Source: Candidatus Enterousia sp.
Lineage (GTDB): Bacteria > Pseudomonadota > Alphaproteobacteria > Rs-D84
Direction: 5' to 3'
Assembly (NCBI GenBank): GCA_045634865.1
Contig: JAZRBB010000003.1
Span: 203,082-267,081, forward strand
Length of the DNA stretch: 64,000 nucleotides
A program made the translations under genes and the position numbers. Below, piece by piece: positions 1 through 64,000 of the stretch. Numbering within the stretch: the stretch's first letter is position 1; the number at the start of each line of letters is the position of its first letter. Below the pieces are notes generated by a model. The model saw only the letters and a list, made by a program, of their open reading frames with translations. It did no database searches and was not told where the DNA came from.

Positions 1-1306
1 AGTCTTTCATTGGGTCTGCCATCATAACCATTTGATCGCCTTCTTTGCGGCGTTGTTCCAGTTCTTCTGCAATCTGAACCTGACTTGCGGTTATCCAATC
101 CAAAATCATCGATAAAGATGCCTCTTTACCACGCCATTCGTCTGTGATGCCAGCCCATGTTCCCACGTGAACATAATTCATCGCGTTTAATTCACCACGT
201 TGTAACATGGAATATGCAGCATAAGCATTTGGATCGTTCATCATTGATAAATAATATTCACCAAGTAATGCTGCATCATCAGCGGTCAAGGTTCCGTTTT
301 CTATGCGATTATAGAAATAATCGTCTGCTTTGGCACGTTCTATTTTTGATACGATAAAATGAACCAAACCTGCCAAACCTGCGCGCCCAGTATTTGCCCA
401 GTGTGGGTCCGCATTTCCAGATTTGACATCTGGGACCAAAACCTTGCAAATTGCATCAATATACAAATCGCGCTGTTCAGGATTGTGTGGCACATGTTCA
501 GGGGATAGCGGATTCCAAGATGGATAATATATACCACGTTCTGGATCATCCTGGCCAGACCAATTCATAATAAATACAGGTCCAATAGTCGAACGATATG
601 CAGACGTATCCTGCTTTAATTCAGGTTTAGGGTCGTTTATAATCATTGATACGGTGTCGCATTCCAAAATAGTTGGTCGTACAACACCAGATGTTTTACC
701 GGTTCCCGGAGGTGCCACACACAAAGCAGACAAACATTCATCAAACATCAATGGGGTTTCTTTGCCTTTGTACTTGAAATAGCCAAGTACCATCATAAAA
801 CCATGAAACAGACCTTCTTTATTCTTGAAATCTTTCCCCATTTGTTTGATATCTTCGACTGTTGCCTTGCGTGAAGATTTTTCATCATATTTGTCTTTAT
901 CATGCGGATTAAATTCGTTTTTAAATGTTATGTCGGACAAGAAATAATACGCAATAATTGGTAACAATGGTGCCATGGAAGCAAAATCAGGATGAGATAC
1001 TGTTCGTGATAACCAATATGGAATTTCTGCAATGACAGACATTCCAAATGTTGCAAACATGTTTTTTATATACAACAAGGCCCATTGTTGGCTGGCCTGG
1101 GACCAACCGTACCGCCATATGTATTCAATCACGAATGAAAATCCAAATGCCAATGCGCAGATAAGCCAGATACCAACACTCCACCGTATTGCCCAAAATG
1201 TGCGCGCCACAGATGCCTGTTCGTGTTCTTTGTACTTTGATGAATCAAAGATTTTTAACCCTTTGCCAGTACCACTACCAGAGAAAATGTTGAATTTTAT
1301 TGCCAT
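1..1306 (-). CDS. virD4: Type IV secretion system coupling protein (VirD4/TraG family), N-terminal ~435 aa; C-terminus runs off the window start
   Basis: A minus-strand ORF is open from ATG (rc of 1304-1306) to position 1, translated by eye. It starts MAIKFNIFSG with two hydrophobic N-terminal segments. The motif CVAPPGTGKTSGVVRPTILE...DPKPEL resembles the TraG/VirD4 Walker A region (APTxSGKGVGxVIPTLL...D.KGE). It is absent from the ORF track because no stop falls inside the window. Confidence 0.6.
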   Translation of the reverse strand, partial: MAIKFNIFSGSGTGKGLKIFDSSKYKEHEQASVARTFWAIRWSVGIWLICALAFGFSFVIEYIWRYGWSQASQQWALLYIKNMFATFGMSVIAEIPYWLSRTVSHPDFASMAPLLPIIAYYFLSDITFKNEFNPHDKDKYDEKSSRKATVEDIKQMGKDFKNKEGLFHGFMMVLGYFKYKGKETPLMFDECLSALCVAPPGTGKTSGVVRPTILECDTVSMIINDPKPELKQDTSAYRSTIGPVFIMNWSGQDDPERGIYYPSWNPLSPEHVPHNPEQRDLYIDAICKVLVPDVKSGNADPHWANTGRAGLAGLVHFIVSKIERAKADDYFYNRIENGTLTADDAALLGEYYLSMMNDPNAYAAYSMLQRGELNAMNYVHVGTWAGITDEWRGKEASLSMILDWITASQVQIAEELEQRRKEGDQMVMMADPMKD

Positions 1307-1357
1307 GGTTGGTATTATATCATAAAAATAAGATTTTTAATAACAAAAGATTAAAAA

Positions 1358-2017
1358 ATGCAAAATAAACCAAGAATATTTATAAACCAAGATATAGAGT
1401 GCGGCATGACAGTTGCTGTGGATAAAAATATTGCCCATTATTTACGGCATGTGATGCGAACAGCAGAGTGTTTGGTTTTTAATAAAGGCATGGAATATAA
1501 TGCGGTTTTATCAGATGATGGTAAATCCCTTGTCATAGGTGACAAAACAGATCACCAAGACCCAAGTAACGATTTAGTTTTTTACTTTGCCCCAATTAAA
1601 AAGACGGACGAGATGCTAAATATGGTGACGCAAATGGGGGTTGCTGTGCTTCAACCAGTGATAACAGAGCGAACTGTGGCGCATCATATAAACTGGGAAC
1701 GTATGCAGAAGATTATAGTAGAGGCGTCCGAGCAGTCTGGTAGAAACTGTATTCCGAAATTATTGCCCCCTATTAAATTTGCAGATTTGGATTTGTATGA
1801 TTTAGTTGTTGCTGATGAACGCGCAGGACATGGTAAAGATGTATCGAACAAAATCAAATCGATAAAGAAAATATTTGTTGGTCCAGAGGGTGGTTTTTCA
1901 CCAAATGAATTTGAGATAATGGACAAAGCGGGGGTACATGGATTATCACTAGGGAAAACAATTTTACGGGCAGAGGTTGCTGCGGTTGTTGCGATATCAA
2001 AGGCACTGGATAAATGA
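1358..2017 (+). CDS. rsmE: 16S rRNA (uracil1498-N3)-methyltransferase RsmE family
   Basis: 219-aa ORF. N-terminal PUA-like region and C-terminal SPOUT motifs (FVGPEGGFSPNE, LGKTILRAEVAAV) are typical of RsmE. Confidence 0.75.
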   Translation: MQNKPRIFINQDIECGMTVAVDKNIAHYLRHVMRTAECLVFNKGMEYNAVLSDDGKSLVIGDKTDHQDPSNDLVFYFAPIKKTDEMLNMVTQMGVAVLQPVITERTVAHHINWERMQKIIVEASEQSGRNCIPKLLPPIKFADLDLYDLVVADERAGHGKDVSNKIKSIKKIFVGPEGGFSPNEFEIMDKAGVHGLSLGKTILRAEVAAVVAISKALDK

Positions 2018-2712
2018 AAGTAAGATTAGCAAAATACATTGCAGATTGTGGCACAGCATCCAGACGTGATGCTGAAAAACTTATATCCCAAGGCGCAGTT
2101 TCTGTTAATGGGAATCTTGTTGATACGCCTGTGTTTTTTGTTGGCGATGATGATAAAGTATTTGTTCATAATCGGCAGATTCAGCCGGATACAGCAATTA
2201 AATTATATATGTTTCATAAACCAATAAACACAATGACAACGGTTCGTGATCCGGAAAACAGAAAGACAATATATGATGTCATAGACGATAAGTATAAACA
2301 TCTTAAATATATTGGGCGATTAGATTTCAAGACCAGTGGATTATTGCTGTTGACTAATAATGGTGAATTTGCTCGCAAAATGTCTTTGCCAAAAAATCAT
2401 ATTCCACGAACCTATATCGCGACTGTTGTAAAACATACAAAGTCTGGTTTGGATATTGCGCGGCATGGTGTAACGATTGATGGTGTTAAATATCGTCCTA
2501 TGCAAATAGATGTTATTGATGACAAGACTTTGCACATAACTGTGACCGAGGGTAAAAAGAACGAAATCAGAATTGTATTAAAGCATATTGGTTCGCCAGT
2601 TATTGCTTTGCATCGTATATCTTACGGTCCAATACATTTGGGTAAATTGAAAGTTGGTGAAATTTCAGAAATAGATAAGAAAACAATTGACCTGATGTTG
2701 AAAAATCTTTAG
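2014..2712 (+). CDS. Pseudouridine synthase, RsuA/RluB family (S4 domain + catalytic GRLD motif)
   Basis: 232-aa ORF. N-terminal S4-like RLAKYIADCGTASRRDAEKLISQGAVSVNG and catalytic motif IGRLDFKTSGLLLLTNNG. Its ATG overlaps the rsmE stop by 4 nt. Confidence 0.8.
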   Translation: MKVRLAKYIADCGTASRRDAEKLISQGAVSVNGNLVDTPVFFVGDDDKVFVHNRQIQPDTAIKLYMFHKPINTMTTVRDPENRKTIYDVIDDKYKHLKYIGRLDFKTSGLLLLTNNGEFARKMSLPKNHIPRTYIATVVKHTKSGLDIARHGVTIDGVKYRPMQIDVIDDKTLHITVTEGKKNEIRIVLKHIGSPVIALHRISYGPIHLGKLKVGEISEIDKKTIDLMLKNL

Positions 2713-2742
2713 AATCAAAGTATAAAACCAAGGAGAGGGGAT

Positions 2743-3708
2743 ATGAAAAGTACAAGAAATCCAAAGAAAACCAAGGCAACTGCTGTTGCACAAACATCGA
2801 AAGAAAACTGTTGCTCTGCGACTAGCGTATGGTCTTGGACGATTTATGTTTATTGGTTTATAATTTTGTTCTTTATTGCTGCCACATTTTATATCTTGGG
2901 GCGCAGTCATGAATTTTTACATCCATCAACACAAAATGTGATTATTACAGAGGAAGCGTTGATTCAACCTGTTGATTATGTAAACTCTGCCAAAGAAAAA
3001 TTGCAGAGCGGAAATATAGATGATGCCATTGCTGATTTAGATACTGCGATTGATGGAAATGCAACCTCTGGGGCATATGCATTACGTGGTGAAGCCTATA
3101 TGCAAATTGGTAATTATACAAAGGCTTTGGAAGATTTTGATACTGCAATTGAAAAAGATTCTATGAATGCGATTGCTTTTTATGACAGGGCTTTGTTGAA
3201 TACCAGATTGGAAAATTATGATGCGGCTTTGAATGATATAAATAATGCTTTGGCTGCACAATCAATGAAACCATCTGAATCTTTGTCTATGCGTGATTTG
3301 TATGCCAAACGTGGACAATTGAATTTGTGGTTGAAGAACTGGCGTGGTGCTGTCGCTGATTATACTAATTCATTGGCACGTGCAGAAGGGACAGTGTCTG
3401 CAGATGTTTATGCAGAACGTGCAGAAGCATATACGGCGTTGGGGGACTATGAAAATGCTGTGAACGATTATACTACTGCAGTTCGTGTGATTTCTGAACA
3501 AATTCAGGCAGCCCCGAATCAAGATGAACGCGAAAAACAGTCCAGTAATGCAATGGGGTATTTCGAGAAATCTGCTGCGTTGAATTTCAAAATGGGCAAC
3601 AATGATGCTGCGCGTAGTGATTTGGAATCGGCGTTTGCGCTGGCTGTTGCATTAGATGATAACGATAGTGCAGACAGAATCCAAAAGTTGCTGAGTAATT
3701 TGGAATAA
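2743..3708 (+). CDS. Membrane-anchored tetratricopeptide-repeat (TPR) protein
   Basis: 321-aa ORF with N-terminal hydrophobic segment WTIYVYWFIILFFIAATFYIL. Multiple TPR-like repeats (AYALRGEAYMQIGNYTKALEDFDTAIE and similar). Confidence 0.6.
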   Translation: MKSTRNPKKTKATAVAQTSKENCCSATSVWSWTIYVYWFIILFFIAATFYILGRSHEFLHPSTQNVIITEEALIQPVDYVNSAKEKLQSGNIDDAIADLDTAIDGNATSGAYALRGEAYMQIGNYTKALEDFDTAIEKDSMNAIAFYDRALLNTRLENYDAALNDINNALAAQSMKPSESLSMRDLYAKRGQLNLWLKNWRGAVADYTNSLARAEGTVSADVYAERAEAYTALGDYENAVNDYTTAVRVISEQIQAAPNQDEREKQSSNAMGYFEKSAALNFKMGNNDAARSDLESAFALAVALDDNDSADRIQKLLSNLE

Positions 3709-3715
3709 AGTATAA

Positions 3716-3752
3716 AAATCCGCCATACAACAAAATGGCGGATTTTTTTTGA
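3716..3752 (+). terminator. Rho-independent terminator after the TPR gene
   Basis: Hairpin AATCCGCCAT-acaacaaa-ATGGCGGATT followed by a T8 run. Confidence 0.6.
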
Positions 3753-3919
3753 CTTTTTTATTTTATGGTAATAGAATACGGGTATGTTTTATGATTTATA
3801 CATTTTGACTGCTACAACAACAACCCCTTTGGGGGTCTAGATTTCTATTTGCGCAAAATAATCGCGCGTATTATAATAAACAAACAATTTAATAAAAAAC
3901 AAAATAAAAGGTAATTATT

Positions 3920-5653
3920 ATGTCTTATCCAATTGAAACAATTCGTCATTCGTTGGCACATGTTATGGCAGCGGCTGTACAAAAATTATACCCAGATGTA
4001 AAGTTTGCTGGGGGGCCTGCGATTGAAAACGGTTTTTATTATGACTTTGATACGGAACATCGTTTCAGCGAAGAAGATTTCGCAGCGATTGAAAAAGAAA
4101 TGAAATCTTTGATTAAAAGCGATGGTCGTTTTGACAGACGCGAAATATCACTGAGTGAGGCAAAACAGATTTTCGCAAATCAGCCATATAAAATGGAATG
4201 GTTAAACGAATACGATGCAAAGGGCGAAGTATTGTCTATCTATACTTTCCGCGATTTTACAGATTTGTGTCGTGGTCCGCATGTCGCGTCCAGCAAAGAC
4301 TTACCAAAAGATGGTTTCAAAATCAGAACTGTGGCTGGTGCATACTGGAAGGGCGATTCGAAAAACAAAATGTTGCAACGTATTTACGTGGATGCGTTCG
4401 CGAACGCTGAAGAATTGACTGAATTCTTGAAAATGCGCGAAGAAGCCGCAGCCAGAGATAACAGAAAACTGGGTAAAGATATGGACTTGTTCCATTTTGA
4501 ACCAGAATATGCCCCAGGTGCGGTATTTTGGCATGACAAAGGATTCAAAGTTTATCGTCGTTTGATTGACTTTATTCGTGAAACACAAAATCGTTTTGGG
4601 TATTTAGAAATTTCAACTCCAACGGTTATGGAACGTTCTTTGTGGGAAAAATCTGGGCATTGGGCAAAATATGCAGGTCATAATTATTCTGGTAAAACCC
4701 AGGACGGCAAAGATTTCTGTGTGAAACCTATGTCTTGCCCTGGTGGGATGTTGGTTTTTGCCCAGGGTATCAAATCATACAAAGATTTACCATTATATTT
4801 GGCTGAGTTCGGTAAAGTGAATCGTTATGAAGCTTCTGGCGCTTTGGCGGGTTTGATGCGCGTGCGTGAGTTAACCCAAGACGATGCACATATATTCTGT
4901 ACAGAAGAACAAATGCAGGAAGAAGTTATCAAGGCATTGAACTTGATAAAAGATATCTATAATAAATTAGGATTTACAAAAATCTTGTTTGATTTAGAAA
5001 CTCGTCCTGATAGCGAATTCAGAATTGGTAGTGATGAAGTATGGGATTTTGCCGAAGATACTTTGCGCAAAGCTCTGGATGCTTCAGGGGTAGAATATAT
5101 CGTTGCCGAAGGCGAGGGGGCATTCTATGGCCCAAAAATTTGTGCATATTTGTGGGATGCAATTGGTCGTAAATGGCAATGTGGAACTGTGCAGTTGGAT
5201 ATGAATTTGCCAGAACGGTTTGATTTGTCTTATATTGGTGAAGATGGCGAAAAGCATCGTCCAATTATGTTGCACCGCGCTATGTTGGGTTCAATTGAAA
5301 GATTCTTTGGAATCTTGTTGGAATCAACAGCTGGTGTATTGCCACTATGGTTGTCCCCAGAACCTGTGGTTGTGACACCTGTATCTGAAAAATACAAAGA
5401 TTATGCAAATGAGGTAGTGGAACAATTGCACAAGGTTGGTGTTTATGCACGTGCAGATTTGCGTGACGAAAAGGTTAATTACAAGATTCGTGAATTATCT
5501 TTGACCAAGACACCAATTATTGCTGTGGTTGGTGAAAAGGAAATGAACGACAAAACGGTCACACTACGTTATTTCGGCAAGCAAGAGCAAAAAACAGAAT
5601 CTTTGTCTGATTTTGTAAAATATATGGCAGATGCAATTAAATTGCCGTTATAA
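3920..5653 (+). CDS. thrS: Threonyl-tRNA synthetase lacking the N-terminal TGS (N1) domain
   Basis: 577-aa ORF starting at the N2 editing-domain motif HSLAHVMAAAV. Class II catalytic motifs are present (FGYLEISTPTVMERSLWEKSGHW, RVRELTQDDAHIFC) and the anticodon-binding domain is at the C-terminus. An in-frame stop (taa 3905-3907) lies immediately upstream, so the truncation is real. Confidence 0.9.
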   Translation: MSYPIETIRHSLAHVMAAAVQKLYPDVKFAGGPAIENGFYYDFDTEHRFSEEDFAAIEKEMKSLIKSDGRFDRREISLSEAKQIFANQPYKMEWLNEYDAKGEVLSIYTFRDFTDLCRGPHVASSKDLPKDGFKIRTVAGAYWKGDSKNKMLQRIYVDAFANAEELTEFLKMREEAAARDNRKLGKDMDLFHFEPEYAPGAVFWHDKGFKVYRRLIDFIRETQNRFGYLEISTPTVMERSLWEKSGHWAKYAGHNYSGKTQDGKDFCVKPMSCPGGMLVFAQGIKSYKDLPLYLAEFGKVNRYEASGALAGLMRVRELTQDDAHIFCTEEQMQEEVIKALNLIKDIYNKLGFTKILFDLETRPDSEFRIGSDEVWDFAEDTLRKALDASGVEYIVAEGEGAFYGPKICAYLWDAIGRKWQCGTVQLDMNLPERFDLSYIGEDGEKHRPIMLHRAMLGSIERFFGILLESTAGVLPLWLSPEPVVVTPVSEKYKDYANEVVEQLHKVGVYARADLRDEKVNYKIRELSLTKTPIIAVVGEKEMNDKTVTLRYFGKQEQKTESLSDFVKYMADAIKLPL

Positions 5654-5716
5654 TAAAAATAAAACAGGGTGGGGCGATTTTCTCGGTTCACCCTAAATAA
5701 AAGAACAGGAAAGAAA

Positions 5717-5857
5717 ATGAAAAAAATTCTGATGTTGTTGATGTTGTGTTCTGTGGCAATTCTGGCTGGTTGTGCTTGTAATTGTGAAGTGGAACCAATC
5801 ATCGAAGCAAACCATAAATTGATTGTGCCACCTAATTTTGGAAATATGCCAAAATAA
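5717..5857 (+). CDS. Small lipoprotein (46 aa)
   Basis: MKKILMLLMLCSVAILAGCA has a lipobox (LAGC), preceded by RBS AGGAAAG. The ORF-track ORF 5669..5857 contains it. Confidence 0.4.
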   Translation: MKKILMLLMLCSVAILAGCACNCEVEPIIEANHKLIVPPNFGNMPK

Positions 5858-5871
5858 TTGTAAAGGATTTC

Positions 5872-5900
5872 TTGGTTATATTGTTTTTTTGTGATATAAT
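5872..5900 (+). promoter_or_regulatory. Sigma70-type promoter with extended -10 (TTGGTT-17 nt-TGaTATAAT) for the SPOR-domain gene
   Basis: TTGGTT at 5872-5877, TG 5892-5893, TATAAT 5895-5900. The same 16-mer TTTTGTGATATAATAT recurs at 39606-39621. Confidence 0.45.
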
Positions 5901-5934
5901 ATGTCCATACCAATAATTAAATGGGGGGAATACT

Positions 5935-6675
5935 ATGAGCAACAACCAAGAAGAAAACTTAGACTTGTTAGATTTAGAAGATGATACAGAAGTTGACGCT
6001 TTACCAGAAGCGACACCTTTTTCTGCGCCACGTCCAAAAAGACCTTGGTTGCTGATGGGGATTGGTGTTGCGATAATCGTGTTGGCAACTTGGATTATTG
6101 TTGCACATGTTGGTAAAGATTCTGGATCAAGTGCAACAGTAAATTTGGATGCGCCAATTATTGATAAATTGGATGTGCCTGCGGCACCTGCACCAGATTT
6201 AAGTGCGCCTGTTAAAAAGGCAGAGGTTGCACCAAAACCTGAAAAGCCTGTTAAGCCAGCAGACGTAAAACCTGTGGAATCAGATGGTAATCCGATTCGC
6301 GTGGTCGAAGACAGAAAGGAAGTTACCTTTAATCCGGACAAGGTTGAAAATAAACCTGTGGCAAAGCCTGCATCGGCAAAGAAAATAACTGCGCCAGCGA
6401 CAAAAAAGCAAACAAAACCTGTGGCAGCAACAAACGGAAATATTTATGTTCAGTTTGGTTCATACAGCACACGTGCTTTGGCCCAGGCTGCAGAACAAAA
6501 ATTGCGCAGTGGACATCAAAATTTGTTCAGCGGTAAACAATTTGTTATATTGGCTGCAGAAGTCAACGGTAAAACTACATACAGATTGCGTGTTCCGTTT
6601 ATGAATGTGAACGATGCAAACGGTTTCTGCCGTAATGCAAAGTCTGATGGTTTAGATTGCTATGTTGCAAAATAA
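5935..6675 (+). CDS. SPOR-domain cell-division protein (proline-rich linker, one TM segment)
   Basis: 246 aa with TM segment PWLLMGIGVAIIVLATWIIVA and a Pro/Lys/Val-rich spacer. C-terminal SPOR-like domain (IYVQFGSYSTRALAQAAEQKLRS...YRLRVPF). Confidence 0.6.
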   Translation: MSNNQEENLDLLDLEDDTEVDALPEATPFSAPRPKRPWLLMGIGVAIIVLATWIIVAHVGKDSGSSATVNLDAPIIDKLDVPAAPAPDLSAPVKKAEVAPKPEKPVKPADVKPVESDGNPIRVVEDRKEVTFNPDKVENKPVAKPASAKKITAPATKKQTKPVAATNGNIYVQFGSYSTRALAQAAEQKLRSGHQNLFSGKQFVILAAEVNGKTTYRLRVPFMNVNDANGFCRNAKSDGLDCYVAK

Positions 6676-6693
6676 TAACACAGGAGAATAAAA

Positions 6694-6864
6694 ATGAGAT
6701 TCGGTATTTGGGAAATAGTTTTAATTGCTTTGTTGGTTATCATTTTGTTTGGCAGTGCTAAGATTCCAGCAATGATGAAAAATCTTGCAAACGGGGTCAA
6801 AACATTCAAGAAAGAAATCAAAGATGATAAGTCAACCAAAAGCAAAAAGAAAGTTAAAAAATAA
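6694..6864 (+). CDS. tatA: Sec-independent translocase TatA/E (56 aa); not in ORF track because it is under 60 aa
   Basis: MRFGIWEIVLIALLVIILFGSAKIPAMMKNLANGVKTFKKEIKDD is the canonical TatA TM helix plus amphipathic helix. RBS CAGGAG lies upstream. Confidence 0.7.
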   Translation: MRFGIWEIVLIALLVIILFGSAKIPAMMKNLANGVKTFKKEIKDDKSTKSKKKVKK

Positions 6865-6866
6865 TG

Positions 6867-6894
6867 AAAAAACCGCCATTTGGCGGTTTTTTTT
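6867..6894. terminator. Bidirectional rho-independent terminator between tatA (+) and dksA (-)
   Basis: AACCGCCA-tt-TGGCGGTT hairpin flanked by an A-run upstream and a T-run downstream. Confidence 0.6.
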
Positions 6895-7324
6895 ACTTTT
6901 CGTTTTTCTCTATTTCTTCTTGTTCTTCGATTGTTTTGGTTGCCAATGGGCGCGCGATTAAACGTTGTAAACCAATTTCATCGCCAGATATCACGCTGTA
7001 TCCGAATGTTCCGTTTTCAATGCGTTCCAATGCAGCATCGATTTTCTTTAATAAATTCGCATTGCGTTCAGACATACGCAAATCCATAGCGATTTCTTGT
7101 TCAACTGTAGATTGGTCCTGTTCGTCACCGACGCCAGCATTTTCAGTTTTGTCTGCAATACGAACATCATTTAATATGTCATTGTGGTCATGTGCCAATT
7201 GTTCGCGTCTGGCGGTCAATAATTGATAAAAATATGCCAAATGTTCAGGACACATATATGGTTCCGTCTTTTTTGGGACATATTTAGGAGGCAATACTAT
7301 ATTCTTGAAGTTTTTTGTTGCCAT
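6893..7324 (-). CDS. dksA: DksA/TraR-family transcription factor, zinc-finger-less variant
   Basis: 143 aa with a coiled-coil region and the conserved acidic tip (DEQDQSTVEQEIA). C-terminal FGYSVISGDEIGLQRLIARP aligns to E. coli [20 protein letters not shown] with the Cys residues replaced. Confidence 0.7.
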   Translation of the reverse strand: MATKNFKNIVLPPKYVPKKTEPYMCPEHLAYFYQLLTARREQLAHDHNDILNDVRIADKTENAGVGDEQDQSTVEQEIAMDLRMSERNANLLKKIDAALERIENGTFGYSVISGDEIGLQRLIARPLATKTIEEQEEIEKNEK

Positions 7325-7325
7325 A

Positions 7326-7646
7326 TCAGGACTCCTTTAATTCTTTTATCCATAACATCAGGGTTTCTTTGTCCATTAACCCTGTACGAGCCTCTCTCAA
7401 TTCCCCATCCTTGAACGCTAGAACGCTTGGGATGCTACGAATTCCAAATTTTGCAGGTGCGCGTCTGTTTGTTTCGTCAATCTCGAATTTTACAAAATTA
7501 ACATCTGATTCAATTTCGGATACAGATTCGAAAATCGGACCAAACATTTGGCATGGGCCACACCAAGACGCCCAAAAGTCAACCAATGTTAAACCATTGG
7601 ATATCATTGAATCAAAATTATTATCGTCTGCGTGTTTTAATGCCAT
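7326..7646 (-). CDS. trxA: Thioredoxin
   Basis: WCGPC active site (DFWASWCGPCQMF). Likely start is MALKH (106 aa); the ORF track extends to 7784 in the same frame. Confidence 0.85.
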   Translation of the reverse strand: MALKHADDNNFDSMISNGLTLVDFWASWCGPCQMFGPIFESVSEIESDVNFVKFEIDETNRRAPAKFGIRSIPSVLAFKDGELREARTGLMDKETLMLWIKELKES

Positions 7647-7678
7647 CTTTTTCTCCTTATGTTTTTCCTTATGTTTTA

Positions 7679-7706
7679 TTGCATTTGATATTAAGAGTAT
7701 TATAAT
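7679..7706 (+). promoter_or_regulatory. Candidate sigma70 promoter for the sufS operon (TTGCAT-16 nt-TATAAT)
   Basis: TTGCAT at 7679-7684 and TATAAT at 7701-7706, about 28 nt upstream of the sufS ATG. Confidence 0.4.
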
Positions 7707-7733
7707 CATAGCAAAAAGCAAGAGAAAAACCAC

Positions 7734-8852
7734 ATGAAAAAAATCGTTTATATGGATGCGGCGGCCAGTTGGTTGAAAAATCAATCTGTGATAGAATCAG
7801 AGGTTGATTTTCTGACAAATTATTATGCTAATGCGGGACGTGGTGTATGTGAACGTGCGTCAAATGTTGATAAAATGGTTGCTGATGTTCGTCAGAATGT
7901 TGCGCACTTTATTGGTGCGAAACCCAAAAATATTGTTTTTACATCTGGGACAACAGATGGCTTGAATCGTATTGTAAATATTATTAAAAATTCTGCAAAA
8001 TGGTTTGATAAAAAGCCTGTTGTTGCGGTTTCTGATTTAGATCATCATAGTGCCAGAATGCCATGGCAAGTGGCTGCGAATGCGGGGTGGTGTGATTTGG
8101 TTGTTTGTCCGTTAGATTCTGAATTAAATATTGATGTCGATAATATACCAAAATGTGATATTTTTGTTATTACTGCCATGTCTAATGTGTTGGGTGTTGC
8201 ACAAGATGTTGAACATATTATTCGCGTCGCGCGTCAAAAAAATCCAGATGTTATAACAATTGTCGATGCAGCGCAATTTGTCGCACACAGCAAAATAGAT
8301 GTGTCAAAATTTGATTGTGATTTTTTATGTTTTTCAGGTCATAAAATTGGTGCTGATACAGGTATTGGTGTGATGTATATTCGTAATCCAGATGATTTTT
8401 ATCCAGATAAATTTGGTGGTGGTATGGTTAATAAAATAACCGATTCTGGAAAATGGATTTTGAATCAATCACCTGAAAAGTTTGAGGCGGGAACCCTGCC
8501 TTTGACCCAAATTGTTGGTTTAGGTAAAGCGATACAGTTGTTGTCTTATGCGGACGATTCATCAAAGTTGATTCGGTATATGCATGATGAATTATCAAAA
8601 ATACCTGGGATAAAAATATTAACAAAGCCGGATGCTTGTGTTTTAAGTTTTGTGGTTGAAAATATGCATGTCCTGGATTTTGGGGTTATGATTGGTGCAC
8701 GTGATATTTGTGTTCGGGTTGGTAATATGTGTGCCAGTTGGATACATAAAAAAATGGGATTAGACGGCAGTATTCGTATATCTGTTGGTCCATGGAATAC
8801 ACATGCAGATGCAGAATACGTGCTAGAAACGATTCGTAAAATGGTGAAATGA
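7734..8852 (+). CDS. sufS: Cysteine desulfurase (SufS/NifS-like, class V aminotransferase)
   Basis: 372 aa. PLP-lysine region FSGHKIGADTGIGVMYI and the HHSARMPWQ motif resemble SufS. It sits upstream of sufT and sufE. Confidence 0.75.
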   Translation: MKKIVYMDAAASWLKNQSVIESEVDFLTNYYANAGRGVCERASNVDKMVADVRQNVAHFIGAKPKNIVFTSGTTDGLNRIVNIIKNSAKWFDKKPVVAVSDLDHHSARMPWQVAANAGWCDLVVCPLDSELNIDVDNIPKCDIFVITAMSNVLGVAQDVEHIIRVARQKNPDVITIVDAAQFVAHSKIDVSKFDCDFLCFSGHKIGADTGIGVMYIRNPDDFYPDKFGGGMVNKITDSGKWILNQSPEKFEAGTLPLTQIVGLGKAIQLLSYADDSSKLIRYMHDELSKIPGIKILTKPDACVLSFVVENMHVLDFGVMIGARDICVRVGNMCASWIHKKMGLDGSIRISVGPWNTHADAEYVLETIRKMVK

Positions 8853-9166
8853 TGGCTGTAAATCGTGATGATATTGTTAATGAAATCAAGAAAGTTTATG
8901 ACCCAGAAATACCAGTGAATATTTGGGATTTGGGGTTGATATATGATATATCAATAAATGACGATAAAATATCGATTGAAATGACGTTTACCAGTCCGAC
9001 TTGTCCGATGATGGAAGATATTTTGGATCAGGTTAAAACAAATGTTGAAACTGTATCAGACGGCAAACCAGTTGAAATAAAACTTGTTTGGGACCCTGCG
9101 TGGGACATATCACGTATGTCCGATGTTGCACGTGTGGAACTAGATTTAACTGAACAGGGATGGTAA
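8849..9166 (+). CDS. DUF59/MIP18-family Fe-S assembly protein (SufT-like)
   Basis: 105 aa. YDPEIPVNIWDLGLIY and TSPTCPMM motifs are characteristic of the DUF59 family. Overlaps the sufS stop by 4 nt. Confidence 0.6.
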   Translation: MMAVNRDDIVNEIKKVYDPEIPVNIWDLGLIYDISINDDKISIEMTFTSPTCPMMEDILDQVKTNVETVSDGKPVEIKLVWDPAWDISRMSDVARVELDLTEQGW

Positions 9167-9531
9167 GCATGACTTATGAACAAATAAAGCATACTTTGTC
9201 ATTGATTCAAAATCCCATAGACAGGTTGGATATGGTTATGGATTTAGGTAAGACTTTGACAAAGGTCCCAGATTCTGCTGTATGCACAGAAATCTTGGGG
9301 TGCACTTCGTTTGTTCAGATATGTCGTGATGGAAATCGTTTTTATGGTGTTGCTGATTCGGCAATGGTCAGGGGTATTGTGGCAATAATACTGGCTATGG
9401 TTGATGGCAAAAGTGTGGAAGAAATAAAAAAGTTAGATATTATGGGCGAATTTCAACAACTGAATCTGAATTTTGGTGCGTCCAGATTAAATGGCATTCA
9501 ATCTATGATTAATTTTTTCAATAATTTGTGA
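9160..9531 (+). CDS. sufE: Cysteine desulfuration protein SufE
   Basis: 123 aa. The motif ILGCTSFVQI matches the SufE active-site Cys region. Overlaps the upstream gene. Confidence 0.65.
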   Translation: MVSMTYEQIKHTLSLIQNPIDRLDMVMDLGKTLTKVPDSAVCTEILGCTSFVQICRDGNRFYGVADSAMVRGIVAIILAMVDGKSVEEIKKLDIMGEFQQLNLNFGASRLNGIQSMINFFNNL

Positions 9532-9565
9532 TAAAATGCACAAGTAAAGAAGGGAAGGGTTATTT

Positions 9566-9856
9566 ATGCGTGATGATGAAAAAATGTTTAATTTGGGACT
9601 TTGTATGCTTGTCGGCGTTGTATGCCTGATAGTGTTTTTGCAGGTCTGTTATCGTGTGCAAAACAATAACTTGGCATATATTCGTAGCACTATGGACGAT
9701 GTTAAGTATGAATATGCCGTGGCAGAAACCAAGTTTTCTAATTTATCTTCGGGTGAAACCTTACGCAGAAAAGTTGTTGAAACACGTCCAAATGTTGAAA
9801 CTGTTTCGTATAGTAAGACAATTCACATAAACGATATACCAATGGCGACAGAATGA
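9566..9856 (+). CDS. ftsL: FtsL-like cell-division protein (single TM segment + coiled coil)
   Basis: 96 aa with TM segment LCMLVGVVCLIVFLQV. Sits immediately upstream of ftsI with a 4-nt overlap, the typical dcw-cluster position. Confidence 0.4.
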   Translation: MRDDEKMFNLGLCMLVGVVCLIVFLQVCYRVQNNNLAYIRSTMDDVKYEYAVAETKFSNLSSGETLRRKVVETRPNVETVSYSKTIHINDIPMATE

Positions 9857-11511
9857 AGTTTGACATAGGGCATGATATTTTACCACATGAATACAAAGGC
9901 ACGGTGTATAACAATGACTGTGTGGGTCGGTTGCGTTTTTTGCGCGGGGCTTTCATTTTTGTTTTTTCTGTTTTTATATTACGGACTGTACAATTAGGCT
10001 TGCAAAGCACTATGATACAGCACAATGGCGTCAAAGGTGGCGAAATTGAACGTCGTGCCGACATTGTTGACAGAAACGGTGTTGTTTTGGCAAAAAGTGT
10101 TAAATCTGGCAATATTAAATTGTATCCGCCCAGGGTCAAAGAAAAATACATAAACGATGTTGCGCGCGTAATTCATGAAGTTGCGCCTATGGATTACGGT
10201 GTAAATGATGCATTGAATTTGATTCGTTCTGGGAAAAGTGGTGTATACGTAAAAAAATATGCTAATGAAGAGCAAATTAAAACTATCAAAGAGGCTAACA
10301 ATAAATATGATTGTTTTGAAGTGGAACAATTTACAACACGTCGTTATCCGCAACGAAATGTTTTTGCACATGTCGTGGGTTTTACGGGCAAAGATGGTGG
10401 GCTGGAGGGTTTGGAAGCGGTATATGATAAATATCTTACTGAAAACAAAGATCCATTGCGCTTGTCCATAGATTCACGTGTACAAAATATTTTCCATGAA
10501 CAGTTAAGTTTGGCTTTGGAAAAATATCAGGCTAAATCTGCATTGGGAATGTTGATGAACTCTACTACTGGTGAAATGTTGGCGATGGTTCAATTGCCAG
10601 ATTTTGATCCGAATAATATAAGTTCTGCACCTGTGCAAACGCGTCGTTTCAAATTGTTGCGCGATAATTTTACAATGGGTTCTGTGTTCAAGATATTTAA
10701 TACGGTTTTAGCATACGAAAATGGTTTGCAAGACAAAGAATACAAGGTTAATGAACCAGTTATGATTTATGATAAATATGGACGACCAGCGCTGCCAAAA
10801 CCAATTGATGATGTTTCTTCATTTAAACGAGATGTTGTAAAGAAGTTGGGTTTGACTAAATTGAAAGCGCCAGATATTATGCTGTATTCGTGTAATGTTG
10901 GCAGTGCCAGAATAGCATTGGAGTTACCAGATGGGGCACAGAAAGAATTTTTTCACAGATTGAATTTGGATAGACCGTTGAGTTTAGAGTTTGGTAAAAC
11001 AGAAAATACTTTGATGCACAAAGTATGGCGTGATACAGAAAAGGCAACAGCTGGGTTTGGACATGGGATTGCTGTGACGCCTATGCATTTATTATTGGCT
11101 GTCAATGCGGTTACAAATGGTGGGTTTTATATATATCCGACATTGTTAAAACGCAGTATAGGTGCTGTGCGTGGCGAACGTGTTGTGGATTCTGAGATAT
11201 CTGCAAATATACGTCAAATAATGTTTCAGATAGCAGAGAAAACAACCGCAAAACGTGCGCGTGTTAAGGGTATAGATATAGGTGGTAAAACAGGAACTGC
11301 AGAAAAACACATCAATGGCAAAATTGATAAGACCAAAAATGTTGCTGTGTTTACTGGTGTATTCCCTGTATCTGCACCGCAATATGCGATATTGGTTATA
11401 CTGGACGAACCGAAAGCGACGAAAGAGACAGGGATGTGGCGTACCTCGTCATTAAATGCTGTGCCGACAGCTGGTGCAATACTTGATGGAATCATGCCAT
11501 TGCTATTTTAA
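9853..11511 (+). CDS. ftsI: Peptidoglycan D,D-transpeptidase FtsI (PBP3)
   Basis: 552 aa with N-terminal TM segment. Contains a PBP dimerization domain and a transpeptidase domain with SVFK (SxxK), SxN and KTGT motifs. Confidence 0.8.
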   Translation: MKFDIGHDILPHEYKGTVYNNDCVGRLRFLRGAFIFVFSVFILRTVQLGLQSTMIQHNGVKGGEIERRADIVDRNGVVLAKSVKSGNIKLYPPRVKEKYINDVARVIHEVAPMDYGVNDALNLIRSGKSGVYVKKYANEEQIKTIKEANNKYDCFEVEQFTTRRYPQRNVFAHVVGFTGKDGGLEGLEAVYDKYLTENKDPLRLSIDSRVQNIFHEQLSLALEKYQAKSALGMLMNSTTGEMLAMVQLPDFDPNNISSAPVQTRRFKLLRDNFTMGSVFKIFNTVLAYENGLQDKEYKVNEPVMIYDKYGRPALPKPIDDVSSFKRDVVKKLGLTKLKAPDIMLYSCNVGSARIALELPDGAQKEFFHRLNLDRPLSLEFGKTENTLMHKVWRDTEKATAGFGHGIAVTPMHLLLAVNAVTNGGFYIYPTLLKRSIGAVRGERVVDSEISANIRQIMFQIAEKTTAKRARVKGIDIGGKTGTAEKHINGKIDKTKNVAVFTGVFPVSAPQYAILVILDEPKATKETGMWRTSSLNAVPTAGAILDGIMPLLF

Positions 11512-11558
11512 TATTTTTAGGTTATAATAGTACTGATAATAAGAAAAAAGAGTGAAGC

Positions 11559-13310
11559 GTGAGAAAGATAGTAGAAAAATCCATGCTGGGGAAGGTGTGG
11601 ACCATATCGGATGATATTTGTAAGCAAATTGATTCAAATGATACACAGGCACTGATTAAAAGCATTCTGCAATCTCGTGGTGTCATACAAGATGATGATA
11701 TAGCAAGGTTTCTGAATCCATCTATCAAAGAGTATATGCCAGATCCGTTTGTGTTACGTGATACGGACAAGGCTGTGTCTGTTATAGCTGATGCGATTTG
11801 TGCTGGGGATAAGATTGCAATATATGGTGATTACGATGTTGATGGTATAACTGCTACTGCGATTTTTGTTAAATATCTCAAAACATTGGGTTGTGATGTA
11901 TCTTGGCATTTACCAACACGCGAAGGCGAAGGGTATGGGTTGAATATAAATGCCATAGAAAAAATTGCAGAAAGTGGTGTAAATTTATTGATTACTGTCG
12001 ATTGTGGTATCAGCGGTGTGGTAGAGGTTGCGCGTGCAAAAGAATTGGGGCTGAAAGTTGTTGTCACAGATCATCATTCGCCCGATGTTGTTTTGCCAAA
12101 TGCAGATGCTGTGGTAAATCCAAAACGTAGCGATGACACTTCTGGGTTAAGTTTTTTGGCTGGTGTGGGGGTTGCGTTTCTAACTTTGGTCGCGTTAAAT
12201 CGTGAATTGAAAAACAGACAATTTTTTAATGAAGAGATTAAAATAAATTTATTAAATTATATGGATTTGGTCGCTTTGGGAACAATTTGTGATACGATGC
12301 CATTAATTGGTTTGAATCGTGCTTTTGTGTCTACTGGCTTGAAAGTTATGGGCTTGCGTCAAAATCTTGGGTTAAAGACATTGATGGATTTAGCTGGTAT
12401 AAAGCATCCATCTGTGTACGCGGCTGGTTTCGCTTTGGGACCACGATTAAATGCAGCAGGGCGTTTGGATTCTGCTGGGCCAGCTTTGGAATTGTTGTTG
12501 ACAGATAATCCACTGATTGCGAATGACTTGGCAAATAAACTTCATAAAATGAATCAAGAACGGATTGATATTCAAAACGCCATAATGATTGATGCTGCAG
12601 AAAAGGCAGATTATTGCTGTAAAGATGGCAAGTGCAGCTTATTTGTTTGTGGGGATAATTGGCATGGCGGTGTTATGGGGATTATCGCTGGGCGACTGAA
12701 AGATAAATATAATTTACCAACTTGTGTGGCTACACGTTGTGATGGGGTTATAAATGGATCTGGACGATCAATCCCAGAAGTTGATTTGGGTAAAATTATT
12801 CATGATGCGCTGGCTGCAGGTATTTTATCCGAAGGTGGTGGTCATGCAGCAGCGGCAGGTTTTACATTGAACGTTGACAAAGAACAAGATTTTTGTTCTT
12901 TCTTGGAACAAGCTGTACAAAAGCAGTTAAACGGTGTGTGTCCGGTGCCAGAAATATATGTTGATGCAGAATTAGATGCCAGTGGTGCAAATATGCAATT
13001 GGTTGAAAAATTGTCCGATTTGGCACCATTTGGACAATGTAACCCAGAACCAACATTGGTTTTACATGGTGCTGTTCTGAAATATGCTACTGTTATGGGC
13101 AAAGGGGCACATTTGCGTGGGGTTGTAAAGACCAGTAATGGTAACCAATTGGCTTTTGTTGGGTTTAATTTGGTTGGGACACCTGTGGGTGATTTTTTGC
13201 TGGACGAAGCGAATACAAACACTAAAATAGTAATGTTGGGTAAACTGAAAGAAAATGAATACAATGGTCGTGTATGTGCGCAGTTTACTTTGGAAGATAT
13301 GACAGTATGA
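11559..13310 (+). CDS. recJ: Single-stranded-DNA-specific exonuclease RecJ
   Basis: 583 aa. DHH motif (VTDHHSP), DHHA1 domain (GGGHAAAAG) and C-terminal OB-fold region. Confidence 0.85.
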   Translation: MRKIVEKSMLGKVWTISDDICKQIDSNDTQALIKSILQSRGVIQDDDIARFLNPSIKEYMPDPFVLRDTDKAVSVIADAICAGDKIAIYGDYDVDGITATAIFVKYLKTLGCDVSWHLPTREGEGYGLNINAIEKIAESGVNLLITVDCGISGVVEVARAKELGLKVVVTDHHSPDVVLPNADAVVNPKRSDDTSGLSFLAGVGVAFLTLVALNRELKNRQFFNEEIKINLLNYMDLVALGTICDTMPLIGLNRAFVSTGLKVMGLRQNLGLKTLMDLAGIKHPSVYAAGFALGPRLNAAGRLDSAGPALELLLTDNPLIANDLANKLHKMNQERIDIQNAIMIDAAEKADYCCKDGKCSLFVCGDNWHGGVMGIIAGRLKDKYNLPTCVATRCDGVINGSGRSIPEVDLGKIIHDALAAGILSEGGGHAAAAGFTLNVDKEQDFCSFLEQAVQKQLNGVCPVPEIYVDAELDASGANMQLVEKLSDLAPFGQCNPEPTLVLHGAVLKYATVMGKGAHLRGVVKTSNGNQLAFVGFNLVGTPVGDFLLDEANTNTKIVMLGKLKENEYNGRVCAQFTLEDMTV

Positions 13311-14257
13311 ATGATAAAATAAAACTTTTGATAGACAAGATTACAAACGCAAAATCAATTGCTATATCTGGGCATAAAAACCCAGATGGTGATTCTTTGT
13401 GTTCTGCGCTGGCTTTGATGAGAATTATAGAGTTGAATTTCAATAAAACGGCTACGGTTATTTATGATGGTAATATACCAAAAGAACTGGATAGGGTTCC
13501 TTTGCGGGATCAGGCTTGTTTTCATATGCATTTACCAGAAGATGCAAAATATGATTTATATATATTGGTTGATTATGGGACACGTATGCACCTAGGGGGG
13601 GCAGAGCGCTTTGTTAATAATGCGGATTTTGTTATAGAATTTGATCATCATTTTAATGAAGATGTTGTTGGTAGTTTGTGCTTTGATGATACTGAGAAAG
13701 CAGCAGCAACACAGGTTATATATGAAGTTGCAAAGACGGCAAAATTTGATATTGATCAAGATGTCATAGATCTCATTACTTTGGGAATCATCACAGATAC
13801 TGGTAATTTCAAGTTTGTACGCAGTGGTGTGGTTTTGAGAGATGCTGCAGAATTGGTTGATAAGGGTGCAGACATGCTACACCTCGTTAACTTGTTGAAT
13901 AATAAAAGCAGGAAGACTGTGTTGGTTGAATCAGAAACAGTTGCCAAGGCAGAATTTTTTATGCGCGGACGTTTAGCAATTGCAGCGATAAGACAGCCAG
14001 ATTATAAAAGACTCGACGGTCGTGGTGAATTAGTGTTGGGTTTGTTGGGGCAAATTCATGGTGTAGAATTTGTTGTGCTGTTGAAAGAACAAAAAGAAAA
14101 TCAAATTGGAATTTCTATACGCAGTAGACATATACCAATAAATCAAATAGCAGAATCTTTGGGGGGCGGTGGCCATATGTGTGCGGCTGGTGCTGTCGTA
14201 TACGACAGTTTCGAAACTGTTAAGGCGAAAGTTATAAATGCGTTCAAGGGGATGTAG
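13307..14257 (+). CDS. DHH-family phosphoesterase (NrnA-like oligoribonuclease/pAp phosphatase)
   Basis: Motifs ISGHKNPDGDSLCSALAL, a DHH region (FDHHFN) and GGGHMCAAGA (DHHA1). Start taken at MNDKIK, which overlaps the recJ stop (gtATGAatg). Confidence 0.7.
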   Translation: MNDKIKLLIDKITNAKSIAISGHKNPDGDSLCSALALMRIIELNFNKTATVIYDGNIPKELDRVPLRDQACFHMHLPEDAKYDLYILVDYGTRMHLGGAERFVNNADFVIEFDHHFNEDVVGSLCFDDTEKAAATQVIYEVAKTAKFDIDQDVIDLITLGIITDTGNFKFVRSGVVLRDAAELVDKGADMLHLVNLLNNKSRKTVLVESETVAKAEFFMRGRLAIAAIRQPDYKRLDGRGELVLGLLGQIHGVEFVVLLKEQKENQIGISIRSRHIPINQIAESLGGGGHMCAAGAVVYDSFETVKAKVINAFKGM

Positions 14258-14261
14258 AATG

Positions 14262-14873
14262 AAAAAAATATTTGCAATATTATTTGGTGTGTTTATTTGT
14301 TTTTCTGGCTATGCGGCTGTGGACAAGGCTTTGGTGCAAAACGCAGAAAAATACTTGAATTCTATTGGTGGTTTGCAAGGGAATTTTACACAAAGTGCAA
14401 ACGGTAAGGCAGAGCAGGGTTTGTTTTCCATGTTGCGTCCTGGACGTGTAAGACTGGATTATAAAAATGCACCCATTCAATTAATTGCAGACGGTAAAGA
14501 TTTATATTTTTATGATAAGTCTTTGGATCAAATAACAACTGTTCCATTAACCAGTACACCTGCGGGGATTTTAGTTCGCAAGAAAATTGATTTGCAAAAT
14601 GCTGATATAAATGTATCTGAAACAGCAAGCGATAAAAATACATTTACGTTAAAGATGAATTTGCGGGACCAGGAAGGTTTGGGCTATATGTCCGTTGTGT
14701 TTAATAAATCGCCGATTAAATTGAATTCTTGGTCTGTAGTTGATGCAACAGGAAATCAGACTGATGTTGTGTTCAGTAATCTGAAACCAAAATCAGATTT
14801 TGGTAAAAATTATTTTCAGTTAGCACGTCATAAAACGGTCAGCACAAACGGTGGTGATGATTTTTATGATTAA
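14262..14873 (+). CDS. lolA: Outer-membrane lipoprotein carrier LolA
   Basis: Signal peptide MKKIFAILFGVFICFSGYAAV. Matches the LolA family in length and pattern (LQGNFTQ..., PGRVRLDY). The ORF track starts 8 codons upstream. Confidence 0.65.
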   Translation, partial: KKIFAILFGVFICFSGYAAVDKALVQNAEKYLNSIGGLQGNFTQSANGKAEQGLFSMLRPGRVRLDYKNAPIQLIADGKDLYFYDKSLDQITTVPLTSTPAGILVRKKIDLQNADINVSETASDKNTFTLKMNLRDQEGLGYMSVVFNKSPIKLNSWSVVDATGNQTDVVFSNLKPKSDFGKNYFQLARHKTVSTNGGDDFYD

Positions 14874-14884
14874 AATATAAAGAT

Positions 14885-15172
14885 ATGTTTGGAATCAGTT
14901 GGACTGAATTTTTAGTGATTATTTTGGTCGCAATCTGTGTTGTGCCTGTGAAAGATTGGCCAAATGTGGCACGTTTCTTTGGACGCGTTTTCAAGTGGAT
15001 TCGGAATTTAGTTTGGAAAATAACAGATGTTTCTGAACAAATTCAACAACGTATAGATTTAGAAAAGCCCATAGATGATTTAATTGAAAATGCAACAAAC
15101 GATATGTTTTCTGCTGTAAAGCCAATAAAAAAGAAAAAAACTGTTAAAAGAAAAAAGATTTATAAAAAATGA
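14885..15172 (+). CDS. tatB: Sec-independent translocase TatB
   Basis: 95 aa with N-terminal MFGISWTEFLVIILVAICVVP followed by an amphipathic helix. Immediately precedes tatC. Confidence 0.6.
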   Translation: MFGISWTEFLVIILVAICVVPVKDWPNVARFFGRVFKWIRNLVWKITDVSEQIQQRIDLEKPIDDLIENATNDMFSAVKPIKKKKTVKRKKIYKK

Positions 15173-15876
15173 AAATGACATTGATGCAACATTTTGCTGA
15201 ATTACGGCGCAGAATATTATGGACTGCATTAGTGTTTGTTTTTTCTTTTGGCTTGGGTTGGCTTGTTGCGCCGTATACAGAGTTATTTCTGATAAAACCG
15301 CTGATGAATATATGGAATGACGCTACATTGATTTATACACGATTATCTGATGGTTTGATGATACGTTTTTCTTTGGCGACTTTGGCGGCGTTGATTATAA
15401 CAATACCTGTGCTGATGTGGCATATATGGGCATATGTTGCGCCTGGCCTGCATAAAAATGAAAAGCAGTTGTTATTGCCGATATTTTTATTGTCACCAAT
15501 ATTGTTTGTTTGTGGCGCTGCATTTGCATTTTATGTTTTGTTCCCATTTGTATTCAAATTCTTTCTGGAAATCAGTAAAACAACAAATGTACCAACAGTC
15601 TTGTTGCCTGCTGTTAAAAGTTATTTAGGTTTTGCAATAGATTTGTTAAAGGTGTTTGGCTTGGCTTTTCAGTTGCCTTTGGTACTAATTGCTCTGAACA
15701 AGGTTGGGGTATTATCAAAACAGACTGCAACCAAATGTCGTAAATATGTGATTGTTTGCATTTTTGTTATGGCGGCTGTTTTAACGCCACCGGATATTGT
15801 GTCCCAGATTTTGCTGGCAGTTCCAATGTGGTTGTTGTTTGAAATCAGTTTGTTATTTATGAATAAAGATTCTTAA
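15169..15876 (+). CDS. tatC: Sec-independent translocase TatC
   Basis: 235 aa with six predicted TM segments. N-terminal HFAELRRRIL is the TatC signature. Confidence 0.85.
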   Translation: MKMTLMQHFAELRRRILWTALVFVFSFGLGWLVAPYTELFLIKPLMNIWNDATLIYTRLSDGLMIRFSLATLAALIITIPVLMWHIWAYVAPGLHKNEKQLLLPIFLLSPILFVCGAAFAFYVLFPFVFKFFLEISKTTNVPTVLLPAVKSYLGFAIDLLKVFGLAFQLPLVLIALNKVGVLSKQTATKCRKYVIVCIFVMAAVLTPPDIVSQILLAVPMWLLFEISLLFMNKDS

Positions 15877-15915
15877 TATTTTTATTTATGCTGATTTTAT
15901 GATATAATTCAGTTT

Positions 15916-17280
15916 GTGATTAAATTGAAACGCGTTTTTTTGTGTTTGACTATCTTGGCAGGTTGCGATTTGCAACCTAAGATATATTCTATTCCAGACA
16001 GTATTGGAATGTTTATCGAAGATAGATTTCCTGCATTGTTAGCAGATCCTGAAACCCAACCCGAAATATATAATTCTGCAGTAACTGATTATGGCGTTTA
16101 TGCATCGCCTGATTTATATGGTTCGTCCAAGGTTGATGATTATGTTATGTATGCAAGTGTTGATGATTATGTTTTGGTTCCAAAATCAGAACAAGATATG
16201 ACACCAATCCCACAAGATAAACAATCAGAAGTCAAAGATGATTATATTGTTGTTCCTGTGTACGGCGGATTTTCTGGGGTTGAAGAAAGGTCTGAATCTA
16301 AAAAAACGCCAACATCAGATGATATAATTGTTGTGGCAAAAGGCGATACTGTATATTCTTTGGCGCGCAAAAACAACATAAGTGTTGAAGAGTTTGCAAA
16401 AATAAATAATCTGAAATCGCCATATACATTATCCATAGGACAAAAGTTGCATACCAAGCCAGAAACAAAAGTTCCAAATGTTATCGCAAAGGAAAAGGTG
16501 ACAGCGGTAAAAACTGTTAAACAAACCGAATCGGTAAAACCAAATAATACGACCAAGGTTGAGGTGCAAGAAATTACAGTTGCAAAAGGTGATACGTTAT
16601 ATTCGATTTCGCGTAAATATCAGATACCAGTAAACGACTTAGCGGTGATGAATAAATTATCTGCACCATTTGCGTTGTCTGTGGGGCAAAAAATCAAAGT
16701 GCCAAAATTGGATGCTGTTCAGACACGTTCGGTTAGTGAAATAAAGCAAATACAAAAAGTGCAACCAAAACAGGCAGAAACTGCGAAAACATCAACTAGT
16801 AAACCTGTTGAGAACACAAAAACTATAAATTCAGAAAATCAACAAAAGACCAAGATTTCGTCAGATCCATCAAAACAGTTACCAAAAATATCTGCTCGTT
16901 CTAATGCAAAATTTTCTTGGCCTGTGCGTGGTAAGATTTTGTCTGGGTATGGTGCAAAGAATAATGGCTTGTTTAATGACGGTATAAATATATCTGCAAC
17001 CCAGGGGACTGATGTCAAGGCGGCAGAAAACGGTGTTGTTGCGTATGCAGGAAATGAAGTCAAGGGTATGGGTAATTTGGTTATTGTTCAACATAGTGAT
17101 GGTTGGATGACAGTATATGCACATATGGATTCTATGGCTGTCAGACGTGGTAATACGGTTTTAGTGGGACAAAGTATTGGTAAAATAGGTATGACAGGCA
17201 AGGTTGATAAACCACAATTACATTTCGAAATACGCAAAGGAACCAAAGCGTATGACCCAGTCGCATATATGAAAAAATAA
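15916..17280 (+). CDS. LysM/M23 murein endopeptidase lipoprotein (NlpD-like)
   Basis: Lipobox LTILAGCD. Two LysM repeats (VVAKGDTVYSLARKNNISVEEFAKINNL; TVAKGDTLYSISRKYQIPVNDLAVMNKL). C-terminal M23 peptidase domain (HSDGWMTVYAHM...PQLHFEIR). Confidence 0.75.
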   Translation: MIKLKRVFLCLTILAGCDLQPKIYSIPDSIGMFIEDRFPALLADPETQPEIYNSAVTDYGVYASPDLYGSSKVDDYVMYASVDDYVLVPKSEQDMTPIPQDKQSEVKDDYIVVPVYGGFSGVEERSESKKTPTSDDIIVVAKGDTVYSLARKNNISVEEFAKINNLKSPYTLSIGQKLHTKPETKVPNVIAKEKVTAVKTVKQTESVKPNNTTKVEVQEITVAKGDTLYSISRKYQIPVNDLAVMNKLSAPFALSVGQKIKVPKLDAVQTRSVSEIKQIQKVQPKQAETAKTSTSKPVENTKTINSENQQKTKISSDPSKQLPKISARSNAKFSWPVRGKILSGYGAKNNGLFNDGINISATQGTDVKAAENGVVAYAGNEVKGMGNLVIVQHSDGWMTVYAHMDSMAVRRGNTVLVGQSIGKIGMTGKVDKPQLHFEIRKGTKAYDPVAYMKK

Positions 17281-17354
17281 AAAAGTTAAAAACAGTATAA
17301 ATGCTTGCTTTTTATGTAAAATAATTTATAATCAGCCAAGATTTGTTCAGTTTT

Positions 17355-17430
17355 GGATGCGTAGCTCAGTTGGTAGAGCAACTGACTCTTAATCAGTGGG
17401 TCCAGGGTTCGAATCCCTGCGCGTCCACCA
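17355..17430 (+). tRNA. tRNA-Lys (anticodon CTT), CCA encoded
   Basis: Acceptor stem GGATGCG/CGCGTCC with one G-U pair. D-arm is AGCTCAGTTGGTAGAGC. Anticodon stem-loop ACTGA-CTCTTAA-TCAGT gives anticodon CTT. T-arm is GGTTCGAATCC. Discriminator A is followed by CCA. Confidence 0.85.
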
Positions 17431-17661
17431 AAAACAATAGACCACCGTTTGGTGGTTTTTGTTTTTGTAGCGCAAGTGGATGAGAATCCCTTTGCAACGT
17501 AGTTGCCAGGTTCGTAAACAAGTAGATTTCACAAGTTATTAACGTAGTGAAATCGTTACGGTTTGCACGTAGGCATTTATGCCGAGTGAATCCCTGCGCG
17601 TCCACCAAAAACAATAGACCACCGTTTGGTGGTTTTTGTTTTTGTAGCGCAACTGGATGAG
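17411..17661. repeat. 74-bp direct repeat (17411-17484 and 17588-17661, 1 mismatch) duplicating the tRNA-Lys 3' end plus its terminator, spaced 177 bp apart
   Basis: GAATCCCTGCGCGTCCACCAAAAACAATAGACCACCGTTTGGTGGTTTTTGTTTTTGTAGCGCAA(G/C)TGGATGAG occurs twice. The 103-bp spacer contains the inverted repeat GATTTCAC...GTGAAATC. Confidence 0.9.
17441..17466 (+). terminator. Rho-independent terminator after tRNA-Lys
   Basis: ACCACC-gttt-GGTGGT hairpin followed by TTTTTGTTTTT. Confidence 0.6.
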
Positions 17662-17703
17662 GTTGTTTAATGGTACCTTGAAAAATGTGTTTTTTGTGCT
17701 TAA

Positions 17704-18399
17704 ATGTGTTGTATGAAAATAATAGATGCACACAGTCATATTGATTATATAACACACAGACTACAACCTGATGTTGTTGGGACTGTTTGTTGTACAACTG
17801 ATGAATCACAATGGCTGGTTTTGATTGATATGGCAAAACAAGATAGTAGAATTTATGCATCTTTTGGTGTTCATCCTTGGTTTGTTGAATCTGTGAATAA
17901 TGATTTCGATAAACGTCTTGAACAACTATTAAATACCGATTCGCATTATATGATTGGTGAAATAGGGTTGGATAAATACAAACAAAATCTAGATAAACAG
18001 ATTGCTGTTTTTATGAAACAGTTTGATTTGGCTGTTAAATTAAAGCGAACAGTGTTTTTACATTGTATTGGTGCTTGGGACAAGATATTACACATATTAA
18101 AACAATATAAACAATCTGAATTGCCAATTATTGTTGCACATGCTTTTAATGCGAATGATGAAATTTTAGAACAACTGTTGCGTTATAATAATATAATGTT
18201 TTCGTTTAATAAAATTAATAGGTGTGGCAAAAACCGCTGTATAGGGCAAATTCCGAATAACAGAATATTGGTTGAATCTGATGGAAAAAGCTATTCTGAT
18301 TTAGTAAAATTAGTTCAACAAATTAGCGAAATTAAAAACGATACCAATATATCCGATATAATATATGATAATACGCAAAGGATTATAAAAAATGGATAG
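17704..18399 (+). CDS. TatD-family metal-dependent hydrolase (DNase)
   Basis: 231 aa. IDAHSHID motif at the N-terminus, FGVHPW, and a conserved Asp-containing ESDG motif near the C-terminus. Confidence 0.75.
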   Translation: MCCMKIIDAHSHIDYITHRLQPDVVGTVCCTTDESQWLVLIDMAKQDSRIYASFGVHPWFVESVNNDFDKRLEQLLNTDSHYMIGEIGLDKYKQNLDKQIAVFMKQFDLAVKLKRTVFLHCIGAWDKILHILKQYKQSELPIIVAHAFNANDEILEQLLRYNNIMFSFNKINRCGKNRCIGQIPNNRILVESDGKSYSDLVKLVQQISEIKNDTNISDIIYDNTQRIIKNG

Positions 18400-19066
18400 A
18401 TTACACAGAATAACTTTATTGTTGGGTGAAAACGCTGTGTCAAAATTGAAACATTCTACAGTAATGATTGTTGGATGTGGGGCCGTTGGTTCTTTTGCTA
18501 TTGAGGCTTTGGCGCGTTCGGGTGTTGGACATTTAATATTGGTTGATTTCGACAGGGTTGAAGAATCTAATATAAATCGTCAATTGTTTGCATTGAATTC
18601 TACAATTGGTCAACCAAAGGTTGAAATCGCAAAACAGCGTATTTATGATATCAATCCAGATATAGTTGTTGATGCATATGACATGTTTTTTGATGAAAAT
18701 AATGCACCAAATGTTAGACCTGATTTTGTTATAGATGCCATAGATACTGTGCAATCTAAAATCGCGTTATATAAATGGTGTGCCAATAATAATATTTCTT
18801 TTATTTCAAGTATGGGGGCAGCGCGTAAAACTGATATATCAAAGATAAAAGTTGCAAATATATCAAAAACATCTGTGTGTCCATTGGCATCAAAAATACG
18901 TAGTCAAATTCGAGGATTAAATCTTCCAGATTTTCCAACTGTATATTCGACAGAGTTTGCCACCACGCAAGAAAATGGTGGACGTGAATTTGGTTCAATT
19001 ATAACTGTGACAGGTGCATTTGGATTAACATTGGCAGATTTTGTTATTAAAAAGTTAATACAATAA
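18392..19066 (+). CDS. tcdA: tRNA threonylcarbamoyladenosine dehydratase (TcdA/CsdL, ThiF/MoeB E1-like)
   Basis: Rossmann motif VMIVGCGAVGSFAIEALARSGVGHLILVDFDRVEESNINRQ. Length is typical of TcdA. Confidence 0.75.
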   Translation: MDRLHRITLLLGENAVSKLKHSTVMIVGCGAVGSFAIEALARSGVGHLILVDFDRVEESNINRQLFALNSTIGQPKVEIAKQRIYDINPDIVVDAYDMFFDENNAPNVRPDFVIDAIDTVQSKIALYKWCANNNISFISSMGAARKTDISKIKVANISKTSVCPLASKIRSQIRGLNLPDFPTVYSTEFATTQENGGREFGSIITVTGAFGLTLADFVIKKLIQ

Positions 19067-19196
19067 AAATCTTTCTATACAGTACATTTCTTGGCTTTTA
19101 AGATTATTGTCCTATGCATACATGCCTATGCAAATGTGTTTTGTTGTCTGATAGAATGTAATTGTTGAGATTAATCAGCAACAAAAGGAGAAACTT

Positions 19197-19811
19197 ATGA
19201 AAAAACTTATTGCTACATCAATGGCAGTATTAGTAGCAACACCCGCTTTGGCCGGTGGTTATGCTTATGAACAACAACCAACAGAATTTTTGGGTTGGAG
19301 TATTTTACCATATGTCGCATTGCGTGGTGGTGCAACATATTCTAACTTGAATTATAAATTGGGTGGTGTAAAAGAAGATGTGACCTTGAATTCTTATCAG
19401 GTTAGAGCCGCTTTGGGTTTAACTATGTATGATACAGCGCGTTTCGAAATCGAAGGTTCGTTCTTTACAAAAGATCACAAAACCCAAGACTTTGACGCGT
19501 TAACAGGTGTTGATGTTTCGGCCAGAAATATTGAATTGATGGCGAATGCGTATATGAATCTGGGACACTTCAAATATATCCAACCATTTGCAGGTATTGG
19601 TGCAGGTTTGGCATTCATAGATACGGCTAATCGTGTTGCTGGTGTCAAAGATCATAAAGATTCAACAAAATTCTCTGGTATGGGAACTTTGGGCTTATCA
19701 ATGCCATTCGGCTGTTTCGCAGTTGATGTTGCAGCACGTTATAATTATGTTGATGTTGCTTCTGGAATGCATAATTTTAGCGGTGATATTGGTGTTCGTT
19801 ATATGTTCTAA
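19197..19811 (+). CDS. Small outer-membrane beta-barrel protein (OmpW/opacity-like)
   Basis: Signal peptide MKKLIATSMAVLVATPALA. Alternating amphipathic beta-strand pattern and a C-terminal aromatic residue (RYMF). Confidence 0.5.
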   Translation: MKKLIATSMAVLVATPALAGGYAYEQQPTEFLGWSILPYVALRGGATYSNLNYKLGGVKEDVTLNSYQVRAALGLTMYDTARFEIEGSFFTKDHKTQDFDALTGVDVSARNIELMANAYMNLGHFKYIQPFAGIGAGLAFIDTANRVAGVKDHKDSTKFSGMGTLGLSMPFGCFAVDVAARYNYVDVASGMHNFSGDIGVRYMF

Positions 19812-19833
19812 ACATCGATTGTATATCTTGTTT

Positions 19834-19861
19834 AAGTCCCGTTGTTTAACGGGATTTTTTT
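19834..19861 (+). terminator. Rho-independent terminator
   Basis: TCCCGTT-gttt-AACGGGA hairpin followed by T7. Confidence 0.55.
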
Positions 19862-19901
19862 ATTGCTAGGAATTTTTGCCCTGTGCTAGTATTAAGGGGT
19901 T

Positions 19902-21332
19902 ATGAGATGGTATTCATTGTGTTTTTATTGTTGCTTTGTAACTGCTACAAGCAGTGCTTTGTGTGAAACTATAATAACAGTCAATGCAAATGAAATTCGC
20001 AATGTGTTTGAGCCATTGACACAAAACACAACATTATACAATTATGGAACAATAACTTCTGATATAATAACTAATGGTAATAATTTTGATGTTTATAATT
20101 ATGGCACGATTAGCGGAACAATTGATGCAGACAGTGGTTTTGTTAACCAACACATTGATTCGATTGACGCATTTCATAGCGTGACTTTGGATAGCGGTAA
20201 CGATTTATATATTTATATAAATGGTGTGCATGACATTACTTTAACAGATTTGATGAATCTGGGGAATGCAGAAAATTTTGATATTACTAATTCTTCAATT
20301 GTGATTGATGATTTGGTTGCGTGGAATAATTGGGGGCAATCGGCAGAATTAGACAGAACAAACACATTGATTTTTTCGAGTCCGAGTGTTGTGCAAGCCG
20401 GTGATGTCATAAATCATATCGGTGAAAACCTTAACATTTCTGTTGAAGGGTTAGATCCTGCTTATATACCAGAACTTTCGTCAAGTTATGGTTCGTGGAT
20501 TATAAATTTTGGTCCAAATCCTAATTATCCGTTGTCTAATGTGTTGAATAGTGTCAATAGCATTGAAGATAAAAATCGTATCAAGCACTTGTCGTATCAT
20601 TTTAATCCAAACATATTGATGAACCCAATTAAGACAATGAACAAGTTTATGATGTCAAATATATTGTCATATAAAAACTCTCTATACATCGGTTTTTCTG
20701 GTTCTTATGTTATATCTGATAAGACTGATGCATATGGATTTGATTTAAGTGTCAATGGGAAATATGATGATGTATATTTACGCGCAGCTTTCAATTTTCA
20801 CGATTTTAGTTATCAAGATGATTACAATAATTTTGATGGTTTGATGTATGGTTTTAATGTTGGCGCCAAAACATATTTTGATAATTTGTGGCTTGATGGA
20901 ACATTGGGTTTGTCGTTTATTGACTTTGATGCGGATAATATTTTGTATAACGATGAAACCAGAAACAATCCGTTTGGTATGGGTTTATATGGGACAGTAA
21001 ATTTAGGTTATGATTATGTTTTGACAACTGATTTGACTGTTTCGCCATTTGTTGGGCCATCGATTGCAACATATTGGGTATATGATATCAATGACACAGA
21101 TTATAATATTCGTGGCGGTGGCAAGGTTGAGTATTCTTTTGTTGTGGATAATATCAAATACGAATATAGCGGAATAGGCACAATCAGCGTCAACGGTGAT
21201 TTATACGGTACATTAAAAGTTGGCTTTGTGTCTGAAATAGATAATGCAGGGTTGGCACTTGGTTTTGATGTATTGAAAACAGACGAAGAAACTGGATATA
21301 AAATATCTGTCAGTGGCAATATCACTTTTTAA
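19902..21332 (+). CDS. Autotransporter-like outer-membrane protein (short Gly/Thr/Asn-rich passenger + beta-domain)
   Basis: 476 aa. Passenger repeats YNYGTITSDIITNGNNFDVYNYGTISGTIDAD. C-terminal region is rich in alternating aromatic residues and ends SGNITF, the terminal Phe typical of OMP/autotransporter barrels. N-terminal start uncertain. Confidence 0.45.
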   Translation: MRWYSLCFYCCFVTATSSALCETIITVNANEIRNVFEPLTQNTTLYNYGTITSDIITNGNNFDVYNYGTISGTIDADSGFVNQHIDSIDAFHSVTLDSGNDLYIYINGVHDITLTDLMNLGNAENFDITNSSIVIDDLVAWNNWGQSAELDRTNTLIFSSPSVVQAGDVINHIGENLNISVEGLDPAYIPELSSSYGSWIINFGPNPNYPLSNVLNSVNSIEDKNRIKHLSYHFNPNILMNPIKTMNKFMMSNILSYKNSLYIGFSGSYVISDKTDAYGFDLSVNGKYDDVYLRAAFNFHDFSYQDDYNNFDGLMYGFNVGAKTYFDNLWLDGTLGLSFIDFDADNILYNDETRNNPFGMGLYGTVNLGYDYVLTTDLTVSPFVGPSIATYWVYDINDTDYNIRGGGKVEYSFVVDNIKYEYSGIGTISVNGDLYGTLKVGFVSEIDNAGLALGFDVLKTDEETGYKISVSGNITF

Positions 21333-21334
21333 TA

Positions 21335-22645
21335 TTATTTGATTATTTCACCACGCAAAGATGCTTTGTTCGCATCTGTGATTTTGATTTTTTGTAATGG
21401 CGATATTTCGTAATCTGGTTTATCGACAATGCATTGTTGCATATATGGTGTACGAAATACTAAATGACGTCCAGTTTTATCATCGCCTTCGCATAAACAA
21501 ATCATTTCTTTGCCAATGCAAGACATATTAAATTCGCGTTGATTTTCATTTAGTTGAAAATCTAACCTTTGCAAACGAACAGATTTTATTTGTTCGCTGA
21601 TTTGGTTGTACATCAATGCTGCCGCTGTATGCGGGCGAGGCGAATATTTGAAAGAATACGAATTTATATATTTGATTTCTTGTGCAATGTCCAAAGTTTG
21701 CTCGAAATCTTCATCTGTTTCATCGGGAAAACCAACAATAAAATCAGACGATATCTGAATATCTGGTCGAACAGATTTTAATTTTTTTACTATGTTTTTA
21801 TAGTTGTCTAAATCGTCAGGCCGATTCATCAATTTTAGTATGCGTGGCGAACCACTCTGAATTGGCATATTCAGAAATGGTAATAATTTTGGCTCTGTCC
21901 CAAACATTTCGATTAAATCATCAGTCATTTCTGTTGGATAACTGGATGTAAAGCGTATACGGCTGATTTCGGACATTTTAGCCGTTTCACGAATTAAATC
22001 AGACAAACGATATAATTTACCATTTGCGTCTGTGTATTTATATCCATTTACATTTTGACCCAAAAAACAAATTTCAATCGCACCTGTTTTTGCAGCATTT
22101 ATTGTATCGCGCATAACGTCATCAAAAGGACGTGATAATTCGCGACCACGTGTATACGGGACAATACAATAAGTGCAACAATGATTGCAACCTTCCTGAA
22201 TTGGTATATATGCCACAGTAGGAGATTTAGTCATTTGTGGTAATTCATCAAATTTTTCCAAGCCACCCAAATCGATATTTAATAATTTAGTATCTGGATT
22301 ATTTATGATTTCTGGTAATTTGTGATAACTTTGTGGCCCCAGTACAAAATTTAATTCTGGTATACGACGAAACGCATTCCCCCCAGATTCACGTGCCACA
22401 CAACCAACAATACCGAGTAGGGCAGATTCTTTCTTTGCGCGTCTGATACGACCAAGTGCAGAATAAACTTTGTCAGTTGCCTTTGCACGAACAGCGCATG
22501 TGTTTAATATGATTAAATCGGCATCACTTACATCATCTGTTGAAACCCAATTTTTTGATTCCAGCATAGCGGCAATACGTTGACCGTCATAAACGTTCAT
22601 TTGGCAACCAAATGTCTGAATAAAGAATTTCTGCTGTATAGCCAT
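21335..22645 (-). CDS. miaB: tRNA-i6A37 methylthiotransferase MiaB
   Basis: 436 aa. N-terminal MTTase domain FIQTFGCQMNVYD, radical-SAM CxxxCxxC (CNHCCTYCIV) and C-terminal TRAM domain. Confidence 0.9.
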   Translation of the reverse strand: MAIQQKFFIQTFGCQMNVYDGQRIAAMLESKNWVSTDDVSDADLIILNTCAVRAKATDKVYSALGRIRRAKKESALLGIVGCVARESGGNAFRRIPELNFVLGPQSYHKLPEIINNPDTKLLNIDLGGLEKFDELPQMTKSPTVAYIPIQEGCNHCCTYCIVPYTRGRELSRPFDDVMRDTINAAKTGAIEICFLGQNVNGYKYTDANGKLYRLSDLIRETAKMSEISRIRFTSSYPTEMTDDLIEMFGTEPKLLPFLNMPIQSGSPRILKLMNRPDDLDNYKNIVKKLKSVRPDIQISSDFIVGFPDETDEDFEQTLDIAQEIKYINSYSFKYSPRPHTAAALMYNQISEQIKSVRLQRLDFQLNENQREFNMSCIGKEMICLCEGDDKTGRHLVFRTPYMQQCIVDKPDYEISPLQKIKITDANKASLRGEIIK

Positions 22646-22646
22646 A

Positions 22647-24176
22647 TTAGTCAGCCAATTTTTGTTTTAATAAATCACTTACCATTGCAGGATTTGCCTG
22701 ACCATGTGTTGCCTTCATAACATTACCAACAAAGAATCCAAGCAAGCCAACTTTGCCAGATTTATATTGTTCAACCTGGGCAGGATTATTTTTAATAACT
22801 TCATCCACAGCAGATTCAATTGCACCGGTATCTGTTATTTGTTTCATGCCATATTTATCTGCGATTTCATGAATTGTTCCACGTTCGCCGTCCAGCATTT
22901 TTATAAATATTTCTTTGGCTTGTTTGCCATTGATTTCATTTGCCAAAATCATATCAACCAATTCAGTAATATTTTCAGGTGTGATAATGCGTGGTGCATC
23001 TGGGTCAGAGTTTTCTTTGATTTCATTTGTGATGTCCATATTTTCAGGATGTGCAAACAATTCAGAAATCAGCCAATTTGCAACAGGTTTTGCACGTTCT
23101 TTCTTGCCATTTACAGCAGTATCATACCAATGTGAAATATCTGTTGTTTCAGTCAGACGCGTTGCATCATATTCTGATAAACCATATTCGTTGATATATC
23201 TTGCGCGTGTTGCAGATGGTAATTCAGGCATTGTTTTGCGAATGCGTTCAATGTCTTCATCTGTGATTTCCAGTTCCAATAAATCTGGGTCTGGGAAATA
23301 ACGATAATCAAGTGCGTCTTCTTTGCTACGCAAGATAGATGTTGTGCCGTCACCTTGATTATATCGCATAGTATTACGTTCAATAGTACCACCGTTTTCC
23401 AAGATTTCTATCTGGCGTTTTGCTTCGTATTCAATAGCATTCTTAATAAATTTGAAAGATACCATGTTTTTGATTTCGCATCTTTCGTTAAAATATTTTG
23501 TACCCACAGGACGAACAGAAACATTGACGTCTGCGCGCATTGAACCTTCTTCCATGTTTGCCTTGGATACACCCAGTGCACGTGCTATTTCACGTATTTG
23601 ACGCAGACATTTTTCTGCTTCATCAGGTGAAGTCACAAATTGTTTTTCATCCGGTTTTTCCAAATCTACAAATGCCACAATTTCCAATAATGTCACTCCG
23701 GTACGATTGTAATCAGCAAAAGATTTTGTAGGGTGCATATCGTGTTTCAATTTTCCAGCATCTTGTTCCAAGTGTGCACGTTCAATTAAAATCTTTTTTG
23801 GATTACCATCATCACCGATAATTTCAATCCACCCACGACCAACCACAGGTGGTTCATTTATGGGTTGAGATATTTGATATCCCTGGGGCAGGTCAGGGTA
23901 GAAATACTGTTTACGGGCAAATCTACTGTGTTTAGAGATTTCTGCGTTTATACCCAAACCAAATTTAATGGCCTGTTCAACACAGTATTTGTTTAATACT
24001 GGCAACATGCCTGGCATTGCAACGTCGACCATACATGCCTGGGTATTTGGGGCAACTGTCGGATTATAATCAGCAGATGCGCCACTGAAAATCTTGCTGT
24101 TGGATAAAACCTCTATATGAGTTTCCAAACCTATAACTACTTCCCAATCTGTTGTTTTGCCTTTTATCGTAAACAT
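22647..24176 (-). CDS. gatB: Asp/Glu-tRNA amidotransferase subunit B
   Basis: The motif VIGLETHIEV lies near the N-terminus and a YqeY-like tail is present. Start set at MFTIKG; the ORF-track ORF extends 26 codons further upstream, to 24254. Confidence 0.9.
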   Translation of the reverse strand: MFTIKGKTTDWEVVIGLETHIEVLSNSKIFSGASADYNPTVAPNTQACMVDVAMPGMLPVLNKYCVEQAIKFGLGINAEISKHSRFARKQYFYPDLPQGYQISQPINEPPVVGRGWIEIIGDDGNPKKILIERAHLEQDAGKLKHDMHPTKSFADYNRTGVTLLEIVAFVDLEKPDEKQFVTSPDEAEKCLRQIREIARALGVSKANMEEGSMRADVNVSVRPVGTKYFNERCEIKNMVSFKFIKNAIEYEAKRQIEILENGGTIERNTMRYNQGDGTTSILRSKEDALDYRYFPDPDLLELEITDEDIERIRKTMPELPSATRARYINEYGLSEYDATRLTETTDISHWYDTAVNGKKERAKPVANWLISELFAHPENMDITNEIKENSDPDAPRIITPENITELVDMILANEINGKQAKEIFIKMLDGERGTIHEIADKYGMKQITDTGAIESAVDEVIKNNPAQVEQYKSGKVGLLGFFVGNVMKATHGQANPAMVSDLLKQKLAD

Positions 24177-24227
24177 TTTAATTTTTCCTTGCTTTTTCGT
24201 TTTTAATATCTTATTATGCAGTCCGTT

Positions 24228-24303
24228 GGCTAGATAGCTCAGTTGGTAGAGCAAGGGACTGAAAATCCCTGTGTCAGTAGTTCGATTCTACTTCTAGCCA
24301 CCA
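24228..24303 (+). tRNA. tRNA-Phe (anticodon GAA), CCA encoded
   Basis: Acceptor stem GGCTAGA/TCTAGCC and D-arm TAGCTCAGTTGGTAGAGCA. Anticodon stem-loop AGGGA-CTGAAAA-TCCCT gives anticodon GAA. T-arm is GTTCGATTC. Discriminator A is followed by CCA. Confidence 0.85.
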
Positions 24304-24314
24304 TTTTTTTACCC

Positions 24315-25784
24315 CTAAATTCCCATTATTTTTGTTGGACGGTTATCAAACGCAGACGCGGTTTCGATATGTTTTGCCAGTTGCAACATTTGCATATCCT
24401 TGAAACGTGGTGCCACAACCTGCATACCCAATGGTAAGCCGTCTTGGGTCAAACCACATGGAACGCTGCATGCAGGAATACCAGCCAGATTCATTGCCAC
24501 AGTGAATAAATCCAAAGCATAATATTCCAATGGTGTTAAGTCTGAGTTTAATGGTAATGCAGGACCAGCGCTTGATGGACATACAATTAAATCACATTGT
24601 TCAAATGCCTTGTTAAAGCTATCTGCAATCATACGACGAACGCGCGCAGCCTGTAGGAAATATACGTCATAAGATTGACTGGATAATACTGCAGTTCCAA
24701 TTAAAATACGACGTTTGACTTCTTCGCCAAAGCCAGCTGAACGTGTCTTTTTATATGTGTCTTCTAAATCTGTACCTTCAACACGCAAACCGTAACGCAT
24801 ACCATCATAACGCGCCAAATTCGATGAAGCCTCTGCTGGTGCGATGATATAATAGGCAGCCAAAGCATCCAAAATATTTGGAGTTGAAACTTCTACAATA
24901 TCTGCGCCCATAGATTTCAAATCGTTGATACGTTTTGTAAACAGATTTTTCATATCGTCAGATATTTTGACAGAATCAAATTCTTTGATAACGCCGATAC
25001 GCAATTTTTTACCATCACCCAAGATTGGTTTTAGTTCGCCATCAAAGTCGAATTTTGCATTTGGACTGCTGGTTGAATCTTTTGGATCGTGTCCAGCCAT
25101 CACAGATAATAACAGTGCTGCATCATCAACTGTTCTGGCGATTGGACCAGGTGTATCAAGACTGGATGCAAATGCAACACAACCCCAACGTGAACACAAA
25201 CCGTATGTTGGTTTTACACCGACCAAGCCAGTAATAGCGCATGGAAAACGAATTGAACCACCTGTATCTGTTCCGGTTGCACCGATTGCCAAACCTGAAG
25301 CCACAGCACTGGTCGAGCCACCAGATGAACCACCAGCGGTTAAACGTTTCTTTAATTGCCATGGACTGACTGGTGCACCAAAGAAACTGGTCTTGCTGAA
25401 AGTCCCCATTGCGAATTCATCAAGGTTTGATTTTCCCAACAATACAGAACCAGAGTCAATAAAGTTTTGTGAAATTGTAGATTCATATTGCGGAACAAAA
25501 TTTTCCAATATATGTGATGCAGCCGTTGTACGTATGCCACGTGTTGCAAACAAATCTTTCATTGCGATTGGCATACCGTCCAGCGCCTTGGTTTCGCCAG
25601 ACGCATAACGTTTATCAGATTCTTCTGCATCACTTAATGCACGTTCAGGTGTTGTTGTGATATAGCAATTTAATTCTTTGCCAAATTTTTCAATACGTGC
25701 CAGATATGCACGTGTCAATTCCACAGCCGAAATAGAACGGTCTTTCAATTTTGCCAATGCTTGTTTTATGGTTAAATCTATCAT
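24315..25784 (-). CDS. gatA: Glu-tRNA(Gln)/Asp-tRNA(Asn) amidotransferase subunit A
   Basis: 489 aa. Amidase signature GGSSGGSTSAVASG and the Ser-cisSer-Lys catalytic context. Confidence 0.9.
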   Translation of the reverse strand: MIDLTIKQALAKLKDRSISAVELTRAYLARIEKFGKELNCYITTTPERALSDAEESDKRYASGETKALDGMPIAMKDLFATRGIRTTAASHILENFVPQYESTISQNFIDSGSVLLGKSNLDEFAMGTFSKTSFFGAPVSPWQLKKRLTAGGSSGGSTSAVASGLAIGATGTDTGGSIRFPCAITGLVGVKPTYGLCSRWGCVAFASSLDTPGPIARTVDDAALLLSVMAGHDPKDSTSSPNAKFDFDGELKPILGDGKKLRIGVIKEFDSVKISDDMKNLFTKRINDLKSMGADIVEVSTPNILDALAAYYIIAPAEASSNLARYDGMRYGLRVEGTDLEDTYKKTRSAGFGEEVKRRILIGTAVLSSQSYDVYFLQAARVRRMIADSFNKAFEQCDLIVCPSSAGPALPLNSDLTPLEYYALDLFTVAMNLAGIPACSVPCGLTQDGLPLGMQVVAPRFKDMQMLQLAKHIETASAFDNRPTKIMGI

Positions 25785-25802
25785 AATTATTCCCCTTATA
25801 TT

Positions 25803-26099
25803 TTAATCGCCGTCCATAACTTTTGGTACTGCAAAATAGCCACGTGATACACCAGTGGTATCAGGGTCATTTGCGAGTATTTCATTACGCATATTTGGTT
25901 CTATGACCACGTCTTCGCGTAAGGGTAATTTATGTTCGCATGGGCTGAGCATTGGTTCAACACCAGTTGTGTCAATTTTCTGTAATTTATCAATCCATTC
26001 AATAACAGAATCGATATTCATTTTTTCTAATTGTTCGTCAGATACATCAATTTTGATTAAATCTGCGAATTTGTGTAATTGTTGCTTGCTAAATGCCAT
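25803..26099 (-). CDS. gatC: Amidotransferase subunit C
   Basis: Start set at MAFSKQQLHKFADLIKIDVSDEQLEKM, about 98 aa. Sits immediately upstream of gatA in the same orientation. Confidence 0.75.
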   Translation of the reverse strand: MAFSKQQLHKFADLIKIDVSDEQLEKMNIDSVIEWIDKLQKIDTTGVEPMLSPCEHKLPLREDVVIEPNMRNEILANDPDTTGVSRGYFAVPKVMDGD

Positions 26100-26138
26100 T
26101 TGAAATCCTATTATTCTGAAAGTCAAAGGATTATAACA

Positions 26139-26585
26139 ATGATTTTACCAAATTACAAGGATTTTCCGCAGGTTGGACGCATAATCGGGCTTGATTGGGG
26201 GCTCAGACGTTGTGGGGTCGCTTTGTCGGACGAAAAACGTGATTTTGTGTTTGAAAGACCGCAAATTACCATAAAAAATCAAAATGAATTGGTTGATGCT
26301 GTGTTGCGTTTAATTGGCGAAGAACAGGTTGTTGGTATTGTAATTGGTTTGCCTTTGCATACAGATGGAACGGATTCTGAAACGACGAAGGCTGTGCGTG
26401 AATTTGCAGATATGTTGGTAGCCAAGGCTGATTTGCCAATTATTTTTATCGAAGAAAACCTGACCAGTGCAACCGCGGAACAGGAAATAGGGCACAAGAA
26501 TATGGCCAAAATGAAACAAACGCTTGATTCTGTGTCTGCTAGAATTATCTTGGAAAACGCAATAGCAATGTTGAAAAGGTTTTAA
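26139..26585 (+). CDS. ruvX: Holliday-junction resolvase-like RuvX/YqgF (pre-16S rRNA nuclease)
   Basis: RIIGLDWGLRRCGVALSD is the YqgF/RNase H-like N-terminal motif. Start taken at MILPNYK inside ORF 26079..26585. Confidence 0.7.
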   Translation: MILPNYKDFPQVGRIIGLDWGLRRCGVALSDEKRDFVFERPQITIKNQNELVDAVLRLIGEEQVVGIVIGLPLHTDGTDSETTKAVREFADMLVAKADLPIIFIEENLTSATAEQEIGHKNMAKMKQTLDSVSARIILENAIAMLKRF

Positions 26586-27628
26586 TCGTTTGCTGTTTCG
26601 TCTGGGATATTACCGTCGGATGACAATAGCACTGCTATCCATCGTGTAGAACTGAATTGTGCAGTTGTGATATATACAGTTGCCAAAATCGGAACGCTGA
26701 AAAACATTCCTGCAATGCCCCAAATCATTCCCCAGAATACCAAGTTTATAAGTATCGCCAATGTTGATATATTCAGGCTTTTCCCGGTCAATTTTGGGTC
26801 CAATATATTTCCAAATATAATTTCTATACCAATCAAAGATGCTGCGGTGAACAAAGGTAAATGCCATGTATCGCCACTGATAAATGCGTAAGCAATTGGC
26901 ATAGCGCATGCCAATATAGACCCCAATGTTGGAATATAGTTTAATATGAAAATCATAAATGCCCAAACGCTAGCAAATTCCAGCCCAATAATTTTTAGCA
27001 GTATATATGCTGTTACACCTGTTGCAGCAGAAATGAAAGTTTTCGTGAACAGATATTTTTTCATATGTTCATCAATGCTGTTCAATATATAACGTAATTT
27101 TTTCGTTTTCATTTGTGGAACAACCAAAGAGTCTATTTTTTTACCAAAAGAACTTTGTTCAATGAACATAAATATTAAATATATTAAAACCATACCAGTA
27201 GATGCAGCAACCCCAGCCAACGAAGAAGCAACATAAGCTGCGATTTGTGGCAAGTTTGGAATCAAGTTCAAGTCCATGCTGATGCCAAGTTTAGAGAAAA
27301 TGAATTCACCAAATGCTAATAATTTTTGCTGTAACACAGGTGTCGCATTATATAGTTCCCAAAACATAGGTTTTACCTGGGTCGCGAATAAGATTATAAT
27401 TCCACCGATTGTTGCAAACGATAATATATTGGCCAGCCATGTGTAAACCTTTGCTGGCGTATCACAAGATTTTTTATCAGACTTATAACATGGCATAATT
27501 TTTCTGTAATATGTTGCGATTGCGTTTAATAGATACCATAAAAACGCAGCAAACAATATTGGTACAAACAACGAACGTCCAATCCACAGACATAATATTA
27601 AAACCATAAATGTTATAAATTTATTCAT
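26582..27628 (-). CDS. AI-2E family (UPF0118/PerM) transporter
   Basis: 348 aa with about 8 TM segments. Family-typical length and conserved PIL...GIP region. Confidence 0.6.
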   Translation of the reverse strand: MNKFITFMVLILCLWIGRSLFVPILFAAFLWYLLNAIATYYRKIMPCYKSDKKSCDTPAKVYTWLANILSFATIGGIIILFATQVKPMFWELYNATPVLQQKLLAFGEFIFSKLGISMDLNLIPNLPQIAAYVASSLAGVAASTGMVLIYLIFMFIEQSSFGKKIDSLVVPQMKTKKLRYILNSIDEHMKKYLFTKTFISAATGVTAYILLKIIGLEFASVWAFMIFILNYIPTLGSILACAMPIAYAFISGDTWHLPLFTAASLIGIEIIFGNILDPKLTGKSLNISTLAILINLVFWGMIWGIAGMFFSVPILATVYITTAQFSSTRWIAVLLSSDGNIPDETAND

Positions 27629-27631
27629 GTT

Positions 27632-28537
27632 TTATCCTTTTGTTACAACATCACCGATAATGACACCGTGTGGCATAGTAAATGTTTGATAAAGCGTATA
27701 TATTGTAAAAGCAACCATAACGATATTAATAATGATAGCAAGCCATGCGTATCCGCGATTCATGTTTGCCTTGAAATTTGGTTTTGATGTCGAATTCCAC
27801 ATCGAAAAGACCAAAAACAATACCAATGGGAATAACAAACTGGCACTTTGTCTGGTCAACAATATGTTTGATAATAATATCAAGAACAAAAACACAAATG
27901 TTGTGTTGACTGATGTTGCGGTTGCCCAAGTATTGAATTTAGAATACCAATGTGATTTGATTTGCAAGTCTGATTTTGTTGATTTGTCTGCAATCAAATA
28001 TCCAGGCATCCAGGCCATAATGAATGTGAACGGCATTGTCAAAATAATTTTCCATGGTGTTAAACCCATGATTTTGGCACGTCTGTATTTTACAAAAATA
28101 CTGGATAATACTGTACCCAAAAAGAACATAAGGATAACGGACTCAATTATACCGGAAGATGCGAACAAGGTCTGTGTAATTACTGGCGGCATCTTGAAAA
28201 ATACAAACGAAGAAAAGAAATAGTTTGTTAAAGCATTATAACCAAAGAATATAAATAAAGTCGCCAAGGCTGTAATGCGATAACCATTTGTGAGCGCGAC
28301 AAAATCTTTTTGTGATATGTCTTTTAATGGCAATGACTTTGCAAGTTTATATGTAGCCCAAACGAAAATACCGATAGTCACAGCAAGCATACCATAATTA
28401 AATAATGAAATGTTTATTGCAGGAAATAATCTTGGTAACCAAGCAATGATTATTAAAATCAGCATGCGCAATGCAAATTGCAAAGGTTTTGTAAAAAGCC
28501 AGGTTTGCAATGTTGTTTGTTTGTTTGCTAGTTTCAT
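27632..28537 (-). CDS. Polytopic membrane protein, paralog 1 (N-terminus near-identical to the next gene)
   Basis: 301 aa, multiple TM segments. N-terminal KQTTLQTWLFTKPLQFALRMLI is shared with the ORF at 28534..29007. Confidence 0.45.
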   Translation of the reverse strand: MKLANKQTTLQTWLFTKPLQFALRMLILIIIAWLPRLFPAINISLFNYGMLAVTIGIFVWATYKLAKSLPLKDISQKDFVALTNGYRITALATLFIFFGYNALTNYFFSSFVFFKMPPVITQTLFASSGIIESVILMFFLGTVLSSIFVKYRRAKIMGLTPWKIILTMPFTFIMAWMPGYLIADKSTKSDLQIKSHWYSKFNTWATATSVNTTFVFLFLILLSNILLTRQSASLLFPLVLFLVFSMWNSTSKPNFKANMNRGYAWLAIIINIVMVAFTIYTLYQTFTMPHGVIIGDVVTKG

Positions 28538-29004
28538 TTTGTATCCTTTTTCTTTATTAATTTTTGTTTGTATTTTTTTCTTAGGTAAAATTCTGATATA
28601 ATGACACCAAATAAATACATTGCAATGCTGAAATCAATGCTTTTATACAATACAGTAAATATTGGATTCTGAAAGTGTGATGAAATAGTTTTGTCAAATC
28701 CACCTGTGAGTATCAGTATAATAATAGTTGTCAGTATCACCAAGTTATATTTTTTTATTACGGTAATAAAGTGCTCTTGTGGGATATTTTGTTTTTTTAA
28801 TGTTTTTATTAGTTTGTAAGTTCCCCAAACAAAGACACCAAGCATGGCACAAACATAAATAGCAATCAGAACAATATCTGGTAACGGTATTTTTTCGATT
28901 GCTGGGAACAACATTGGTAACCACGCAATGATTATCACAATCAGCATGCGTAATGCAAATTGCAAAGGTTTTGTAAAAAGCCAGGTTTGCAATGTTGTTT
29001 GTTT
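28432..29004. repeat. About 91-bp near-identical direct repeat (28432-28523 and 28914-29004) covering the 5' coding ends of the two tandem membrane-protein paralogs
   Basis: TTGGTAACCA(A/C)GCAATGATTAT...AATCAGCATGCG(C/T)AATGCAAATTGCAAAGGTTTTGTAAAAAGCCAGGTTTGCAATGTTGTTTGTTT is present twice. Confidence 0.85.
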
Positions 29005-29007
29005 CAT
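28534..29007 (-). CDS. Membrane protein, paralog 2 (157 aa)
   Basis: Same N-terminal 30-40 aa as paralog 1, then diverges. Overlaps paralog 1 by 4 nt. Confidence 0.45.
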   Translation of the reverse strand: MKQTTLQTWLFTKPLQFALRMLIVIIIAWLPMLFPAIEKIPLPDIVLIAIYVCAMLGVFVWGTYKLIKTLKKQNIPQEHFITVIKKYNLVILTTIIILILTGGFDKTISSHFQNPIFTVLYKSIDFSIAMYLFGVIISEFYLRKKYKQKLIKKKDTK

Positions 29008-29035
29008 GTTGTCCTTCCTTTTGTTTCAAATGTTT

Positions 29036-29716
29036 TTATTTTATCATAATTTTCCCATTATCCAAAGTAGTTGTTTTTGTTGCGCCAACCAATGATGTAA
29101 AATTATCCTGATGTGATATAAACAAAAATGTAGTTTTTGGCATTTTGTTTATTGTATCAACGATTTGTTGTTGGACATCTTTATCTGCACCAGAATCAGG
29201 CTCATCCAATATTGCAAGTTTTGGATTTGTTAAAATCAATCTTAATAACATTATGCGTTTGCGTTCGCCGCCAGAAAAACCAACGTTCACAGAACGGTTC
29301 AGCCAATCTTGGGGTATATTTAATTGTTCGCGTGCTGATTCCAGTTTTTCCAAAAATTCACCCATAGATAAATCTTTGCCTGTATCATAATGCGTATGTG
29401 CAATCATAGAATGTTTCAGAAAACTTAGCAAAGTCAATCCAGGTATTTCGGGAACGTTTTGTGCGCCCAAAAATATTCCACGTAATGCGCGATTAGTGGC
29501 ATTTTCATTTGTTATATCAACACCATCAAAAATAATTTTTCCAGAATCAATTGTATACAGCGGATTTCCTGCAATCGTATTGACCAGCGTTGATTTCCCA
29601 GAACCGTTATGGCCAGCCAACCGATGACGCGCACCACTTTTCACAGACATATTTATATCTGTCAGCAATTTCTTGCCATCCATAGATACACAAAGATTTT
29701 TTATTTCTAATATCAT
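29036..29716 (-). CDS. sufC: Fe-S cluster assembly ATPase SufC
   Basis: 226 aa. Walker A GHNGSGKST, ABC signature FSGGERKR and Walker B ILDEPDSG. Non-transporter ABC ATPase adjacent to sufB. Confidence 0.85.
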   Translation of the reverse strand: MILEIKNLCVSMDGKKLLTDINMSVKSGARHRLAGHNGSGKSTLVNTIAGNPLYTIDSGKIIFDGVDITNENATNRALRGIFLGAQNVPEIPGLTLLSFLKHSMIAHTHYDTGKDLSMGEFLEKLESAREQLNIPQDWLNRSVNVGFSGGERKRIMLLRLILTNPKLAILDEPDSGADKDVQQQIVDTINKMPKTTFLFISHQDNFTSLVGATKTTTLDNGKIMIK

Positions 29717-29719
29717 TTT

Positions 29720-31060
29720 TTATTCTTTTGTTAAAGCCATTTGTATCAATTGTTTTGATTCTACCAAGAATTCCATCGGTAATCTAGATATAATTGGTGA
29801 TGCCATAGAACCGACAATCAATGCGATTGCCTCATCTGTATCAATACCACTTTGTTCCAAAAACAGCAAGGCATTTGCATCGATTGCACCAGTTGTTGCT
29901 TCGTGTGATTGCTGGTTTGTCGCATTCATGTGTATAACAGTCGGTATTGTATTTGCTGTTGCGTTATTGCCAATTATCCTGCTGTCGCATTTGCAAGCAT
30001 TTATGCCGTTTTTTCCACCCAATGATACGGTACTACGAAATGTTTGTCTGGAATCATCAATGGCGACACCGTATGAAACAATATTTGATTTTGTTTCGTT
30101 TCCGATATGAATCATTCGGGTTCCTGTGTCAGCCTGTTGTGTTCCACGCGTGATTGTTAATGAATAAAAATCACTGTGCGATTTGTTTCCATATAAAATT
30201 GTTGATGGATATTTCCAAGTTTTTGCAGAACCAATTTCAACCTGGGTCCAATCGAGTCCTGCATTTTTATAACATTTACCACGTTTTGTGACAAAGTTTA
30301 ATATGCCGTTTTGTTTTGCGTGTTTTTTGTTGTATACAGCAGAATCCCCCGCGTACCAGTTTTGAACGGTTGCATATTTTACATATGCATTATCTTTGAC
30401 AATTATCTCCACAACACCGCTGTGTAATTGATGATTTGGACGACGTGGAGCGCTGCAACCTTCCATATACGACAATATCGCACCATCTTCTGCGATGATA
30501 AGCGTCCTTTCAAATTGGCCAATTTTTGCTGTTTCTATTCTGAAATAACTGGCCAAATCAATCGGACATTTTACATTACGTGGAATGTAAACAAATGTTC
30601 CGTCTGAAAATACAGCAGCATTTAATGCAGCAAAAAAGTTGTCTGTATTGGGAACAACTGTGCCAAGGTATTTTTTTACGATTTCTGGGTATTTAATAAC
30701 AGCCTCTGATAATGGCAAAAATATGATGCCCAGTTTGTTTAATTCTTCTGTGTACGAAGTATGAACAGATTTGCTGTCTATGACAGTATCTGTTGCCATA
30801 CCCAATAATGCGCGTTGTTCTGATTCAGGCAAACCCATTTTCTCATAAGTTGATTTCAGTTCAGAATTATCAATCGGTTTTGTTTCGTTATAGTAGTTCA
30901 ATAAATCGTAATCTATCGGGTCATAATCTATTTCTGCCCAGTGTGGTTCTGACATTTTTTTCCACGCATTGAAAGCATCAATACGCCAATTTAGCAACCA
31001 TTCTGGTTCGTTGCGCTGTTTTGATATTTCACGAATAAGTTTTATGTTTAATTTTTTCAT
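29720..31060 (-). CDS. sufB: Fe-S cluster assembly scaffold SufB
   Basis: 446 aa. YLGTVVPNTDNFFAALNAAVFSDGTFVYIPRNVKCP and the C-terminal PMEFLVESKQLIQMAL closely match SufB conserved blocks. Confidence 0.85.
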   Translation of the reverse strand: MKKLNIKLIREISKQRNEPEWLLNWRIDAFNAWKKMSEPHWAEIDYDPIDYDLLNYYNETKPIDNSELKSTYEKMGLPESEQRALLGMATDTVIDSKSVHTSYTEELNKLGIIFLPLSEAVIKYPEIVKKYLGTVVPNTDNFFAALNAAVFSDGTFVYIPRNVKCPIDLASYFRIETAKIGQFERTLIIAEDGAILSYMEGCSAPRRPNHQLHSGVVEIIVKDNAYVKYATVQNWYAGDSAVYNKKHAKQNGILNFVTKRGKCYKNAGLDWTQVEIGSAKTWKYPSTILYGNKSHSDFYSLTITRGTQQADTGTRMIHIGNETKSNIVSYGVAIDDSRQTFRSTVSLGGKNGINACKCDSRIIGNNATANTIPTVIHMNATNQQSHEATTGAIDANALLFLEQSGIDTDEAIALIVGSMASPIISRLPMEFLVESKQLIQMALTKE

Positions 31061-31597
31061 TTATGCGTTTGCCAGTGTTTGTGCCTGGGCAAAAAAAGTC
31101 AGCGATTGTCCGAGCAAACCATCTGTAAAAGTTGTTGATAATATTCCGTCTGTATCAGAATTTGCCATATGTTGTAAAAACTGATTTGCACGATTAAGAT
31201 AGTGACTGATGTTATGGGCGATATTCACATCTAACTTTATCGCACGACGCAATTTTTCCAGAACAAAAGGATTTTTTGCATATTCGTCCATAATTCCACC
31301 CAATGCGCGCCAAAGTGGATGTTCAGATGTATTGCGGGGCATTACATCAATTGCAGCCATAATAGGGATTAAATCTTGCAACAAATCTTGATAAATTATT
31401 TCTGCTTTATCTGTTGATTCACTTACAGAAAACTTGTTTTTCAATACCTGCTGAATTTTTACCAGCAAATTGTATTGCAAGGTTGCATTTTTGGATAATA
31501 TACGAATTTTTTTGTTTGTGATTATTGCGAACAATATCAACCCAGCAATGCCCAAAGCGGTTGATGCAGATAAAATCAAAATTACTAAGTTTTCCAT
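31061..31597 (-). CDS. Membrane-anchored protein, possibly LemA family, first gene of the suf cluster
   Basis: 178 aa with N-terminal TM segment. The internal DLLQDLIPIMAAIDV resembles the LemA DLIPNLVETV block. Its stop abuts the sufB start. Confidence 0.35.
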   Translation of the reverse strand: MENLVILILSASTALGIAGLILFAIITNKKIRILSKNATLQYNLLVKIQQVLKNKFSVSESTDKAEIIYQDLLQDLIPIMAAIDVMPRNTSEHPLWRALGGIMDEYAKNPFVLEKLRRAIKLDVNIAHNISHYLNRANQFLQHMANSDTDGILSTTFTDGLLGQSLTFFAQAQTLANA

Positions 31598-31701
31598 AGT
31601 TTTTATCCTGTTTTTTGTATTACAAATTGCAGTATAACACGTTTTTTCGATTCGTGCGATTTTATCTTGATTATTTTTTTGATAAAATCGTTTTTTAAGT
31701 C

Positions 31702-31730
31702 TTGCACAGATTCGGTCAAATTGTTATAAT
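31702..31730 (+). promoter_or_regulatory. Near-consensus sigma70 promoter (TTGCAC-17 nt-TATAAT) for the secretin operon
   Basis: TTGCAC at 31702-31707, a 17-nt spacer and TATAAT at 31725-31730. RBS AGGAAAGGA precedes ATG 31762. Confidence 0.55.
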
Positions 31731-31761
31731 TGAGTATATTATATCAAGGAAAGGAAAAAAT

Positions 31762-32652
31762 ATGTTCCATAGATTTTGCGTGTTTACGGCTATTGCTTGT
31801 TTGTCTGGTGTCGCATGGGGGGCTGAAAATTTGCCCCAGGTTGCTACTTCAGAGGTGTTTTATGATTCTGAACCTGCTGAATATGTGATGGAGGAGGCAG
31901 AGGTTGTTGCTCCTATGCCTGTTCGTCAAAAGGCTCCTGTGTGGCCATTGGCGGGCTCTGATGCAGATGTAAAATTGGAATGTGGTGACATGGGGTGTTC
32001 GGGTGAAGAATCGATGATTGTGACCAAGGTTGGTAATGGGCTGATTATGGAAAACAATATAATCACTCGTGGTACCGGTTGGTCTGGTGGTCCAGATATC
32101 GAAAATGGAATGATGATACCTGCTGGTTTTGATAATGAATGCGAAAATAATGCGGAAATGCCGTTAATGCGTCGTGAAATGTTGGAAGATGATGGTGGTT
32201 CGGTATTGTCTGTTTCGCGTAGTCCGCGTAAAAAATGTAATAAAAATGCTGATTCTTATGCTGTTTTTGCTGAACGTGCTGGATTCAAGGCTGAAAAATC
32301 TTGCAATAAAGATATGTCAGTTGGCGAAGGCGAAATAGATGTTTCTGTAAACTCAGACGAAAATAATGATGCAGAAGCGCCTGCTGTTATGCGTGATCAG
32401 GTTCGTTCTTGGGTCGTTGCCAGCGGTCAGACTTTGCGTCAGGTTTTACAATCTTGGTGTGATAAAGAAGGTTGGGATTTGGTTTGGACGACATCGCGTG
32501 AATATCCGATTGAGGCTAGCGCTGTATTCAAGGGACGTTTCGTTGATGTTGCGTCGGCTTTGATACGTAATTTTGAACGTGCAACACCAGTGCCTTATGC
32601 AAAATTTTATAAAGGGAATCGTGTGATAGTTGTTTCGACTTCGGAAGAATAA
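31762..32652 (+). CDS. Secreted protein with a C-terminal TcpQ/PilL-like domain (candidate secretin accessory factor or pilotin)
   Basis: Signal peptide MFHRFCVFTAIACLSGVAWGA. Acidic, Cys-containing middle region. The C-terminal block GQTLRQVLQSWCDKEGWDLVWTTSREYPIEASAVFKGRFVDVASALI resembles the TcpQ domain found in PilL and TcpQ. Sits immediately upstream of a lipoprotein secretin, as in tcpQ-tcpC. Start taken at MFHRF inside ORF 31702..32652. Confidence 0.4.
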   Translation: MFHRFCVFTAIACLSGVAWGAENLPQVATSEVFYDSEPAEYVMEEAEVVAPMPVRQKAPVWPLAGSDADVKLECGDMGCSGEESMIVTKVGNGLIMENNIITRGTGWSGGPDIENGMMIPAGFDNECENNAEMPLMRREMLEDDGGSVLSVSRSPRKKCNKNADSYAVFAERAGFKAEKSCNKDMSVGEGEIDVSVNSDENNDAEAPAVMRDQVRSWVVASGQTLRQVLQSWCDKEGWDLVWTTSREYPIEASAVFKGRFVDVASALIRNFERATPVPYAKFYKGNRVIVVSTSEE

Positions 32653-32686
32653 TAATTATCATGCAAGTGATTCGTAGGAGATAAAA

Positions 32687-34291
32687 ATGAAAATGCGTTT
32701 AAATATGTTTTTAATAGGAACAGTATTCGCGGGATTGTTGGCAGGATGCACATTGCAAGAATCTGCCAAGGTATCTGCGTCTGTGGATCAGAATTTTGTA
32801 AAAGCATATGAAGCATTTGAAATGGCGAAAAATCCGCGCGCCAAGGTGGCTAGTGGTGATACAGTTTCTATGTCAGAGGGGGTTTGGTTGGGCAATAAAT
32901 CTACGGTTCTTGAACACAAAAACTCGTTGCCTGCAAAGTTCGAGACAGATTCGGGGATTACTATATTATTAAATGAACCTGTGACATTACAGGTGTTGGC
33001 AAATGATATAAATTCAATTACAGGAATTCCTGTAAAGATTGATAATCAGGTTGATGATGAAAAATTACGAAAGACTGTTGATGTTGCATATACTGGTAAG
33101 TTGTCTGGATTGTTATCTCAGATTGCTACAGATTTAGATTTGTTGTGGTATTATGATAAAGATTCAATTGTGTTCTATGAAACAGAAACGCGTACATATA
33201 CATTATATGCCTTGGGTACAGATGTATCGTATCAATCTTCTGTGCAAACGGATGATGGAAATCAGGTTTCTTTGGAATCAACCTTGAAAGAGTGGGACGA
33301 GGTGGAGGCGACAATTACTTCTATTGTTAATTCATCAAAGAATTCTCAATTTACAGTATCGCGCAGTTTGGGGACGATCACAGTGACTGCGTCACCATCT
33401 GTGCTAAATCGTGTTTCTGATTATATTGCAAAACAGAACAGACGTTTGTCACAACTTGTGACCATTGATGTTAAGGTTTTACAGGTATCTTTGTCTAACG
33501 AATCTGCATTTGGCTTGAATTTGGCTGCGGCAATCAATTCTGCGACAGGTCTGAACATTGTTGCAAATCCAAAAAATAATCTTTCTACGACCGAGGCTAG
33601 TTCTATGAATGTTGCGGTATTGTCTAATACTGTCGCGGAAGCGGTGACAGGCATTGAAGATATGTATACTGCTGATCAAATAAAAAATGGTTCCATGGCA
33701 AGGTTGGCCGGTACAAATGCTTTGATAGAGGCTTTGGCAAAGCAGGGCAAAGTATCGTTAGTGACAAATGTTGGGGTAACGACACGTAATAATCGTGTTG
33801 CCCCTGTGACAAATACCAGAACAACAGGATATATCAAGCGATTCGAATCCAGAACATTTACGACTGTGGAATCTAGTACTGTTGACCAAGATAATTTGGA
33901 AACTGGGTTTTCAATGCAGTTGTTGCCGAATATTTTGGAAAACGGCAAGATATTGTTGTTATTCAAAATGTCAATTCGTGAATTGTTAAAGATGTCGACA
34001 CAAACAATTGGTGCGGTGACATTGCAATTGCCAGAGGTTGAAGAGCGCTCGTTCATGCAGGAAGTTATTATGGAGTCTGGTCAAATGTTGGTTGTATCTG
34101 GGTTCGAGAAACAAAAGAACGATGATACACGTTATGGTTTGGGCGATCCAGACTTTATGGCATTGTCTGGTTCGCGTGAAACCGCTGCGTCACGTGAAGT
34201 GTTGGTTGTTATCTTGACGCCACAAGTTTTGGTCAGCCCGATGGATGCAGAGCGCAATATCCAGCAACATTGGGGCGCACCATTGAATTAA
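32687..34291 (+). CDS. Lipoprotein secretin of the type IVb-pilus class (BfpB/TcpC/PilN-like)
   Basis: Lipobox LLAGC-T. N0-like domain (ITILLNEPVTLQVLANDINSITGIPVKID). Secretin-domain blocks are present (FSMQLLPNILENGKILLLFKMS; FMQEVIMESGQMLVVSGFEK; C-terminal EVLVVILTPQVLV). The C-terminal loop YGLGDPDFMALSGS is non-canonical, as in the lipoprotein secretin subfamily. Confidence 0.7.
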   Translation: MKMRLNMFLIGTVFAGLLAGCTLQESAKVSASVDQNFVKAYEAFEMAKNPRAKVASGDTVSMSEGVWLGNKSTVLEHKNSLPAKFETDSGITILLNEPVTLQVLANDINSITGIPVKIDNQVDDEKLRKTVDVAYTGKLSGLLSQIATDLDLLWYYDKDSIVFYETETRTYTLYALGTDVSYQSSVQTDDGNQVSLESTLKEWDEVEATITSIVNSSKNSQFTVSRSLGTITVTASPSVLNRVSDYIAKQNRRLSQLVTIDVKVLQVSLSNESAFGLNLAAAINSATGLNIVANPKNNLSTTEASSMNVAVLSNTVAEAVTGIEDMYTADQIKNGSMARLAGTNALIEALAKQGKVSLVTNVGVTTRNNRVAPVTNTRTTGYIKRFESRTFTTVESSTVDQDNLETGFSMQLLPNILENGKILLLFKMSIRELLKMSTQTIGAVTLQLPEVEERSFMQEVIMESGQMLVVSGFEKQKNDDTRYGLGDPDFMALSGSRETAASREVLVVILTPQVLVSPMDAERNIQQHWGAPLN

Positions 34292-34391
34292 AGGCGATAA
34301 AAAAATAATTAGGTTTTATTTTCTAAGTGATATAATGTTATGCAAGAAAGAGAAATGAAAGGAGCAATAAAGTGCTGAAACCCGCAGAAAC

Positions 34392-34426
<35 letters not shown>

Positions 34427-34577
34427 TAGTTTTTGCCGAGCTTTTTTAGGCATAGTTTTTTCGTATATTTGTTGTCTTGGGACATCTTTTGCTGTTGAAA
34501 TTTTAGATTTAAATACTGCGTTACAAAATACATATCGTGCCTGTGTTGGTATCGATGATAAATTATCAGATTATAAA

Positions 34578-35384
34578 ATGTTGGCTGGGATAAATACAGG
34601 GGTCCAGGCTGTGGGAACAGTTGCTGGTGTTGGTGCAACTGCTGTCGGTATTGTAAAAGCATCAAAAGATAAAGAAATAGAAGAATATGAAAAGCTGATG
34701 GCAAAATTGAAAGAAAAGTTAGGTACACAACAAGAATCGAGTGAGTTGGAGAAAAACGAGTTTTATACAAAATTTATCGCACAATATAAACCAACAAATG
34801 CTGAAGATGCTAAAACAAAGCTTACATCACAAATGACACAAAAGACCAAAGAATCCAAAAAACTTGGGAATTGGCGAACTGGATTGATGGTTGGTGCTAC
34901 TGTGACCAATGTTGCAGGTGCTATATTGGCATCGCAAAGCGGTCAGAACACAGATTTACAAGTAATGGTAAAAAATTGTTTGGAAAGTATAGATACATTA
35001 AATCTGTCGATTGGTCAGGCACGTATAAATGGTGAAGATGTATCAGAAGCCAGAGACATCGCATCAGCGTGTGGCGAATACAGGAATGTTGATGTGTCTT
35101 CGATATCAAAACGTGCGACCGGTGCTATGGCTGCATCTATTGTGGGTACAACAACTGGATTTACGGGAACTGTGTTATCCGGTGTTGCTAATACAGATAA
35201 AATACGTAATGACAATACAGAGAGTGGTAAAAAGAAAGAAAAAGATTTGAATACAGCATCGAATGTGATGGCTGGTGCGACGACCGCGGCATCTGCTGTA
35301 TCAACAGTGTTTTCTGGAACACAAATTGCAGCGATAAAACGTGTTGCAAATGTAGCATCTAAGTGTGAGGGGGGATTGAAATGA
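34578..35384 (+). CDS. Secreted Ala/Gly/Thr-rich protein, paralog A; in this sequence the signal-peptide region upstream (34428-34577) is open in the same frame but has no start codon
   Basis: ORF-track ORF MLAGINTG... The in-frame upstream translation (..FLGIVFRIFGCLGTSFAVEILDLNTALQNTYRACVGIDDKLSDYK) aligns with the signal peptide and N-terminus of paralog B (43885). The only start-like signal is RBS AAAGGAG + GTG at 34372, in the +1 frame relative to the body, reading through (CA)15 to a stop at 34447. Four conserved Cys are shared with paralog B. Confidence 0.55.
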   Translation: MLAGINTGVQAVGTVAGVGATAVGIVKASKDKEIEEYEKLMAKLKEKLGTQQESSELEKNEFYTKFIAQYKPTNAEDAKTKLTSQMTQKTKESKKLGNWRTGLMVGATVTNVAGAILASQSGQNTDLQVMVKNCLESIDTLNLSIGQARINGEDVSEARDIASACGEYRNVDVSSISKRATGAMAASIVGTTTGFTGTVLSGVANTDKIRNDNTESGKKKEKDLNTASNVMAGATTAASAVSTVFSGTQIAAIKRVANVASKCEGGLK

Positions 35385-38300
35385 TGAAAAATATTATAGC
35401 AGGCTTGTTTTTAGTTTTTTATATTGTCCCTGGATTTTGTATTGATGCTTTTTATATGGACAATGTTGCCCCACGCCAAGCAATCGAAAACGCAATTCAT
35501 GATGAATATGTGGTTCGTGTCAGCGGTGATGCTGTACAAAAAGCAATAGAAACCATAACCCAGGATATTGGTGAAAGACTTGAATTAACACAGTTGTATA
35601 CTTCTTGGATGCAAGATGGTTCGCCATTGACTTTTGGCGCTTTGGGAAATATTTGTGATATTGCTTTCAAGGGAAACATCGATAAATGTCAGAGGTTCGC
35701 TAGTGCATTATTGAAAAACAAAGCATTGCGTCTGTATTCTGTGTGTGGTGCAGATAAAGGTAAAACTGGTGGAACAGAACGTTGTGTCGAAGATTTCTTT
35801 GCCAAGACAAAGGTGGATACGACTGCTGGACGCACTCTGGCATCAGAATATGTGCGTATTAAATATAACGATGCTTCTTTGGAATGTGATAAGAACGTAA
35901 AAATAAACAGGACTGGTAGTGATTATATGCGGTGTGTTTCGCAAAGTGCAAATAATGTTTTTTATGAATTTAAGTTTGATAGTTTGGCTGATGTTCATAT
36001 GGATACAAATCGTGAAGATGCGATTTTTGGCGCAATTTGCCGTTTACATGGGCTGGAATATGACAGAACAATGTTAAGTGGTTATGATAACCCCAGATGC
36101 AAAACACAAGACAAGAATATATGTGCGAAAGTAAATGAAACGCTGAAACCTTTTGGTTTTGAATCTAAGATTGGTGCTCAAAATTGGGGACCGGATTATG
36201 GTGCACAAATGACAAGTCCTGATTGCGTAATAAACGCATTATGCACAGCACGAAATAAAAAAGATTTGCACAGTGCTTTTGGATTGGATCCGTTTGAATT
36301 CCAAAAATCAGCAGTCCAAGTGAATCGTAATGAATATTTGGAAGATATGCTTGCCAATTATGTACAAAGTAAGGTTGGCAATATAACCAGTTTTGAATGT
36401 AATGCCACACATCAATGTATCTATACCGACGGTAAAAAGAGTGATGTTTTGGGTTGTAAAGTCAATGGCAAAGACGTTGATTTTGTGTTTAAAGATTTGA
36501 GTGAATGGAGCCGTTATCGCGATAACGCAGGGCGTCAGGTTATTCAGTGCAAGATTGTTGGTGGCGAATTTACTGGTCAAGATTGTGTATATTTGACGCA
36601 TGAGCAATGTGATAAGTTGGCAAAACAAACAATTCCAGGCTGTCCAGAATGTACAAATGTTGTATGGGATACCAAACATAATATATGCAAATTAAAAACA
36701 AATGAAATACTTAATGATATAGAAAAAGCCGAAAAAGTTGCTATGATGGCTGTGGGTTCTGCTGCTGCGGTTGCTACAAGTGTGGGTATTGCTTATGCTG
36801 CATATAAAACGGGTTCTGTGTTGATGTTAGTTCCTACTTTGTTGGCGGGGGCGAACGCTGTTGGTTCTGTTATGGAATTGGGTGCAACATTAAAAATATT
36901 GGGCGTTACAGAAGATTTTGCACGTGAATCACAAAATTGCAAGACCAGTGCTTGTGCAGATAATTTAGTAGAAAAATGGTTGCAACGTCTTTCTAACCTG
37001 AGGAGTGATTTATCAGAAGCAGAATATACTTTTGTTAACAAAGAATTGGCCAGATTGATAGGTTTGACGTCTGAACAGTTTGGAAAAAAGATGTTTACAA
37101 ATTTGGTAAAAAGATATACCACAGATAATACAGTTAAAAACGACATTTCGTCCAAGAAAGCGCGCAAAAAAATGGATGAAATGCTGAAATCACCAGATTT
37201 GTTAAGCGCAAATGCCAAGGGATTCTTTGACAGCGAAAGCTGGGAACCAGAACAGATTTGGCGTGCGGTTGGCGTTGGTTTGCAGATTGCATCAACATTG
37301 GGCAGTGTGGCGTATGGTTTCTGGGCTAATCATCAGGCTTATAAGGCATATGATGATGAAACAACACAAATGTTGCGTGATGCTTTGACAGATGGAAAGA
37401 ATAATCTTACACCAGAAGAACGTAGAGAAATAATCAAGTATTTAATGGAGGATGGTACACCAGTCAAAATTAATGATAATATCGAGATACCAGGCGATAT
37501 AAAGTTGGCTGCACAAGTTGCAAAACAAGACGGAACACTCACATCTATAACTGGAGAGACGAAGTATGTAGATATAAATGATTTGGATGATTATATGCGG
37601 GAGAAATATGGTTCCCAAGTATTTGTTCAATATGATAAAGATATGAAAGCAGTTTATACAGCTAACTTTGGGTATTATCAAGATGGTGCAGATTTTGTAG
37701 AAAGCGCATTGATACAAGAAGGTATCCCTTATAGTAGGCAAGGCAATGCCATAATAATTTTAGAAACAGATTTGGAAGCAATTGGTGTAGCAACGGTTGC
37801 TCCAGATGATCCGATGATAACGAAATTAGTAAAGGTTCATAAACCGTCAGTAGATGAATTACATGCTCAGGGTATAACTACTGAAGTTGCACTAAGTGAT
37901 TTTTTTAACGAAAGCAAAAAACAACGAGCTGAGGTAAGTCTTATTTTTGGAGATTCGATAGATAAGGTAGCAGTTAATGATTATGCAAAGAAAGTCAAAG
38001 ATGATGTAATAAATATTATTGCAAATAATGAAACGTTGTCTGCACTTGCGGTAAATTATGACAATTTATCAACAGATAAAAAAATGGATTTTATCAACGG
38101 TTTATTGTCAGAATATAATGCAGGTAAGGCTGTTTCCTGTGTAGACGGATATTGTGAACTTGCTAATTTAGCCCCCGGTGTTTTGGGGGAGCATTTGTCG
38201 GGTAGTGATAAAATTTATTTGTCATCCAAAGAGCTGGCTAACGCATCTTTGCCCGATGTTTTGGATGTTGCATTTCATGAAAATAATCATCGTCTTGATG

Positions 38301-38494
38301 CTATCGGGAAAGGTTTTCTGAACAATGAACAACGTAGAATTAGTAGCATTACTGGCGGGTTAAGTGGAACAAATATTGATGCATATTTGTCTGATTTTAC
38401 AGAGCAGGTATCGTATGCAATTAGTAACCAGTTTCAACAAAAGGGTTTTACTGAAGATTTAAATAAAGCAATTAAACGTGTGCAAGGCTTTTAA
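35381..38494 (+). CDS. Large (1037 aa) secreted/membrane-inserting Cys-rich protein, unknown function
   Basis: N-terminal signal-like segment. The first ~420 aa contain about 38 Cys. Central hydrophobic helical hairpins (VAMMAVGSAAAVATSVGIAYAAY; VLMLVPTLLAGANAVGSVMELGA; IWRAVGVGLQIASTLGSVAYGFWA). The ~400-aa C-terminal domain contains HENNH. Start overlaps the upstream stop (ATGA). Confidence 0.5.
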   Translation: MMKNIIAGLFLVFYIVPGFCIDAFYMDNVAPRQAIENAIHDEYVVRVSGDAVQKAIETITQDIGERLELTQLYTSWMQDGSPLTFGALGNICDIAFKGNIDKCQRFASALLKNKALRLYSVCGADKGKTGGTERCVEDFFAKTKVDTTAGRTLASEYVRIKYNDASLECDKNVKINRTGSDYMRCVSQSANNVFYEFKFDSLADVHMDTNREDAIFGAICRLHGLEYDRTMLSGYDNPRCKTQDKNICAKVNETLKPFGFESKIGAQNWGPDYGAQMTSPDCVINALCTARNKKDLHSAFGLDPFEFQKSAVQVNRNEYLEDMLANYVQSKVGNITSFECNATHQCIYTDGKKSDVLGCKVNGKDVDFVFKDLSEWSRYRDNAGRQVIQCKIVGGEFTGQDCVYLTHEQCDKLAKQTIPGCPECTNVVWDTKHNICKLKTNEILNDIEKAEKVAMMAVGSAAAVATSVGIAYAAYKTGSVLMLVPTLLAGANAVGSVMELGATLKILGVTEDFARESQNCKTSACADNLVEKWLQRLSNLRSDLSEAEYTFVNKELARLIGLTSEQFGKKMFTNLVKRYTTDNTVKNDISSKKARKKMDEMLKSPDLLSANAKGFFDSESWEPEQIWRAVGVGLQIASTLGSVAYGFWANHQAYKAYDDETTQMLRDALTDGKNNLTPEERREIIKYLMEDGTPVKINDNIEIPGDIKLAAQVAKQDGTLTSITGETKYVDINDLDDYMREKYGSQVFVQYDKDMKAVYTANFGYYQDGADFVESALIQEGIPYSRQGNAIIILETDLEAIGVATVAPDDPMITKLVKVHKPSVDELHAQGITTEVALSDFFNESKKQRAEVSLIFGDSIDKVAVNDYAKKVKDDVINIIANNETLSALAVNYDNLSTDKKMDFINGLLSEYNAGKAVSCVDGYCELANLAPGVLGEHLSGSDKIYLSSKELANASLPDVLDVAFHENNHRLDAIGKGFLNNEQRRISSITGGLSGTNIDAYLSDFTEQVSYAISNQFQQKGFTEDLNKAIKRVQGF

Positions 38495-38606
38495 AAAACA
38501 ACAGTCTACCTCCAGCTTCATGGACGTCTTTATCTTGTTCTCTTTTTAGGCTATAGTTCACAATGACCAAAAACTTATAAATTGCAATTTTGTTTGAGTT
38601 AAAAAA

Positions 38607-38632
38607 ACCGTTCGATTGAACGGTTTTTTAAT
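38607..38632. terminator. Bidirectional rho-independent terminator (end of the secretin operon, + strand; end of rpsT, - strand)
   Basis: AACCGTTC-gatt-GAACGGTT hairpin flanked by A7 and T6. Confidence 0.65.
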
Positions 38633-38655
38633 TCTGATAAAAGCACAACATTTAA

Positions 38656-38916
38656 TTATGCAATTTTTGCAACTTTCTTGGCCAGACGTGCAACTTTACG
38701 AGAAGCTGTTTTCTTTGGCATTGTTTTGCCTGCTGCTTTCATAATTTTGCTTTCTGCGTTGCGTGCAGCTGCAATTGCGGCGGCTTTATCGCCAGATTCA
38801 ATCGCGCTGAGCGCTTTCTTGGTTGCAGTTTTAACAGCACTGCGACGTGCTGTATTGATTGCATTTTTCTTTGCTGTTACTAAAATTCTTTTATCACATG
38901 ATTTATGATTTGCCAC
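38656..38916 (-). CDS. rpsT: 30S ribosomal protein S20
   Basis: 86 aa. MANHKSCDKRILVTAKKNAINTARRSAVKTATKKALSAIESGDKAAA is a strong match to the S20 N-terminal consensus. Confidence 0.85.
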   Translation of the reverse strand: MANHKSCDKRILVTAKKNAINTARRSAVKTATKKALSAIESGDKAAAIAAARNAESKIMKAAGKTMPKKTASRKVARLAKKVAKIA

Positions 38917-38990
38917 TTTATTTTCCTTTTATTTTTACGCGGTTTCTGTTATTTTATAGAAAACAAACATAAAATCAAGGGAAAAACGAC

Positions 38991-39578
38991 ATGGTTTATA
39001 TTTTTTCTGTTATTATTTCTTATTTATTGGGTTCTATCCCTTTCGGGATTATCGTTACGAAATTATTTAACAAGGGGGATTTACGCAAAGTTGGCAGTGG
39101 TAATATCGGTGCAACCAATGTTATGCGGGTTGGTGGATTGCGTTTGGCTGGCTTGGTTTGGATTCTGGATATGATAAAGGCTGTTGTGGCGGTTTTGATT
39201 GGTCGGTATATTGGTGGGGCTGTGTTTGGTATCTGGTGCGGTTTTGTGGCGATTATTGGGCATTGTTTTCCAATTTGGTTAAGGTTTCGTGGGGGTAAAG
39301 GGGTTTCGTGTTTGTTCGGGGTTCTGTTGGCTGTGAATCCAATCTTGTTTATAGTTTGTGGTATTGAATGGCTTTTGATTGCGTTGGGAACGGGCTATTC
39401 GTCTGCTGGTGCTTTGGTTGCGTTTTGTTTGATGCCAATATTGGGATTTTTTATGAATTTCGGTATAGGAATTGCATTTTTGGCTATTTCGGTGTTGTGT
39501 TTATGGCGACATCGGGAAAATATTTTGCGCTTGGTTTCAGGTAAAGAATCAAAAATAGAATGGAAGTGGAAAAAATAA
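38991..39578 (+). CDS. plsY: Glycerol-3-phosphate acyltransferase PlsY
   Basis: 195 aa, 5 TM segments. YLLGSIPFG, GSGNIGATN and RFRGGKGV motifs. Confidence 0.85.
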   Translation: MVYIFSVIISYLLGSIPFGIIVTKLFNKGDLRKVGSGNIGATNVMRVGGLRLAGLVWILDMIKAVVAVLIGRYIGGAVFGIWCGFVAIIGHCFPIWLRFRGGKGVSCLFGVLLAVNPILFIVCGIEWLLIALGTGYSSAGALVAFCLMPILGFFMNFGIGIAFLAISVLCLWRHRENILRLVSGKESKIEWKWKK

Positions 39579-39591
39579 GTTCAGATAGTAT

Positions 39592-39620
39592 TTGTTTTTA
39601 TTTGTATTTTGTGATATAAT
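39592..39620 (+). promoter_or_regulatory. Extended -10 promoter (TTGTTT-17 nt-TGaTATAAT), same 16-mer as at 5887
   Basis: TTTTGTGATATAATAT at 39606-39621. Drives the secreted-protein gene at 39648. Confidence 0.4.
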
Positions 39621-39647
39621 ATCGTCATAAGTAAGAGGGTTTTATAC

Positions 39648-40454
39648 ATGAAATATTTTGTTTCTGTGTTGGTTATTGCTATGTTCGGTTTTGGCGCAAA
39701 TGCCGCACAAAATGGGCGTCCGGCTATGGCAAAGAATATTATGTCTGCACCAAGGTATACTGCGTCTGTGAATCAGATATCTGGAAGTACAGCAAAGATT
39801 GGTGTAAAGACTGGTGCAAACACCGATGAAACAGCGCAACAAACAGATGAATCAGCGGAAGAGGCTGAAGAAGCAGCGGTTGTTGATATGCGCGAAGCAG
39901 AACGCAATGCATGTATCAATAATAATATCGGTGTTGGTAATACTTTTGTGTGGGCTTCTAAATACAGCGATACATCGAATTATGCAAATATGACCGAAGA
40001 TGCGGAGCATCCCGAAAATAATGTGTGTTTTGTGCGTGTAGAATTAAATTCTACGAACGAATCGCGTATAAAAGTATCTGACATTGAACCAAAGTATTTT
40101 GTGTGGGGCGAACCGATTAAATGTGGTGGCTGGGTTAGCAAGAAAGAAATGGAAAAACGTATATTAGAAGCCAGAAAAGGTGCACGTATTGGTGGTATTG
40201 TGGCCAGTACTGTTGGTGGTTTGGGACTTGGGGTCGGCGCCATGGAATTATTCGGTAACAGATTGATTGGTGGCAAGGTGGAAGGCCAAAAAGGTGTGGA
40301 TGAAAAAGAATTATACAAGGCACAGTTGGCCAAAGATGAAAATAAAGAATACATAGCTGACTTGAAGGTGATGGTGGAAGCGTGCCAAGATGGAACCAGT
40401 TATATTAGTGATTGTGACTTGTACGAAGAATTATATAGGTCGGTTGCTAAATAG
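39648..40454 (+). CDS. Secreted Cys-containing protein, unknown function
   Basis: Signal peptide MKYFVSVLVIAMFGFGANA. Acidic stretch, Gly-rich hydrophobic segment (IGGIVASTVGGLGLGVGAMELFG) and 6 Cys. Confidence 0.4.
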   Translation: MKYFVSVLVIAMFGFGANAAQNGRPAMAKNIMSAPRYTASVNQISGSTAKIGVKTGANTDETAQQTDESAEEAEEAAVVDMREAERNACINNNIGVGNTFVWASKYSDTSNYANMTEDAEHPENNVCFVRVELNSTNESRIKVSDIEPKYFVWGEPIKCGGWVSKKEMEKRILEARKGARIGGIVASTVGGLGLGVGAMELFGNRLIGGKVEGQKGVDEKELYKAQLAKDENKEYIADLKVMVEACQDGTSYISDCDLYEELYRSVAK

Positions 40455-40471
40455 TAGATATGGGGTGTAAG

Positions 40472-41059
40472 ATGAAAAAGTATGTTGTTTTGTTTTTAAT
40501 GTGTTTGCCAATGGTGTCATTTGGGGCGCCATCTGTGCGTGCCCTTGGAGCTGGTGCTGTTGTTGGTGCGTCTGGGGCGACAGCAAGTAAAATAACACCA
40601 GCAAAAGTAGGCAGTACACCGAGTACAAGTAGTGTCGCGCGTGTTGGTTCTTTGCGTGCAAAGGCTACTACGGTTGGTACCCCAAGTGTTGTTTCTGGTG
40701 CTACTGGACGTTTTCCGGTAATTTCTACGGCCAAGTTTTATAATACCACAGCGACACCGCGTCCAATTAGTTCTGTATCTAATACTTCCATTATAAATAC
40801 AGAAGAAAATTTGGATGCCCTTACACAAAGGGTTGAAAATATAGAAAATTTGCAAGGTAATACCGATGTTGTTAACACAGTAAAAAATGTGTCGAATTTG
40901 GAAGGTAGTACAAATATCGTTAATACCGTCAAAGATAACAAAGATAGTATAGAAGAATTGAACAAAAATGCAGATACTGTTTTAGTGTCGGGTTCAGGCA
41001 ATCCTTTTACCGGAAATCCACAAAATGAAAATCGTGCTTGGATTTGGGTTGAGAAATAG
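40472..41059 (+). CDS. Secreted Ala/Ser/Thr/Gly-rich surface protein with tandem 17-aa repeats
   Basis: Signal peptide MKKYVVLFLMCLPMVSFGA and a low-complexity AGAVVGASGATASK region. Two tandem repeats NLQGNTDVVNTVKNVS / NLEGSTNIVNTVKDNK. Confidence 0.4.
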   Translation: MKKYVVLFLMCLPMVSFGAPSVRALGAGAVVGASGATASKITPAKVGSTPSTSSVARVGSLRAKATTVGTPSVVSGATGRFPVISTAKFYNTTATPRPISSVSNTSIINTEENLDALTQRVENIENLQGNTDVVNTVKNVSNLEGSTNIVNTVKDNKDSIEELNKNADTVLVSGSGNPFTGNPQNENRAWIWVEK

Positions 41060-41098
41060 TCTGTTTATTTAATTTTTTACTTTTACGGGATTGTAGAT

Positions 41099-42130
41099 TT
41101 GTTCTACAATCCTTTTGTTATGAATGATTTATTAAATAAACTTTTGATTTTGCGAAGTCCTGGTATCGGTCCTGTGAAATATAATAATTTGCTGGCCAGG
41201 TTTGGTGATATTGAATCCATAGTTGATTCGATGCAGTTGTCGTCTGAATTTATCGATGATGTAAAACGTGAAATTGATAATGCTTATTCTTTGGGTATAG
41301 AATATTTGGATGAAAACGATTCGCGATATCCGCAAAATCTGTTGAATATAAAAAATCATCCAATTGTTATAACTGCGCGTGGAAACATAGAAACATTAAA
41401 CAAGAAAACAGTTGCTATGGTTGGGACGCGTCATGCAACCGCATCAGGTATGGATTTTATGTCGCAAATGGCATGCAAATTTGCAGAACATAATTTTGCA
41501 GTTGTTTCTGGTATGGCAATGGGAACAGATACTGCGGCGCATATCGGTGCTTTGCGTGCAGATGGAAATACACAAACGATTGCGGTTCTGGCGGGTGGTG
41601 TTGATTATATATGGCCACTTGAAAACGAATCATTATATTACGAAATATTGGATCGTGGTGTTGTGATAAGCGAATTGCCGGTGGGCGTAAAACCTGTTGC
41701 ACAAAATTTTGTTCAGCGAAATCATTGGGTTGCAGGAATATCTGATTTTTTAATTTTGGGTGAGGCAGATGAAAAATCAGGCAGTATGACCACTGCACGA
41801 TTCGCTTTGGATTATAAAAAGCGCGTATTTGCGGTACCTGGACACCCATCTGATCCACGTAGTATTGGTCCAAATTCATTGATAAAAAGTGGTGCAGCAA
41901 CATTATGTATGTCCATAAAAGATTTCTTTGATGACGAAAAAGTATCTTCAAAGAAAAAAAATAATACATACCAAAATGAGATATTAGATAAATTAGGAAT
42001 GATTCCTGTATCAGAATCTGTATTGGCAAATCTTGTCAAAAAAAGCATTGCGGAAATCAAAGCTGATTTAGTGGTCTTGGAATTGCAAGGTTTAATAAGA
42101 AAACAAGACGGTGGTTATGTTCTGAATTGA
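41099..42130 (+). CDS. dprA: DNA-processing protein DprA/Smf
   Basis: 343 aa. Rossmann-like DprA domain (VAMVGTRHATASGMDF...VVSGMAMGTDTAAHIGAL...IAVLAGGVDYIWP) plus a C-terminal winged-helix region. Confidence 0.8.
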   Translation: MFYNPFVMNDLLNKLLILRSPGIGPVKYNNLLARFGDIESIVDSMQLSSEFIDDVKREIDNAYSLGIEYLDENDSRYPQNLLNIKNHPIVITARGNIETLNKKTVAMVGTRHATASGMDFMSQMACKFAEHNFAVVSGMAMGTDTAAHIGALRADGNTQTIAVLAGGVDYIWPLENESLYYEILDRGVVISELPVGVKPVAQNFVQRNHWVAGISDFLILGEADEKSGSMTTARFALDYKKRVFAVPGHPSDPRSIGPNSLIKSGAATLCMSIKDFFDDEKVSSKKKNNTYQNEILDKLGMIPVSESVLANLVKKSIAEIKADLVVLELQGLIRKQDGGYVLN

Positions 42131-42433
42131 TTTATTTTGTGTCTATACAGTGTATATACAAAGTGCGAAAATCTGGGGAAAAAACGAATCGTTGTCAAAA
42201 AATAAATGTGCAAAAAATAATTAACATTTGGTTGCAAACAGAAATAAATCTTATAAATTGTTTCGTGTAAAGAAAAACGATTGAAACAAATCAATCAACA
42301 AGTGAGAGAAAAGAGTAGGGCAATATAAATATTTAATTCTGAAACTTGGAATTACATATTTATGTGGGTGGATTTTGCACCCAAAAATGCACAGGCAGGA
42401 AACTCTTTTAAGAAAGGAAAAGGAGCAAACGAC

Positions 42434-43711
42434 ATGCAAGCAGCAACAAAACAAAATGTAAATGTTGAATCAATCAAGGCAGCGATTTCTGCCAACATAG
42501 GTTCTGCGGGTTTTACTTCTTGGATTGCGCCTTTGCATTTTGAATTGTCTGGAAACTGCTTGAATTTGGTTGCTCATAATCAATTTGCTGCAGATTATGT
42601 TAAAAATGTTTATGGCGAAGTTATTTCCAAAATTATTTCTGAATTTGATTTAGATTTAAATATATGTGTTCGTTCATCTGCAAATGTTGTAAATACTGCA
42701 AATGATAATGTTGTGTGTGCATATACCCCATCTGAATCAGTCGCAACAAAAACAAATAAAAATGCTTTTAATCGTTTTATTTGTTCTGATGAAAATAATT
42801 TTGCATTGATGGCATGCAAAAAAATCGCGTCTGGAAATGCATCTTTTTCTCAGTTATTTATTTATGGTCCCAGTGGTTGTGGTAAATCTTTGTTGGCAAA
42901 TTGTATTTGTGCTGAATCAGACAGTCGTGTTTTGATGATGTCTGGTGGTCAGTTTGTTGCAGATTTTACACGCAGTTTACGTGATAAAACGATATTTGCT
43001 TTCAAAGATTATTGTCGTAATTGCGATACGTTTATTTTGGACGATGTTTGTGCGCTGGCTGGGAAACGTGCAACAATGGATGAATTTATGCAGTTGATAT
43101 CAGATTTGCGTAATATGGGAAAAAATGTTGTGTTGACTGCAAATATGGCACCAAATGCTTTGACAGGTTTTGATAGACGTGTTCAATCTTTGTTTGCGTC
43201 TGGGTTGGTTGTTGATGTTGTTGCACCAAATGCCTATGTTCGTCGTTCTATGTTATTGCATGGCGGTGTTGATATGACTGTTGCAGACGAATTATCAAAA
43301 AGAATTGCTGCAGATGGTCATTTGGTAAATGGTGTTATAAATAAAATCAAAACGTATTCTGAATTGATGGGTGAACGTGTTGATATGGATGTGGCTGCAC
43401 GTTTGTTGGGTGATACATTGGCGAAAAATAAAACACCAATCGCGATGGTTAAATCTATGTGCGAAAAAATGTGTGTGTCATACGATGAAATTTGTGGTAA
43501 TTCACGCGCCCGTCGTTTGGTTCGTGCACGTCAGGTTATGATGGCTGCATTGAAAAGCGCGACAAGTTTGTCGTTAACGGAAATCGGTAATGTTTGTGGC
43601 GGTCGTGATCATGCAACTGTTGTTTATGCGCTCAGCCAAATCGAATCGCAAAAAACATCTGATTTGATTTTGAATGCAGAATTGGACGACATGATAAAAA
43701 TCTGCAAATAA
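42434..43711 (+). CDS. dnaA: Chromosomal replication initiator DnaA
   Basis: AAA+ Walker A FIYGPSGCGKS, sensor motifs, and C-terminal DNA-binding domain IV (RARQVMMAALKSATSLSLTEIGNVCGGRDHATVVYALSQIE). Start set at MQAAT with RBS AAGGAG; the ORF track begins at 42362. Confidence 0.85.
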   Translation: MQAATKQNVNVESIKAAISANIGSAGFTSWIAPLHFELSGNCLNLVAHNQFAADYVKNVYGEVISKIISEFDLDLNICVRSSANVVNTANDNVVCAYTPSESVATKTNKNAFNRFICSDENNFALMACKKIASGNASFSQLFIYGPSGCGKSLLANCICAESDSRVLMMSGGQFVADFTRSLRDKTIFAFKDYCRNCDTFILDDVCALAGKRATMDEFMQLISDLRNMGKNVVLTANMAPNALTGFDRRVQSLFASGLVVDVVAPNAYVRRSMLLHGGVDMTVADELSKRIAADGHLVNGVINKIKTYSELMGERVDMDVAARLLGDTLAKNKTPIAMVKSMCEKMCVSYDEICGNSRARRLVRARQVMMAALKSATSLSLTEIGNVCGGRDHATVVYALSQIESQKTSDLILNAELDDMIKICK

Positions 43712-43738
43712 AGTTTTGCCTTGTCAAAAAGGGGAAAA

Positions 43739-43767
43739 ACACACCCGCAAGCAGGCGGGTGTTTTTT
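43739..43767 (+). terminator. Rho-independent terminator after dnaA
   Basis: ACACCCGC-aagcag-GCGGGTGT hairpin followed by T6. Confidence 0.65.
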
Positions 43768-43779
43768 ACGATTTTTTCA

Positions 43780-43818
43780 GGTTCCCCGCCAGTGGCGGGG
43801 AACCTTTCTCGGTTCAAA
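43780..43818. repeat. GC-rich perfect palindrome GGTTCCCCGCC-agt-GGCGGGGAACC plus TTTCTCGGTTCA tail (REP-like dispersed repeat, copy 1)
   Basis: 11-bp perfect stem. Related copies occur at 60885-60901 and 61055-61077. The tail 12-mer TTTCTCGGTTCA recurs at 5678-5689. Confidence 0.8.
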
Positions 43819-43884
43819 AAAAAACATTTTGTTAAACATAAAAAATATGATAAAATACAACCTGATAAAAGGGAGCGAAAGGGT

Positions 43885-44820
43885 ATGAAAAAATTATCTT
43901 TTGTATTGTTGGCTTTGTTGACATGTCCATCATATGCAACGGTATATGATTTAGATGTCGCAATGAACAATGTTCGTAATGCATGCAGTGGTATAAATTC
44001 CAAAATGGACCATCTGAAATTGATGGCTGGTATAAATACCGGTATCAGCGCGGCGGGAACTGTGACTGGTGCTGTGGCACTTGGAACAGGTATTGCAAAG
44101 GCACAGACGGATGATGCGATTGAAACTATACAGAAAATGTATGAAAAATTTAAGCCCACAAAACCAGAAAACGCATCAAGCCAAGCTGATATTGATAGGG
44201 CACCGGAAAACTTCAAAAAAATATTAGAAAAGTATGCGCATAATATGAAAGATGCTGGCGATGTTGCTATTAAAGCAGCAGAACAAGAATCAAAAACATT
44301 GGGTAATGTTAGAACCGGTATGTTGGCTGCGAATACAGCAACCAGCGTTGCGGGTGCTGTGATTTCAAGTCAGAACAAAGTAAATGGTAGTATCAAGGAC
44401 GCAATTGATAACTGTATTTCTGCCACAGATGATTTGCGTGAGAGTATGATGCAGGCACGTCTTGATGGGTATGATACAATGGATGCAAAACGCATAGTAG
44501 ATGCGTGCAGTGAATATAAATTTGCGGATTTATCAAAGATAAATAAATTGGCAACTGGTTCAACAGTGACATCCAGTATAGGTGCTGTTGCAGGTGGAAT
44601 AGGAACAATAACTAGTGCTGTGGCAAATACAGATTCGACAAGAAACGATAACAGTAAAGAAGGTATAGAAAAAGAAAAGAATCTGAATACAGCATCGAAT
44701 GTATTGTCTGGTGTGACGACAGCGACATCGGCGGTATCAACAATATTAAACGGTGTTCAAATAGCAACGATAAAGAAAGTAGTATCTATATCCGAGAAAT
44801 GTGAAAAGGAGATACAATAA
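43885..44820 (+). CDS. Secreted Ala/Gly/Thr-rich protein, paralog B of the 34578 gene
   Basis: Signal peptide MKKLSFVLLALLTCPSYA. AGINTGISAAGTVTGAVALGTGIAKAQ core. C-terminal NTDSTRNDNSKEGIEKEKNLNTASNVLSGVTTATSAVSTIL...KCEKE is collinear with paralog A, including 4 conserved Cys. Confidence 0.6.
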   Translation: MKKLSFVLLALLTCPSYATVYDLDVAMNNVRNACSGINSKMDHLKLMAGINTGISAAGTVTGAVALGTGIAKAQTDDAIETIQKMYEKFKPTKPENASSQADIDRAPENFKKILEKYAHNMKDAGDVAIKAAEQESKTLGNVRTGMLAANTATSVAGAVISSQNKVNGSIKDAIDNCISATDDLRESMMQARLDGYDTMDAKRIVDACSEYKFADLSKINKLATGSTVTSSIGAVAGGIGTITSAVANTDSTRNDNSKEGIEKEKNLNTASNVLSGVTTATSAVSTILNGVQIATIKKVVSISEKCEKEIQ

Positions 44821-45434
44821 TGAAAAAGTTTTTAATTGCATTTTTGTTGTCTTGTATGTGCTTGATGCCTCTGGTTGCAAAGGCTTCAAATGAATCAGAA
44901 ATTTGTTATGAATATTTAGGTAAAGATGGAGGCGGGTTATTCGGTATTATGTCTAAATATTTGTCCGATGGTAACGGGCATTGGACAGAAAACGGAGAGT
45001 CAGCGTTTGATTTTTTTGAGACTAAAATGACAGAGGGTAAAGAATCTCGGGGTGTTGCTAGTATAACATGTAGCGACCTTCTGGATGTTTGTATCGAGGC
45101 AAAATGGGTAGATAAAGCTGGTAAGGCTAAATGTAGCGCTTTTGCTGGAGATTTGTATAAAGCATGGACTCTCGGAAAAAAAGATTCAAATAAGAATGGT
45201 AAAAAATCTTCGGATATACTAAAAAGCGCTATTGAAACGTATTGTGAAAACCAAGGCGGTGTCGATTTTATAATGGAACAATGTGAAAATTATAAAAGAG
45301 ATGTATCCAGACCAGAGGTTTTAAACTGGCAACTATATTATAGTACGTATGCTCAGTTTAACGATTGTGCACGATTATATGGTTATGCTTTTACAGCGTC
45401 TAAAAAGGGTGGGTGTCACAAAATTAAAAAATAA
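44820..45434 (+). CDS. Secreted Cys-rich protein (204 aa), translationally coupled to paralog B
   Basis: The stop and start codons overlap (TAATG). Signal peptide MKKFLIAFLLSCMCLMPLVAKA. 10 Cys. Confidence 0.45.
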   Translation: MKKFLIAFLLSCMCLMPLVAKASNESEICYEYLGKDGGGLFGIMSKYLSDGNGHWTENGESAFDFFETKMTEGKESRGVASITCSDLLDVCIEAKWVDKAGKAKCSAFAGDLYKAWTLGKKDSNKNGKKSSDILKSAIETYCENQGGVDFIMEQCENYKRDVSRPEVLNWQLYYSTYAQFNDCARLYGYAFTASKKGGCHKIKK

Positions 45435-45435
45435 A

Positions 45436-45458
45436 AACAACCGCCCGTTTGGGCGGTT
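45436..45458. terminator. Bidirectional terminator hairpin
   Basis: AACCGCCC-gttt-GGGCGGTT followed by TGTTTT. Confidence 0.55.
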
Positions 45459-45487
45459 TGTTTTATCGTATCTTGGAACCAGTCTTT

Positions 45488-46000
45488 TTATCTAACGTTT
45501 GTGTAGTAGTATTTAATTACTTCGCATGCCATGCTTTTGTTGAAAGTACCTTTTTTGTATACAATTTCGTCGACTTCGCTCGCGTCTTCATCACATTGGA
45601 TACGAATAATATCAGCATCTTGCTTAGATTGTGCATCTTTTTCAGTAGCAATGTAATAAACAGCAGAAACACAACCTCTGGCAAAATTTGGATATAAAAA
45701 CGTTGGATATTCTTCTTGTTTTTTTGTGGTAATTGCTTGTGGTTTTTTGGAATTAATGTAACATGTTTTGTAATCTTGGTCACCATATTGCTCTTGTAAA
45801 ATCACTTTGTTATTTTTGTCGTATATTTCGTGGACCGACAAAATATCACCCGCTTGTTCGATAATATCTTTATTTTGTTTTTGTTGTGAGGTTGCGCAGC
45901 TAGAGCCAGCAATTGTCATAACAATCAAATTTGTGCCTGCTATGAATTTTTTGCCAGATGAGATAATAGTTTTAAGTAGTTTTTTGGCATCTTTTTTCAT
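45488..46000 (-). CDS. Lipoprotein, unknown function
   Basis: 170 aa. Lipobox-like IAGSSC after a hydrophobic segment. 6 Cys. Confidence 0.4.
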   Translation of the reverse strand: MKKDAKKLLKTIISSGKKFIAGTNLIVMTIAGSSCATSQQKQNKDIIEQAGDILSVHEIYDKNNKVILQEQYGDQDYKTCYINSKKPQAITTKKQEEYPTFLYPNFARGCVSAVYYIATEKDAQSKQDADIIRIQCDEDASEVDEIVYKKGTFNKSMACEVIKYYYTNVR

Positions 46001-46102
46001 GTGTTTCCCTTTTTATTTTGCAATTTTTATTCTTTTGCTAGTTATAAATGTATCACAAAAAATACAGTTGTCTAGTATAGGAGTGGATTTTTTTGTTTTG
46101 CC

Positions 46103-47242
46103 TTAAAACCAGCCTTTTTTATCTGATTTGATTCCAGCGAATTCGTTTAAGGCTTTCTTTTGCTTTTCTGTCAATTTCTTTGGAATTACAATTCCGATTT
46201 CAATGTACAAATCACCAAAGCCACCGCGACCGTTTGGCATACCATGCGAACGAATTCTTAATCTTTCGCCAACCTGGGTTCCCGATGGGATTTTCACCGA
46301 TAACTTTTTATCATCGATGGTTTCAATTTCTATTTCACCACCCATTGCCAATGTTGGAAAGTCTATGTCCATATGCATCAGCAAATCATCACCCACGCGT
46401 TCAAATTTTTTGTCTGGCTTGATACGTATATCCAAATAGAAATCGCCAGCGCGACCACCGTTTGGACCCGCTTCGCCCATGCCGGCCATACGTAATCTGG
46501 CACCATCTTGGATACCTGCGGGGATTTTTACATCCAATGTTCTTTGTTTATTGACGGTTCCTGTGCCACCGCATGCAGTACACTTTTTATCAATCTTGCG
46601 CCCCAAGCCATTGCAGTCTGGACATGGTGTTTCAACCGCGAAGAAACCCTGGCGTGCATGAACATAACCGCTACCACCACAGGTTGAACATTTTGGGGCA
46701 GGTTTGCCGTCTGCTGTGCCGTTACCATCACATTTTTCACATTTAACTGCGCTGGAAAACTTTACTGTATGGGTTGTGCCGAAAAAGGCATCTTTCAGAG
46801 ATATTACGACTTCATCCAATAAATCGCGTCCGCTGGGTTGTTTCGCCGCGCCACGACCAGGTTCACCAAAGCCACCACCAAAACCAAAACCACGCATGGC
46901 TTCGCGTAAAATGTCTTCCATTCCGCCCATGCCTTCGCCACCACCCATATTAAAGTGAAATGCGCTATTGCCGAATGGATTGCCACCAAAGCCGTTGCCT
47001 GCGCTGGCACCATTGCCACCTGCAAACGCAGCATCGCCAAATCTGTCGTATGCAGCGCGCTTTTGTGGATCTTTCAATATATCAAAAGCGTTGTTAACTT
47101 CCTTGAACTTTTCTTCGGCAGATTTGTCGCCTGGGTTTTTATCGGGGTGATATTTCATAACCAATTTGTGATAGGCTTTTTTAATGTCTGCATCACTGGC
47201 GTCTTTGGCAACGCCTAATACTTCATATGGATTTTTGTTCAT
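46103..47242 (-). CDS. dnaJ: Molecular chaperone DnaJ
   Basis: J-domain with HPD ([10 protein letters not shown]), a Gly-rich region and four CxxCxGxG zinc-finger repeats. No dnaK adjacent. Confidence 0.9.
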
Positions 47243-47391
47243 TTTGGTACCTGTTTAATTCTTTTGTATGGAATATATAGGTTATTTATAATAAAAATCA
47301 AGTGTATTGGTGTACTATTTTTGCTGTTTTTTATCGCTTGCACCAATGTTAAAAATGTTCTAATAATATTATGATAAAAATGGGAAAAGTG

Positions 47392-49356
47392 ATGAATAAA
47401 TACGATGCATCAGATATTCAAGTGCTTGAAGGGTTAGAGCCTGTACGTCTGCGCCCTGGTATGTATATTGGCGGAACAGATGAAAAGGCCTGGCACCATT
47501 TGCCAGTTGAAATTATGGATAATTCTATTGACGAAGCGGTTGCTGGCTTTGCCAAGAAAATCGTTGTCAATTTGATAGATTCCAAAACCATAGAAATCAC
47601 AGATGATGGTCGTGGAATTCCGGTTGATGAACATCCAAAATATCCCGGTAAGTCTGCGTTAGAGGTTATTTTAACAACTTTGCATTCAGGTGGAAAGTTT
47701 AACAATAATGTGTACAAGACCAGTGGTGGTTTGCATGGTGTGGGCAGTGCTGTGGTTAATGCGCTGTCGTCTGAAATGATTGTGACGATTTCCAGGGACG
47801 GTTATGAATGGCGTCAGACTTTTTCGCGTGGAAAAACTACATCGCCAATTCAGCGCGGTAATGCGACCAAGGCACATGGAACAAAAATCAGATTTACATT
47901 GGATGATGACATATTTGGCGAATCTGCTGTATTCAAGCCGATTAAGATTTACCGTATGGCGCGCGCTAAATCATTTTTATCACGCGGGGTCAAAATTGAA
48001 TGGCATTGTAATCCAGCGCTTTTGACCGAAGATATGAATATACCTGCGGATAAAGAGTTTTATTATCCAAATGGGGTTGCAGATTTTGTTGCAGAAAAAA
48101 CAGATTCTAAACCGCGTATTTTGCCAAAGATTTTTAGTGGTTCGGTCGATTTTCCTGATGACTGTGGTCGTGTGGAATGGGCTTTGACTGTATTGACTGA
48201 TGAAAATGGCGCGGCATCTGACGATGGATTTTTTGCTTCATATTGCAATACAATTGCAACTGTGGATGGTGGCACGCATGAGGCTGGGTTTAAGGCCGCG
48301 ATTACCAAGGGCTTGAAAGCATATGGTGAAAAAGTAAATAACAAGGCTGCGGCTACAATAATTGGCGAAGATGTTTTTGATTCTGTGGCTGCGATTGTAT
48401 CTGTGTTCTATAAAACACCGCAATTTTTAGGTCAGACCAAAGAAAAACTTTCCAACCCAGAAATTGCACGTTATACAGAAAATGCTTTGCGCGACCCTTG
48501 GGAAATGTTTTTGGCATCTGACCCAAAAACTGCAAATGCATTACTGGATTTTGTTATAAACTTGGCTAATGCGCGTATCAAGACAAAGCAAGTCAAAGAT
48601 GTTGCGCGTAAAACCCCGACCAAGCGAATTCGTATGCCGTCTAAATTGGCTGATTGTTCTAAACATGGTATAGATGGCACAGAATTGTTTATTGTAGAGG
48701 GGGAATCTGCAGGCGGAACCGCAAAACAGGCACGCGACAGGGCGACCCAGGCGATTATGCCTTTGCGTGGTAAGGTTTTGAATGTATTGTCGAATTCTGA
48801 TGAAAGATTTAGTGCCAACAAAGAATTAAATGACCTGATTGATATTATTGGTGCAGGAACTGCGAAAGATTGGGACGATTCGAAGTTAAGATATGAAAAA
48901 ATAATTATAATGACTGATGCTGATGTTGACGGTAGTCACATTGCGTCGTTATTAATGGCATTTTTCTATCAATATATGCCCCAGTTGATTTATGATGGAC
49001 ATTTGTATTTGTCTTGTCCACCTTTGTATAAATTGACATGTGGAACCGAATCGATTTATGTTGATTCTGATGAAGAATTGGAAGAATTAAAGAACGGCAA
49101 ATATAAAAATAAACGTGTTGAAATATCGCGATTCAAAGGGCTTGGTGAAATGATGCCAAATCAGTTAAAGGAAACAACTATGTCGCCAAAAACGCGCCGT
49201 TTGATTCGTATTGATTTACCACCAAAAACCGAAGAGGGTTTGGAAGACACCGAAAAAACAAAAACTTTGGTGTATGATTTAATGGGTAAAAAACCAGAAT
49301 TTCGGTTCAAGTTTATTACTGAACATGCCCAGTTTGTAAAAGATTTGTTTGTATAA
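47392..49356 (+). CDS. parE: Type IIA topoisomerase ATPase subunit, most likely topoisomerase IV subunit B
   Basis: GHKL ATPase N-terminus (LEGLEPVRLRPGMYIGG). Toprim block EGESAGGTAKQARDRATQAIMPLRGKVLN is closer to the ParE consensus (QARDR...QAIMPL) than to GyrB. At about 654 aa it lacks the long GyrB insert. Confidence 0.65.
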   Translation: MNKYDASDIQVLEGLEPVRLRPGMYIGGTDEKAWHHLPVEIMDNSIDEAVAGFAKKIVVNLIDSKTIEITDDGRGIPVDEHPKYPGKSALEVILTTLHSGGKFNNNVYKTSGGLHGVGSAVVNALSSEMIVTISRDGYEWRQTFSRGKTTSPIQRGNATKAHGTKIRFTLDDDIFGESAVFKPIKIYRMARAKSFLSRGVKIEWHCNPALLTEDMNIPADKEFYYPNGVADFVAEKTDSKPRILPKIFSGSVDFPDDCGRVEWALTVLTDENGAASDDGFFASYCNTIATVDGGTHEAGFKAAITKGLKAYGEKVNNKAAATIIGEDVFDSVAAIVSVFYKTPQFLGQTKEKLSNPEIARYTENALRDPWEMFLASDPKTANALLDFVINLANARIKTKQVKDVARKTPTKRIRMPSKLADCSKHGIDGTELFIVEGESAGGTAKQARDRATQAIMPLRGKVLNVLSNSDERFSANKELNDLIDIIGAGTAKDWDDSKLRYEKIIIMTDADVDGSHIASLLMAFFYQYMPQLIYDGHLYLSCPPLYKLTCGTESIYVDSDEELEELKNGKYKNKRVEISRFKGLGEMMPNQLKETTMSPKTRRLIRIDLPPKTEEGLEDTEKTKTLVYDLMGKKPEFRFKFITEHAQFVKDLFV

Positions 49357-49374
49357 AGAATTTTATAAACAACA

Positions 49375-49403
49375 AAAAATCCGCTGTATAGCGGATTTTT
49401 TTG
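49375..49403 (+). terminator. Rho-independent terminator after parE
   Basis: AATCCGCT-gtat-AGCGGATT hairpin followed by T7. Confidence 0.65.
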
Positions 49404-49416
49404 TTAGTGTTGTCGT

Positions 49417-50016
49417 TTATTTTATTTTCTTTAATTTTTGTGCAAATGTAAATGTATATTGTGTTGCACTCCATAAAGATGCCACCAACGCAAACCATAA
49501 ACAGAATACACCAACCTGGGGCAATATGCTGATCAAATAAAATACTATGCGACTGTCTGTTGTTGGGGTTATAGATGAAAATACTGCAAAGAATAACAAA
49601 AATGCAGCGATAGCAATCATTTGAATCGTTGTTTTAATTTTGCCCATTGAAAAGCGTGCCTTTGGGACAGGCATTTCGATTTTCTGGGTGCCCAAGAATT
49701 CACGTAATCCGCTGATATACAATTCGCGCGCAATCATTATTATAACTGGGATAACTACTGTCCATGTTGGTGCAATCAAAGCCAACATAATAAATGTATT
49801 GCATACCAATAATTTATCGCCGATGTGATCCAAAACACCGCCCAATTTAGAACAGCAATTATGTTTGCGTGCCAGATATCCGTCAAACCAATCTGATATT
49901 GCGCCCAAGACATATAATGCAAATGATATCCAATACCAACGCATCATGATTGTTGGTATAATCAAAAATGCAACCATTATGCGAAATGATGATAAAAAGT
50001 TAACAAATGCTTTCAT
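49417..50016 (-). CDS. pgsA: CDP-diacylglycerol--glycerol-3-phosphate 3-phosphatidyltransferase
   Basis: 199 aa. CDP-alcohol phosphatidyltransferase motif DxxDGxxAR...GxxxDxxxD (DWFDGYLARKHN...GGVLDHIGDKLLV). Confidence 0.8.
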   Translation of the reverse strand: MKAFVNFLSSFRIMVAFLIIPTIMMRWYWISFALYVLGAISDWFDGYLARKHNCCSKLGGVLDHIGDKLLVCNTFIMLALIAPTWTVVIPVIIMIARELYISGLREFLGTQKIEMPVPKARFSMGKIKTTIQMIAIAAFLLFFAVFSSITPTTDSRIVFYLISILPQVGVFCLWFALVASLWSATQYTFTFAQKLKKIK

Positions 50017-50046
50017 ATTATTTTTCTCCTTTGGTAATGGTTATTA

Positions 50047-51474
50047 TTATAGCATATCGGAATGGAAATAGGCATATATTTTTTCTGCTGCACTTTTTCC
50101 AAGCCCTGATACGCGCGATAAAGATTTCAAGTCTGCGTCCATAATTGCATGCACAGAACCAAAATGCTGTAATAATTGTTTTTTGCGTGTTGGGCCAATT
50201 CCTTCGATTTCATCCAGACAACTGGCCGTCAATTGTTTTGCGCGAACAGAACGATGATATGTTATAACAAATCGGTGTGCTTCGTCACGAACTGTGCGCA
50301 ACATTAAAAATAATGCAGAATCTTTTGCCAATTCATGATTTTCAGAACCGTCTGGCATAATAAAATGTTCGTCACCATTACGGACGACACCTTTGGTCAC
50401 ACCCAATACAGGTATTTTCCCATTTGCGACTTTGTTTGCGATATTCCATTGTGCAGGGCCACCATCAACAATGATTAAATCAAGTTTTGGACCGTCCTGA
50501 ATTGCACGACCAACAAATTCTTCCATCATTGCAATATCGTTTCCAGCACGTGCAGAATCGCGCAATTTGAAATGACGATAAGATGATTTTATAAATCCAT
50601 CATGCCCAAAGGCTATCATTGCACCAACAGGATTTTTACCGAATAAATGTGAATTATCAAACACACCGACGCAATCCAGTTTTAATCCCAACCATTTTTC
50701 AAGTTCTTTGACATTATTATCCCATTGTAAATTTGGTGTATACAGCGTATTCTGTCGTATACCGCGATTTGTAGTTGTGGTTAATGCTGTGATTTTATCA
50801 CGAATAATTGCAGCATTTTCGTAATCCATTTTGTCTGAAAATGTTTTCATTTGTTTTGTTAAATCTGCAATTATAGGTTCGCTGTCCCCAGTTAAAATTC
50901 TGCGTGCCAGTTGAACATTTTTATCATAATCTGGTTGGGGCAAACAACATGGTGCACTGCATCTGCCGATTTGATAAAGCAGACATGGACGTGCACGATT
51001 TTTCATAAATGTATCAGTACAAGTTCTTAATTGGCAGACGCGTTGCAAAGTTTTTATTGTATCGTTCAATGCGTATACAGATGGATACGGACCATAAACA
51101 TCTTTGCGTTGTGATATTTTACCACGAAATTTCAGCAACCTTGGGTATTCGTGTTTTGTTAATGCCAACATAGGATACATTTTTCCATCTGTCATCATGA
51201 TATTGTATTTAGGTTTCAGGCTTTTTATCAATTTTTGTTCTAAAATCAGCGCGTCTGTTTCGGTTCGGGTTGTTTCCCATTCCACACGTCGCACCAGCGA
51301 GCGCATAATTTGCTTGTGCATTTCAAGTTTAGAAACATCGATATACTGACGCAAACGATGCAGAATATTTTTTGCCTTGCCAACATATAGCAGATTATCG
51401 TCCCCGTCGAACATTTTATAAATTCCGGGAGACATCGGCGCGTTTTCTATTAAATCTCTGAATTGAATTTTCAT
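50047..51474 (-). CDS. uvrC: Excinuclease ABC subunit C, short form (475 aa)
   Basis: N-terminal GIY-YIG (GIYKMFDGDDNLLYVGKAKNIL.R..QY). C-terminal RNase H-like and HhH regions (LDEIEGIGPTRKKQLLQHFGS). About 130 aa shorter than typical UvrC. Confidence 0.65.
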   Translation of the reverse strand: MKIQFRDLIENAPMSPGIYKMFDGDDNLLYVGKAKNILHRLRQYIDVSKLEMHKQIMRSLVRRVEWETTRTETDALILEQKLIKSLKPKYNIMMTDGKMYPMLALTKHEYPRLLKFRGKISQRKDVYGPYPSVYALNDTIKTLQRVCQLRTCTDTFMKNRARPCLLYQIGRCSAPCCLPQPDYDKNVQLARRILTGDSEPIIADLTKQMKTFSDKMDYENAAIIRDKITALTTTTNRGIRQNTLYTPNLQWDNNVKELEKWLGLKLDCVGVFDNSHLFGKNPVGAMIAFGHDGFIKSSYRHFKLRDSARAGNDIAMMEEFVGRAIQDGPKLDLIIVDGGPAQWNIANKVANGKIPVLGVTKGVVRNGDEHFIMPDGSENHELAKDSALFLMLRTVRDEAHRFVITYHRSVRAKQLTASCLDEIEGIGPTRKKQLLQHFGSVHAIMDADLKSLSRVSGLGKSAAEKIYAYFHSDML

Positions 51475-51517
51475 AATAGATATGATACAATAGAAATTGT
51501 AAAAATCAAATAGAGGT

Positions 51518-51985
51518 GTGATAATGAGACAAGAATCCGGACGTTCAATGATTGAAATGATTGGTGTGTTGGCTATAATGGCTATTATAACAGCAGGTGC
51601 TTTTGCGCTGATTTCTACGGCTTTTCATACACAGAAACGGGCGCGTGTGACAGATGATGTTGCAAATATTGTGACAGGTGTGCGCAGTTTATTGGGTGAA
51701 TATGATGACTTTTCCAATATAGACAATTCAACTATTTTTGGTGCCATCGCGGTCAGTAATAAAAATCCGTATGGTGGAACATATGAATTGGCGGTTGATG
51801 CGTCAAATGCACGCAGATTTGTCGTAAGTATAAACGGATTATCTAAATCTGATTGTGAAGGTTTGCTCATGAAGGCATGGACTGATTCAATCGGATACGA
51901 AGAATCAAATCACAAAGAGAGTGGTGCAACAGGTAAGTGTGTGGACGGCAATAAAAACGTTGTGTCTATTACATATGGCGAATAG
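51518..51985 (+). CDS. Type IV pilin / pseudopilin-like protein (orphan)
   Basis: Prepilin-type leader MIMRQESG followed by RSMIEMIGVLAIMAIITAGAFALIS, with Glu at +5 and a hydrophobic alpha1 helix. A C-terminal Cys pair about 28 aa apart (SDCEGLL...GKCVDG) looks like a pilin D-region disulfide loop. Confidence 0.55.
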   Translation: MIMRQESGRSMIEMIGVLAIMAIITAGAFALISTAFHTQKRARVTDDVANIVTGVRSLLGEYDDFSNIDNSTIFGAIAVSNKNPYGGTYELAVDASNARRFVVSINGLSKSDCEGLLMKAWTDSIGYEESNHKESGATGKCVDGNKNVVSITYGE

Positions 51986-51988
51986 TTT

Positions 51989-52954
51989 ATGGCAGAATTT
52001 ATAAAAATTTCCGAAGTTGAAGATGGAACACGTCTATTGCGTTGGTTTTTAAGGCATTATCCTGGTATGCCCCAGCGGGAATTTTACAAACTTTGTCGTG
52101 GTGGCCAGATAAGAATAAATTCATCGCGGTGCAAGGGTATGGAAATTTTAACAGCGGGTGACGTGGTTCGTATTCCGCCAACATTGCAATCCTTTCAGAA
52201 AGTTGCATCAAAGACAGAAACTGGTGAAAAGTATTCTTTGTCTGATTTGGAAGAATTAAGAAAATGTATTATTCACAATGATTCTGATATTGTCGTGTTT
52301 AACAAGCCGGCTGGTTTGGCAGTGCAGGGCGGTACAGGGATAAAAAAGTCTATTGATAAAATGGTTGCGGCTTTGTTCCCATACGATAAAACTTCATTGG
52401 TTCATCGTTTGGACAGAGAGACCAGCGGTTTGTTAGTCGTCGCAAAAAATCAAAAGGCTGCCCAAGAATTAGCCAAGCAATTTCAGAGCAAGGTTGCACA
52501 TAAAGAGTATATGGCTTTATTACAGGGAACCGTTGCAAACAAGTCTGGGGTGATTGATAATTATGTTGTTAAGGGGCGTGTTTTTGCTGATTCTGCGTCT
52601 GCACCAAAAGATTTGCATCCACAACGCGCTATTACAGAATACAAAGTATTAGGTGAAGCGTCAGGTTTGTTGACTTGGATTTTGTTTTCGCCAAAGACTG
52701 GTCGGACGCACCAATTAAGATTGCATAGTGCGTATTCTTTGCATGCGCCGATTGTGGGTGATGATTTATATGGGATTACGCGGGGAAGTCTTGGCGGTGC
52801 GCTGGGGGCTTTGTTGAAAACGCAAAAATTATTTTTATTTGCATACAAGATAACTTTCAGGCATCCTGGAACAGGAAAGATAATCACATTACAGGCTCAA
52901 TTACCAGATTTTATGCAATCTGTGGTTAAGTTTCTGGAATTTAAAATGCCATAG
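51989..52954 (+). CDS. 23S rRNA pseudouridine synthase, RluA family (RluC/RluD-like)
   Basis: S4-like N-terminus. Catalytic HRLDRETSGLLVVAKN motif. Confidence 0.8.
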   Translation: MAEFIKISEVEDGTRLLRWFLRHYPGMPQREFYKLCRGGQIRINSSRCKGMEILTAGDVVRIPPTLQSFQKVASKTETGEKYSLSDLEELRKCIIHNDSDIVVFNKPAGLAVQGGTGIKKSIDKMVAALFPYDKTSLVHRLDRETSGLLVVAKNQKAAQELAKQFQSKVAHKEYMALLQGTVANKSGVIDNYVVKGRVFADSASAPKDLHPQRAITEYKVLGEASGLLTWILFSPKTGRTHQLRLHSAYSLHAPIVGDDLYGITRGSLGGALGALLKTQKLFLFAYKITFRHPGTGKIITLQAQLPDFMQSVVKFLEFKMP

Positions 52955-55051
52955 GTGAAACAGAATATGTTTTTATATTTTTTTTATAAACGGTATCTTT
53001 GGTTGTTGCGTGCGATATTCCTGGCTTTGATGGGGCTTGGGGTTGCATTTGGTATTGCGTTGTCCCAGGTCAATCTTGAAAGTTTGCGTGGGAATATTTT
53101 GTCTGTATTGCGTGATGCAACAAATATGCCTGTGGAAATTGATGGTAAAATATCTTGGAAATTTTCTTTGCGTCCCCAGATAGAATTAAATAATGTGCGC
53201 ATTCCAAATGCAGATTGGGCAAAGCAAAAAAATTTATTTTCTGCAAACAAAATAGATGTGCGACTGGATTTGATTTCTTTGTTCAGTTCTAAACCTGCAC
53301 TTAGATATATTCATGTGCATGATGCCAAGATAGTATTGGAAAAAAATAATAATGGGGAAAATTCTGTTGTGTATATTAAACCACAAACATCAGAGAATCA
53401 GCCGGATACAGCGCAAAACACTATACGAAAATATCCTGTGGACCCGTTGCCGTTTGGTGGATTGTCTGTGCAAAATATATCTGCGAACATATATGGTGAT
53501 AAATACGCGTTCAAAAGTTTTAGCATCAGAAATCATACAAGTGGTTCTGACATAGAATATTCTGGGTGGATAAATCCGGGCAATATGAATGTACCTTTTG
53601 TCGTCAAATTTTCTGAATATAATGCTGAAAGAAAAATATATCCATTACAGATTGCTTTTTCAACAGGGGCAGAGGCTTTGATAGCAGATGTTGCATTAGA
53701 AGGGACCAGCAAGATGCCCATAGATTTTATTGTGCGTGGCGATATTTTAGATATCAGACAAACTGGAAAATGGTTTAATTTTGATATATTAAATCTGCCA
53801 AAGGTGAAAGTAAATATTGTTGGTGGGTTTGACCGTAAAAAAGTGTCTTTCAGAAAATCGTCTGTCACAGTTGGTGATTCCGTATTAAGTTTTTCTGGGA
53901 CGTATGATTGGTCCAAAAATGTGCCTGTGATTGATGCCAAAGTTTCGTCAAATTATATTGATATATATAAATCTTTCCCAGAATGGTTTGGCGCTGGGCA
54001 GCAATGGATACACCCAAAACGCGAATTAAATGTTTTCCATGATATGCCTTTGTTTGGAAAATATTTGTATGGCGCGAAAGCAAACATTGAAATAAATCTG
54101 AAAAAATTTATTCCATATCGTTCGTTGGCTTTGTCTGATTTTGCTATCAAGGCAAATGTTGCAAATCATAAATTGCGTGCAGATGCAAATCTGAAAATGG
54201 CATCTGGTGATATGCTGGTTGGGTTAGATGCAGATATAGATGAAAACGGTGTGTACACAGTAAAGGCTGCGGCAGATTGTGAACATGTGTATATTGGTGA
54301 AATTCTGAAACAGGTGTATATTTACAAGATTATTTCTGGATTACCTGTGAATATTGATTTTTATTTACAGGCACGTGGTGCAGATATGTCGCAGATAATG
54401 CAAACACTAACAGGGCCTGTGATGTTGTATTCTGTGGACAAGGGGTATGCACATGCTGATTTAGTTGAATATATGTATGGTGGCGATTTCTTGACCAGTT
54501 TGCGTCATAATGTGGAAGATTTATTCAGTGGTGATAAAAAGCGCGATATGATTGAAATTGGTGGTGCGGTTGCCAATCTTAAATTGCGTGATGGTTTAAT
54601 AGAAACTAAAAATGGGGTGGCAGTTGAAACGCGTGTTATAAATATGCGCTTGGTCGGTGCTTTGGATTTAGGCAAAGAAGTAATTCAGATGTCTTTGGCA
54701 TCTGTACCTGTGCGTGGGCTGAAATTGTCTTTGTCGGGCAATTTGGTAAACGCTTTGCAGATTACGGGTAATTTGGCAGAACCTGATTTCAAGATTAGTG
54801 GTGGCGCATTGGTTGGCAAAGTTGGGTCTGCAGTTGGTTTGGGATTGTTGCTGGCGCCATTGACAGGTGGTTTAAGTATTGCTGGTGGTTTTGTTGCAGG
54901 ATTATTAGCAGGCGATTTGTTGGAAAATTGGTTAGCAGACGATCACCCATGTAAAACCGCAAAGAAGAAAGGCGCACTGTCAAAACGTGGTGATCCAGAA
55001 TGGTTTAATACGCCATTAAATGAATTGACCAAGACAATTTTAGTGCGATAG
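52955..55051 (+). CDS. AsmA-family outer-membrane biogenesis protein
   Basis: 698 aa. N-terminal TM anchor LWLLRAIFLALMGLGVAFGIAL and a long beta-rich body typical of the AsmA/TamB-like family. Confidence 0.55.
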   Translation: MKQNMFLYFFYKRYLWLLRAIFLALMGLGVAFGIALSQVNLESLRGNILSVLRDATNMPVEIDGKISWKFSLRPQIELNNVRIPNADWAKQKNLFSANKIDVRLDLISLFSSKPALRYIHVHDAKIVLEKNNNGENSVVYIKPQTSENQPDTAQNTIRKYPVDPLPFGGLSVQNISANIYGDKYAFKSFSIRNHTSGSDIEYSGWINPGNMNVPFVVKFSEYNAERKIYPLQIAFSTGAEALIADVALEGTSKMPIDFIVRGDILDIRQTGKWFNFDILNLPKVKVNIVGGFDRKKVSFRKSSVTVGDSVLSFSGTYDWSKNVPVIDAKVSSNYIDIYKSFPEWFGAGQQWIHPKRELNVFHDMPLFGKYLYGAKANIEINLKKFIPYRSLALSDFAIKANVANHKLRADANLKMASGDMLVGLDADIDENGVYTVKAAADCEHVYIGEILKQVYIYKIISGLPVNIDFYLQARGADMSQIMQTLTGPVMLYSVDKGYAHADLVEYMYGGDFLTSLRHNVEDLFSGDKKRDMIEIGGAVANLKLRDGLIETKNGVAVETRVINMRLVGALDLGKEVIQMSLASVPVRGLKLSLSGNLVNALQITGNLAEPDFKISGGALVGKVGSAVGLGLLLAPLTGGLSIAGGFVAGLLAGDLLENWLADDHPCKTAKKKGALSKRGDPEWFNTPLNELTKTILVR

Positions 55052-55190
55052 TTTTGTAAATTTACCGTTTTTGTCAAATGGATATATAAATAATACTAAG
55101 GATATTATTTACTCTTGCACCGAATCGGTGTTTTTTGATAAACTGCCATTAAATAATAAGAAAAAACAAAAAAAGAACAGGAGAAGTATT

Positions 55191-56303
55191 ATGGAATTTT
55201 CAGTGTTTCGTCAGGTTTTAATTCGTGCGCTGGGGCATATGCAATCTATCGTTGAAAAGCGCGCAACTTTGCCGATTTTGATGAATGTAAAGATAGAGGT
55301 TTCAGACGATTTAATTTTGTCTGCAACAAATGTTGATTTGGAATTGGTTGAACATGTGGCTGCTGATATCACTTTGTCTGGTAAAACAACTGTGCCAGTT
55401 CAGATGTTGTATGACATTGTTCGTAAATTGCCTGACGATGCAGAAATCAGTTTCAAGCAATCTGGTGATCAATTGGTCGTGTCCAGCGGTCGTGCTGTTT
55501 TCCATTTGCCAACTTTGCCGGCAGAAAACTTCCCAGCAATGGCGGGTGGCAATTTAAGCACTAAATTCCAGATGACAACTGGTGATTTGGCGCATTTGAT
55601 AAATCAAACCAAATTTGCAATTCCAACTGATGATGTTCGTTATCATTTGGGGGGTATTTATTTCCATATATCTGAAGATACCGGCAAATTGACTGCGGTT
55701 GCAACTGATGCCCAGCGTATGGCTTTGTGCGCTATGAAAGCGCCAAGTGGTAGCAACGGCATGCCGTCTGTGATTTTGCCGAGACGTGTTATCGGTGAAT
55801 TATCTAAATTGTTGGAAGATGCAACAGTAGACGATGTCATGATTGAATTGTCTGATACCAAGGCACGTTTCACAATTGGTTCTGCAATATTGACCAGCAA
55901 ATTGGTTGATGCCCAGTATCCAAATTATCGTGTTGTTATTCCAAAGGGCAACGACAAGATTGCGATTTTGGACAGAAAGCAATTTATAAACGCTGTGGAT
56001 TTGGTATCGGTTGCCAGTGTAGACAAGACTAAATCTGTTCAATTGTCATTTTCTATGAATAAATTGGTTATAAATGCGTCCAGTCCTGATGCTGGAACCG
56101 CAACCCAGGAATTAGACATAGAATATAATGGTGATGCGACATTTACTATCAATTTCAATGTGAAATTCTTGTTGGATGTTGCGGGTCAGGTCGATGGGGA
56201 TAAATTCCAGATGGAAATGCAGGAATCTTTGTCGCCAACCATTATCAAATCTACTGATAAAAACACAGACGCATTGTTTGTATTAATGCCTATGCGCATG
56301 TAA
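55191..56303 (+). CDS. dnaN: DNA polymerase III beta sliding clamp
   Basis: About 370 aa from MEFSVFRQVLIRALGHMQSIVEKRATLPIL. Three-domain clamp; C-terminal LSPTIIKSTDKNTDALFVLMPMRM. Confidence 0.85.
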   Translation: MEFSVFRQVLIRALGHMQSIVEKRATLPILMNVKIEVSDDLILSATNVDLELVEHVAADITLSGKTTVPVQMLYDIVRKLPDDAEISFKQSGDQLVVSSGRAVFHLPTLPAENFPAMAGGNLSTKFQMTTGDLAHLINQTKFAIPTDDVRYHLGGIYFHISEDTGKLTAVATDAQRMALCAMKAPSGSNGMPSVILPRRVIGELSKLLEDATVDDVMIELSDTKARFTIGSAILTSKLVDAQYPNYRVVIPKGNDKIAILDRKQFINAVDLVSVASVDKTKSVQLSFSMNKLVINASSPDAGTATQELDIEYNGDATFTINFNVKFLLDVAGQVDGDKFQMEMQESLSPTIIKSTDKNTDALFVLMPMRM

Positions 56304-56319
56304 TAACAAAGTAAAATTA

Positions 56320-56346
56320 AAAATCCGTTTGCCAGCGGATTTTTTA
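56320..56346 (+). terminator. Rho-independent terminator after dnaN
   Basis: AATCCG-tttgccag-CGGATT hairpin followed by T6. Confidence 0.55.
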
Positions 56347-56366
56347 TTGAAATAAAAGAGAGAAAA

Positions 56367-56894
56367 ATGAATTGCAAAAATATTGCACCGGGACAAGAAC
56401 CGCCAAAAATAATGAACGCTATTATAGAAATTCCTGAAAATAGTGTTGTTAAATATGAATTTTGTGAAGATATAGATGTATTAAAAGTGTCTCGTATTAT
56501 GCAAACACCTGTGGCATATCCCGCAAATTATGGTTTTTTCCCTGGAACTTTGGGTGATGATGGGGATCCATTGGATTGCATGGTTTTGTGCAGTGCCCCT
56601 TTGATGTCTGGGGTTTTGATTCAAGTGCGTCCAATAGGTGTATTGTCTGTGGAAGATCAATCTGGTGGTGATAAAAAAGTTATATGCGTCCCGTTAGAAA
56701 AAATAGATGCAAATTATAAAGATGTGAAATCTTTGGATGCTTTACCAAGCATTACAAAAGCAAAAATAGAATATTTTTTTCAACATTACAAAGATTTACA
56801 GCCAGAATCTTGGGTCAAAGTTATTGGTTGGGGAGGTGTCGAGGAAGCAGAAAAGTGCATATTTGATGCAATTGATAAGTACAAAAAACAATAA
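56367..56894 (+). CDS. ppa: Inorganic pyrophosphatase (family I)
   Basis: 175 aa. Motifs NAIIEIPENSVVKYE, DGDPLD and YGFFPGTLGDDGDPLD. Confidence 0.85.
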   Translation: MNCKNIAPGQEPPKIMNAIIEIPENSVVKYEFCEDIDVLKVSRIMQTPVAYPANYGFFPGTLGDDGDPLDCMVLCSAPLMSGVLIQVRPIGVLSVEDQSGGDKKVICVPLEKIDANYKDVKSLDALPSITKAKIEYFFQHYKDLQPESWVKVIGWGGVEEAEKCIFDAIDKYKKQ

Positions 56895-56970
56895 TATGAA
56901 TAAATTGTTGCGAACATAAAAAGTTTATTATACCCTGTATGCGGTAAGATTTTAATAAGAGGTAAAAACA

Positions 56971-57540
56971 ATGGCATCTTATATTGCAAATGATATGCGT
57001 GTGGGTTGGGTAATTTCCCATAATGGAAAACGTTATTCTGTGACCTCAATTACCAAGGTAAAACCTGGCAAAGGTGGCGCTTTTGTCCAAGCGGACTTGC
57101 GTGATATTGATTCTGGGAACAAGGGCGGCGATCGTTGGCGTGCAGAAGACAAAGTTGAAAAATTGATGGTTGAAGATATGGACTGTCAATATTTGTATTC
57201 TGACGGTACAGACGCTTTCTTTATGAATCTGTCAGATTATGAACAGTTCACAATGCCAAACGAATCTTTGGGCGAACAAATGAAATTCTTGGCACCTGAA
57301 ATGGTGGTCAAAGCCAACTTTGTCGAAGGTCATCCAGTTTCAATCACTTTGCCAAAAACTGTTGTTGCAACTGTGGAAGAAACAGAACCTGCGTTAAAAG
57401 GTCAAACAGCAACAGGTAGTGGCGGAAAACCTGCGATTTTGGACAACGGTGTTCGTGTTCAGGTTCCTGTATTTATTGAACAAGGCGAAAAGATTGTTGT
57501 AAATACAGAAACATTAGAATATGTCGAACGCGCAAAATAA
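56971..57540 (+). CDS. efp: Elongation factor P
   Basis: 189 aa. KPGKGGAF loop carrying the modifiable Lys. Three OB-fold domains. Confidence 0.9.
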   Translation: MASYIANDMRVGWVISHNGKRYSVTSITKVKPGKGGAFVQADLRDIDSGNKGGDRWRAEDKVEKLMVEDMDCQYLYSDGTDAFFMNLSDYEQFTMPNESLGEQMKFLAPEMVVKANFVEGHPVSITLPKTVVATVEETEPALKGQTATGSGGKPAILDNGVRVQVPVFIEQGEKIVVNTETLEYVERAK

Positions 57541-57568
57541 ATGAAAACGGTGCATTTGCGCCGTCTTT

Positions 57569-58510
57569 TTATGCTTTGTTTGCTGAACCCATGATGTTTT
57601 CAATTTCTTCAATACATTGTTTTGTCACTTTATCCGTCGCAAAATTCAGATATTGACGTGGGTTTGTTATACTTTTATTTTTATAAAATTGTTCGCGTAT
57701 ACCTGCTGTGAACGCCAGGCGTAAATCGCTGTCTACGTTTATTTTTGTTATATGCATTTTGATTGCGCGTTTTAGTTGTGTGGCATTTATTCCGCGCGCA
57801 TTATTTAACTTGCCACCATATTTGTTTATATCATTTATGTATTTTTGCGGGATACTGGACGCGCCATGCAGGACAAGCGGTGTATTCGGTATATTATTCG
57901 CAATTTTTTGCAAAATATCGAATCGCAATTTTTCATTATCAGATTTTCTTTTGTATAAACCATGTGATGTTCCAACAGCTATTGCCAAAGAATCTGTGTT
58001 TGTTTGTTTAACAAAGTCGGCAACTATGTTTGGGTCAGTATACAAATGCGAATCGGCATAGGTCAATTCATCTTCGATTCCAGCCAATACACCAAGTTCT
58101 GTTTCCACAGACACATCATGTTTGTGCGCATAATCTGTGATTTTTTTAGAAATTTTTATGTTTTCAGACAATGGCAAAGCGCTGCCGTCGAACATAACAG
58201 ACGAAAAACCGATATCAATCGCATGCTTGCAGGAATCAAAACTATGTCCATGGTCCAGGTGTAGTGCAACCTGATTTTTTTTGTATTTTGCACCACGAAT
58301 CATACCCATTAAAATATCATCGTCCATGTATTTCAGCGCAGATTCTGATACTGCCAAGATTACAGGGCTGTTCGTTTGCGTTGCCGCGTTTAATATTGCT
58401 TTTAATGTTTCCATATTATAGAAATTGAAAGCAGGGACGGCATATTTGCCACGCATTGCGCGTATCAGCAGTTTTTTTGTATTTGTTAAACCAAAATCAG
58501 AATAGTGCAT
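57569..58510 (-). CDS. fba: Class II fructose-bisphosphate aldolase
   Basis: 313 aa. N-terminal GKYAVPAFNFYNMETLKAILNAA, metal-binding His (LHLDHG, HGASS) and TIM-barrel length. Confidence 0.8.
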   Translation of the reverse strand: MHYSDFGLTNTKKLLIRAMRGKYAVPAFNFYNMETLKAILNAATQTNSPVILAVSESALKYMDDDILMGMIRGAKYKKNQVALHLDHGHSFDSCKHAIDIGFSSVMFDGSALPLSENIKISKKITDYAHKHDVSVETELGVLAGIEDELTYADSHLYTDPNIVADFVKQTNTDSLAIAVGTSHGLYKRKSDNEKLRFDILQKIANNIPNTPLVLHGASSIPQKYINDINKYGGKLNNARGINATQLKRAIKMHITKINVDSDLRLAFTAGIREQFYKNKSITNPRQYLNFATDKVTKQCIEEIENIMGSANKA

Positions 58511-58663
58511 TTCGTATCCTTTGTGGGCATGTTTTTATTATTATATCATAAAAATACAGGTATTTATGTGCTTTTTTTGCATAAAACCTTGACATCGGGT
58601 TCTTTTGTGGAACAATTCCAATAACGAATCGGAATTCGTGTAATAAAAACAAAGGAAAAACAA

Positions 58664-59026
58664 ATGAAAAAATTGGGTTTAGTCGCACTGGGTATGGGAT
58701 TGTTGGCTGGATGTTCTGGCTATGATTACTATAAAACCGGTGTTCGTTATTATCAAGATGACGAAGATTGTATCTATTATTCACGCGAAAGTGGCAAGAA
58801 ATTTGATTCAGATGTTCGTTCATTAAGAGATGGTAAACGTATCGTATATCGTAATACACGTTGTTCTGATTTATACATGAAAGATACATTTGGTTATGGT
58901 GAACGCGAAGACAGACGCGCAATCGTTCCTGTGTCTGTTGAAGAAAAGCCAGCGCCAAGTTGTGGTTGTTCAAAATGTGGTAAAAAAACCGTTTTGAAGA
59001 ACAAATATATTATTATGCCCGCATAA
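58664..59026 (+). CDS. Lipoprotein with C-terminal Cys cluster
   Basis: Lipobox LLAGCSG. C-terminal PSCGCSKCGKK. Confidence 0.4.
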   Translation: MKKLGLVALGMGLLAGCSGYDYYKTGVRYYQDDEDCIYYSRESGKKFDSDVRSLRDGKRIVYRNTRCSDLYMKDTFGYGEREDRRAIVPVSVEEKPAPSCGCSKCGKKTVLKNKYIIMPA

Positions 59027-59241
59027 TAATAGAACATTTTTAATTCCTTAATTTGTTTGGTTATGTTTGACACCGTTATGACTTGTTTATAACGGTGTTT
59101 TTTTGTTTTGTGCTGAGAGCAAGGTTCACCTCTTGCGGGCACACCTCCAAAGGAGGAGAAAAAATCCCCATACATTTGTATTTTTTATTTGTCTGTTTAT
59201 ATTTTTTGTGATAGAATACATGAAAAGAAAGGAGTTTTTAT

Positions 59242-59589
59242 ATGAAAAAAATTATGAACAAAGTCAATTTTGCAATAATCGCAATGATGGTATCTGTTCC
59301 TGCATTTGCTGCTGTGAATGAAAGCGCTATTTGTGGTTTGATGAAAGAATTAAAGGGTGTTTTTGGTTTGTTGAGAACCTTGGCTTTTATCGGTGCTGCC
59401 TTTTATATCGCAGGTTGGGCATGGGAATTTATTTCCAAGGGTGAAGCAAAAGCAGATGATATCAAAAAGAAAGGAACAGGTTTGTTGGTTGGTTTTGTAC
59501 TGTTATTCTCTATCGGTGTTTTATTATCGGTTTTGGTAAGTACGTCAGGTGGAAAAATATTTAATTGTATACCAGAAGCGTTCAATTAA
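59242..59589 (+). CDS. Small membrane protein with VirB2/TrbC-pilin-like topology (candidate T4SS pilin)
   Basis: 115 aa. Long signal peptide MKKIMNKVNFAIIAMMVSVPAFA. The ~92-aa mature part has two hydrophobic helices separated by the charged loop EFISKGEAKADDIKKKG. An extended -10 TGaTAGAAT (59209-59217) lies upstream. Confidence 0.3.
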   Translation: MKKIMNKVNFAIIAMMVSVPAFAAVNESAICGLMKELKGVFGLLRTLAFIGAAFYIAGWAWEFISKGEAKADDIKKKGTGLLVGFVLLFSIGVLLSVLVSTSGGKIFNCIPEAFN

Positions 59590-59591
59590 AA

Positions 59592-59620
59592 TTGAAAACC
59601 GTCCATTTGGACGGTTTTTT
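59592..59620. terminator. Bidirectional rho-independent terminator
   Basis: AAAACCGTCCA-tt-TGGACGGTTTTTT. Confidence 0.6.
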
Positions 59621-59621
59621 C

Positions 59622-60509
59622 TTATCTTTGTCTTAAAGTTTGTGGGTAATAGCATAGCCATAAGTTTTTACGTTCTTCTTCGATTTTATCAACGCTTGTT
59701 TTGAAGTTTGTTGGTGTCAAAAACTGTTCTGGGGTATGGTCTGTGTGTCTCTTGAATAGTTCGCGTTGAATGTGTGCACTTTCGATACATTGTTTCATGA
59801 TTTCTTCGGTTGTAAGTTTATTGTGAACATTCAAAGCGTTTACGCACTCTTGCAACATATAGTAAACATATGGCCAATGATTTGGTATTAAATGCGTTGT
59901 TGGTGTATTTTTTATACCAAACTTTTCTTTTAATGTTTTTATATCTGTTGTGTTGAAAAACTCTTTCCACAGAGTGTTGAAAACTTCTGTGACTGTTTTT
60001 TCTTTGACATAATCTGTGGCTTTTGTTGTGATAATGGCAACCAGAACTTTGGTCGCATTTTGAATTCTTTTTGCTGCGTGATATATGCTGATTTCGTCTG
60101 CCAGATGAGCCAGTTCAACAACGGATTTGTTTGGAAACATAAAATATGCCTGGGTCAACGTTGCGTTATCGTATTTCTGAAATATGAATTCGCAACCTGC
60201 GCGACTTATTTTTTGATCTAAATCCGATGACTGTGTGTCATTTGAATTTTCTTTGCTGATTGTTTTTATGTGAATAGGTGTTGATACCATATATTTGAAT
60301 TCTGGTATCTTTTTAAACACGTTCTTTTGTAATATATCATGAAAATAGTCGGGCATAATCATATGTTTTACATCAAGAAAACTGCTGTGAATATTTGCAA
60401 TATCTGACCATAGCCAGAATTCTGGTTTTCGTGGTTCCACATGTTTTGCTTCGTCTAAAGCACGAATAGTTTCTTCTGCTATTTTTAAATCAGTGTCATT
60501 CATAGTCAT
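59622..60509 (-). CDS. Hypothetical protein (295 aa), unknown function
   Basis: No recognisable motif. Soluble, Lys/Glu-rich. Co-oriented with the RHH gene upstream, 4-nt gap. Confidence 0.4.
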   Translation of the reverse strand: MTMNDTDLKIAEETIRALDEAKHVEPRKPEFWLWSDIANIHSSFLDVKHMIMPDYFHDILQKNVFKKIPEFKYMVSTPIHIKTISKENSNDTQSSDLDQKISRAGCEFIFQKYDNATLTQAYFMFPNKSVVELAHLADEISIYHAAKRIQNATKVLVAIITTKATDYVKEKTVTEVFNTLWKEFFNTTDIKTLKEKFGIKNTPTTHLIPNHWPYVYYMLQECVNALNVHNKLTTEEIMKQCIESAHIQRELFKRHTDHTPEQFLTPTNFKTSVDKIEEERKNLWLCYYPQTLRQR

Positions 60510-60513
60510 TTTT

Positions 60514-60744
60514 TTAACCTTTTTTTGTTTCTTCTACATTGGCCAGTGAAAATAAAACAGATGATATCAATGATTGGTACGGAACGTGTTGTGCATCGGC
60601 TAATTCTTTGATTTTATCCAGAATGGGTTTAGGGATTCGCATATTGATAACACAATCTGATTTATTAAATGCACGATAGGCAGCATATTCACGAAGTAAG
60701 GATTCAATATTCATAACAAATAATTGTTGCATTACATTCGGCAT
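60514..60744 (-). CDS. Small ribbon-helix-helix-like protein (CopG/BrnA-antitoxin-like)
   Basis: 76 aa. C-terminal MRIPKPILDKIKELADAQHVPYQSLISSVL resembles the RHH/BrnA consensus (..L..F..A...G.GYQT.IN..L). Confidence 0.3.
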   Translation of the reverse strand: MPNVMQQLFVMNIESLLREYAAYRAFNKSDCVINMRIPKPILDKIKELADAQHVPYQSLISSVLFSLANVEETKKG

Positions 60745-60884
60745 ACACTAACTCCTATACATCAGTCTTTACAAGTGACTATAACATTGTATTTACAATT
60801 GTCAATACATTTGTGTATATTGTTGTAATGGCGGAAATATAGACGTTTGTGTTGACTGGTGTATTGTTTTGGCTGGTGCAAATT

Positions 60885-61077
60885 CCCCGCCCGTGGCGGG
60901 GTGGATTGCGATAGCAAGACGGGGAGGGTAATCTGGATTATTCGGAATAATGAACGTTTGGAATAAAAATTTATTTGAACCCTCCCTGCCATTCTGGCAC
61001 CCCTCGGGTGGGGGGGAATTTAGACTGGTCTCAGTAAGAACCAATTTCCCGCCCCAGGCGGGGAACCAGTATCTGCC
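60885..61077. repeat. Composite GC-rich palindromic element (nested inverted repeats) in the tolB upstream intergenic region
   Basis: CCCCGCC-cgt-GGCGGGG (60885-60901). GGGGAGGGT...ACCCTCCC (60922-60988) enclosing the palindrome TTATTCGGAATAA. CCCC-tcgggt-GGGG (61001-61014). TTCCCGCCCC-agg-CGGGGAACC (61055-61077). The arms are related to the 43780 palindrome. Confidence 0.75.
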
Positions 61078-61180
61078 TAGAATAAATTCAGTGTGCGTTA
61101 ACATTTTGATTTTTTTATGGTTGCGTGGTAAAATTGTTGCAGTATTATATTTGATATATAACAAAGGAAAGGATTTTTGT

Positions 61181-62497
61181 ATGCGTAAATTTTTATGTGC
61201 GATTATATTTTGTATTGCTGGTATATTCTCTGCCCATGCAGAATTACACGTCGATATCGTTGCTGGTGGAACTGAACCGATTTCAATTGCTGTCCAAAAA
61301 TTTGAGTCGGTTGGCAAGATTCCCCAAGAAACCATTAAAATGTTACGTGAAGTTGTTGAAAATGACTTAAAGCGGACAGGGTTATTCAGGATTGTCAACC
61401 ATGATGCTTTTCCGCAATATGTTAAAATGAATGATATGCCAGATTTCAAAAGATGGGCTGCGATAAAGACCCAGGCGCTGGTTCAGGCCAGTATAAAACC
61501 AGATGGTAAAGATAACTATAAATTAGAGTTTTATCTTTGGGATGTTAATGGCAAAGAACAAATAGAGGCGCAAAGTTTAATTGCGTCCAAGAAATCTGTT
61601 CGACGTTTGGCGCATATTATGGCTGATGCTATCTATGAACGTTTGACTGGCGAATTGGGATATTTTGATACGCAAATTGTATTTATTGCTGAATCAGGCC
61701 CAATGGATAATCGGGTTAAACGTATGGCTATAATGGATCAGGACGGATATGGTATGCGGTATTTGTCTGATAAAAAGACTTTTGTTATGTCGCCACATTT
61801 TTCACCTAATATGGCCACGATTGTATTTTTGTCTTATCGTAATGACGACCCAATGGTTTGGGCTTTGGATTTAGATACTGGCGATCAGACTAAATTGGGT
61901 AATTTTGGTGGTATGAATTTCGCACCGCGTTTTTCACCAGATGGAAATCATGTTGCGTTGTCTTTGGTCAAAGATGGTATAACAAATATATACGAATATG
62001 ACATGTTGAATAAAACTTTGCGTCAATTGACATTTGGGAACCATATTGATACCAGTCCGTCTTATTCCCCAGACGGTAAATATTTGGCGTTTAATTCAGA
62101 TAGGTCTGGTTCACAACAGATTCATGTATTGGATTTAGCCAAAGGAACACAAAAACGTATTACTTTTGGGGCAGGGCGGTATGCAACACCGGCTTGGTCG
62201 CCAGACGGACAATTTATTGCTTTCACAAAAATTGCAGATGATACTTTTTATATTGGCATCATGAATCCGGAAGGGCGACATGAAAAAATATTAGCAGGCG
62301 GTTGGTATATGGAAGCACCGTCTTGGGCGCCTGGGTCGCGTAGATTGGTTTATTATGAAACAGAACGTGCAGATAACGACCGAGATAGAATCAGTCATAT
62401 TCGCAGCGTTGATATAACTGGGCGCAATGTATATGACATTGATTTGGCTGATGATATGAGTGGGACAGAGCCAACTTGGTCACCTAAATTGCCATAA
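61181..62497 (+). CDS. tolB: Tol-Pal system periplasmic beta-propeller protein TolB
   Basis: Signal peptide MRKFLCAIIFCIAGIFSAHA. N-terminal TolB domain followed by repeated PD40 blades (FSPDG, YSPDG, WSPDG). Start at MRKF inside ORF 60950..62497. Confidence 0.85.
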   Translation: MRKFLCAIIFCIAGIFSAHAELHVDIVAGGTEPISIAVQKFESVGKIPQETIKMLREVVENDLKRTGLFRIVNHDAFPQYVKMNDMPDFKRWAAIKTQALVQASIKPDGKDNYKLEFYLWDVNGKEQIEAQSLIASKKSVRRLAHIMADAIYERLTGELGYFDTQIVFIAESGPMDNRVKRMAIMDQDGYGMRYLSDKKTFVMSPHFSPNMATIVFLSYRNDDPMVWALDLDTGDQTKLGNFGGMNFAPRFSPDGNHVALSLVKDGITNIYEYDMLNKTLRQLTFGNHIDTSPSYSPDGKYLAFNSDRSGSQQIHVLDLAKGTQKRITFGAGRYATPAWSPDGQFIAFTKIADDTFYIGIMNPEGRHEKILAGGWYMEAPSWAPGSRRLVYYETERADNDRDRISHIRSVDITGRNVYDIDLADDMSGTEPTWSPKLP

Positions 62498-62509
62498 GAA
62501 TTAAGAATA

Positions 62510-62923
62510 ATGAATAAAATATTGTGTTCGATTTTATTTGGTTTGTGGTGTGGAGTTGCTTTGGCAACGCCTGCGATGGTCACACGTATTGTTGATGGCG
62601 ACACTTTCAAGGCAACTGTGTTATTGGCAGATGGTATTGAAATTATGTCTGTGGGGGTGCGTTTACGAAATGTAGATACTCCAGAACTGCATGGCGAATG
62701 CGATTATGAAATTGAACGTGCTGAAAAGGCAAAGCAGAGATTATCTGAATTGATTCCTGTGGGTTCAGTGATTGAAATAACTAATGTTAAAAATGATAAG
62801 TATCCTGGGCGTATTGATGCAAATGTCTTTGATGAACAAAATCGCGATGTTGGTTTGATTTTAATTCGTGAAAAATTGGGGCGCCCATATTCTGGTGGCA
62901 AACGTCAATCCTGGTGTGATTGA
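62510..62923 (+). CDS. Secreted staphylococcal-nuclease-like (SNase/thermonuclease) protein
   Basis: Signal peptide. VTRIVDGDTF...VRLRNVDTPE...R matches the SNase catalytic core. Confidence 0.7.
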   Translation: MNKILCSILFGLWCGVALATPAMVTRIVDGDTFKATVLLADGIEIMSVGVRLRNVDTPELHGECDYEIERAEKAKQRLSELIPVGSVIEITNVKNDKYPGRIDANVFDEQNRDVGLILIREKLGRPYSGGKRQSWCD

Positions 62924-62926
62924 TAT

Positions 62927-63634
62927 TCAACAACTGTGACGATTGATTGCTTCCCGTATTTCTTCCACAGATGCAGATGATGGTAATTCTGGTTCGAAAT
63001 ATATGTTTGCTGTGCCAGACTTCATTTTGCCACGTTTTGGCCAATATAAACCTGTATCAACCCCAACGGGCATAATCGGCAATTTCAACTGGCTTGCTAA
63101 AAATAATAATCCATGTTTCAAAGGTATTTTTTGGTGTGGTGCGACGCGCGTACCTTCTGGGAAGATAACCAAAGTCATACCGTTCATAATGCGTTTTGTC
63201 ACATTGTGTGCTAATAACTTCATATTTGTTCTGCCACGTTTACGATTTACACCCAATAAACCAATTCGCCAAAAAGCCCAACCGTATATTGGAATCCAAA
63301 GTAATTCGTGTTTTATTATAAAGAAAGCATTTGGTACATGTGTCATAAGAATTGCAACTTCCAGTACAGACATATGTTTTGATGCCACGATTGCGCGTCC
63401 GTCCAAACGCGTGTTGACATTATGCTGAAAAGGGATACCGTTTTCTGTTATTGGTGGATAATGAATTTTATATTTTATTCCACAAATGATGCGTGCCAGC
63501 GCCAATACGCCCCATGCGTCAGCCAATACAAATGCACGTTCCAATTTTGTGGATACAAGCCCGACTAGCAACAATGGTGTCCAAGCAGTAAACCATATCA
63601 ATAATAATAATTTGAATATAACCGTTTTTATCAT
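62927..63634 (-). CDS. Lysophospholipid acyltransferase (PlsC-like)
   Basis: 235 aa. N-terminal TM segment, a KHMSVLE block in the position of the acyltransferase HxxxxD motif (Glu in place of Asp), and an FPEGTR motif. Confidence 0.6.
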   Translation of the reverse strand: MIKTVIFKLLLLIWFTAWTPLLLVGLVSTKLERAFVLADAWGVLALARIICGIKYKIHYPPITENGIPFQHNVNTRLDGRAIVASKHMSVLEVAILMTHVPNAFFIIKHELLWIPIYGWAFWRIGLLGVNRKRGRTNMKLLAHNVTKRIMNGMTLVIFPEGTRVAPHQKIPLKHGLLFLASQLKLPIMPVGVDTGLYWPKRGKMKSGTANIYFEPELPSSASVEEIREAINRHSC

Positions 63635-63637
63635 TAC

Positions 63638-64000
63638 TTAACCTTCTTTTATTCCAAATAGCGTAACAATATATTTTACATATTCAATAGCCCAACGTTT
63701 TACACGAAATGGTGTTGGCATACCTGATAATGAAGCAGGGCATGCAATGATATCTGTATCTGGCATTTCGTTGTGTAATAAATATAATGAACGATTCATA
63801 TGATCTTCGGTAGTGACGAGAACGATTCGGTCTAATTTTCTTTGTTCAACAATGTTTTTTATTGCCAGGGCATTTTGGTATGTAGATTTAGATTTGGATT
63901 CTATCATTACGTGTTTTTTATTTGGGATAGCCGTAGCACCTGCGCCAATAATATAAAGGTTGCCATATTTTAATGTTTCCAATTTTTTTAATGCGTACGG
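63638..64000 (-). CDS. DUF218/YdcF-family (ElyC-like) protein, 3' part only; N-terminus lies beyond the window end
   Basis: ORF 63638..63982 (114 aa) stays open to the window edge in the same frame. Confidence 0.4.
   Translation of the reverse strand, partial: PYALKKLETLKYGNLYIIGAGATAIPNKKHVMIESKSKSTYQNALAIKNIVEQRKLDRIVLVTTEDHMNRSLYLLHNEMPDTDIIACPASLSGMPTPFRVKRWAIEYVKYIVTLFGIKEG

Follow-up and report, generated by a model that had tools for sequence, protein, structure and literature searches.

A conserved TcpQ-secretin gene pair beside a variable slot with a phase-variable cassette in an Rs-D84 gut alphaproteobacterium

In the bundle-forming pilus of EPEC (BfpB-BfpG) and in the TCP of Vibrio cholerae (TcpC-TcpQ), the gene for a partner protein precedes that for a lipoprotein secretin. 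Type IVb pilus systems also secrete soluble proteins, such as TcpF (TCP) and CofJ (CFA/III), and T2SS substrates are encoded beside their machinery. Phase variation through simple sequence repeats is familiar from the contingency loci of host-adapted Haemophilus, Neisseria, Helicobacter and Campylobacter. A lipoprotein secretin, as encoded by gene 2 of the locus described here, is a described trait of the type IVb pilus class (PMC12531336).

We analysed a 64-kb stretch of DNA (the window) from the core chromosome of an uncultured, Candidatus Enterousia-like gut alphaproteobacterium of the Rs-D84 lineage, with a genome below 1 Mb, and compared it with about 170 related loci. In this tiny-genome bacterium a highly conserved outer-membrane channel gene pair adjoins a swappable slot, occupied here by two toxin-like secreted proteins that can be switched on and off.

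The TcpQ-secretin pair and its setting

The first unit of the locus comprises two genes and the elements upstream of them:

31631..31663, no strand assigned: intergenic block AGTATAACA ... CGATTCGTGCGATTTT, conserved in 24 species while its surroundings vary
31702..31730, + strand: promoter of the pair, TTGCAC, 17-nt spacer, extended -10 TGtTATAAT
31762..32652, + strand: gene 1, secreted secretin partner of the BfpG/TcpQ family
32687..34291, + strand: gene 2, lipoprotein secretin of the type IVb pilus (BfpB/PilN/TcpC) class

The near-consensus sigma70 promoter proposed in an earlier note on this DNA holds up: no promoter-like site in the region scores better than TTGCAC (31702-31707) with TGtTATAAT (31722-31730), at 10/12 matches plus TG, and hexamers and spacer are nearly invariant across 24 species while the flanks vary. 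The raw count of promoter-like sites (33, against 26 ± 5 expected by chance) is not above chance. The block at 31631..31663 separates the divergent p178/suf genes from gene 1 and may be a divergent promoter or operator.

Profile searches bear out the proposed identities of both genes, and their order is that of tcpQ-tcpC, as had been claimed. The gene 1 product matches Pfam TcpQ (PF10671; 66.2 bits, E 2.8e-18); its N-terminal extension, acidic and variable, runs to about 190 residues and is followed by an N0-like domain (residues 210-295), and the C terminus aligns with the BfpG chain (chain R) of PDB 9u5s (E 2.3e-14). Gene 2 encodes a protein with an LLAGC lipobox and a Pfam Secretin match (PF00263, 49.7 bits), whose sole PDB match is BfpB (9u5s_A, E 2e-40); its score against the NCBIfam PilN family TIGR02520 (251 bits) falls under the equivalog cut-off of 287.65. 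A gene 1 homologue lies upstream of the secretin in 81 of the 83 loci that extend far enough. Secretin identity over 83 loci is 78-95%, with a median of 81.5% compared with 76.6% for SufB and 60.8% for DnaA. The pair keeps its position between sufB and rpsT in all relatives examined, and the order sufB-p178-tcpQ-secretin-(slot)-rpsT-plsY-...-dprA-dnaA is retained in 80/80 genome loci; dprA belongs to the same conserved neighbourhood. The TcpQ-like protein and the BfpB/PilN-class secretin thus form a core, strongly conserved unit under a nearly invariant extended -10 promoter.

Pilus assembly genes and a solitary pilin-like gene

The earlier note had described the four-gene operon as free of pilus assembly genes. 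That description stands for the cluster and its surroundings: in the whole window (30 kb each side of the locus) the searches turned up neither a complete T4P/T2SS gene set nor a single assembly gene for a pilus, T2SS or T4SS. Neither in about 100 kb of visible genome nor, across 160 related loci, in the 10 kb flanking the secretin or pilin did an ATPase, platform protein or prepilin peptidase appear, and 80 genome loci contained no assembly genes within 10 kb. The window does contain a conserved pilin-like gene, 13 kb downstream of the secretin locus:

51524..51985, + strand: solitary type IV pilin-like gene, product MRQESG/RSMIEMIGVLAIMAIITAGAF..., with a C-terminal Cys pair

Its Pfam N_methyl match (E 0.002, 18 bits) lies under the cut-off of 21.2; the protein has 471 metagenomic relatives, and the order uvrC-pilin-rluD recurs in every long locus examined. 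This gene leaves the claim of no pilus machinery unproven. It also speaks against the wider reading of the earlier note, in which the secretin acts as a stripped-down pore, sufficient by itself for export, and releases neighbouring gene products in the absence of pilus or pseudopilus machinery. The lack of assembly genes over the distances given above, the small genomes and the unusual conservation of the secretin all agree with such a pore; one paper on Rs-D84 genomes names type IV pili in connection with another lineage alone and does not report them for Rs-D84 (PMC12306168). Set against this, the window and relatives encode a conserved pilin-like protein whose leader is of the prepilin type, which implies that, as a minimum, a prepilin peptidase and an assembly system exist somewhere, and the visible sequence is only about 10% of the genome. 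To our knowledge, no characterised secretin functions without a platform in the inner membrane. We therefore regard a self-sufficient pore as improbable.

The variable slot and its phase-variable cassette

The space from the secretin to rpsT was compared in 64 loci, counted by species. It is empty in 20/64, where rpsT directly follows the TcpQ-secretin pair, measures 300-1500 bp in 22/64 and exceeds 1500 bp in 22/64. Even the closest relative (L005, secretin identity 95%) has other contents, and 15 contigs break directly after the secretin. Where occupied in relatives, the slot carries unrelated secreted proteins, often very Cys-rich; the recurring families, which are the clearest slot genes, are signal-peptide proteins, many of them with an extreme Cys content (as many as 91 Cys in 882 residues). 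The cargo-like character that the earlier note gave to the genes beside the secretin is thus shared by many different proteins at the same position. The slot of the window and a related site are organized as follows:

34328..34336, + strand: extended -10 element TGaTATAAT of the gene 3-gene 4 cassette
34372..35384, + strand: gene 3, phase-variable secreted protein of about 315 residues
34394..34423, + strand: (AC)15 slipped-strand tract in the gene 3 leader, preceded by the conserved leader GCTGAAACCCGCAGAAACCT
35381..38494, + strand: gene 4, modular 1037-residue protein with a signal peptide
38607..38632, both directions: intrinsic terminator common to the gene 4 side and the convergent rpsT
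43885..45434, + strand: second cassette, after dnaA, with a gene 3 paralogue and a Cys-rich partner

The strong bidirectional terminator, reported previously, is visible in the sequence though a simple scanner did not flag it; with its flanking A- and T-runs (38590-38650) it folds at -20.4 kcal/mol. The four genes had been taken for a single operon, and this does not survive the comparison. In addition to the empty slots, TGaTATAAT recurs upstream of the (AC)n leader in five relatives (L002, L011, L014, L023 and L027), after a terminator hairpin in L011 and L027, and homologues of genes 3 and 4, likewise overlapping by 4 nt, occur at four unrelated loci, in other genomes, with no secretin within 10 kb. 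The second cassette of the window, which has no CA tract, pairs a paralogue of gene 3 (42% identity; open reading frame from 43759, likely ATG at 43885) with an abutting gene for a 204-residue secreted Cys-rich protein (44820-45434). The "operon" is therefore two units, a conserved secretin pair and an adjacent swappable slot, and not one new secretion system. The second unit is an accessory two-gene cassette in a hypervariable slot; it carries an extended -10 element of its own together with a portable module of start codon, leader and (AC)n. As the slot is empty in about a third of the species, the conserved role of the secretin cannot be export of this cassette specifically.

These data raise the question of whether pair and slot are simply juxtaposed. 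In that case the pair, with the solitary pilin, would be dedicated to a type IV pilus used in adhesion or DNA uptake, the adjoining site would be no more than a permissive hot spot for accessory genes, and the products of genes 3 and 4 would remain in the periplasm or outer membrane, or be released in vesicles or on lysis. The empty slots, cassettes at unrelated secretin-free loci and after dnaA, the cassette's own -10 element, the conserved pilin-like gene and the nearby dprA are all in keeping with this. We nevertheless consider it somewhat unlikely: a functional link between secretin and slot is argued by the recurrence, in many species, of slot families that are signal-peptide and mostly Cys-rich proteins, and the visible regions of these sub-megabase genomes show no other outer-membrane export route except one autotransporter-like gene.

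The (AC)15 tract, the only such tract in 64 kb, lies in the 5' coding end of gene 3, as previously noted. The GTG start at 34372, with ribosome-binding site AAGGAG, is out of frame with the long open reading frame, so that gene 3 is OFF as assembled (n = 15); n = 14 or 17 would join both frames. Homologues read in frame through the tract, and sequences from relatives totalling 1.65 Mb hold eight (AC)n tracts (n = 10-15), all with the same leader upstream and a signal peptide downstream, which precede at least four protein families. Together these findings uphold the suggested phase variability, in which slipped-strand mispairing at the tract would shift the reading frame. Gene 4 overlaps gene 3 by ATGA and is, given this overlap, probably translationally coupled to it and switched together with it. 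The gene 3 protein has four conserved Cys and four Gly/Ala/Thr-rich helices (all-alpha model, pLDDT 73); its family exceeds 1000 members and has no Pfam match, and no fold or family assignment was obtained.

Gene 4, proposed export and comparison with known systems

The 1037-residue frame of gene 4 is intact, with the Cys-rich N-terminal region and the HENNH motif (residue 966) that the earlier note described. Its parts are:

residues ~30-440: Cys-rich region
residues 453-498: strongly hydrophobic hairpin (helices 453-471 and 480-498)
residues 621-647: conserved WEPEQxWR helix
residues ~837-1032: HExxH-motif domain, within a variable Cys-poor C-terminal region

Three central hydrophobic hairpins had been claimed; one strong hairpin is present, and otherwise one weaker helix (629-647, hydrophobicity 1.27). 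Conservation is limited to residues ~115-650, and one relative (P0002) is 80% identical over residues 1-711 with no alignment reported beyond. The HExxH motif is conserved, and its domain also occurs in stand-alone secreted proteins and in one 2003-residue protein; 4/25 relatives have DnaJ-like C termini. The structure model is poor (pLDDT 54), and no fold or family assignment was obtained.

Three hydrophobic helices would place the C terminus in the cytoplasm, and J-domain-like C termini in relatives would suit a resident inner-membrane protein with a periplasmic Cys-rich sensor, three spanning helices and a cytoplasmic HExxH-motif or J-domain-like end. This is very doubtful in our view. The C-terminal part contains 0.10% Cys compared with 1.5% in the cytoplasmic housekeeping proteins of the window, the third helix is weakly hydrophobic, C-terminal domains are swapped between close relatives, the HExxH-motif domain also stands alone behind a signal peptide, and surface or secreted products are the usual targets of phase variation. 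The conserved N-terminal and variable C-terminal parts recall an interbacterial polymorphic toxin (bacteriocin- or CDI-like) directed at competing bacteria, with gene 3 as helper, and small unknown open reading frames do follow some homologues (e.g. L003, L004). However, in the window the gap from gene 4 to the terminator accommodates no open reading frame, the homologues in L001 and L002 lack a candidate immunity gene behind them, and the searches revealed no known domain of interbacterial toxins or their delivery, which makes this reading very unlikely indeed.

The explanation we favour, at a probability of roughly 0.45, is a core TcpQ-secretin unit plus an accessory phase-variable cassette whose products are exported via the secretin with a dispersed pilus-like apparatus. 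Both proteins carry their own signal peptide and would therefore cross the inner membrane through Sec; disulfide bonds would form in the periplasm, both within the Cys-rich N-terminal part of the gene 4 product and in the gene 3 protein with its four Cys. Exit through this secretin is plausible but inferred; secretin and solitary pilin-like protein would belong to a dispersed type IVb-pilus or T2SS-like apparatus. In other genomes the cassette occurs far from any secretin, an observation against export by this route; the lack of assembly genes over the stretches searched, and the naming of type IV pili for a different lineage alone in the Rs-D84 paper, likewise weigh against this explanation. 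Outside the cell, gene 3 may engage a target membrane through its glycine-zipper-like helices and gene 4 through its hydrophobic hairpin, and the variable, Cys-depleted C-terminal domain of gene 4 would then be presented or delivered, here a candidate peptidase domain with the HExxH motif of zinc peptidases and in relatives other domains, including J-domain-like ones. Given the poor gene 4 model, this membrane-delivery step is proposed from architecture.

The type IVb pilus secretin complexes BfpB-BfpG and TcpC-TcpQ are among the closest known systems; genes 1 and 2 match both chains of the solved BfpB-BfpG complex 9u5s. The locus differs from BfpB-BfpG and TcpC-TcpQ in that no pilin, ATPase, platform or peptidase genes are adjacent, the pair sits alone in the core chromosome of a genome below 1 Mb, and the TcpQ-like protein has its long N-terminal extension; gene 2 differs from PilN in scoring below the equivalog cut-off. 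By analogy with TcpF, CofJ and T2SS substrates, Sec-dependent, presumably periplasm-folded proteins are encoded beside a T4b-class secretin, yet genes 3 and 4 are unrelated to TcpF or CofJ in sequence and fold, the position of the cargo genes is hypervariable from one species to the next and export here is a proposal. Gene 4 resembles single-chain AB toxins (CNF1, PMT, DNT) and polymorphic toxins in its layout of an N-terminal binding-like region, central hydrophobic helices and an exchangeable C-terminal domain; it has no detectable sequence or structural similarity to them, and it differs in its very Cys-rich N-terminal region, obligatory upstream partner gene and lack of an immunity gene. 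As in contingency loci, a 5'-coding repeat changes frame with unit number and its length is polymorphic among relatives. In contrast to those loci, the repeat unit is a CA dinucleotide, the tract separates the start codon from the signal-peptide hydrophobic core, it is carried by a conserved leader of about 20 nt common to at least four unrelated secreted-protein families, and its host belongs to an uncultured alphaproteobacterial order with reduced genomes.

The locus and its conserved secretin pair

The four co-directional genes lie between the suf operon, which is divergent from them, and rpsT, which is convergent, in a window of about 38% G+C whose surrounding genes are housekeeping ones (gatCAB, ruvX, sufBC, rpsT, plsY, dprA, dnaA, dnaJ, a gyrB/parE-type topoisomerase subunit gene, uvrC and dnaN). 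The earlier note had taken genes 1 to 4 as one secretin-led operon. Its description was accurate apart from the number of hydrophobic hairpins in gene 4, since the gene identities, the dinucleotide tract, the intact gene 4 reading frame and the terminator were all found, and its interpretation was supported in part: the locus joins two separate units, a conserved secretin pair (genes 1 and 2) and a cassette (genes 3 and 4).

Features of the locus and of related sites in the window
31762-32652, gene 1: signal peptide and C-terminal TcpQ domain (PF10671, 66.2 bits; cut-off 27)
32687-34291, gene 2: lipobox LLAGC and secretin domain at aa 349-515 (PF00263, 49.7 bits; cut-off 27.5)
34328-34336, extended -10 element of the cassette
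34372-35384, gene 3: open from just past the (AC)15 tract (34394-34423) to 35384; start GTG 34372, with an AAGGAG ribosome-binding site, in another frame
35381-38494, gene 4: intact, 1037 aa, ATGA overlap with the gene 3 stop
38607-38632, terminator: clear A-run, hairpin and T-run
43759-45434, + strand, second cassette 3' of dnaA: gene 3 paralogue (42% identity, 43759-44820) and abutting 204-aa secreted Cys-rich protein; no CA tract
51524-51985, + strand, type IV pilin-like gene, 153 aa: prepilin-type N-terminus MRQESG/RSMIEMIGVLAIMAIITAGAF and C-terminal Cys pair

The TcpQ and secretin domains expected by the earlier note were both recovered. Gene 1 belongs to the TcpQ/BfpG family by its N0-like TcpQ domain, which also matches BfpG as solved in complex with BfpB (PDB 9u5s_R, E 2.3e-14), and by its position beside the secretin gene, as a tcpQ gene stands immediately 5' of the secretin in nearly every related locus that reaches that far (81/83). 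Gene 2 lies above the Pfam gathering threshold and is thus a member of the secretin superfamily. Among NCBIfam models it scores best with the PilN type IVb family (TIGR02520, 251 bits, below the equivalog cut-off of 287.65 bits), to which it is related without being an equivalog, and its sole PDB sequence match is BfpB (E 2e-40). The lipobox and the closest relatives place it in the type IVb pilus lipoprotein secretin class (PilN/BfpB/TcpC). It stands outside any pilus biogenesis cluster, with no pilin, ATPase, platform and prepilin peptidase cluster in the 64-kb window or within 10 kb in 80 related loci. A type II secretion system is likewise not indicated, as the window contains no Gsp genes and the T2SS-E Walker A motif is absent from all loci scanned.

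Relatives of the secretin number in the hundreds, at 79-100% identity, and the few that are named are mostly labelled Alphaproteobacteria bacterium or Candidatus Enterousia, with one Muribaculaceae. An exact look-up of the secretin encoded in the window and of P0001 gave no record. A scan of species-representative genomes gave 276 species with a relative, and 80 of their loci were retrieved; most of these belong to rumen and gut MAGs named in this way, and a few to bins called Bacteroides fragilis or Muribaculaceae. The group carrying this secretin is the GTDB order Rs-D84, whose genomes are smaller than 1 Mb, non-respiring, without flagella and probably partner- or host-dependent, and type IV pili are mentioned in the same source only for a different lineage (PMC12306168). 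A literature search on Rs-D84 secretion systems found nothing.

Conservation of the secretin pair is evident in the gene order common to all 80 loci, sufB-p178-tcpQ-secretin-slot-rpsT-plsY-p268-(p199)-dprA-dnaA, where p178, p268 and p199 are neighbouring ORFs and the slot is the space between the secretin gene and rpsT. Median identity within the loci is 81.5% for the secretin, 81.4% for ribosomal protein S20, 76.6% for SufB and 60.8% for DnaA, a comparison biased by the choice of loci through secretin similarity. The near-consensus promoter reported in the earlier note, TTGCAC-17 nt-TGtTATAAT, is almost invariant in 24 species, spacer included, and the neighbouring intergenic DNA varies; because the consensus match alone is not above chance for the region, this conservation is much the stronger evidence. 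A further conserved block, AGTATAACA ... CGATTCGTGCGATTTT, lies at 31631-31663 between gene 1 and the divergent p178/suf genes. GATTCG is present both in this block and in the conserved 17-nt promoter spacer (31708-31724), which suggests a shared operator for a putative regulator.

A hypervariable slot and a mobile, switchable cassette

The slot is hypervariable. Between the secretin stop and rpsT lies anything from about 60 bp to 4.4 kb of DNA. Among the 64 loci with both genes, 20 have an empty slot (<300 bp), 22 a slot of 300-1500 bp and 22 one of >1500 bp; 5 further loci are rearranged and 15 contigs stop within 2.7 kb past the secretin. Even the nearest relative, L005, has other contents: despite 95% secretin identity (96% for DnaA) its slot holds a distant gene 3 homologue and then two trypsin-like genes. 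Other slots encode unrelated secreted proteins, one family of which ends ...FIWFN, and some are extremely Cys-rich (91 Cys/882 aa, 84/1013 aa and 81/936 aa). The Cys-rich slot proteins of L035 (10439-13087), L052 (6491-9532) and L064 (11705-14515), of 880-1010 aa with 81-91 Cys (about 9-10% of residues), make up a separate family whose C-terminus is conserved.

Two observations were made alongside. In the MAG loci L008, L013, L018, L031, L032, L039, L051, L054, L065, L067, L071, L072, L080 and L085 the contig ends within a few hundred bases 3' of the secretin stop, and assemblies seem to break at the slot, with strain heterogeneity as the probable cause. Beyond rpsT, between plsY and dprA, lie the genes of two conserved secreted proteins, p268 and p199 (39648-41059, + strand); the C-terminal segment of p268 is glycine-zipper-like, and the p199 C-terminus, ...AWIWVEK, resembles the ...FIWFN ends.

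Genes 3 and 4 make up a two-gene cassette that is mobile and independent of the secretin pair. Only 25 relatives of gene 4 are detectable. The four with readable context all follow a gene 3 homologue of 294-322 aa and overlap it by 4 nt, as here; no two of them share a housekeeping locus, and none has a TcpQ or secretin gene within 10 kb. In other slots the gene that follows and overlaps a gene 3 homologue comes from quite different families. The post-dnaA site that holds the second cassette in the window also carries cassettes in L005, L011 and L024. Simple juxtaposition at an insertion hot spot is the main rival to the reading in which the slot proteins would be exported through the secretin.

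The phase variability that the earlier note had proposed for gene 3 is supported by several observations. GTG 34372 is the only plausible start, and frame analysis indicates that loss of one AC unit or gain of two would fuse the frames. Related sequence totalling 1.65 Mb contains eight (AC)n tracts (n >= 6), all with n = 10-15, each preceded by the leader GCTGAAA(C/G)CCGCAGAAA(C/T)CT and followed by a signal-peptide hydrophobic core, and serving at least four different downstream protein families. In the homologues P0146, P0164, P0205 and P0261 the tract is translated as (Thr-His)n ahead of the signal peptide. Frame logic, the polymorphism in n and the in-frame homologues indicate an SSR-mediated phase-variable gene, predicted to be OFF as assembled both in the window (n = 15) and in L002 (n = 14, different start frame). 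The conserved leader and the eight homologous tracts led us to reject chance or an assembly artefact as the origin of the CA tract.

The (AC)n switch is a portable module that crosses gene families, since it also precedes proteins unrelated to gene 3. The leader of about 20 nt with (AC)10-14 was seen ahead of signal peptides of such proteins at L011 20512, L014 16809, L022 3961, L023 11860, L027 11760 and L033 18472. An extended -10 (TGnTATAAT) lies 35-45 nt 5' of the start in 6/8 tract cases, and in L011 and L027 it sits 3' of a terminator hairpin. As leader, start and extended -10 travel with the cassette, the cassette carries the signals for its own transcription and translation; secretin and cassette are not separated by a terminator in the window, so read-through is possible and not required.

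The gene 3 family has more than 1000 members at E <= 0.001, the few labelled ones being named only 'hypothetical protein', and no Pfam domain. Its members have in common a signal peptide, four invariant Cys and four segments rich in Gly/Ala/Thr, and the AlphaFold model of gene 3 (pLDDT 73) shows very long helices in a bundle. A ClyA-type or translocator assignment was considered and set aside, as the fold search matched only generic or designed four-helix bundles. Profile searches against PDB sequences gave nothing above noise for either the gene 3 or the gene 4 alignment, and comparison of the two profiles showed them to be unrelated, though their Gly/Ala-rich helices are alike.

Modular architecture of gene 4

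Gene 4 is modular. Its relatives align only over residues ~115-650, and the homologue P0002 is 80% identical across residues 1-711, with no alignment reported past 711. Invariant positions are mostly Cys. The part ahead of the conserved WEPEQxWR motif holds 23-38 Cys, and the C-terminal parts hold 6 in 5,926 residues (0.10%), compared with 1.5% for 15 housekeeping proteins encoded in the window. Where three hydrophobic hairpins had been described, we find one strong hairpin and a weaker third helix.

The C-terminal domain (~aa 837-1032, HENNH at 966) recurs in a 972-aa homologue, in small proteins (one of 240 aa with a signal peptide) and in a 2003-aa protein, all copies keeping h-x-HExxH ... 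GFLNxEQ ... TEQ(V/A)S. The domain is a candidate zincin metallopeptidase by its HExxH motif: HE(N/S/V)xH with the downstream GFLNxEQ is conserved in P0268, P0270, P0272 and P0273, in a region where the gene 4 model is of low confidence, and the domain has no Pfam or PDB match. Four other relatives have weak DnaJ-like C-termini. A precomputed PF03536 (SpvC-like) match on the homologue P0016 was not reproduced and was dropped. The gene 4 model is confident only over its Cys-rich alpha/beta repeats, and no structural neighbour of it was found.

In its binding-like region, hydrophobic helices and exchangeable C-terminal domain, gene 4 is like modular and polymorphic toxins, and P0002 and other relatives display the conserved N-terminal part with swapped C-termini typical of the latter. 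Unlike them, it is followed in the window by no immunity-like ORF before the terminator, and its C-terminus contains no Pfam toxin domain. No sequence or fold homology to the translocation or catalytic domains of CNF-type toxins (CNF/PMT/DNT) was found, and every test run for membership of a known toxin family was negative.

A solitary pilin-like gene and a possible export route

No pilus assembly gene occurs in the 64-kb window, which does hold the pilin-like gene at 51524-51985. The product of this gene reads G/RSMIE and then a hydrophobic helix, with an unusual Arg at +1 and a Pfam N_methyl score of 18 bits, below the 21.2 cut-off. The gene has 471 metagenomic relatives and is solitary between uvrC and rluD, directly 5' of the latter with a gap of 3 nt, and the order uvrC-pilin-rluD-asmA-dnaN holds in every long metagenomic locus examined. 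Scans for T2SS-E Walker A and A24-peptidase motifs found none in the window, in 87 secretin or cassette loci or in 80 pilin loci (within 10 kb; ~170 loci, ~10% of a genome). With a solitary pilin-like gene and no assembly genes nearby, the Rs-D84 lineage conserves the secretin, its BfpG/TcpQ partner and the pilin-like protein as scattered single genes. A pilin-like gene occupies the slot of L058. In L078, L153 and L167 a rearrangement puts the secretin a few kb from the pilin region, a pilin-rluD-asmA or gyrB-dnaJ-uvrC-pilin segment following the secretin in place of rpsT. Besides the secretin, the one outer-membrane export device to be seen in the window is a 476-aa protein (19902-21332, + strand) with a weak autotransporter beta-domain match, just above the cut-off (26.8 against 26 bits).

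TcpF and CofJ are proteins released by type IVb pilus systems. By analogy, the slot-encoded proteins, genes 3 and 4 included, may exit the cell through this secretin, gene 3 acting as a putative membrane-active helper and the gene 4 C-terminus as a candidate delivered effector. The earlier note's idea of a self-sufficient secretin without a pilus is possible, and is weakened because a pilin-like gene is present in the window and in relatives. The boldest reading, to which we give roughly one chance in eight, is that Rs-D84 shrank a type IVb pilus to a minimal export device (secretin, BfpG/TcpQ-like ring and one pilin-like protein) that would serve as a general release route for changing, phase-variable, disulfide-rich toxin-like proteins, with the gene 3 family as a new universal helper or translocator class for interchangeable effectors.

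Were such a minimal secretin-centred device real, it would be a system of secretion and delivery not described before, belonging to an obligate symbiont or parasite of the gut. Rs-D84/Enterousia are widespread in the guts of ruminants, horse, birds and humans and are thought to depend on other cells, and nothing is known of how they interact with host or partner (PMC12306168). The locus offers candidates for that interaction: a secretin pair that equals a ribosomal protein in conservation, a hypervariable slot that encodes secreted Cys-rich proteins, a helical 4-Cys family of putative helpers and a modular partner with exchangeable C-termini, both uncharacterised, and a portable (CA)n leader that would switch such genes on and off. 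They make the lifestyle question testable, as to what is secreted, by which route and to which target, and they also mark assembly break points in these genomes. The type IVb-type secretin pair, SSR phase variation and a polymorphic toxin-like architecture are each of a known kind and are combined here in an unstudied reduced-genome lineage, together with two uncharacterised protein families.

Follow-up and report, generated by a model that had tools for sequence, protein, structure and literature searches.

In the T7SS LXG systems, where Lap proteins act as small helical targeting partners, and in Myxococcus, where SitB accompanies the SitA lipoprotein toxins, a small conserved accessory gene lies directly upstream of the polymorphic toxin, and accessories of this type join the toxin, at its conserved N-terminal domain, in a complex that precedes secretion or serves delivery. 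Both systems differ from the module described here in secretion route, organism and fold, and no homology is expected. In Neisseria, MafA, a 34-kDa outer-membrane protein that is needed for toxin export, is encoded just upstream of a Sec-dependent polymorphic toxin, MafB (PMC7738311). MafA/MafB is the only described Sec-dependent polymorphic toxin system with an accessory that we found in the literature.

The Rs-D84 bacteria (Candidatus Enterousia) are widespread in animal and human guts, have genomes of less than 1 Mb, and have been proposed to depend on other cells, with no interaction mechanism known (PMC12306168). In a window of 64,000 nucleotides from one such genome (i.e., the whole stretch of DNA that was analysed), dnaA is followed by two overlapping genes, A2 and B2. 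The reading that we prefer, to which we assign a probability of about 45%, is that Rs-D84 / Candidatus Enterousia-like bacteria have a lineage-specific polymorphic effector module that depends on Sec, and that A2 and B2 are one copy of it, the function being read from sequence and predicted structure.

Layout and synteny of the dnaA locus

The features of the locus, by position in the window, are as follows.

43741-43770, forward strand: intrinsic terminator of dnaA, stem ACACCCGC/GCGGGTGT (43741-43762) and T run, from a terminator scan
43766-43821, no strand: private insertion of 56 bp that holds a palindrome, absent from L085, L001, L004 and L005 in alignment
43829-43856, forward strand: promoter-like site (TTGTTA, 16 nt, TG-TAAAAT), from a consensus scan
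43885-44820, forward strand: A2, a 311-aa A-family protein with a signal peptide
44820-45434, forward strand: B2, a 204-aa secreted Cys-rich partner, translationally coupled to A2
44836-46100, no strand: variable block (partner body and convergent gene) that differs between close relatives
45439-45458, no strand: bidirectional intrinsic terminator that separates B2 from the convergent gene, from a scan of both strands
45488-46000, reverse strand: convergent 170-aa gene, membrane-anchored or lipoprotein-like, with 5 Cys, an orphan within the variable block

The module comprises one promoter-like site, two overlapping open reading frames and one terminator. Its two genes are translationally coupled, as an earlier note on this DNA had proposed: stop and start codons overlap as TAATG at 44818-44822, and AAGGAG lies at 44806-44811. 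The terminators that the same note placed after dnaA and after B2 were both recovered by the terminator scan. Stem and T run of the former are conserved in four relatives, and 32 nt of the latter are identical in L004, with the element inverted in L005, despite differing flanking genes. The ATATGATAAAAT block of the promoter-like site is nearly invariant in five genomes; its function as a promoter is presumptive, because sites of this kind are no commoner in the scan than in shuffled sequences.

The earlier note took the segment 43780-45458 to have been inserted as a unit between dnaA and a lipoprotein/dnaJ block, an account with which the synteny disagrees. In close relatives, DNA homology is unbroken from rpsT through dnaA and A2 to position 44835 and restarts at 46102 (in blastn, homology to L001, L004 and L005 ends at 44833-44835 and restarts at 46025-46103); therefore, the variable block consists of the partner and the convergent gene, and A2 lies outside it. 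The gene order dnaA, A, partner, dnaJ is kept in four close relatives, in which A is 78-87% identical and has the same place after dnaA; while A is conserved to this degree, the partners at the dnaA site are 204, 277, 273, 534 or 706 aa long. Nor does the module displace dnaN from a position next to dnaA, as had been suggested: dnaN lies at 55071-56303, about 11 kb off with many genes between, and the same holds in the relatives. The position of the convergent gene is occupied by unrelated genes of 205-227 aa in L004, L005 and L006 and by no gene in L001 and L086, and the 170-aa protein itself has no Pfam, NCBIfam or PHROG match above threshold.

The palindrome said to flank the module is indeed perfect (GGTTCCCCGCC-AGT-GGCGGGGAACC, exact at 43780-43804, with 0 matches expected in shuffles), and as single-stranded DNA it has a folding energy of -15.3 kcal/mol (z = -6.6). 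It is not the border of a cassette, since it sits inside the 56-bp insertion that is missing from all four relatives. The label "REP-like" is weak, there being one exact copy and two looser cores (60886 and 61048) in 64 kb, and Rfam gave no match to the GC-rich region at 60.9-61.1 kb. The exact pattern of the palindrome occurs in only 13 of 241 million metagenome records, each time as a single copy, which is uninformative.

It is highly improbable, given this synteny, that the whole 43.78-45.46-kb segment, bounded by palindrome and terminator, is a recently inserted mobile cassette that split dnaA from dnaN. The palindrome is real and lies within a private insertion, and in the more distant L060 the module at dnaA is of another type (its A protein there is 56% identical to A1, the sister copy described below, and 41% to A2), so that the notion of an insertion site at dnaA holds in part at that distance and fails among close relatives. 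However, four relatives without the palindrome have A2 and its promoter-like site in the same synteny, the GC content of the module (0.39) is that of its surroundings, and no integrase, direct repeats, phage or plasmid signal was found. That the module lies beside dnaA is a matter of ordinary synteny, conserved in this clade, and is uninformative on replication.

The A protein and its family

A second copy of the module lies upstream in the window, behind a secretin gene.

31702-32652, forward strand: TcpQ-like protein (Pfam TcpQ, 3e-18), upstream of A1
32687-34291, forward strand: secretin (Pfam Secretin, 4e-13), directly upstream of A1
34372-35384, forward strand: A1, paralogous to A2; (AC)15 at 34394-34423 puts it out of frame at present
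35381-38494, forward strand: B1, the 1037-aa partner of A1, with an ATGA overlap

A2 is a full-length paralog of A1, as had been noticed from the sequence: the two are 43% identical over 270 aa (BLASTP, E 2e-64), and against the longer A1 reading frame the identity is 41.6% over 310 aa (tblastn, E 2e-65), i.e., about 42% with E about 1e-65. The four shared Cys positions (C34, C177, C208 and C306 in A2) are invariant both in a 29-sequence alignment that includes A1 and in a 101-sequence alignment of the family, and the two blocks that had been picked out, the AGINTG..GT core and the NTD..R..N..KEK.LNTASNV block, are family-wide. Together with the paralog P0011 on the same contig, A copies number two in the window and one beyond it. 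The proposal that one copy is phase-variable and the other fixed agrees with the sequences: the A1 frame is switched by unit changes in (AC)15, the loss of one AC unit or the gain of two giving an open reading frame of 336-338 aa, and A2 has no simple-sequence repeat tract of the kind expected of a phase-variable contingency gene.

An A-family module 3' of the secretin gene is present in the window, L001 and L067 and absent from L004, L005 and L060; across genomes, this site is empty or holds differing modules. The TcpQ-like protein and the secretin could possibly serve as an outer-membrane conduit. Around the secretin, the window was scanned for genes of a T2SS or type IV pilus, and only housekeeping genes turned up.

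The search for the family returned 863 matches, all without names, which form 461 clusters at 50% identity, and the family has no Pfam, NCBIfam, PHROG or PDB match. Among GTDB species genomes there were 366 loci, and the 80 that were kept are almost all from Enterousia, Alphaproteobacteria or gut MAGs; so far, the family is found only in tiny-genome gut alphaproteobacteria (Rs-D84 / Candidatus Enterousia-like).

Each A protein has four charge-free stretches of 19-25 residues, conserved across 101 sequences, which in A2 are the small-residue-rich helices at residues 48-70, 144-162, 225-249 and 270-293. These helices are moderately hydrophobic (Kyte-Doolittle 1.0-1.35) and could, against the effector-module reading, form an oligomer core and not membrane spans. 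Residues 76-132 of A2 are a hypervariable segment, in which identity falls to 19-22%, compared with 89-95% in the flanks. The predicted topology puts all four Cys on one side, and the model suggests a disulfide-type head with two putative disulfides; a lipobox-like Cys occurs only in some close relatives of A2 in the 29-sequence alignment. A usable AlphaFold2 model of A2 required 101 sequences, the run with 29 being too weak (pLDDT 55), and is an all-helical, long helical bundle with a pLDDT of 79 (91-97 in the Cys-bearing parts).

A2 itself has no Pfam, NCBIfam or PHROG match above threshold, and the family profile has no match among PDB sequences. Family scans of the module proteins gave matches to CD20 (20 bits) and Phasin that are at chance level, and homology of A to the hydrophobic hairpin of B1-like partners was rejected (hhalign probability 9%). 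In a Foldseek search against the PDB, the model found no fold match (best E 0.016, TM at most 0.29), its hits being generic long helices. The A protein is thus without a known relative or fold match, and this lack of a homolog of known function counts against the effector-module reading.

Because weakly hydrophobic, small-residue-rich helices would allow a soluble intermediate, A might instead be secreted and insert its four glycine-zipper helices into the membrane of a target cell, making a pore or translocon for the variable partner (much as A-B toxins and bi-component alpha-pore-forming toxins do), and not act as an export factor in the envelope of the producer. The signal peptide, the long helical bundle, the hypervariable segment and the hydrophobic hairpin that the large partners carry themselves all suit such a binary toxin, and the ClyA-family toxins MakA, AhlB, SmhB and HblL1 are among the Foldseek matches. 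However, these matches are not significant (E 0.6-1.4, TM 0.16-0.25), no immunity gene against a pore-former was seen, and one A can precede two partners (L001, L050). We consider a binary pore-forming toxin unlikely.

Coupled partners and their exchanged ends

The earlier note had seen in the two copies a polymorphic family of a small secreted protein and a coupled Cys-rich partner, with exchangeable partners, and the wider survey bears this out. It covered 88 A genes at 84 loci in about 70 assemblies and scored any ORF of 80 aa or more that lies no further than 400 bp downstream. Such an ORF follows 85 of the 88 A genes; most are coupled (ATGA or TAATG), have a signal-peptide-like N-terminus and are Cys-rich, with lengths of 165-1813 aa, and the partners fall into 11 similarity clusters. 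Modules stand in tandem in four loci (L024, L034, L045, L050), and in the two loci named above a single A precedes two partners. Subfamilies of A track the class of partner, trypsin-type partners being paired with the most divergent A branch.

At nearly every module, then, there is an A gene, and the second gene encodes a secreted Cys-rich protein whose body, and especially C-terminal end, is exchanged. [quoted passage not shown] In B1, the conserved part reaches to about residue 560 and includes an uncharged hairpin at 455-510; the swapped C-terminal part carries HENNH at 966. Residues 100-560 are common to 37-47 of 48 homologous partners, and residues 600-1037 to 4-6 of the 48. Against P0273, B1 is 80% identical to residue 711, beyond which there is no similarity. 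B2 and the partners P0122, L007 and L005 are mosaics.

Some of the ends are enzyme-like. Seven short partners have a Tlde1_dom or YkuD at the C-terminus, with scores near threshold (four of the seven reach the Pfam cut-off); five partners have a trypsin domain, and no N-domain was detected in these; and 17 large partners have an HExxH motif near the C-terminus, HENNH being conserved in homologs of the C-terminal part of B1. The HExxH regions match no Pfam family, and neither B1 nor B2 has a Pfam, NCBIfam or PHROG match above threshold or, searched as single sequences, a match in the PDB.

The N-terminus of B2, MKKFLIAFLLSCMCLMPLVAKA|S, resembles a signal peptide, and the protein has 10 Cys, eight of them past the predicted cleavage site. 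Its layout joins an N-domain shared with other partners (about residues 39-115) to a C-terminal Cys domain of about 65 aa; when all the retrieved loci were searched for the latter, only L005, L007, L085 and L086 had it, and a search for B2 among 5.8 billion proteins returned only two matches. The check that the earlier note had proposed, an alignment of the two partners (204 versus 1037 aa) for a shared domain, came out negative in BLAST; a profile-profile comparison of the B2 and B1 groups, with signal peptides removed, supports one short N-terminal domain in common (probability 92%, E 8e-7). B2 is probably a minimal partner, in which the N-domain and a small C-terminal Cys domain have been kept. 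Neither an enzymatic domain nor a hydrophobic hairpin can be recognised in it, which speaks against the effector-module reading.

A further point against this reading is the lack of a consistent downstream immunity gene: no same-strand small ORF recurs in the 1.5 kb downstream of more than 70 partners. The convergent 170-aa gene as an immunity protein for B2 is weakened as a candidate because L086, the closest B2-like module, lacks any such gene.

The absence of immunity genes would be in keeping with a variable pair of surface antigens or adhesins, in which A anchors the Cys-rich partner at the surface for attachment to host or partner cells, variation reflects arms races with immunity, phages or receptors, and the role of the enzyme domains is nutrient scavenging, not toxicity. 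So would the phase-variable sister copy, the hypervariable segment, the Cys-rich and repeated partner N-terminal parts, and an organism that lacks standard transporters and has been proposed to live off other cells (PMC12306168). However, one would sooner expect sharp C-terminal swaps, and ends that are Tlde1-like, trypsin-like or carry HExxH, in toxins or enzymes than in adhesins, and Pfam scans of the partners found no adhesin-type repeats or known adhesin families; we regard such a pair as distinctly unlikely.

L,D-transpeptidases and proteases can also be housekeeping enzymes, which counts against the preferred reading too, as do the near-threshold Tlde1/YkuD scores and the lack of a Pfam match for the HExxH regions. 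The A protein could be a scaffold in the cytoplasmic membrane, with four transmembrane helices and a periplasmic head, that serves L,D-transpeptidases, proteases and similar periplasmic enzymes of cell-wall or protein processing. The predicted topology, the YkuD-type and protease domains and the conserved position among core genes would fit, but unrelated replacements between strains with closely similar A proteins (78-87% identical) are not expected of housekeeping enzymes, B2 is almost an orphan, phase variation and multi-copy C-terminal swaps are unusual for housekeeping genes, and a hypervariable cytoplasmic loop would be odd. A housekeeping envelope pair is, in our judgement, very unlikely.

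Under the effector-module reading, A and its partner would be exported by Sec and oxidised in the periplasm. The four charge-free, glycine-zipper-like helices of A would embed in a membrane, the likeliest site being the outer membrane or cell surface, with the Cys-stabilised head facing the periplasm and the hypervariable segment facing outward. A would bind its cognate partner at the conserved N-terminal domain and mediate export, surface display or delivery of that partner. The large partners would be toxins or enzymes of three parts (i.e., a Cys-rich part at the N-terminus, then a hydrophobic hairpin, then a C-terminal part with an HExxH motif, a Tlde1/YkuD-like or a trypsin-like domain) that act on neighbouring cells.

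A bolder version, which we offer tentatively and think doubtful, is that the A family represents a so far undescribed Sec-dependent route of export or delivery, in which an oligomeric, all-helical glycine-zipper A, possibly with the orphan TcpQ-secretin pair, displays or injects strain-specific toxins and enzymes, so that genome-reduced Rs-D84 gut bacteria attack or feed on their neighbours; one arms race would then show two faces, in A its hypervariable segment and in the partners their swapped ends. A multi-copy module retained in such small genomes is a concrete candidate for cell-interaction machinery, and one that is partly phase-variable and has partners with peptidase-like and peptidoglycan-enzyme-like ends. 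It also offers a genomic rule for mining new effector domains, i.e., to pick the ORF that overlaps the stop codon of an A-family gene.

Comparison with known systems

Like the ClyA-family alpha-pore-forming toxins (XaxAB/YaxAB, AhlABC, MakA), A modules have adjacent genes and long helical bundles of about 300-400 aa, and A has segments similar to the hydrophobic or small-residue helical segments that this family uses in membrane insertion. Unlike in that family, the partner is a variable Cys-rich protein and not a paralogous helical protein, and the similarity in fold is not significant. The seven short partners with a Tlde1_dom/YkuD-like end recall the Tlde1 T6SS effectors of L,D-transpeptidase fold (PMC9638812); unlike these, B1 and B2 have no Tlde1_dom, delivery is not by T6SS, and the partner scores are near the Pfam threshold.

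Polymorphic toxins such as CDI, Rhs and LXG (reviewed in PMC4436062) resemble the A modules in that a conserved N-terminal part for trafficking gives way, at a sharp breakpoint, to C-terminal domains that are unrelated between close strains; some partners also end in putative toxin-type domains (Tlde1-like, peptidase). A conserved N-terminal part joined to unrelated C-terminal domains is what was found here, both in B1 compared with P0273 and in the coverage profile. A cognate immunity gene directly downstream, usual in those systems, was not found next to the 70 and more partners surveyed. A modules also differ in having no link to a T5SS, T6SS or T7SS, export starting at a Sec signal peptide, and in that many partners, including B2, have no recognisable toxin domain.

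The likeness to MafA/MafB(/MafI) (PMC7738311; PMC4287609) extends to several traits. There, too, the gene for an accessory envelope protein of about 31-34 kDa lies immediately upstream of the toxin gene; like MafB, the partner starts with a Sec signal peptide and joins a polymorphic C-terminal domain to an N-terminal domain that is conserved; and there are several modules per genome, with accessory and toxin in cognate pairs. In Neisseria, the toxin needs MafA to cross the outer membrane. There are also differences. [quoted passage not shown] Unlike at the Maf modules, neither an immunity gene like MafI nor an array of orphan C-terminal cassettes was seen at A modules, and A itself bears a hypervariable segment. 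The Maf arrangement as such, an accessory gene directly 5' of a toxin gene with a Sec signal, repeated in several modules, is found in the A modules. The A module resembles MafA/MafB in its logic and is not homologous to it, and if A mediates export or delivery, it would be a new type of accessory for Sec-dependent polymorphic toxin systems.

The gene pair behind dnaA

Immediately after dnaA lies a pair of overlapping genes, A2 (43885-44820) and B2 (44820-45434), which is best described as one copy, at a conserved position, of a two-gene polymorphic secreted module that is restricted to this clade and had not been described before. As the earlier note had proposed, A2 is a full-length, collinear paralog of A1, the first gene of a sister pair that follows a secretin gene (A1, 34372-35384; B1, 35381-38494): the proteins are 43% identical over 270 aa (E 2e-64), or 41.6% over 310 aa (E 2e-65) when the full reading frame of A1 is used, and the four shared cysteines (C34, C177, C208 and C306) are found without exception in A1, A2 and as many as 101 members of the family. 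The supposed translational coupling is borne out by the TAATG overlap that joins the A2 stop to the B2 start, with AAGGAG 8 nt upstream of the latter, and B2 is indeed a Cys-rich, secreted-type protein of 204 aa, with a typical signal peptide at its start and eight cysteines in the mature part.

The same note took this pair for a segment (43.78-45.46 kb) inserted at dnaA, flanked by a REP-like palindrome and separating dnaA from dnaN. Whereas the polymorphic two-gene module stands, this reading of an insertion is wrong in detail, as can be seen from the corresponding loci of relatives.

Gene order after dnaA in relatives (A, the A2-like first gene; partner, the ORF directly downstream of it)
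L001-L003: A, 79% identical to A2; 273-aa partner; dnaJ
L004: A, 78% identical to A2; 534-aa partner; convergent 205-aa gene; dnaJ
L005: A, 78% identical to A2; 706-aa partner; convergent 227-aa gene; dnaJ
L085, L086: A, 87% identical to A2; 277-aa B2-like partner; dnaJ (seen in L086; the L085 contig ends before it)

Because DNA homology between the window and these relatives is unbroken through rpsT, dnaA and A2 to position 44835, about 15 nt into B2, and restarts only at the dnaJ stop (46102), with just a 32-nt terminator common to the interval, A2 belongs to the syntenic core of the clade, and what varies is the block 44836-46100. The palindrome (43780-43804) is exact, exceeds chance expectation and forms a strong hairpin, but it cannot be a module flank, since it sits in a 56-bp insertion (43766-43821) that is missing from all four relatives compared; a promoter-like TG-TAAAAT block and the ribosome-binding site are conserved in these four. 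The GC content of the A2/B2 region is unremarkable. Nor does the module displace a dnaA-dnaN pair, because dnaN lies 11 kb downstream, past parE, uvrC, asmA and others, in the window as in relatives; adjacency of the two genes is not known to be the rule in Alphaproteobacteria.

A terminator scan detected both the dnaA terminator and the bidirectional terminator that had been noted after B2, and the latter is conserved although the neighboring genes vary. Tail to tail with B2 lies a 170-aa, membrane-anchored or lipoprotein-like gene (45488-46000, minus strand) with no homolog in any fetched locus; unrelated genes of 205-227 aa take its position in L004, L005 and L006, and L001 and L086 have no gene there.

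A conserved first gene with exchangeable partners

Among 5.8 billion proteins, 863 are related to A2, and no functional name is attached to any of them; A2 matched nothing in Pfam, NCBIfam, PHROG or PDB. A profile search places the family in 461 clusters at 50% identity, and 366 loci in GTDB species genomes encode a member. The 80 of these that were kept come nearly all from Candidatus Enterousia, 'Alphaproteobacteria bacterium' or gut and rumen MAGs, and an assembly often carries more than one such locus. The source organisms are Rs-D84 alphaproteobacteria with genomes below 1 Mb, for which an obligately symbiotic or parasitic life, drawing metabolites from other cells, has been proposed (PMC12306168). 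Beyond the window, its 284,687-bp NCBI contig encodes a third paralog, P0011.

An ORF of at least 80 aa begins within 400 bp downstream of 85 of the 88 A genes (84 loci), most overlapping the A stop by ATGA or TAATG and a few starting 1-2 nt past it; of the three that start 35-173 nt away, two are pieces of a disrupted A gene. These ORFs encode proteins of 165-1813 aa with a signal-peptide-like N-terminus and 1.4-5.3% Cys, and they fall into 11 single-linkage clusters (61 B1-like, five trypsin-like, five in the B2 cluster, and smaller groups). This diversity, together with swapped ends, upholds the suggestion of a polymorphic family with exchangeable partners. Residues 100-560 of B1 are common to 37-47 of its 48 homologous partners and residues 600-1037 to only 4-6, and P0273 is 80% identical to B1 up to residue 711 and unrelated beyond. 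B1-like proteins have in common a Cys-rich N-terminal region and an uncharged Gly/Ala/Val hairpin that is conserved (B1 455-510); their ends vary. An HExxH motif lies close to the C-terminus in 17 large partners, in regions that matched no Pfam family, and HENNH is kept among homologs of the C-terminal part of B1. Short partners (357-496 aa) carry a Tlde1_dom/YkuD-like C-terminal domain, which in four cases reaches or exceeds the Pfam cut-off; Tlde1 is an antibacterial T6SS effector with an L,D-transpeptidase fold (PMC9638812). Residues 1183-1237 of P0279, a B1-like protein from another genome, gave a borderline J-domain (DnaJ) match of 24 bits, below cut-off, which, if real, would hint at a eukaryotic or chaperone-hijacking target.

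B2 is a minimal partner. Its only relative in the protein database is P0122 (53% identity), the partner in L085/L086; the first ~130 residues are common to B2, P0122 and L007, and a C-terminal Cys domain of ~65 aa occurs in these and in L005 and nowhere else in the fetched DNA. When the partners of the two window pairs were aligned, BLAST found no similarity between B2 and B1 (1037 aa), but with signal peptides removed the N-terminal domains of their groups matched by hhalign (probability 92%, E 8e-7), including two conserved cysteines and a C..F...L motif; B2 and B1 thus have one short N-terminal domain in common. The match extends to the 534-766-aa and 288-aa groups, and hhalign did not detect the domain in the trypsin group.

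Over larger evolutionary distances, both the dnaA site and the post-secretin site behave as module slots. The dnaA site of L060 holds an A1/B1-type module, whose A protein shares 56% identity with A1 and 41% with A2 and whose partner is B1-like and 1065 aa long. The post-secretin site is empty in L004, L005 and L060, is occupied by an A gene and two trypsin-like proteins in L001, and holds yet another module in L067.

The sister pair and other features of the window

An (AC)15 repeat lies within the 5' coding part of A1 (34372-34423). Read from GTG 34372, the sequenced gene is out of frame; loss of one AC unit or gain of two would give an ORF of 336-338 aa with a signal peptide, and B1, being coupled to A1, would switch along with it. 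A1 adjoins genes for a TcpQ-like protein and the secretin (31702-34291). The window ORFs that were scanned include no further T2SS or type IV pilus genes; dprA is 7 kb from this pair. A published survey (PMC12306168) reported type IV pili in a different lineage and not in Rs-D84. A secretin standing alone in a genome below 1 Mb calls for some function. The TcpQ-secretin pair is a candidate outer-membrane conduit for the module.

Between plsY and dprA (39648-41059) are two neighboring secreted proteins (268 and 199 aa) with no family match, the shorter of which evolves much faster (58-65% identity in relatives; neighboring genes above 90%). A 476-aa protein (19902-21332), with a weak autotransporter beta-domain match barely above cut-off (26.8 bits), is possibly another surface protein of this small genome. 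An intergenic stretch upstream of tolB (60870-61080) is GC-rich and dense in hairpins, in a genome whose GC content is 38%, and holds CCCCGCCCGTGGCGGGG, a long-range GGGAGGG...CCCTCCC pair and CCCGCCCCAGGCGGGGAACC, with hairpin cores similar to the palindrome at 43780; it matched no Rfam family and may be an RNA of no known family or a cluster of REP-like elements.

The A protein and the logic of the module

Across 101 sequences, A has four conserved charge-free stretches (48-70, 144-162, 225-249 and 270-293), composed of 60-70% Gly/Ala/Ser/Thr and ~28% Ile/Leu/Val/Met/Phe, with small-xxx-small motifs and only moderate hydrophobicity (Kyte-Doolittle 1.0-1.35). AlphaFold2 with a deep alignment gave an all-helical model of A2 (pLDDT 79.4, pTM 0.60), with long helices at 37-89, 108-163, 216-247 and 258-310 and a head at 168-213; confidence was highest in the Cys-bearing parts (91-97) and lowest in the charge-free parts (67-78), and Foldseek found no significant match to the model in the PDB. 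If the four stretches span a membrane, all four cysteines would lie on one side, and residues 71-143 and the NTD.TRNDN loop on the opposite one. Residues 76-132 are hypervariable: A2 is 19-22% identical there to P0011, P0008 or P0013, and 89-95% identical to them in the flanks. In P0011, both ends are 92% identical to A2 and this segment only 19%, as if the flanks had undergone gene conversion or an internal cassette had been swapped. Subfamilies of A track partner class, and the most divergent members belong to the trypsin-type modules, whose partners have no detected N-domain.

This anatomy fits a polymorphic effector module in which the first gene would encode a dedicated, predicted membrane-embedded partner and the second an exchangeable cargo, a function that we infer from the gene arrangement and by analogy. 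A would act either in the producer, in export or display of the partner, or in the target, as a translocon. In rival readings, the same pair would be a binary pore-former, two variable adhesins or a housekeeping scaffold. For the effector reading, a described counterpart exists in Neisseria, where the toxin MafB is exported by Sec and joins a conserved N-domain to a C-terminal end that varies; to cross the outer membrane it needs MafA, an outer-membrane protein whose gene lies directly upstream (PMC7738311). The present proteins are not members of that system: the partners lack DUF1020, A has no similarity to MafA, the predicted fold class differs, and immunity genes were not found. MafA/MafB nevertheless offers the nearest described logic, that of a membrane partner encoded upstream of a Sec-exported toxin with a variable end.
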